Source: Planctomycetota bacterium
GTDB taxonomy: Bacteria; Planctomycetota; UBA11346
Length of the DNA: 20,125 bases
Assembly (NCBI GenBank): GCA_038213805.1
Contig: JBBQSO010000090.1
Coordinates: 1-20,125, forward strand
Direction of reading: 5' to 3'
In this document: in pieces, positions 1 through 20,125 of the stretch
How positions within the stretch are numbered: position 1 is the stretch's first letter
Layout of the letters: each line of letters begins with the position of its first letter
Made by a program: the position numbers and the translations under genes
The notes under the pieces: model-generated
Told to the model about the DNA's origin: nothing
The model's input: the letters and a program-made list of their open reading frames with translations, nothing else
Databases searched by the model: none

Positions 1-25
1 AGGACGGGTAAGCCGGGGGGGGGAG

Positions 26-74
26 GGTGCGAGGTGCGAGGTGCGAGGTGCGAGGTGCGAGGCGCGAGGTGCGA
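26..74. repeat. Heptamer tandem repeat (GGTGCGA)x7
   Basis: Seven consecutive copies read directly; one copy has T>C (61-67). A reverse-complement copy GCACCTC lies at 191-197. Confidence 0.95.
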
Positions 75-382
75 GGTGGTTACGTGCAGAACGCACAGTC
101 GTCGCCAGCAAAGTGGCGTTCGATGGTCGTATGCCTGGAGCGGAGGATGGAAAGCACGGGAACAGGTGGCTGACATCGCCCGTCACACCCGCACCTCCCG
201 TCACTGTGGCCAAGGCAGGATCAATAAACACTGCGTATGCCCCTGTACTCTCCCCAGCGTCCTCCCGCCACACTCACTGCTTTCGCCCGTGCCTCCCGTC
301 CCTTGCCCCCCCCTTGCTCCCTCGCTCCCCTTCCCCCTCCACGAGTCCTTGCATTCCGCTCTCGCGCCGTGCAATCCCCGCC

Positions 383-1744
383 ATGCCCGCGCCCGCTCCT
401 TCCCTCGTCGAGCCGCCGCGTCGTCGCCTGACCGTACCGGTCGTTGCGTTGCTCGCGGCCCTGGTCGGCGGCTTCGCCTGGGGGGTGGCGATGTATGCCT
501 GGGGCCGCCACCAGGCGCCGCCGGCCGCGCCACCCAGCGGCACGCCGGATCCGGGACTCGCGGCCTTCGCGGCCCTCAACCGCGTCGATGAGGCGCTCGC
601 CGCAGAGGATGCCCCCGGTGCGCGCGCCCTGCTCGCGAAGGTGCGCCCGCCGGCCGGCCAGCTCTTCGTGCAGGCGCTCGCCTTACGCAGCACGGCCCTG
701 GCCGCGCTCGAGGGGCGCCTGACCCGCGCGACCGCGCAGCGCACCGCGGCTGCGCGCCTCGCCAACGCCATCGCGGTGCGCGCCGCGCAACCGCTGGAAC
801 AGATCCTGACCGATCCAGAGCATTCCGAGCGCGTGCTCGCCCTGTCCATGCGCGACGCAGCGCGGCCCGGGCTGGCGATCACTGCAGCGGCGCGCGTGCT
901 GCGCAGCGCTGACGGCGGACGCAGTTTCGCTGCGGTCCTGGACATCTATCCCGATGGCCAGGCCGGCACGGTCGTCCCGCAGCTGCTGCGCCATCCCGTC
1001 GAGGGCGGTCCGGTCCTAGTCTTCGCCCCCACCCGCGAGCGCCTGGGCTGGTGGTCCGACGATGGTGGCGGACGCTTCACTCCGGTGTCGCCACCTCCCG
1101 GACTGGGCGCCGGAGTGCCCGGGCCGGCGGCGCTGGGTGGTGATCGCGCCCTGACCGTGGCGGTGCGCGACGACCAAGGCGGCCGCCCCGGCATCGTCCT
1201 TCAGGTCAGCCGCGACGGCGGGCAGCACTGGCAGCCGGGGGCGCACGCCGAAACCCTGCTCGCCTTGCTCGCAACACGCACCGGCCTGCTCGCGGTGGCG
1301 CGCGGCGGCGGCAAGGTGCTGATCGGCGGCGACGGTGGCAGCGGCCTGCAGGAGGCCACCTCGGACCTGCAGAGCGCCTTCGCCGCGCCGGCGCACGTGC
1401 TGGCCACCGCCAGCGTGGACGAGCGCCTGGCCCTGCTCCTCGACAACGGGACCCTGGTGACGCTCAGCGCCGACGGCCGGCCGCTCGCGGTCGTCCCCAC
1501 CGGGCTGCAGGACCTTACCGGCGCGGTGCTGGCCGGCGCGCATGCCGAGACGCAGCGCTGGTACCTGCTGCACCCGCAGCGTGGCCTGCTGCGCAGCGAC
1601 GACGGTGGCCGCTCGTGGCGGGATGGCCCTGGCCGCCTCGCCAGCATGCGAGGTCACGACCTCGCATGGAGCGACGGGCTGCTGATCGCCAGCGAGGAGT
1701 TGGTGGCGTTCACGGACGCCGGCGACGCCTTCTTCTCGCCGTAG
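383..1744 (+). CDS. Membrane-anchored BNR/Asp-box repeat (beta-propeller, sialidase/Ycf48-like) protein
   Basis: N-terminal hydrophobic helix VPVVALLAALVGGFAWGVAMYAW. Four Asp-box-like motifs: RSADGGRSF, WSDDGGGRF, VSRDGGQHW, RSDDGGRSW. GC3-rich codons from ATG 383; the upstream in-frame part runs through repeats and low-complexity sequence. Confidence 0.75.
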   Translation: MPAPAPSLVEPPRRRLTVPVVALLAALVGGFAWGVAMYAWGRHQAPPAAPPSGTPDPGLAAFAALNRVDEALAAEDAPGARALLAKVRPPAGQLFVQALALRSTALAALEGRLTRATAQRTAAARLANAIAVRAAQPLEQILTDPEHSERVLALSMRDAARPGLAITAAARVLRSADGGRSFAAVLDIYPDGQAGTVVPQLLRHPVEGGPVLVFAPTRERLGWWSDDGGGRFTPVSPPPGLGAGVPGPAALGGDRALTVAVRDDQGGRPGIVLQVSRDGGQHWQPGAHAETLLALLATRTGLLAVARGGGKVLIGGDGGSGLQEATSDLQSAFAAPAHVLATASVDERLALLLDNGTLVTLSADGRPLAVVPTGLQDLTGAVLAGAHAETQRWYLLHPQRGLLRSDDGGRSWRDGPGRLASMRGHDLAWSDGLLIASEELVAFTDAGDAFFSP

Positions 1745-1774
1745 CGCGCGCGGGTCCGCTGCAGCACGCTGCCG

Positions 1775-1803
1775 TTGCACCCTCTCGCTTTCGGGTCTAC
1801 ACT
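1775..1803 (+). promoter_or_regulatory. Putative sigma70 promoter for sthA
   Basis: TTGCAC (1775-1780), 17-nt spacer, TACACT (1798-1803), in the intergenic gap ~120 nt before the sthA ATG. Confidence 0.55.
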
Positions 1804-1921
1804 GCTGCGACGACGACGCTTGCGCATATTCTTCACGCCGCCTTGACCGGCAGTGGTGAGGCTGGCTGAGCGCAACCACCAAGGCGGGCCCCGCGGGCGC
1901 TGCCGACCGCCGAGGAATTCC

Positions 1922-3313
<1,392 letters not shown>

Positions 3314-3318
3314 GCGGC

Positions 3319-3972
3319 GTGGACCTGCCCGACCTGCTGCCGCTGTTCCCGCTGCCCGGGCACGTGCTGCTGCCCGGCCTGGCGGTGCCGTTCCGCATCT
3401 TCGAACCGCGCTACCGCGCACTGGTGCGCGACCTGTTGGCGGTGCGCGCGGAGCGGCGCTGGCTGGCGGTGCCCTGCCTCGCGCCCGGTAGCGATCCGGC
3501 CGCGGACGCGCCGCCCTTCCTGCCACTCGCGGCCGCCGCACTGCTGCGCGAAGCGCGTGGCCTGGAGGGGCTCGGCCACCCCGGCGAGTTCCTGATCGTG
3601 GTCGAGGGCCTGGTGCGCTGCCGGTTGCGCGAGGAGGCGGACCCCACCACGCCCTACCGCTGGGCCCGTCCGCAGGTGCTGCCCGACCTGGCCGTGGCCG
3701 GCGATCTTGACGCGGCGCTGTCCGGCCTGGTCGACCAGGTGGCGCGCCTCGGCCGCCGCCTCGGCGCGGGTGCCGACCAGCTCATGGGCCTGCTCGAAAA
3801 TCGCGACGAACGCTTCGCCGACCGCCTCGGCGCGCTGCTCATTGCCGAACCGGCCGAGCGCCAGGACTTCCTCGCCTGCCTGGACCCGCTGGCCCGCGCG
3901 GCGCGGATCGCCGCCGTGCTCACCACCCTCGAGCGGCGCACCCGGGGCGGGCGTGAACCGTCGGCCAATTGA
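3319..3972 (+). CDS. LON peptidase substrate-binding (N-terminal) domain protein
   Basis: LPLFPLPGHVLLPG...FRIFEPRYRALVRD signature and ERQDFLACLDPLARA helix. No AAA+ or protease domain. GTG start 5 nt after the sthA stop. Confidence 0.88.
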   Translation: MDLPDLLPLFPLPGHVLLPGLAVPFRIFEPRYRALVRDLLAVRAERRWLAVPCLAPGSDPAADAPPFLPLAAAALLREARGLEGLGHPGEFLIVVEGLVRCRLREEADPTTPYRWARPQVLPDLAVAGDLDAALSGLVDQVARLGRRLGAGADQLMGLLENRDERFADRLGALLIAEPAERQDFLACLDPLARAARIAAVLTTLERRTRGGREPSAN

Positions 3973-4062
3973 GCGCAACCCGCGACCGTGCCGCGCTCTG
4001 ACGTCAGGCTGGGGGGAATTCCCGCAACGTCCCACGCGGACGTGCGTCATCCTGTCCTGACC

Positions 4063-6441
4063 ATGCGTGGCACGCTGCCCATCCTCCTGCTCGCCTTGCT
4101 TGCCGTCGGTGCACCCGGCTTGGCCGCGGGCGAGGCCAACGCCAGTGTCATGGCCGCCAGCGCGACGGCCGGGGCGAAGCCCACCCCGGCCCCAGTCCAG
4201 GTGATCGTGATCGCCGCGCCTCTCACCACCCTGGTGCCCTGCCCCGATCCGGTTCCGGCCGGCGGCGGCATGCTGCGCGCGATCATCGAGGTCCCCGCCG
4301 ACGCACCGGCCGATCTCGGGGTCGGCGCCTACATCGCCGACCGCCACGGCCGCTGGTTCCAGCGCGCACGTCCGGGCGTGCTGGGACCGGGACGCCACGT
4401 CCTGGAGTTCGCGCTCGGCGGCGACGCCGCGCTGCTCAGCGAGCCTGCGCCCACCGCCTGGACCCCGGCCGACGCGGCGCTCGCCGCGCAGGCCGGCCTC
4501 TACCTGTGGTCGGCCGGGGCGAGCCGCACCCAGCTGCGCATCAGTGGTTTGGCCATGAGCGCGGCGCCGACGACGGCGCCGCCGCGCAGCGGCCGGCTCA
4601 CCTGCCTGACGCTCGGCGACTACGCGGCCGCAACCGGCAGTGCGCACGCGCGCACCGGCGAACGCTGGGCGCTCAGCGTGCTGCCCGAGCCGTTCCCGGC
4701 CAACCCCTACGATCCCGCCGAGTTCGCCCTCGACGCGGTGTTCACCGCGCCCGATGGCACCGAGCAGCGCGTCCCCGGCTTTGCGCGCGAGCCCATCCTG
4801 CTGCGCGACCGCGGCGACCGCGAGGACGCGGTGCCGGACGGGCCGACTGCCTTCGCGGTGCGCTTCCGTGCGCGTACGCCCGGCACCTGGCACGTCCGCC
4901 TGGAGGCGCGCTGGGGCGCCGGTCGCACGGTCACCAGCCGGCTGCCGGATCTCGCGGTCGCGGGCGCGCCGTGGGACGGCTACGCGCGGGTCGATCACGA
5001 CGATCCGCGTTTCTTCAGCGTCGGCGGCGCCTTTCACTGGCCGATCGGGCTGAACCTGAACTCCGCCTACGACCTGCGCTCGCGCGACCGCCTCGCCACC
5101 AAGCTGACCCCCGACCGCGGCACGCTCGCCTACCTGCCGCGCATGGCGCGCTTCGCCGCCGCCGGCGGCGACCTCGTCGAGATCTGGATGTCGAGCTGGA
5201 ACCTGGCGCTGGAATGGCGCGCCGACTGGCCCGGGTTCGCCGGCATCGGGCGTTACAACCAGGGCAACGCCGAACGCCTCGACCGCATCCTTGATGAGGC
5301 GTGGCGGCTGGGCATGCGCGTCAATCTGGTGATCAACAATCACGGCCAAGCGTCGCCGCAGGCCGACCGCGAGTGGAAGGACAACCCGTTCAATACCGCC
5401 AACGGCGGTCCCCTGACCGACCCCTACGCGGTGTTCACCGATCCGCGCGCATTCGCCTACCAGGAACGCCTGCGCCGCTACCTGGTCGCGCGCTACGCCG
5501 ACCACCCCGCGGTGTTCGGCTGGAAGCTGTGGTCGGAGGTCAACCTCACCGCCGCCGGCGACATGCGTCGCGGTGGCGGCAACATCTCCGACGCCGAGCG
5601 CCGCGAGACCCTGCTGCGCTGGCACGAGGCCGCCGCCGCGCGCTGGCACGCCCTGGACGGCTACGGCCACGGCGTCACCACGCACTGGGCCGGCGACTAC
5701 CGCCGTCCCGACCGCGCCATCGTCGCCCTGCCCGGCATCGATTACGTCTGCATCGACGCCTACCACGGGCAGAACCGTCGACCCGCGGGCGGGATCGATG
5801 GCCTGCTGACCGCGCCCAACACCGGCGACCTCATCGTCAACCTGCTGTGGCAGAGCACCCAGGACTCCAACAACGGTCTGGCGCGCTTCAACAAGCCACT
5901 GGTCGTCACTGAGTACGGCGCCTCGAGCCAGGGCGGACCGCCGCCGCAGATGCTCGCCGAGTCCGCGTCGGGCGACTGGGCCGGGCTGGTCAGCGGCCAC
6001 GGTGCGGCGCCGATGCTGTGGTGGTTCGAGTGGGTCGACCAGGGCGAGCACTGGCAACCCTACCGGGCGATCGCGCGCTTCCTGCAGGGCGAGGACCTGC
6101 GTGGGGCGCAGGCGCACAGCGTGGTGCTGGCGGCGACCAGCGCCCAGGGCGATCTGTGGACGCGCGCCTGGGCGCGGCCGGGACGCATGCTCGGCTACCT
6201 CGCGGACAGCCAGTGGGCGTGCACGGGCGAAGGCGCGGCGCTCCACCCCCAGGCCAGCATCCAGATCGGCACCCAGATCGCCGCCGGTGACTGCCTGGTG
6301 CAGTGGTGGAACGCCGACAGCGGCGAGGTGTTGGCGACGGAGACCATCGCGCACCCCGGCGGCGCGCTGGTCCTGGCTGCGCCAGCGTTCGCGCGGCACC
6401 TCGCGTTCAAGCTCATCCGCAACGTGGTGACGTCGCCCTGA
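4063..6441 (+). CDS. Secreted DUF5060-domain / GH5-like (clan GH-A) glycoside hydrolase
   Basis: Signal peptide MRGTLPILLLALLAVGAPGLAA. DUF5060-like NPYDP...AVFTAPDG...VPGF...VRF...PGTW. TIM-barrel motifs YLVARY...WKLWSEVN (acid/base Glu) and KPLVVTEYG (nucleophile Glu). Confidence 0.75.
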   Translation: MRGTLPILLLALLAVGAPGLAAGEANASVMAASATAGAKPTPAPVQVIVIAAPLTTLVPCPDPVPAGGGMLRAIIEVPADAPADLGVGAYIADRHGRWFQRARPGVLGPGRHVLEFALGGDAALLSEPAPTAWTPADAALAAQAGLYLWSAGASRTQLRISGLAMSAAPTTAPPRSGRLTCLTLGDYAAATGSAHARTGERWALSVLPEPFPANPYDPAEFALDAVFTAPDGTEQRVPGFAREPILLRDRGDREDAVPDGPTAFAVRFRARTPGTWHVRLEARWGAGRTVTSRLPDLAVAGAPWDGYARVDHDDPRFFSVGGAFHWPIGLNLNSAYDLRSRDRLATKLTPDRGTLAYLPRMARFAAAGGDLVEIWMSSWNLALEWRADWPGFAGIGRYNQGNAERLDRILDEAWRLGMRVNLVINNHGQASPQADREWKDNPFNTANGGPLTDPYAVFTDPRAFAYQERLRRYLVARYADHPAVFGWKLWSEVNLTAAGDMRRGGGNISDAERRETLLRWHEAAAARWHALDGYGHGVTTHWAGDYRRPDRAIVALPGIDYVCIDAYHGQNRRPAGGIDGLLTAPNTGDLIVNLLWQSTQDSNNGLARFNKPLVVTEYGASSQGGPPPQMLAESASGDWAGLVSGHGAAPMLWWFEWVDQGEHWQPYRAIARFLQGEDLRGAQAHSVVLAATSAQGDLWTRAWARPGRMLGYLADSQWACTGEGAALHPQASIQIGTQIAAGDCLVQWWNADSGEVLATETIAHPGGALVLAAPAFARHLAFKLIRNVVTSP

Positions 6442-6459
6442 GTGGTCCGCGGAGGCGCG

Positions 6460-6620
6460 AGGGTGGGGAGTGGGGAGTGCGGAGTGCGGAGTGCGGAGTG
6501 CGGAGTGCATAGTGGCCGTCTCCAAGTGGCTGCAGGGGTCTGGCGAGGATGAGTTCCATCCCAAGCAGAATTCAAGGGTAGCGGGTGCCGCGTCCGAGCG
6601 CACTCCGCACCCCACACTCT
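6460..6620. repeat. Heptamer tract (GGAGTGC)x5 plus 2 degenerate copies, with an inverted degenerate tract downstream
   Basis: Perfect copies at 6474-6508. Reverse-oriented GCACTCC GCACCCC ACACTCT at 6600-6620. A 91-nt unique spacer lies between them. Confidence 0.9.
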
Positions 6621-6751
6621 GACCCGCCCCCCGCGCACCACGTACCCTGTCATCCGACAGCAGGTCGCACCATGCACACGACCCGACGATCATCCTTGCC
6701 CGCCCAGCGAACCGGTGGTACCTCCCCTGCGCGCATCCGCGCGGAGGGGCG

Positions 6752-7678
6752 ATGGCTGGCACCGTTGGCGACCGATCTGGGCAGCCGCCCGCGCCCACCT
6801 TCCTGCGCAGTCCACGCCTGACCGTCGAGATCGCCGCCCCGGGCAGCAGCTATGCCGGCTCGCGTTTCGACTGGTCGAGCTTCATCACCCAGGTGACCCT
6901 GGACGGGCGCCACCGCTTCCTCGCCCCCGAGGCGCAGCGCCCGGGCGTCGGCACCGGCGGCAGCGGCCTGTGTTGCGAATTCGACATCCTCGGGCCCGCC
7001 GGCTTCGCCGAGACCGCAGTCGGAGAGACCTTCCCGAAATGGGGGGTCGGCCTGCTCACGCGTCCCGACGAGCGCCCCTACGACTTCTCCAGGACCTACC
7101 CGATCGCGCCCTTCGCACGCGCCATCACGGCCACCGCCACACGTCTGGAATCCATCACCGAAGCTGAGCCGTGCCGCGGCCTGGCGCTGCGCCTCGAGCG
7201 CGCGCTCGAGGTCGCGGACTGCGATCTGCTCAGTGACGTGACCGTGGTCAACACCGGCACGCGCGCCGTGCACACCCGCGAATACTGTCACAACTTCGCC
7301 GCCATCGACGGCCATGCGATCGGCCCCGACTACCGCCTGGAGCTGTCGCAGCCGCTTCGCATCGACCAGCAGGACCCGTGGTTCAGGAGCACCGGCAGCA
7401 TACTGCACCTGCACCGCCCGGTACCAGCGGGCGCGAACGCCTACGTGTGTGGACCGCTGGACCCGGACCCGGACGGCTTCACCTGGCGACTGGTGCACGC
7501 CCCGAGTGGGGTGTCGGTCAGCGAGCAGGTGCTGTCCGCGCCGGGGCCCGCGCTGTGCGCGGTATGGGCCACCGGCCACGTCATCTGTCCGGAGGTGTTC
7601 ATCGATGCCGTGATCGCGCCCGGCGAGCGGCGTTCGTGGCGCCGGCGCTACGCGTTCGCGGTCGGACTCGAGGCCTGA
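6752..7678 (+). CDS. Conserved hypothetical protein, probable galactose-mutarotase-like (aldose epimerase) fold
   Basis: GGAGG RBS before the ATG. YAGSRFDWS motif, VVNTG...YCHNF, and C-terminal VICPEVF...IAPGERRSWRRRY resemble mutarotase-like beta-sandwich proteins. Lies next to a glycoside hydrolase gene. Confidence 0.55.
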   Translation: MAGTVGDRSGQPPAPTFLRSPRLTVEIAAPGSSYAGSRFDWSSFITQVTLDGRHRFLAPEAQRPGVGTGGSGLCCEFDILGPAGFAETAVGETFPKWGVGLLTRPDERPYDFSRTYPIAPFARAITATATRLESITEAEPCRGLALRLERALEVADCDLLSDVTVVNTGTRAVHTREYCHNFAAIDGHAIGPDYRLELSQPLRIDQQDPWFRSTGSILHLHRPVPAGANAYVCGPLDPDPDGFTWRLVHAPSGVSVSEQVLSAPGPALCAVWATGHVICPEVFIDAVIAPGERRSWRRRYAFAVGLEA

Positions 7679-8052
7679 GTTGGGGCCACCGGTAGCGGTG
7701 CATGCGCCTTGGGCGCTGCGATCACCGGTGGGTGGATCTCGAGCGGGTGGAGGTCCGCGAACGGCACGATCGCCGGATGGGCCTCGCGGGCCTGCACATC
7801 GTCGGCGAACGGCTCGATCACCCGCGGCTCGTCGAGCGGCTGGATCTCGCTGGGGTGCAGGATGGCGGGCACCAGGGCCTGGACATCGCCATCATGGATC
7901 ACCGCCGGCTCGATCTGCTCGGGCTCAAGATCGATCTCCTCCGCCGGAATGAGCAGAAAGTCGATGACTTCGGGACGCTTGGCCGCGCGCAGGCGCAGAG
8001 CGATCATATCGGATCCGGCGAAGACTTCGCGGTTGACCTGACGGCCGTTCAT
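7648..8052 (-). CDS. Small Pro/acidic-rich hypothetical protein with degenerate internal repeats
   Basis: Strongly G/C-ending codons in this frame. TATACT lies 7 nt before the ATG. The 3' end overlaps the convergent gene by 31 bp. Confidence 0.6.
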   Translation of the reverse strand: MNGRQVNREVFAGSDMIALRLRAAKRPEVIDFLLIPAEEIDLEPEQIEPAVIHDGDVQALVPAILHPSEIQPLDEPRVIEPFADDVQAREAHPAIVPFADLHPLEIHPPVIAAPKAHAPLPVAPTQASSPTANA

Positions 8053-8059
8053 CGTTGGC

Positions 8060-8065
8060 AGTATA
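8060..8065 (-). promoter_or_regulatory. -10 box of a probable leaderless transcript
   Basis: Minus strand reads TATACT-GCCAACG-ATG, with no Shine-Dalgarno between the box and the start. Confidence 0.45.
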
Positions 8066-8318
8066 AGCCGCAGCGGCTGTCTGCCAGAGCTGCTTGGGTG
8101 GGCCCGGACAGGGGCGGGACCTCGACGGCTGCGGTGCGGGTGGTTCAGGGTGCGTTCCAGGTCGGGAGGTGGTAGCGGTCCAAGGGATGGGCTCCAGGAC
8201 GACCCGGCCGCCGCCGCGACGGTGTGATATCCGCCTCACCGGAGGGTGGGGCTTTACCCCTGGGGTTGCCGGCTCCCCTCGTCACAAACGGCGCCTTCAT
8301 CATGGCAAGGGCAAGAGC

Positions 8319-9725
8319 ATGACGACGGCCTCCGAAAACCTCCGGTTCATCTGCAACTCCTGCGGCTTCCGGGCACGCATCCCCGCCTCCTACAAGGGTA
8401 AGGTCATCCTCTGCCCTGGTTGCCAGGCGATGAAGATCGTCGCGGCCGACGGCAGCGACCCGACCGGCAGCACCGTGGCGGTGCGCCGCGTCGAGACCGC
8501 GACCACCCCGGTCGGGACCTACAGCACCCCGGACGCCTCAGGCAAGATCCGCTTCACCTGCAGCGCGTGCGGCTACCTCGCCAAGCTGGGCATCCACTAT
8601 GCCGGCAAGGCCATCGCCTGCCCCTCCTGCGAGTCCCCCCAGCTCATCCCCCCCCTGGCGCCCACCGCGGTCGCCGCGCCCAAGGCCGAGATCGAACTGG
8701 CCCTGGACCTGAGCGCACCCGAAGCGGCCCCTGCGCCCGTGGCCAGATCCGCTCCAGCAGCGCAGCCCGCGCCCGTCGCCCCCGCCGCAGTCGCGGACGC
8801 TGACTTCTCCTTGGACGAGCCTGAAACCAGGGCCAAGCCCGATCTCGCGGACAAAGCCGCGCTGCGCACCCCTGCCAACGTTCTGCCGACCAGCCGCGCC
8901 GACGAGCCTGCCGCCGTCACCGGACCCGCTCTGGAGGAGTTGATGGAAGCGACCCCCGCCCCCGCCCCCGCGCCGCTCAAGCCGGCGGTCACGCCGATCC
9001 GGCGCGGCAAGCCAGCCGCACCTGCTCCAGCGGCCCCGGTCGCTCAGCCGCCGACTCCCAAGCCCAAGACCGGCGGGGTGGTGCGCCGTGGCGCCAAACC
9101 GGTCGATGCGGACGAGGACGAGGTCGGCGACGAGGACGCCGACGGCACCGACACCCCGCCCGCCAAGCCGAAGGTGTCGGTCAACCCACGCGGCGGGAGC
9201 GGTTCGCTGATCGACCAACTCAAGCAGCCACCCGCACTCTACGTGACCATCATCGCCGCCGTGACCACGGTGCTGATGGTCGCCTTCATGATCCTCTGGC
9301 GGCTCAGCGCCGGTGCCGCCGCGACCGAGCACGAGCGCGCCGACAAATTTTCCGGCGAGTTCGAGACCGCGTCCAAGGCCCACCGCACCGCCGTGCTCGA
9401 ACGCGATGGTCAGGCCAGCGAGTTGCAGCAGACCAATGCCAAGCTCGAGGCGGCCCTGGCCGCCGGCAAGAAGACGGCGGCCGCGCTCGCCACCGCCGAG
9501 TCCGAAAGCCAGGCCGCGAAGGCCGATGCCGATGGCGAGCGCACCCAGCGCAAGGCCGCCGAGGGCAAACTCGATGCCGCCCTGGCCAAGGCCGCCAAGG
9601 CCGAGGTGGATCGCGACGAGACGCTGCGCCAGCTGCTCGAGAAGATGAAGGCGCTCAAAGAGGAGACCGCCATGCGCAAGCAGTTCCAGGATCGCGTCAA
9701 GGAACTGGACGCGAAGACCAAGTAG
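8319..9725 (+). CDS. Double zinc-ribbon / Pro-Ala linker / single TM / coiled-coil protein
   Basis: Two CxxC...CPxC ribbons (FICNSCG...LCPGCQ; FTCSACG...ACPSCE), a long P/A-rich linker, TM LYVTIIAAVTTVLMVAFMILW, and an A/K/E-rich coiled-coil tail. Confidence 0.8.
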   Translation: MTTASENLRFICNSCGFRARIPASYKGKVILCPGCQAMKIVAADGSDPTGSTVAVRRVETATTPVGTYSTPDASGKIRFTCSACGYLAKLGIHYAGKAIACPSCESPQLIPPLAPTAVAAPKAEIELALDLSAPEAAPAPVARSAPAAQPAPVAPAAVADADFSLDEPETRAKPDLADKAALRTPANVLPTSRADEPAAVTGPALEELMEATPAPAPAPLKPAVTPIRRGKPAAPAPAAPVAQPPTPKPKTGGVVRRGAKPVDADEDEVGDEDADGTDTPPAKPKVSVNPRGGSGSLIDQLKQPPALYVTIIAAVTTVLMVAFMILWRLSAGAAATEHERADKFSGEFETASKAHRTAVLERDGQASELQQTNAKLEAALAAGKKTAAALATAESESQAAKADADGERTQRKAAEGKLDAALAKAAKAEVDRDETLRQLLEKMKALKEETAMRKQFQDRVKELDAKTK

Positions 9726-9768
9726 ACGGTCCCCGGCGGGCATCTACGCTCCGCCCCCGGAGAGCTCC

Positions 9769-10281
9769 ATGCGCACGCGCCTGATCCTGGCCCTGCTCGG
9801 CACCGCCGCCTGCGCGACGGGCGCCGAACGCCCGCCGTTCTACCTCGATGGCGGCTGGGGCTACCCCGCGCACGGCGACACCCGCGCCGCGACCACGCCG
9901 CACGGCTACCACATCGGCGCCGGCTACGCGGACAACGAGACCGGGCTGGTCGGCTACCCCGCGGTCGACTTCGATTGGACGCACTGTTCCGGCCCGGGCG
10001 AGAACAAGATGGACATCTACAGCATCGACTACGCCGAGCGCGTGCCGATCAGCGACGGGTTCTACGTCGGCGCCGGTCTCGGCACCTACTACGAGAAGGT
10101 CAACATCGTCGATCCCGACGGCACCACGCACGGCGGCAAGGCCCTGCGCATCGGCGGCCGCGCCATGGCCGGCATCGGCATCAACGACATGGTCTTCGTG
10201 GAAGGCACCTACTTCTACAGCGGCAAGATCGGCGGCGTCGAGACCAGCGTGGTCGCGGTGTGCCTTGGCATCTGGTTCTGA
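9769..10281 (+). CDS. Outer-membrane beta-barrel protein (small OmpA-TM/OmpW-like)
   Basis: GGAG RBS, signal peptide, alternating aromatic/Gly strands (FYVGAGLG, VFVEGTYFY), and C-terminal LGIWF BAM signal. Confidence 0.8.
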   Translation: MRTRLILALLGTAACATGAERPPFYLDGGWGYPAHGDTRAATTPHGYHIGAGYADNETGLVGYPAVDFDWTHCSGPGENKMDIYSIDYAERVPISDGFYVGAGLGTYYEKVNIVDPDGTTHGGKALRIGGRAMAGIGINDMVFVEGTYFYSGKIGGVETSVVAVCLGIWF

Positions 10282-10294
10282 GCGGACGGGACCC

Positions 10295-11254
10295 GTGAGC
10301 CAGCCCCAGGGCTTCGACCAGCGCGACGACCAGTCCGACCGCGCGCTGCGGCCGAAGCGCCTGGCCGACTTCACCGGCCAGGTGCCGGTGACGCGCAATC
10401 TCAGCCTGGCGATCCAGGCGGCGCGCCAGCGCAAGGAACAGCTCGACCACGTGCTGCTCTCCGGCCCCCCCGGGCTCGGCAAGACCACGCTCGCGCACAT
10501 CATGGCCGCGGAGATGGGCGCCGAGATCCGCGAGACCGCCGGCCCGCTGATCGAGAAGCCCGGCGACCTCGCCGGCATCCTCTCGTCGCTCAAGCAAGGC
10601 GCGGTGCTGTTCATCGACGAGATCCACAGCCTCAAGCGCGTGGTCGAGGAATACCTCTATTCCGCGATGGAGGATTTCCGCATCACCATCCAGCTCGGCG
10701 AGGGCGCGACCACGCGCGAGGGCCAGCTGTCGGCGCCGTTCCGCTCGCGCTTCGGGATCCGCGAGCGCCTCGACCTGTACTCGCCCGACGAACTCGGCCG
10801 CATCCTGGCGCGCTCCGCGACGCTGCTCGGGGTCGCGGCCGACGCGCCCGGCCTGGCCACCATCGCGCGGCGCAGCCGCGGCACCGCGCGCTACGCCAAC
10901 AACCACCTGCGCCGCATCCGCGACCTCGCCCAGGTCGCGTACGGCAACCGCATCGACGTCGCCGTCGCCGATGAAGGCCTGGCCATGCTCGGCGTCGACC
11001 CCGCTGGCCTCACCGAACTCGACCGCCGCATCCTCGGCTGCCTCGCCACCCACCGCCGCGCCGTCGGCCTCAAGACCGTGGCCGTGACCGTCGGCGAGGA
11101 CGAGGCCACCATCGAGGACATCTACGAGCCCTTCCTGATCCAGAGCGGCTACCTGGTCAAGACGCCGACCGGGCGCCTGCTGACCGTGAAAGCCTATCAG
11201 CACCTCGGCCTCACGCCGCCCGAGGCCGACGAGAACCAGCAGCGCCTGTTCTGA
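10295..11254 (+). CDS. ruvB: Holliday junction branch-migration helicase RuvB, with an in-frame ~17-aa internal deletion
   Basis: LRPKRLADFTGQ, Walker A GPPGLGKTTLA, Walker B LFIDEIH, ATTR sensor 1, RFGI Arg finger, and winged-helix VGLKTVA...TIEDIYEPFLIQ...TPTGR. 319 aa. Confidence 0.95.
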   Translation: MSQPQGFDQRDDQSDRALRPKRLADFTGQVPVTRNLSLAIQAARQRKEQLDHVLLSGPPGLGKTTLAHIMAAEMGAEIRETAGPLIEKPGDLAGILSSLKQGAVLFIDEIHSLKRVVEEYLYSAMEDFRITIQLGEGATTREGQLSAPFRSRFGIRERLDLYSPDELGRILARSATLLGVAADAPGLATIARRSRGTARYANNHLRRIRDLAQVAYGNRIDVAVADEGLAMLGVDPAGLTELDRRILGCLATHRRAVGLKTVAVTVGEDEATIEDIYEPFLIQSGYLVKTPTGRLLTVKAYQHLGLTPPEADENQQRLF

Positions 11255-11375
11255 GCGCGCGTTCCTGCCATTGGCAAGCCCAGTGCGTACCCCTGCCCAG
11301 GGCCTTCCGGCCCCCCGGCAGGCGTGGTGTGCCCCGCCATCCGTGCCGTGAAACCCCGCAGGCGCTGACGTGTCC

Positions 11376-12011
11376 ATGGCCTTTCCCCCTTCCGGTACGC
11401 GTCCCCCGCCCTCGGTCGGCGCCCTGGTGCGCGCGATCAGCGATGAAGCGATCGCCGCCGAAGAGGCGCTGCACGCCATGCCGCAGGCCGTTTTCATGCA
11501 TCTGCCGAAACCCAAGCCGATCATTTGGATCCTGACCATCTTCGCAGGCGGGCTGGCGCTGATCGTCGCCGCCCTGACGTTGACCATGGTGCGGGCCTGG
11601 TACGAGCTGGGACCGGCGATCGCGCAGCGGGAACTGGCCCTGACGCACCCCGCGCCGCCACCCCTGCCGACCGACGCAGGACTGCTCGACGACGAGATCA
11701 CCGCCCTTTACCTGAAGTCCCAACCCACCGCCACCGCGCGGCTGTTCCGCGCCCGCGCCCACGCCCTGCGGGCGCACGGCGACCTCGAGGGCGCGATCGC
11801 CGCTTGGCTGGAGATCAAGGCGCGCGTGGTGCCGTGGAGCGGCGAGGACCGCCTCGGCTTAGCCGAGGCGCTGGCCGCGTGCGGCCACACGGGCGAGGCC
11901 ATCGCCGTGCTGCGCGCCGTGCCACTCGCCATGCAGGCGCCGGAGACGCGCAGTGCGGTGCTGGCGCTGTTGACGCGCTGCCAGCTGACGGCGCGGTCGG
12001 TGGATGGCTGA
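11376..12011 (+). CDS. Hypothetical membrane protein with TPR-like C-terminal helices
   Basis: TM IIWILTIFAGGLALIVAALTLTMV. TPR-like RAHALRAHGDLEGAIAAW and LGLAEALAACGHTGEAIAVLR. Alternative GTG start at 11370. Confidence 0.65.
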   Translation: MAFPPSGTRPPPSVGALVRAISDEAIAAEEALHAMPQAVFMHLPKPKPIIWILTIFAGGLALIVAALTLTMVRAWYELGPAIAQRELALTHPAPPPLPTDAGLLDDEITALYLKSQPTATARLFRARAHALRAHGDLEGAIAAWLEIKARVVPWSGEDRLGLAEALAACGHTGEAIAVLRAVPLAMQAPETRSAVLALLTRCQLTARSVDG

Positions 12012-12083
12012 AATAAGATGGCCAATGGCTGAACGAACGTGTGCGTTCAGGCACGCGTACTAGAGGACCGAAAACCCTAGCGC

Positions 12084-12105
12084 TATAATCGCGTGCTAAG
12101 GAGGT
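12084..12105 (+). promoter_or_regulatory. -10 box and Shine-Dalgarno for IS66 tnpA
   Basis: TATAAT at 12084-12089 and TAAGGAGGT at 12097-12105, before ATG 12109. Confidence 0.55.
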
Positions 12106-12108
12106 CCC

Positions 12109-12492
12109 ATGCAGACCCAGCCGACCAGCGCGAAGCGCGCCCAGAAATTAAACCCCGCCATCCGAGGCCGCGCCCTCATAGATGACTGGCAGCGATCGGG
12201 CCTGTCCCGAAGCGCTTTTGCTCGCGAGCGCCAGGTCGGCGCCCATCTGGTGAGCTATTGGGCAAAGCGAATGGGCGTGTCCAAGCCGCCCTCACCAGCC
12301 GAAGTCACGCCCGCCATCGACTTCATCCAGGTGCCGTTCGTTCCTACGGAATCGGCGATGCCACCGCCCGCGACCGTGAGTCCGTCAATCGAGATCCTTT
12401 TCCCGCGCGGCGTGGTGCTGCGCGTCAGACCCGGCGTCGATGCCGCCTTCTTGCAGACCGTGGTCACCGCCCTGGAACACGTCCGATGCTGA
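12109..12492 (+). CDS. tnpA: IS66 accessory protein TnpA (HTH)
   Basis: WQRSGLSRSAFARE...SYWAKR HTH, FIQV, and IEILFPRGVVLRV...DAAFL. Overlaps the tnpB start. Confidence 0.88.
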   Translation: MQTQPTSAKRAQKLNPAIRGRALIDDWQRSGLSRSAFARERQVGAHLVSYWAKRMGVSKPPSPAEVTPAIDFIQVPFVPTESAMPPPATVSPSIEILFPRGVVLRVRPGVDAAFLQTVVTALEHVRC

Positions 12493-12890
12493 CCTTCGGC
12501 GACACCCGGCGGATCTTCCTGGCGCGCCAATCCACCGACATGCGCAAGGGCTGTGCGTCATTGGCCGCCGTGGTCGAGAATGCCCTTGGCCAAGATCCCT
12601 ATGCCGGCGACATCTTTGTCTTCGTCGGCAAGCATAAGAACCGCGTCAAGATCGTCGCCTGGGATCGCTCAGGCTTCTGGCTGTGTTCGAAACTCTTGGA
12701 GCAAGGCACGTTCGCCGTTCCAAAAGGCGCTGCGGTCGAAAACGGCGCCGGCACCATGCCGCTGTCACCCGCCCAGATCCAGATGCTCCTCGAAGGGATC
12801 GATGTGCACCACGCGACGTACCACGCGCATTACCACCGACCACCAGCCCCGGAACCGGAACTGGTATCGACACCGACGCTCAGCCCATGA
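12486..12890 (+). CDS. tnpB: IS66 accessory protein TnpB
   Basis: TDMRKG...L...DP..GDIFVF...RVKIVAWDRSGFWL..KLLEQGTF...LLEGID signature. Confidence 0.93.
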   Translation: MLTFGDTRRIFLARQSTDMRKGCASLAAVVENALGQDPYAGDIFVFVGKHKNRVKIVAWDRSGFWLCSKLLEQGTFAVPKGAAVENGAGTMPLSPAQIQMLLEGIDVHHATYHAHYHRPPAPEPELVSTPTLSP

Positions 12891-12913
12891 TCAAACGCAC
12901 TCATTTTACCGTG

Positions 12914-12940
12914 TTGACGCTCTTTACGCGCTGGTATAGT
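12914..12940 (+). promoter_or_regulatory. Possible internal extended -10 promoter for tnpC
   Basis: TTGACG (12914-12919), 15 nt, TATAGT (12935-12940) with a TGn extension; 9 nt before ATG 12950. Confidence 0.35.
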
Positions 12941-12949
12941 GGCGTCATC

Positions 12950-14614
12950 ATGTCGATGGCCGAACGAGTGACGACGCTGACCAAGGCCCTGGCGGCAGAA
13001 ATTCTCCGCCGGCAACAGGCTGACGCAGACAACAGCACGCTGCGTGCGCACCTTGCCTCCATTGGTGCCCCAGCTGATTTGGTGATCGAGAATGCCGCGC
13101 TGCGCGCCCAGGTGGCCGACTTCATCGAGAATTTGGAGGTCATGACCTACCGCATGGCCAGGATGACTCGCCGCGTCTTCGGCACCTCGAGCGAGACTCA
13201 CCATCCGGGTCAACAGCACCTCGACGAGATCATGCGCCAGATTCTGGTAGAGACTGAGCTGCGGCCGGATGACTCGACCGCCGCCACGAAGGCGAATGCC
13301 GGTTCGACGACGGCGACCGTTGCACCATCAGCTTCTGATGCGGCGAGGCCGGGACCAGCTAAGCCACGCACCAAGCGCCGCGGCCGGCTCTCCCTCCCCG
13401 ACACGCTGCCGATCGAAGAGCGGTCCATGGAACTTCCTGAGTCCGAGCGCATCGGCCCAGACGGGAAGCCATTGCCGCAGATCGGTACGCGGATCGTCGA
13501 GAAGCTCGACTACTTCCCCGCCTGGTTCCGGCGCCTGCGTTTGATCTATGCCATCTACGGCTCGCCCTTCAGCGATGCGCAGCGGATCTCGGCCGCGCCC
13601 ATGCCCTGCATCGTGCCCAAGGGTCTGCCCACCGACACCACCGTGGCTATGGTCCTGGTGGAGAAGTACGATCTCCACTGCCCATTGTACCGGCAGGAGA
13701 CGAAGCTGGAGCGTGCCGGCATCGATCTTGGCCGTTCCACTCTGATGAACTGGGTGCGGCATGGGGCTACCGCCTTACTGCCCATCCAGGCGGCCATCGG
13801 CCAGTCCATCCGCCAGAGCCCGGTGATCGGGATGGATGACACCTGGATCAGAACACTGGATCCCGGGGCCGGGAAGACGCATCTCTCCCGGCTCTGGGGC
13901 TACTACGCCGACGACGAGTTTTACTGTGACTACCGACGCACCAGAGAGGGGAAGTGGCCCGCCGAGTTCATGCGCGACTACCGGGGCGTTCTCATGGCTG
14001 ACGCGTATTCCGGGCACCATCGGCTCTTTGCCGACGGGCTCATGACACCCGCGGCCTGCATGGCGCATGCCCGGCGGAAGTTCGAGGAGGCATTGGAGGC
14101 CGGTGAGCTGATGGCGTCCCAGGCCCTCGACCACTTCTCGCTGCTCTACCGCATTGAGCGCGAGACCGCTGCACACACCGCGGATCAGCGGCTGCGCCGC
14201 CGCCAAGCAGAGGCGATTCCCATCCTGGATCGATTGGAGAGGCTGGTCATCGCCTGGGAGACTGACCAACGGCACTCGAGCGGTCTCTACGGTGCTGCTC
14301 ACTACACCCGCAAGATCTTTCAGAACCTGCGCACCTATACGACCGACGGGCGGATCCCGATCGACAACAACGATCTGGAGCGTCTCTGGCGTCAGCCCAG
14401 TCTCAACCGGAAGAACTCACTCTTTGTGGGATCTGATCGCGGCGGCACCTGGGCGGCGACGATGTTCAGCATCTGCCAGAGTTGCCGACTCGTTGATCTG
14501 GATCCCTACAAGTACCTGGTCGAGATGTTTGCGCAGCTCCACACCGGGCGGACGGATTTTGCTAACCTGCGGCCCAAGGCGTGGGCGGGACGGTTGGTGG
14601 CACGGACGGCATGA
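12950..14614 (+). CDS. tnpC: IS66 DDE transposase TnpC
   Basis: Leucine zipper plus VFGTSSE, KYDLHCPLYRQ, MDDT, ADAYSGH, CMAHARRKF, PIDNNDLER, RKNSLFVGS, DPYKYL...LRPKAW. Alternative start at 12887 (ATGA overlap with tnpB). Confidence 0.95.
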   Translation: MSMAERVTTLTKALAAEILRRQQADADNSTLRAHLASIGAPADLVIENAALRAQVADFIENLEVMTYRMARMTRRVFGTSSETHHPGQQHLDEIMRQILVETELRPDDSTAATKANAGSTTATVAPSASDAARPGPAKPRTKRRGRLSLPDTLPIEERSMELPESERIGPDGKPLPQIGTRIVEKLDYFPAWFRRLRLIYAIYGSPFSDAQRISAAPMPCIVPKGLPTDTTVAMVLVEKYDLHCPLYRQETKLERAGIDLGRSTLMNWVRHGATALLPIQAAIGQSIRQSPVIGMDDTWIRTLDPGAGKTHLSRLWGYYADDEFYCDYRRTREGKWPAEFMRDYRGVLMADAYSGHHRLFADGLMTPAACMAHARRKFEEALEAGELMASQALDHFSLLYRIERETAAHTADQRLRRRQAEAIPILDRLERLVIAWETDQRHSSGLYGAAHYTRKIFQNLRTYTTDGRIPIDNNDLERLWRQPSLNRKNSLFVGSDRGGTWAATMFSICQSCRLVDLDPYKYLVEMFAQLHTGRTDFANLRPKAWAGRLVARTA

Positions 14615-14895
14615 GGCGGTAGCATGCATGGACGCTCCCAATGCTATTGAGAAATTCGATTAGCTGGGAGATTCCGCGTCGCGCCGCAATTGCCCTCGCA
14701 TCGCAATAGACGCGGGAAAGCAAGTAAGCGTATCCTAATGGATTTCGGCGCATAGCTCCCAGGGAATACATGGCTGACTTGCACGGCTGCTAGAAATCGT
14801 AGTACCAGCCAAGCCACCAGGCTGCATGAGCATCTCCCTCATGTGCCCAACCGACCAGTTTCACGACGATCTGATCATCGCTTGGCTGCCGCGAG

Positions 14896-15102
14896 TCAAT
14901 GAGTGGTATGAGTTCCGAGCGCGGAGGATCGCAGCGTTCTCCAGTCGTCCAATGAGCACACTACACCGTACCATCTCTGTGTGAACAGTTTCCAAGCTTC
15001 ACAAGAATGCTGGGATTCACGCCAGCGAAAGAGGTTTTCGTCAGGCAGGCGAGGATTTCTCACCATGCTTTGTAACGAGGATGGTGATGCTTCGTAAGCC
15101 AT
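14896..15102 (-). CDS. Small hypothetical protein (68 aa)
   Basis: Strong SD AAGGAG, 6 nt, then ATG (MAYEASPSS...). No recognisable motif. Confidence 0.45.
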   Translation of the reverse strand: MAYEASPSSLQSMVRNPRLPDENLFRWRESQHSCEAWKLFTQRWYGVVCSLDDWRTLRSSALGTHTTH

Positions 15103-15217
15103 GGTTTGCTCCTTGCGGCATACATCGCCGTTACCCTCCAATGATATCCGCCCCAAAATGAAATCTACCTGGCATTGCGATTCCAATCTGGATGCGATTG
15201 TTTATGACCGCATCACC

Positions 15218-15742
15218 ATGGCATCAATGGCTTCAGTACTGACCGTCGAGGATCCCGTTTCTGGGCGACGAGTCCGCCTGATGACATCCGACACTGCCGG
15301 GTGGCAGGTCCGCATCACCACTCCGATTTCCGGTGGAAGCATTCGCCTCCAACGCATTCCGCATCACCATCCACGCGATGCCCTGGATTCGTTCCGACGG
15401 ACTCTCACAGAAATGGGCATTACCGATGATACTCGAGCGCTCGACCTGGTCCGTGACTGTCTGAGTGCCTTCCTCCATGGACGACCCGGATTCCGGGCGC
15501 ACTGTCTGGCCCTGCGCCTGCGAATGAATGAAGTCGCCGAACGCATGGCTTCTCAACGCATCGCGCTGGCCCATGGTCTGCGAGCCGTCACTGCTCTGGC
15601 ATTGGAACGTGGCCTCCACCTCGCTGACGGTGCGGACCCTTCGTGGCTCACCCGTCTCATCGCACTCGTGGACTCTGGTGCATCCCATGAGGTCCTCCTG
15701 GAGAACCAGCTCACCCTCATCTTACAGGGGCTCACCATCTAA
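15218..15742 (+). CDS. Hypothetical protein (helical C-terminal half)
   Basis: Open frame of ~174 aa from ATG 15218 (or 15227), divergent from the small minus-strand ORF. No family recognised; start uncertain. Confidence 0.55.
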   Translation: MASMASVLTVEDPVSGRRVRLMTSDTAGWQVRITTPISGGSIRLQRIPHHHPRDALDSFRRTLTEMGITDDTRALDLVRDCLSAFLHGRPGFRAHCLALRLRMNEVAERMASQRIALAHGLRAVTALALERGLHLADGADPSWLTRLIALVDSGASHEVLLENQLTLILQGLTI

Positions 15743-15846
15743 TCGCAGACCCATGGGAATTGGGCCGAGTTGCCTCCACAGCCCCTAAGTAGCCAGGTTG
15801 ACACAGCCAACCGTCGCCAGACCTTAGGGGTCTCATTGGAGCCCCT

Positions 15847-16377
15847 ATGACCATCCGTCACCTGTTCCTCTTCACTTCCCTTGCGCTCTCCCTGGGCCTC
15901 GTCCTCACCGGCTGCGGCAGTGGTGGCGGCGGCGGCAGCGGTTCTGGCACCTCTGGTGGTACGACCACTCCTCCTCCAGCACGCACGGCCGTCAACTGGT
16001 CCGTCCAGAATCCTGACATCACAGGCGCCGTAGTTGGCCATCAGGTCCTGGTTTCGGGAGCCGCAGCCGTCTTGTTTCCTGTCGGATCAACTCCGCCCAC
16101 GGGCCCCATCACCATTTCATTCACCCTGAATGGCTCAGTCCTCCCTCTCACCGAGACCGCAACCTTCACACAGGCATTCGACACTGGACATCAACCCGTC
16201 CCCAACCTGTTTGTTCTCCAGTTTGCGAATCACCCACTTTTCAATGCTGCCTCGACCGGCACCTTCTCACTGAAAATCACCTTTGACTCGACTGGGATTC
16301 TCGACGACTCCCCTACACTCGGTAACCAGCGCTTCACCACCGTCCCGATCGTTGTCGCCCCGGCGGGAACGGTCTGA
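15847..16377 (+). CDS. Lipoprotein with Gly/Ser tether and beta-rich domain
   Basis: GGAG RBS, signal peptide II with lipobox LTG-C, then GSGGGGGSGSGTSGG linker and beta-strand-rich sequence. Confidence 0.8.
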   Translation: MTIRHLFLFTSLALSLGLVLTGCGSGGGGGSGSGTSGGTTTPPPARTAVNWSVQNPDITGAVVGHQVLVSGAAAVLFPVGSTPPTGPITISFTLNGSVLPLTETATFTQAFDTGHQPVPNLFVLQFANHPLFNAASTGTFSLKITFDSTGILDDSPTLGNQRFTTVPIVVAPAGTV

Positions 16378-16384
16378 TTGACCT

Positions 16385-16451
16385 GACAGCGGGTGTTGGC
16401 CGAAAATCCATAGTGGATTCGATCACCACCGCGCGGGCCACGCCCGCTGTC
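16385..16451. other. Long inverted repeat / stem-loop between convergent genes (possible bidirectional terminator or processing structure)
   Basis: GACAGCGGGTGTTGGCC pairs with GGCCACGCCCGCTGTC; an inner AATCCA-TAG-TGGATT hairpin is present; no clear U-tract. Confidence 0.5.
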
Positions 16452-16524
16452 TTCGCTCTAATGCACTTGAGCCTCATTTTTCCGCGCAGACCAATAGGTG
16501 AATTCTAACGAAAGCATCCCCCTG

Positions 16525-17022
16525 TCATTGGATGTCGTCGAGCGGATTCCCCGACGCCAGGTCAATCAGTTGCCAGCGGAAGCGGGTGCCGTGGTCGAAT
16601 ATCGTCACGCGCACACCTGACGTGCGGATAGTAAGACTGAGATTGGGATCCGCAGCTGGCGCAGCATCTACCAGGACCGGTCGCGCCCATTCGAGGGTGA
16701 CCGTATCCCGATTAGCCTTCGCCGACGTCGGCTTCCCAAGCAGGCGAATCGCATTGCGGTGATTCAGGAGAGGATACGCCAGGAAGGCGCTGAACTCCGA
16801 CCGGTGGAAGCACCCCTGAATGGCTGGCGCCGGCACGGTTGGATTCCCAGGGGGGAGCATGATGGGCGATGGGTCACCCTGTCCGATGGTCATCCACCAC
16901 GCCGGCTGGCCGACATCCGCAAGCCACCGCGCACGATCTCCCCCGAATGGATCCACTGCCTCCGCTGCAGACATCGAGGAAACGCATCCCGCGATCACAA
17001 GAAGAATTGCAGTTATATTCAT
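16525..17022 (-). CDS. Putative secreted hypothetical protein
   Basis: GGAG RBS, signal peptide MNITAILLVIAGCVSSMSA, and an LLGKP motif loosely reminiscent of SmpA/BLIP-like folds. Confidence 0.6.
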   Translation of the reverse strand: MNITAILLVIAGCVSSMSAAEAVDPFGGDRARWLADVGQPAWWMTIGQGDPSPIMLPPGNPTVPAPAIQGCFHRSEFSAFLAYPLLNHRNAIRLLGKPTSAKANRDTVTLEWARPVLVDAAPAADPNLSLTIRTSGVRVTIFDHGTRFRWQLIDLASGNPLDDIQ

Positions 17023-17123
17023 GCGCGTCTCCAGGTTTCCACTGTCTCGGATGATGGATAGATCGCTGCCCGTCGCAGGACTCGCTAGGATTCATGTAAC
17101 CTATCGCCACGCTTCGTTTGTGC

Positions 17124-18698
17124 TCACGCTGCCAGTCGCAACCGGATCCCGAACTGCGCAGCGACGATCGCAGCCGCGACAGGCGGATACACGGAATTAC
17201 CAATCCGCGCGGTCTTCTGCCTCTTGGTGCCAGTCAGGATATAGTTCCGGCCAAAACCCTGCGCTCCTGCCAGCTCTTCGGCCTCAAGCATGCGAAGACC
17301 AATGTCGGTGATCAGGTACTCCTCTCCCTCGAGCGTCACCGTGACCAAGCCGAAGCATGCGCCTTGCCGGATGGTGTGGAGGGGATCGTCCAGCCCTTGG
17401 GCCGTCCCGCCCGTGCCATAGTATTTAGTGAGGAAGGCTGCAACGAGTGCGGCTTTGCTTCCGCCGGCGACGACCGTTCCCAGAGGCTGTCTGATATCGA
17501 GAGCTCTCGGTGCCTGGCCGACACGCTCACCATAGCCCGTCTGGACCAGGGTCATCGCAGCCAGTGCGTTGTGATCCCATTTCGTGATGGTCGGCAGTGG
17601 ATCGGTGAGCGACTTGCAGTGATGCTGACGGTTTTCCAGACTTCCGTAGTATTTCGACAGGAATGCCGCGACCCGCGCGGGGTGATTGCCCTGCGCCAAA
17701 GTGGTGGTCAGCGGATCATGGACCCCATTCCGTTGATCGTCACCATGACTCAGGCGCTCGAGACGGGGTGCCACGAGACCATGCCGCTGCTTCTGGGTTA
17801 CCGTCGACAACGGCTCGCCAACCGACGATGACCCTCGCCGGTTGCTCTGCTGGTCAATCGTGACGATGAAGGGATTGCCGCTGAGAACGTAGCGAACCAT
17901 ACCGGCCGCCACGCGTCGACAGGTAGCATCGGCAAGGGGCTTCTTGCGCTCAAAAATGCTCGGACATCGCAAGGACCAGTCGATGATGTCGGCAGCCGGC
18001 CGCCAGGCCTCCGCTCGCCCCTTCCCATGCGTAGGCACTGGCCAGACAATCGGTGCGCCATCCCGCCGCGCCACGAGGAATAGCCGCTTACGAATGGTCG
18101 GTACACCGTAGTCGGCAGCAACCATGGTTCGCCATTCGACCGAGTACTTCAACGCACGGAGACGGTCGACAAACCGCTTGAAGGTTTCACCGGCTCTCGC
18201 GGGATCAGGAACACGAATGGGCTTGCCATCCTTGGGATCACGAAGGTAGTCGCCCTGCGCGTCGCGCGCGTACATCAACGGTCCCCAGCTCAGAAACTCG
18301 GGAACGTTCTCAAGGAAGATGACGCGCGGTGCGACTTTTGCTGCCCACCGGCATCCAATCCAGGCCAATGCCCGCACACTGGGCGAAACCGGCGCCGATC
18401 CCTTCGCACGGGAGAAATGCCGATAATCTGGGCTCAACCACAGGGCCCCGACAGGAACGCCTTTGGTTGCCTCTTCCGGCCTGACATCGTAGATGCTCTC
18501 GCAGTAGTGGCACGTGGCCGGGTGATTGGCTTCGTGCATTTGGATCGCATGCGGATCATGATTAATCGCGATGTCTGGACTCCGACCCAGTGCGAGCTCG
18601 ATTCCAAGCGAGGCACCGCCGCCCCCTGCGAATAGATCGACGATGAGCTCTCCGCACAGAACTCCGCCGATTCCTGGGATTTGGAGCTGCTTGCTCAT
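17124..18698 (-). CDS. Phage-type C5 DNA cytosine methyltransferase homologue, catalytic Cys replaced by Tyr
   Basis: Motif I DLFAGGGG, motif IV WLSPD(Y)RHFSRAKG, motif VI ENVPEF, motif VIII PTIRKRLF, repeated xPLxT(I/V) units in the variable region, and DIGLRML...AQGF...IGNSV motifs IX-X. Confidence 0.92.
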   Translation of the reverse strand: MSKQLQIPGIGGVLCGELIVDLFAGGGGASLGIELALGRSPDIAINHDPHAIQMHEANHPATCHYCESIYDVRPEEATKGVPVGALWLSPDYRHFSRAKGSAPVSPSVRALAWIGCRWAAKVAPRVIFLENVPEFLSWGPLMYARDAQGDYLRDPKDGKPIRVPDPARAGETFKRFVDRLRALKYSVEWRTMVAADYGVPTIRKRLFLVARRDGAPIVWPVPTHGKGRAEAWRPAADIIDWSLRCPSIFERKKPLADATCRRVAAGMVRYVLSGNPFIVTIDQQSNRRGSSSVGEPLSTVTQKQRHGLVAPRLERLSHGDDQRNGVHDPLTTTLAQGNHPARVAAFLSKYYGSLENRQHHCKSLTDPLPTITKWDHNALAAMTLVQTGYGERVGQAPRALDIRQPLGTVVAGGSKAALVAAFLTKYYGTGGTAQGLDDPLHTIRQGACFGLVTVTLEGEEYLITDIGLRMLEAEELAGAQGFGRNYILTGTKRQKTARIGNSVYPPVAAAIVAAQFGIRLRLAA

Positions 18699-18943
18699 TG
18701 CTTCTCCAGGCCGGAGTGCTGTGGCTGAGAGCTAATGGGCCCTAAGGCAGTTAAGCATTGGCGCATGGCCACGGTATGCCGTTTGGTGAGCTCAGGATCA
18801 TCCCAAGAACGTCGGCGCTCCTGGTAGGCCTCGTTCACCTCGATTTGTAGCACAGTGGGCAATCGCGGCCAACATGCGCAGCACACCAGGTGCCAGAGCT
18901 TATCTTTCGTGAGACCACAACGGCAGCGCAGGGTGGCAGGCAT
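18695..18943 (-). CDS. Small Cys-rich phage-like protein (possible Zn-binding)
   Basis: CRC...VCCACWPRLP motif, GAGG RBS before ATG 18943, and ATGA overlap with the methyltransferase start (translational coupling). Confidence 0.65.
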   Translation of the reverse strand: MPATLRCRCGLTKDKLWHLVCCACWPRLPTVLQIEVNEAYQERRRSWDDPELTKRHTVAMRQCLTALGPISSQPQHSGLEKQ

Positions 18944-19023
18944 GGGGGAAATCCTCACGTCAGGTCGGGGTGGCTACTCGCAAAGTCAGGCTGCTAGCCC
19001 GAGGAAGCACTCAGGCGACGCCC

Positions 19024-19512
19024 CTAGAACGGCGGCTCATCCCCAGCCGACAGCGTCCCCGAAGCCAGCGGCTGCGCCCGCTCGGCATTGGTGCGGTTCT
19101 CCTGGACTCCGGTGGCACTATCGCCAGAGGCATCGCCCCCGGTTGCGCCATCGTCCTGCTGCGACCGCGAACCACCGTCGCTTTTCGGGCTGAGGAACTG
19201 GATGCTGTCGGCGACCACCTTCAGTTTGCTACGCTTCGAGCCGTCCGCTTCGTCCCACTTGTCGAGCTTGAGACGGCCCTCGAGGTAGACGAGCTTCCCC
19301 TTGGTGAGGAACTGACCGGCGAGCTCGGCCGTACGCCCCCAGGTCTCGATGTCCACGAAGGTGACCTCTTCCTTCACCTGGCCATCGTTTCCCTTGAAGC
19401 GCCTGTTGATGGCGATGCCGAAGTTAGCCACCGCCTGCTCGTTGGAAAGAAAACGGACCTGCGGGTCGCGGGTGAGATTGCCGGCGAGCATGACTTTATT
19501 GAGATTGAACAT
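19024..19512 (-). CDS. ssb: Single-stranded DNA-binding protein
   Basis: LNKVMLAGNLTRDP OB-fold start, FVDIETWGRTAE, KGKLVYLEGRL, and acidic tail DEPPF. Confidence 0.96.
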   Translation of the reverse strand: MFNLNKVMLAGNLTRDPQVRFLSNEQAVANFGIAINRRFKGNDGQVKEEVTFVDIETWGRTAELAGQFLTKGKLVYLEGRLKLDKWDEADGSKRSKLKVVADSIQFLSPKSDGGSRSQQDDGATGGDASGDSATGVQENRTNAERAQPLASGTLSAGDEPPF

Positions 19513-19566
19513 GGGTTTTTCCGTGAGAAATGAGTGATGGATGGAGTGACGAAGGAAGGGGAGAGG

Positions 19567-20124
19567 TCAGATGATGAAGTGTTGATCGCGGAGGAAGTCC
19601 TCCAGGACGTCCCTCTGGGCCATTGGAAGGGCATCTGCGGCCGAGGCCCAGATATCGCGGAGAAGGTCTTCAGCACGCATAAGCAGGTCGATGGGGTCGA
19701 CGCGACGGGATGTCATGGCACCGGACCGCGTAATCCCATGCAGGGTGAACTCGGGCCCCGAAAGACTCAGAATGATCGTCTGCAGACCATCCAGTGCGGA
19801 CGCATACAGCAGTTGGAGATCATGAAGGGGAACGGAGGAGACGAAGTCATCGATCGTCGCATCACGTCCCGGTGGGTTGGTTGCATATACTGGCGGAATG
19901 CTGGAGTCTCGCAGTCCGATGGTCATCGCGCCGCGGTGGTACACCCATTCGATTTGCTGCCCAGACTCGATGGCCATGTGCATGATGTGCTGGTCAAGCG
20001 GAACCCGGACTCGGGTGGTTGATTCGAACGGAGAACGAGAGTCGTCGTGTAGCTCTGCCGGCCCCCTTGACCCCTGCGCTCGCCGGGCCTGATCGCCGTG
20101 GGCGAAGGGACCGAGGCATGGGTG
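19567..20124 (-). CDS. Hypothetical protein, possibly 5'-truncated by the window edge
   Basis: The ORF 19567-19983 frame has no stop up to the window end (...HPCLGPFAHGDQARR...PLDQHIMHMAIESG), and it is co-directional with ssb. Confidence 0.55.
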   Translation of the reverse strand, partial: HPCLGPFAHGDQARRAQGSRGPAELHDDSRSPFESTTRVRVPLDQHIMHMAIESGQQIEWVYHRGAMTIGLRDSSIPPVYATNPPGRDATIDDFVSSVPLHDLQLLYASALDGLQTIILSLSGPEFTLHGITRSGAMTSRRVDPIDLLMRAEDLLRDIWASAADALPMAQRDVLEDFLRDQHFII

Positions 20125-20125
20125 A

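Follow-up and report, generated by a model that had tools for sequence, protein, structure and literature searches.

RuvB is the AAA+ motor of Holliday-junction branch migration. Point substitutions in the β-hairpin of E. coli RuvB reportedly impair its interaction with RuvA and leave the fold intact. In passages of PMC9477746, the pre-sensor-1 (PS1) β-hairpin is described as the docking site of RuvA domain III and as the hallmark of the PS1-insert superclade, and the contact of domain III at this hairpin is described as acting on the ATPase cycle. The hairpin passages of PMC10071043 concern the C-terminal hairpin and not the PS1 hairpin.

Here, a ruvB gene with an in-frame deletion was analyzed in a 20,125-nucleotide stretch of DNA from an uncultured Planctomycetota bacterium. 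This whole stretch is called the window, and positions given without a contig name refer to it. The features discussed are:

10295..11254, forward strand: ruvB coding sequence with an in-frame 51-bp deletion (from translation, Pfam and PDB matches)
10679..10702, forward strand: codons for RITIQLGE, the first strand of the PS1 β-hairpin, left without its partner strand (from AlphaFold2 models)
10703..10713, forward strand: lone remaining copy of the 11-bp repeat GGCGCGACCAC, the deletion junction (from the DNA alignment, gap lists and contigs of public runs)

The ruvB gene and its missing segment

The ruvB frame runs from a GTG start at 10295 to a TGA stop at 11254 and consists of 319 codons plus the stop, corresponding to a protein of 319 aa. 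Its Pfam domains are, in order, RuvB_N (PF05496; 3.4e-57, 193 bits with a cut-off of 27), AAA_lid_4 (PF17864; 73.8 bits) and RuvB_C (PF05491; 69.9 bits). The RuvB_N match was split into two stretches, the best of which spans profile positions 1-120 of 159. Solved RuvB structures in the PDB were matched with E-values from 5e-90 to 3e-73. Compared with the RuvBs of Pseudomonas aeruginosa (7x7q/6blb), E. coli (9dx3), Thermus thermophilus (1hqc/1ixs) and Streptococcus thermophilus (7pbl), the window protein has the same three Pfam domains and the same Walker A/B, sensor 1, arginine finger and sensor 2 positions, and a RuvA partner is also encoded in its genome. Unlike every other RuvB examined, it is without 17 residues that comprise the hairpin turn, the second strand of the PS1 β-hairpin and the first half of strand β4.

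When P. aeruginosa RuvB (7x7q) was aligned using HMMER, two stretches were obtained, in which query residues 9-148 correspond to chain residues 15-154 and query residues 137-310 to chain residues 160-335. Query G137 was thus placed on both chain residue 143 and chain residue 160 and, therefore, 17 residues are absent from the window RuvB. The full-length RuvB of the nearest relative aligned without gaps to E. coli chain 9dx3_A (336 aa). In the numbering of this chain the lost segment covers about 142-158 or 143-159 and includes I148 and I150; its exact boundary is ambiguous because of the repeat. An earlier note on this DNA had proposed that RuvB is short by 17 aa in frame (319 + 17 = 336) and that Ile148 and Ile150 are in the missing segment, and both proposals are confirmed by these alignments. 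On the DNA level, exactly 51 bp are missing after 10702 in comparison with the two nearest relatives.

The other ATPase motifs, which had been said to remain, are indeed retained. Columns G57-T64, D108, E109, H111, A138, T139, T140, R152 and R199 are invariant in alignment A1, and we take them to be the Walker A motif GPPGLGKT, the Walker B motif DEIH, the sensor-1 threonine (ATT), the arginine finger and the sensor-2 arginine. With the gap excluded, the protein is 99% and 97% identical to the RuvBs of the two nearest relatives, and the flanks of the gene are syntenic with a relative over window positions 310-12008. The gene is a ruvB by descent, and it is the structural features of a working RuvB that fail.

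The surroundings of the gene contain further features. At 8094-9725 on the forward strand, an ORF encodes an Ala/Pro-rich protein with weak N-terminal zinc-ribbon matches below the Pfam cut-offs; several indels of 6-9 bp were found here in comparison with the relatives G003 and G010, and it is, apart from the junction, the only indel-rich part of the aligned region. Synteny with G003 stops at 12008, just ahead of an IS66-family element that was identified by Pfam scan on the forward strand at 12109-14614. This element consists of a small ORF (12109-12492), an IS66 Orf2/TnpB-like ORF (PF05717; about 12258-12890) and a DDE_Tnp_IS66 transposase (12683-14614). The remaining part of the window, 14615-20125, is not syntenic with G003 and contains several ORFs without a Pfam match as well as a C-5 cytosine DNA methylase on the minus strand (17124-18698, Pfam scan). 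It may represent a mobile island adjoining the IS66 element.

Structural models and the RuvA partner

Both forms of RuvB were modeled with AlphaFold2 using the same 47-sequence alignment, which resulted in a mean pLDDT of 91.1 for the intact relative and 85.5 for the window protein. In the intact relative, hairpin strand 1 (E123-128, R-I-T-I-Q-L), hairpin strand 2 (E135-140) and core strand β4 (E145-150, T-L-V-G-A-T) were formed and the junction region was modeled with confidence. In the model of the window protein, hairpin strand 1 and β4 were not formed, strand 2 is deleted, residues 129-140 had a pLDDT <50 and no strand was present between E104-108 and E155-158. Residues G131-V147 of the relative have no counterpart in the window protein; they form the hairpin turn, the whole of hairpin strand 2 and the first half of β4. 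The F-T-L-V of β4 is deleted, in agreement with the earlier claim that the core strand ahead of sensor 1 is hit. The window protein thus has no PS1 β-hairpin of the RuvB type, as 17 aa are missing and its second strand with them, and the five-stranded AAA+ core sheet, in which β4 leads into sensor 1, is predicted to be incomplete as well.

The residues that align with I148 and I150 of E. coli RuvB lie in the deleted segment. Unlike the E. coli hairpin point mutants, the lesion in the window also takes away part of the central β-sheet. Since the element for RuvA docking is lost together with part of the ATPase core, the product, if it is made, is most likely non-functional.

As one of its options, the earlier note had suggested that RITIQLG substitutes for the lost strand. 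According to this option the protein would be an evolved, functional RuvB for which the hairpin is dispensable, with RITIQLG as β4 and a motor that works without RuvA or with another adaptor. The intact frame and the conservation of Walker A, Walker B, sensor 1, the arginine finger and sensor 2 would fit such a protein, but no confident replacement strand was built by AlphaFold2. The location of the gene, which does not adjoin ruvA, would also fit: a Pfam scan of 20 window ORFs gave no RuvA or RuvC domain, confirming the earlier claim that neither ruvA nor ruvC is adjacent. However, contig C105 of the source genome (G000; 180 contigs, 90% complete) encodes a complete RuvA of 201 aa with RuvA_N, HHH_5 and RuvA_C domains. 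RuvA_C, which is the RuvB-binding domain III, scored 33.1 bits with a cut-off of 24, and its retention argues against a RuvB that has dispensed with its hairpin. No second ruvB was found in G000.

RuvA_N was detected in 13 of 15 genomes of the same family, and the two genomes in which it was missed are only 68-70% complete. In the genomes of the same genus that have both genes, ruvA and ruvB are located on different contigs. Among 83 ruvB loci, RuvA was present within the flanks in only three (L039, L075 and L091), all from distant lineages. Separate loci are therefore found family-wide alongside an intact hairpin, and the non-adjacency of ruvA and ruvB is unconnected with the deletion; this also speaks against a functional hairpin-less RuvB.

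The ruvA gene of the source genome (G000:C105:11845-13897, corresponding to L009:45-2097) is divergently paired with a gene for a RarA/MgsA-type AAA+ protein (MgsA_C, 1.5e-62). The same close pairing of ruvA and RarA/MgsA on one contig was observed in six genomes of the genus (G002, G003, G006, G007, G008 and G009).

Other Holliday-junction genes were also searched for. RuvC (PF02075) gave no match in G000, which is 90% complete, nor in any of the 15 same-family genomes, and it was found in 9 of 10 other families of the phylum. The absence of RuvC is a lineage trait that is unrelated to the deletion. RecU was not found in G000. RusA is encoded in G000 (C155:1062-1400) and in 0 of 15 family relatives; its occurrence is sporadic and irrelevant to the deletion. 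RecG (PF17191), a possible back-up for a ruvB-null cell, was not found in G000 by a search for which 14 reference genomes served as a control and yielded RecG in only eight cases.

The deletion junction and its distribution

The loss of DNA between short direct repeats, through replication slippage or microhomology-mediated misalignment, is a classical mutational mechanism. The ruvB DNA of the window was aligned with that of nine relatives, of which L012 and L013 are nearest, with nucleotide identities of 95.7% and 94.1%, respectively. Both read GAG-GGCGCGACCAC-(40 bp)-GGCGCGACCAC-GCGC and thus contain a perfect 11-bp direct repeat with a period of 51 bp. The window reads GAG-GGCGCGACCAC-GCGC, so that one copy of the repeat and the intervening 40 bp are gone. 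This is the classical signature of slippage or microhomology misalignment between short direct repeats. For an arbitrary deletion, an exact microhomology of 11 bp would have a chance of roughly 4^-11 by arithmetic, which is far too low for a coincidence. The earlier note had ascribed the junction to a Gly-Ala microhomology deletion, which is correct in kind and understated in extent, as the repeat comprises 11 bp. As in classical direct-repeat deletions, exactly one copy and the 40 bp in between are lost; nothing is unusual about the window case, and the mechanism of the lesion is the already known, textbook one.

The peptide G-A-T-T occurs twice in the intact protein, at the tip of the hairpin (GEG-ATT) and at sensor 1 (VG-ATT). 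The direct repeat owes its existence to this recurrence and to GC-biased codon use. As its copies are in frame, a deletion between them is automatically in frame as well and is no evidence of selection. The repeat pair was confirmed as perfect for L012 and L013; of the more distant relatives, at least L014 has a pair that is visibly imperfect. On these alignments there seems to be no sign that the pair is kept for a purpose. A phase-variation switch was considered and rejected, on the grounds that a perfect pair was confirmed for L012 and L013 alone and that the pair of L014 is imperfect.

In the alignment with the relative G003, which spans about 11.7 kb, no indel >9 bp other than the 51-bp gap was found. 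The gap is a singular event and not the sign of an indel-ridden assembly.

Between the ruvB genes of the window and its nearest relative, 36.7 synonymous and 4.3 non-synonymous differences were counted (dN/dS 0.038), and dN/dS was 0.088 for the second nearest relative. By these values, purifying selection on ruvB has been strong throughout essentially the whole of its separate history, so the deletion is either very recent or not biological. The value of 0.038 gives no sign of adaptive remodelling, which counts against a functional hairpin-less RuvB.

The 17-aa segment is kept in all 29 ruvB loci of related genomes (same genus, family or phylum), in all 34 loci of species-representative genomes (Planctomycetota or similar MAGs, overlapping with the set of 29) and in all 15 site-spanning loci among 17 fetched from metagenomes. 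The two metagenome loci that were left out are L093, which stops ahead of the site, and L092, which runs into unrelated DNA after G-D-G. In a collection of 5.8 billion clusters, the segment is kept in 119 of 119 other homologues among the matches listed, and the window protein (P0002) forms a cluster of its own with one member on one contig of 20125 bases. The 36-base junction had 0 exact matches in metagenome_contigs, a collection from which the source record itself is perhaps excluded. The search for homologues with the same deletion that had been proposed earlier therefore gave none among the RuvBs examined, and all close relatives carry a full-length RuvB, an outcome that according to the earlier note would reduce the deletion to a strain-level lesion.

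The length of the hairpin region was surveyed in the best 150 representatives of 50% clusters by measuring the stretch from A-M-E-D to A-T-T-R-E-G, which is 20 aa long in the window RuvB. It is 37 aa in 123 of the 150 and 32-55 aa in a further 22. One complete representative (P0249) has 29 aa, and shorter stretches were found only in representatives with cut ends (P0158, P0172 and P0236); in P0122, which carries an internal duplication, the stretch is 202 aa. The natural range of 29-55 aa among these representatives could be seen as favoring a RuvB that functions without its hairpin, but even the shortest hairpin, that of P0249, keeps the core strand F-T-C-I-A-A-T-T, and the deletion is common to no other examined sequence. 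With the evidence on both sides taken together, we regard an evolved, functional hairpin-less RuvB as very improbable. The other two options of the earlier note, a dead or dominant-negative allele and an assembly collapse, are the likelier ones. The deletion is neither a feature of the lineage nor a new kind of RuvB.

Several candidates for a second case were dismissed on inspection. L070 was a false alarm, in which the first G-A-T-T-N had been matched by the regular expression, and it is intact; the loci in which no anchor was found (L021, L065, L068, L075 and L076) are intact as well. Two sequences are of a different nature. The metagenome contig L092 (1900-2463) carries a ruvB relative with 81% identity over residues 1-144 whose similarity to RuvB stops directly behind Q-L-G-D-G, where the window has its junction. 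Unrelated DNA follows, with a gene downstream that, judged by eye, resembles a membrane permease; L092 is a chimeric contig or a truncation. In P0122 (514 aa) the whole N-terminal ATPase part is repeated and the break is inside the hairpin (K-G-P-S-A-R-S), which looks like a tandem duplication or a misassembly.

Public sequencing runs and the possible origin of the deletion

Window positions 10100-11400 were compared with four public sequencing runs, all in the form of assembled Logan contigs, in which rare variants are dropped. Run X1 contained 0.76 of the sampled window words. Its records 1, 2, 3, 6 and 7 match the window with 0 other letters and, therefore, the strain of the window is present in X1. 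Record 3 (337 bases, depth 13.2) was placed on 10633-10713 and on 10703-10918, both with 0 other letters, and contains 40 extra letters between the two placements that are identical to the insert of L012. Over the same 286 positions, the two nearest species have 15 and 16 differences from the window. Since record 3 has 0 differences, it belongs to the population of the window itself and carries the intact gene. The presence of the extra 51 bp in reads had been named earlier as the mark of an artefact; on the level of contigs, these 51 bp are present in X1, with 0 mismatches on both flanks. A strain-identical intact allele also argues against a functional RuvB without hairpin.

The same 40-letter insert was also present in X3 and X20, in contigs of relatives with 18-30 other letters. 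In X2, records 8, 13 and 14 have 0 other letters compared with the window, so that the strain is present in this run, too; X2 is without cover over 10540-10583 and about 10716-10890 and is hence silent on the junction. The deleted junction was found in none of the contigs listed for the four runs, for which 188 further pieces exist. At 10756 the total depth in X1 is 22.0, which equals the sum of two contigs (13.2 + 8.8) and leaves no room for a further contig there. A rare deleted form may be compatible with this depth, as a unitig covering only the junction need not reach 10756. The depth of strain-identical contigs in X1 is low, about 7-13.

The reading that we favor, with about an even chance of being correct, is that of a real, recent slippage allele that coexists with an intact allele. 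The starting point would be an ordinary, RuvA-dependent ruvB of the uncultured planctomycete. Very recently, replication slippage with misalignment between the two 11-bp repeats GGCGCGACCAC would have led to the loss of 51 bp. The deleted allele would then exist alongside the intact allele in the natural population, and the assembly would have happened to follow the deleted path. With the hairpin turn, the second strand (the contact of RuvA domain III) and the first half of β4 lost, the product would most likely be misfolded and non-functional or, at worst, act as a poison subunit. The deletion, the repeat at its junction, its uniqueness, the intact allele between identical flanks and a RuvA elsewhere in the genome are shown by the data; we infer an in vivo origin and a loss of function for the deleted allele, the latter from the structural model and homology. 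The window itself is the sole read or contig in which the deleted junction was seen, which counts against this reading.

A plausible alternative, which we rate somewhat below even, is that no cell carries the deleted gene and that the only ruvB is the intact form of 336 codons. The deletion would then have arisen in vitro, when a polymerase switched templates between the 11-bp repeats while the library was amplified, or in silico, by consensus building or polishing at low coverage. This would agree with the 51 bp in X1 record 3, the sole strain-identical contig that spans the site in a public run, with the singleton status of the deleted protein (one member on one contig), with the 0 matches of the junction 36-mer in metagenome_contigs, with the low depth of the strain-identical X1 contigs and with the nature of the genome as an assembly of 180 contigs that is 90% complete. 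Moreover, if X1 is the source sample, an assembler would normally take the intact majority path. However, products of template switching are normally rare and should not win the consensus, and the 11.7 kb aligned with the relative contain no other indel >9 bp. The word sizes in common use in de Bruijn assemblers exceed 11 bp; since the repeat is shorter than these, a graph collapse in the absence of junction reads should not produce the deletion, which also argues against an artefact.

It is also conceivable, at a very low probability, that the 319-aa protein is made and is not dead, either as a RuvA-independent motor with RITIQLG as β4 or by dominant-negative co-assembly with intact subunits that modulates branch migration in a subpopulation. 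If true, such a protein would act in a lineage that is also without a recognisable RuvC.

The apparent hairpin-less RuvB is a one-off, repeat-mediated deletion that is private to a single metagenome-assembled contig. It calls for caution: an in-frame gap in a conserved gene of a MAG should be compared with relatives and with reads before being called an evolutionary innovation. If the slippage allele is real, it would represent a natural ruvB loss-of-function variant that segregates in a soil or sediment planctomycete population, which would be of minor interest.
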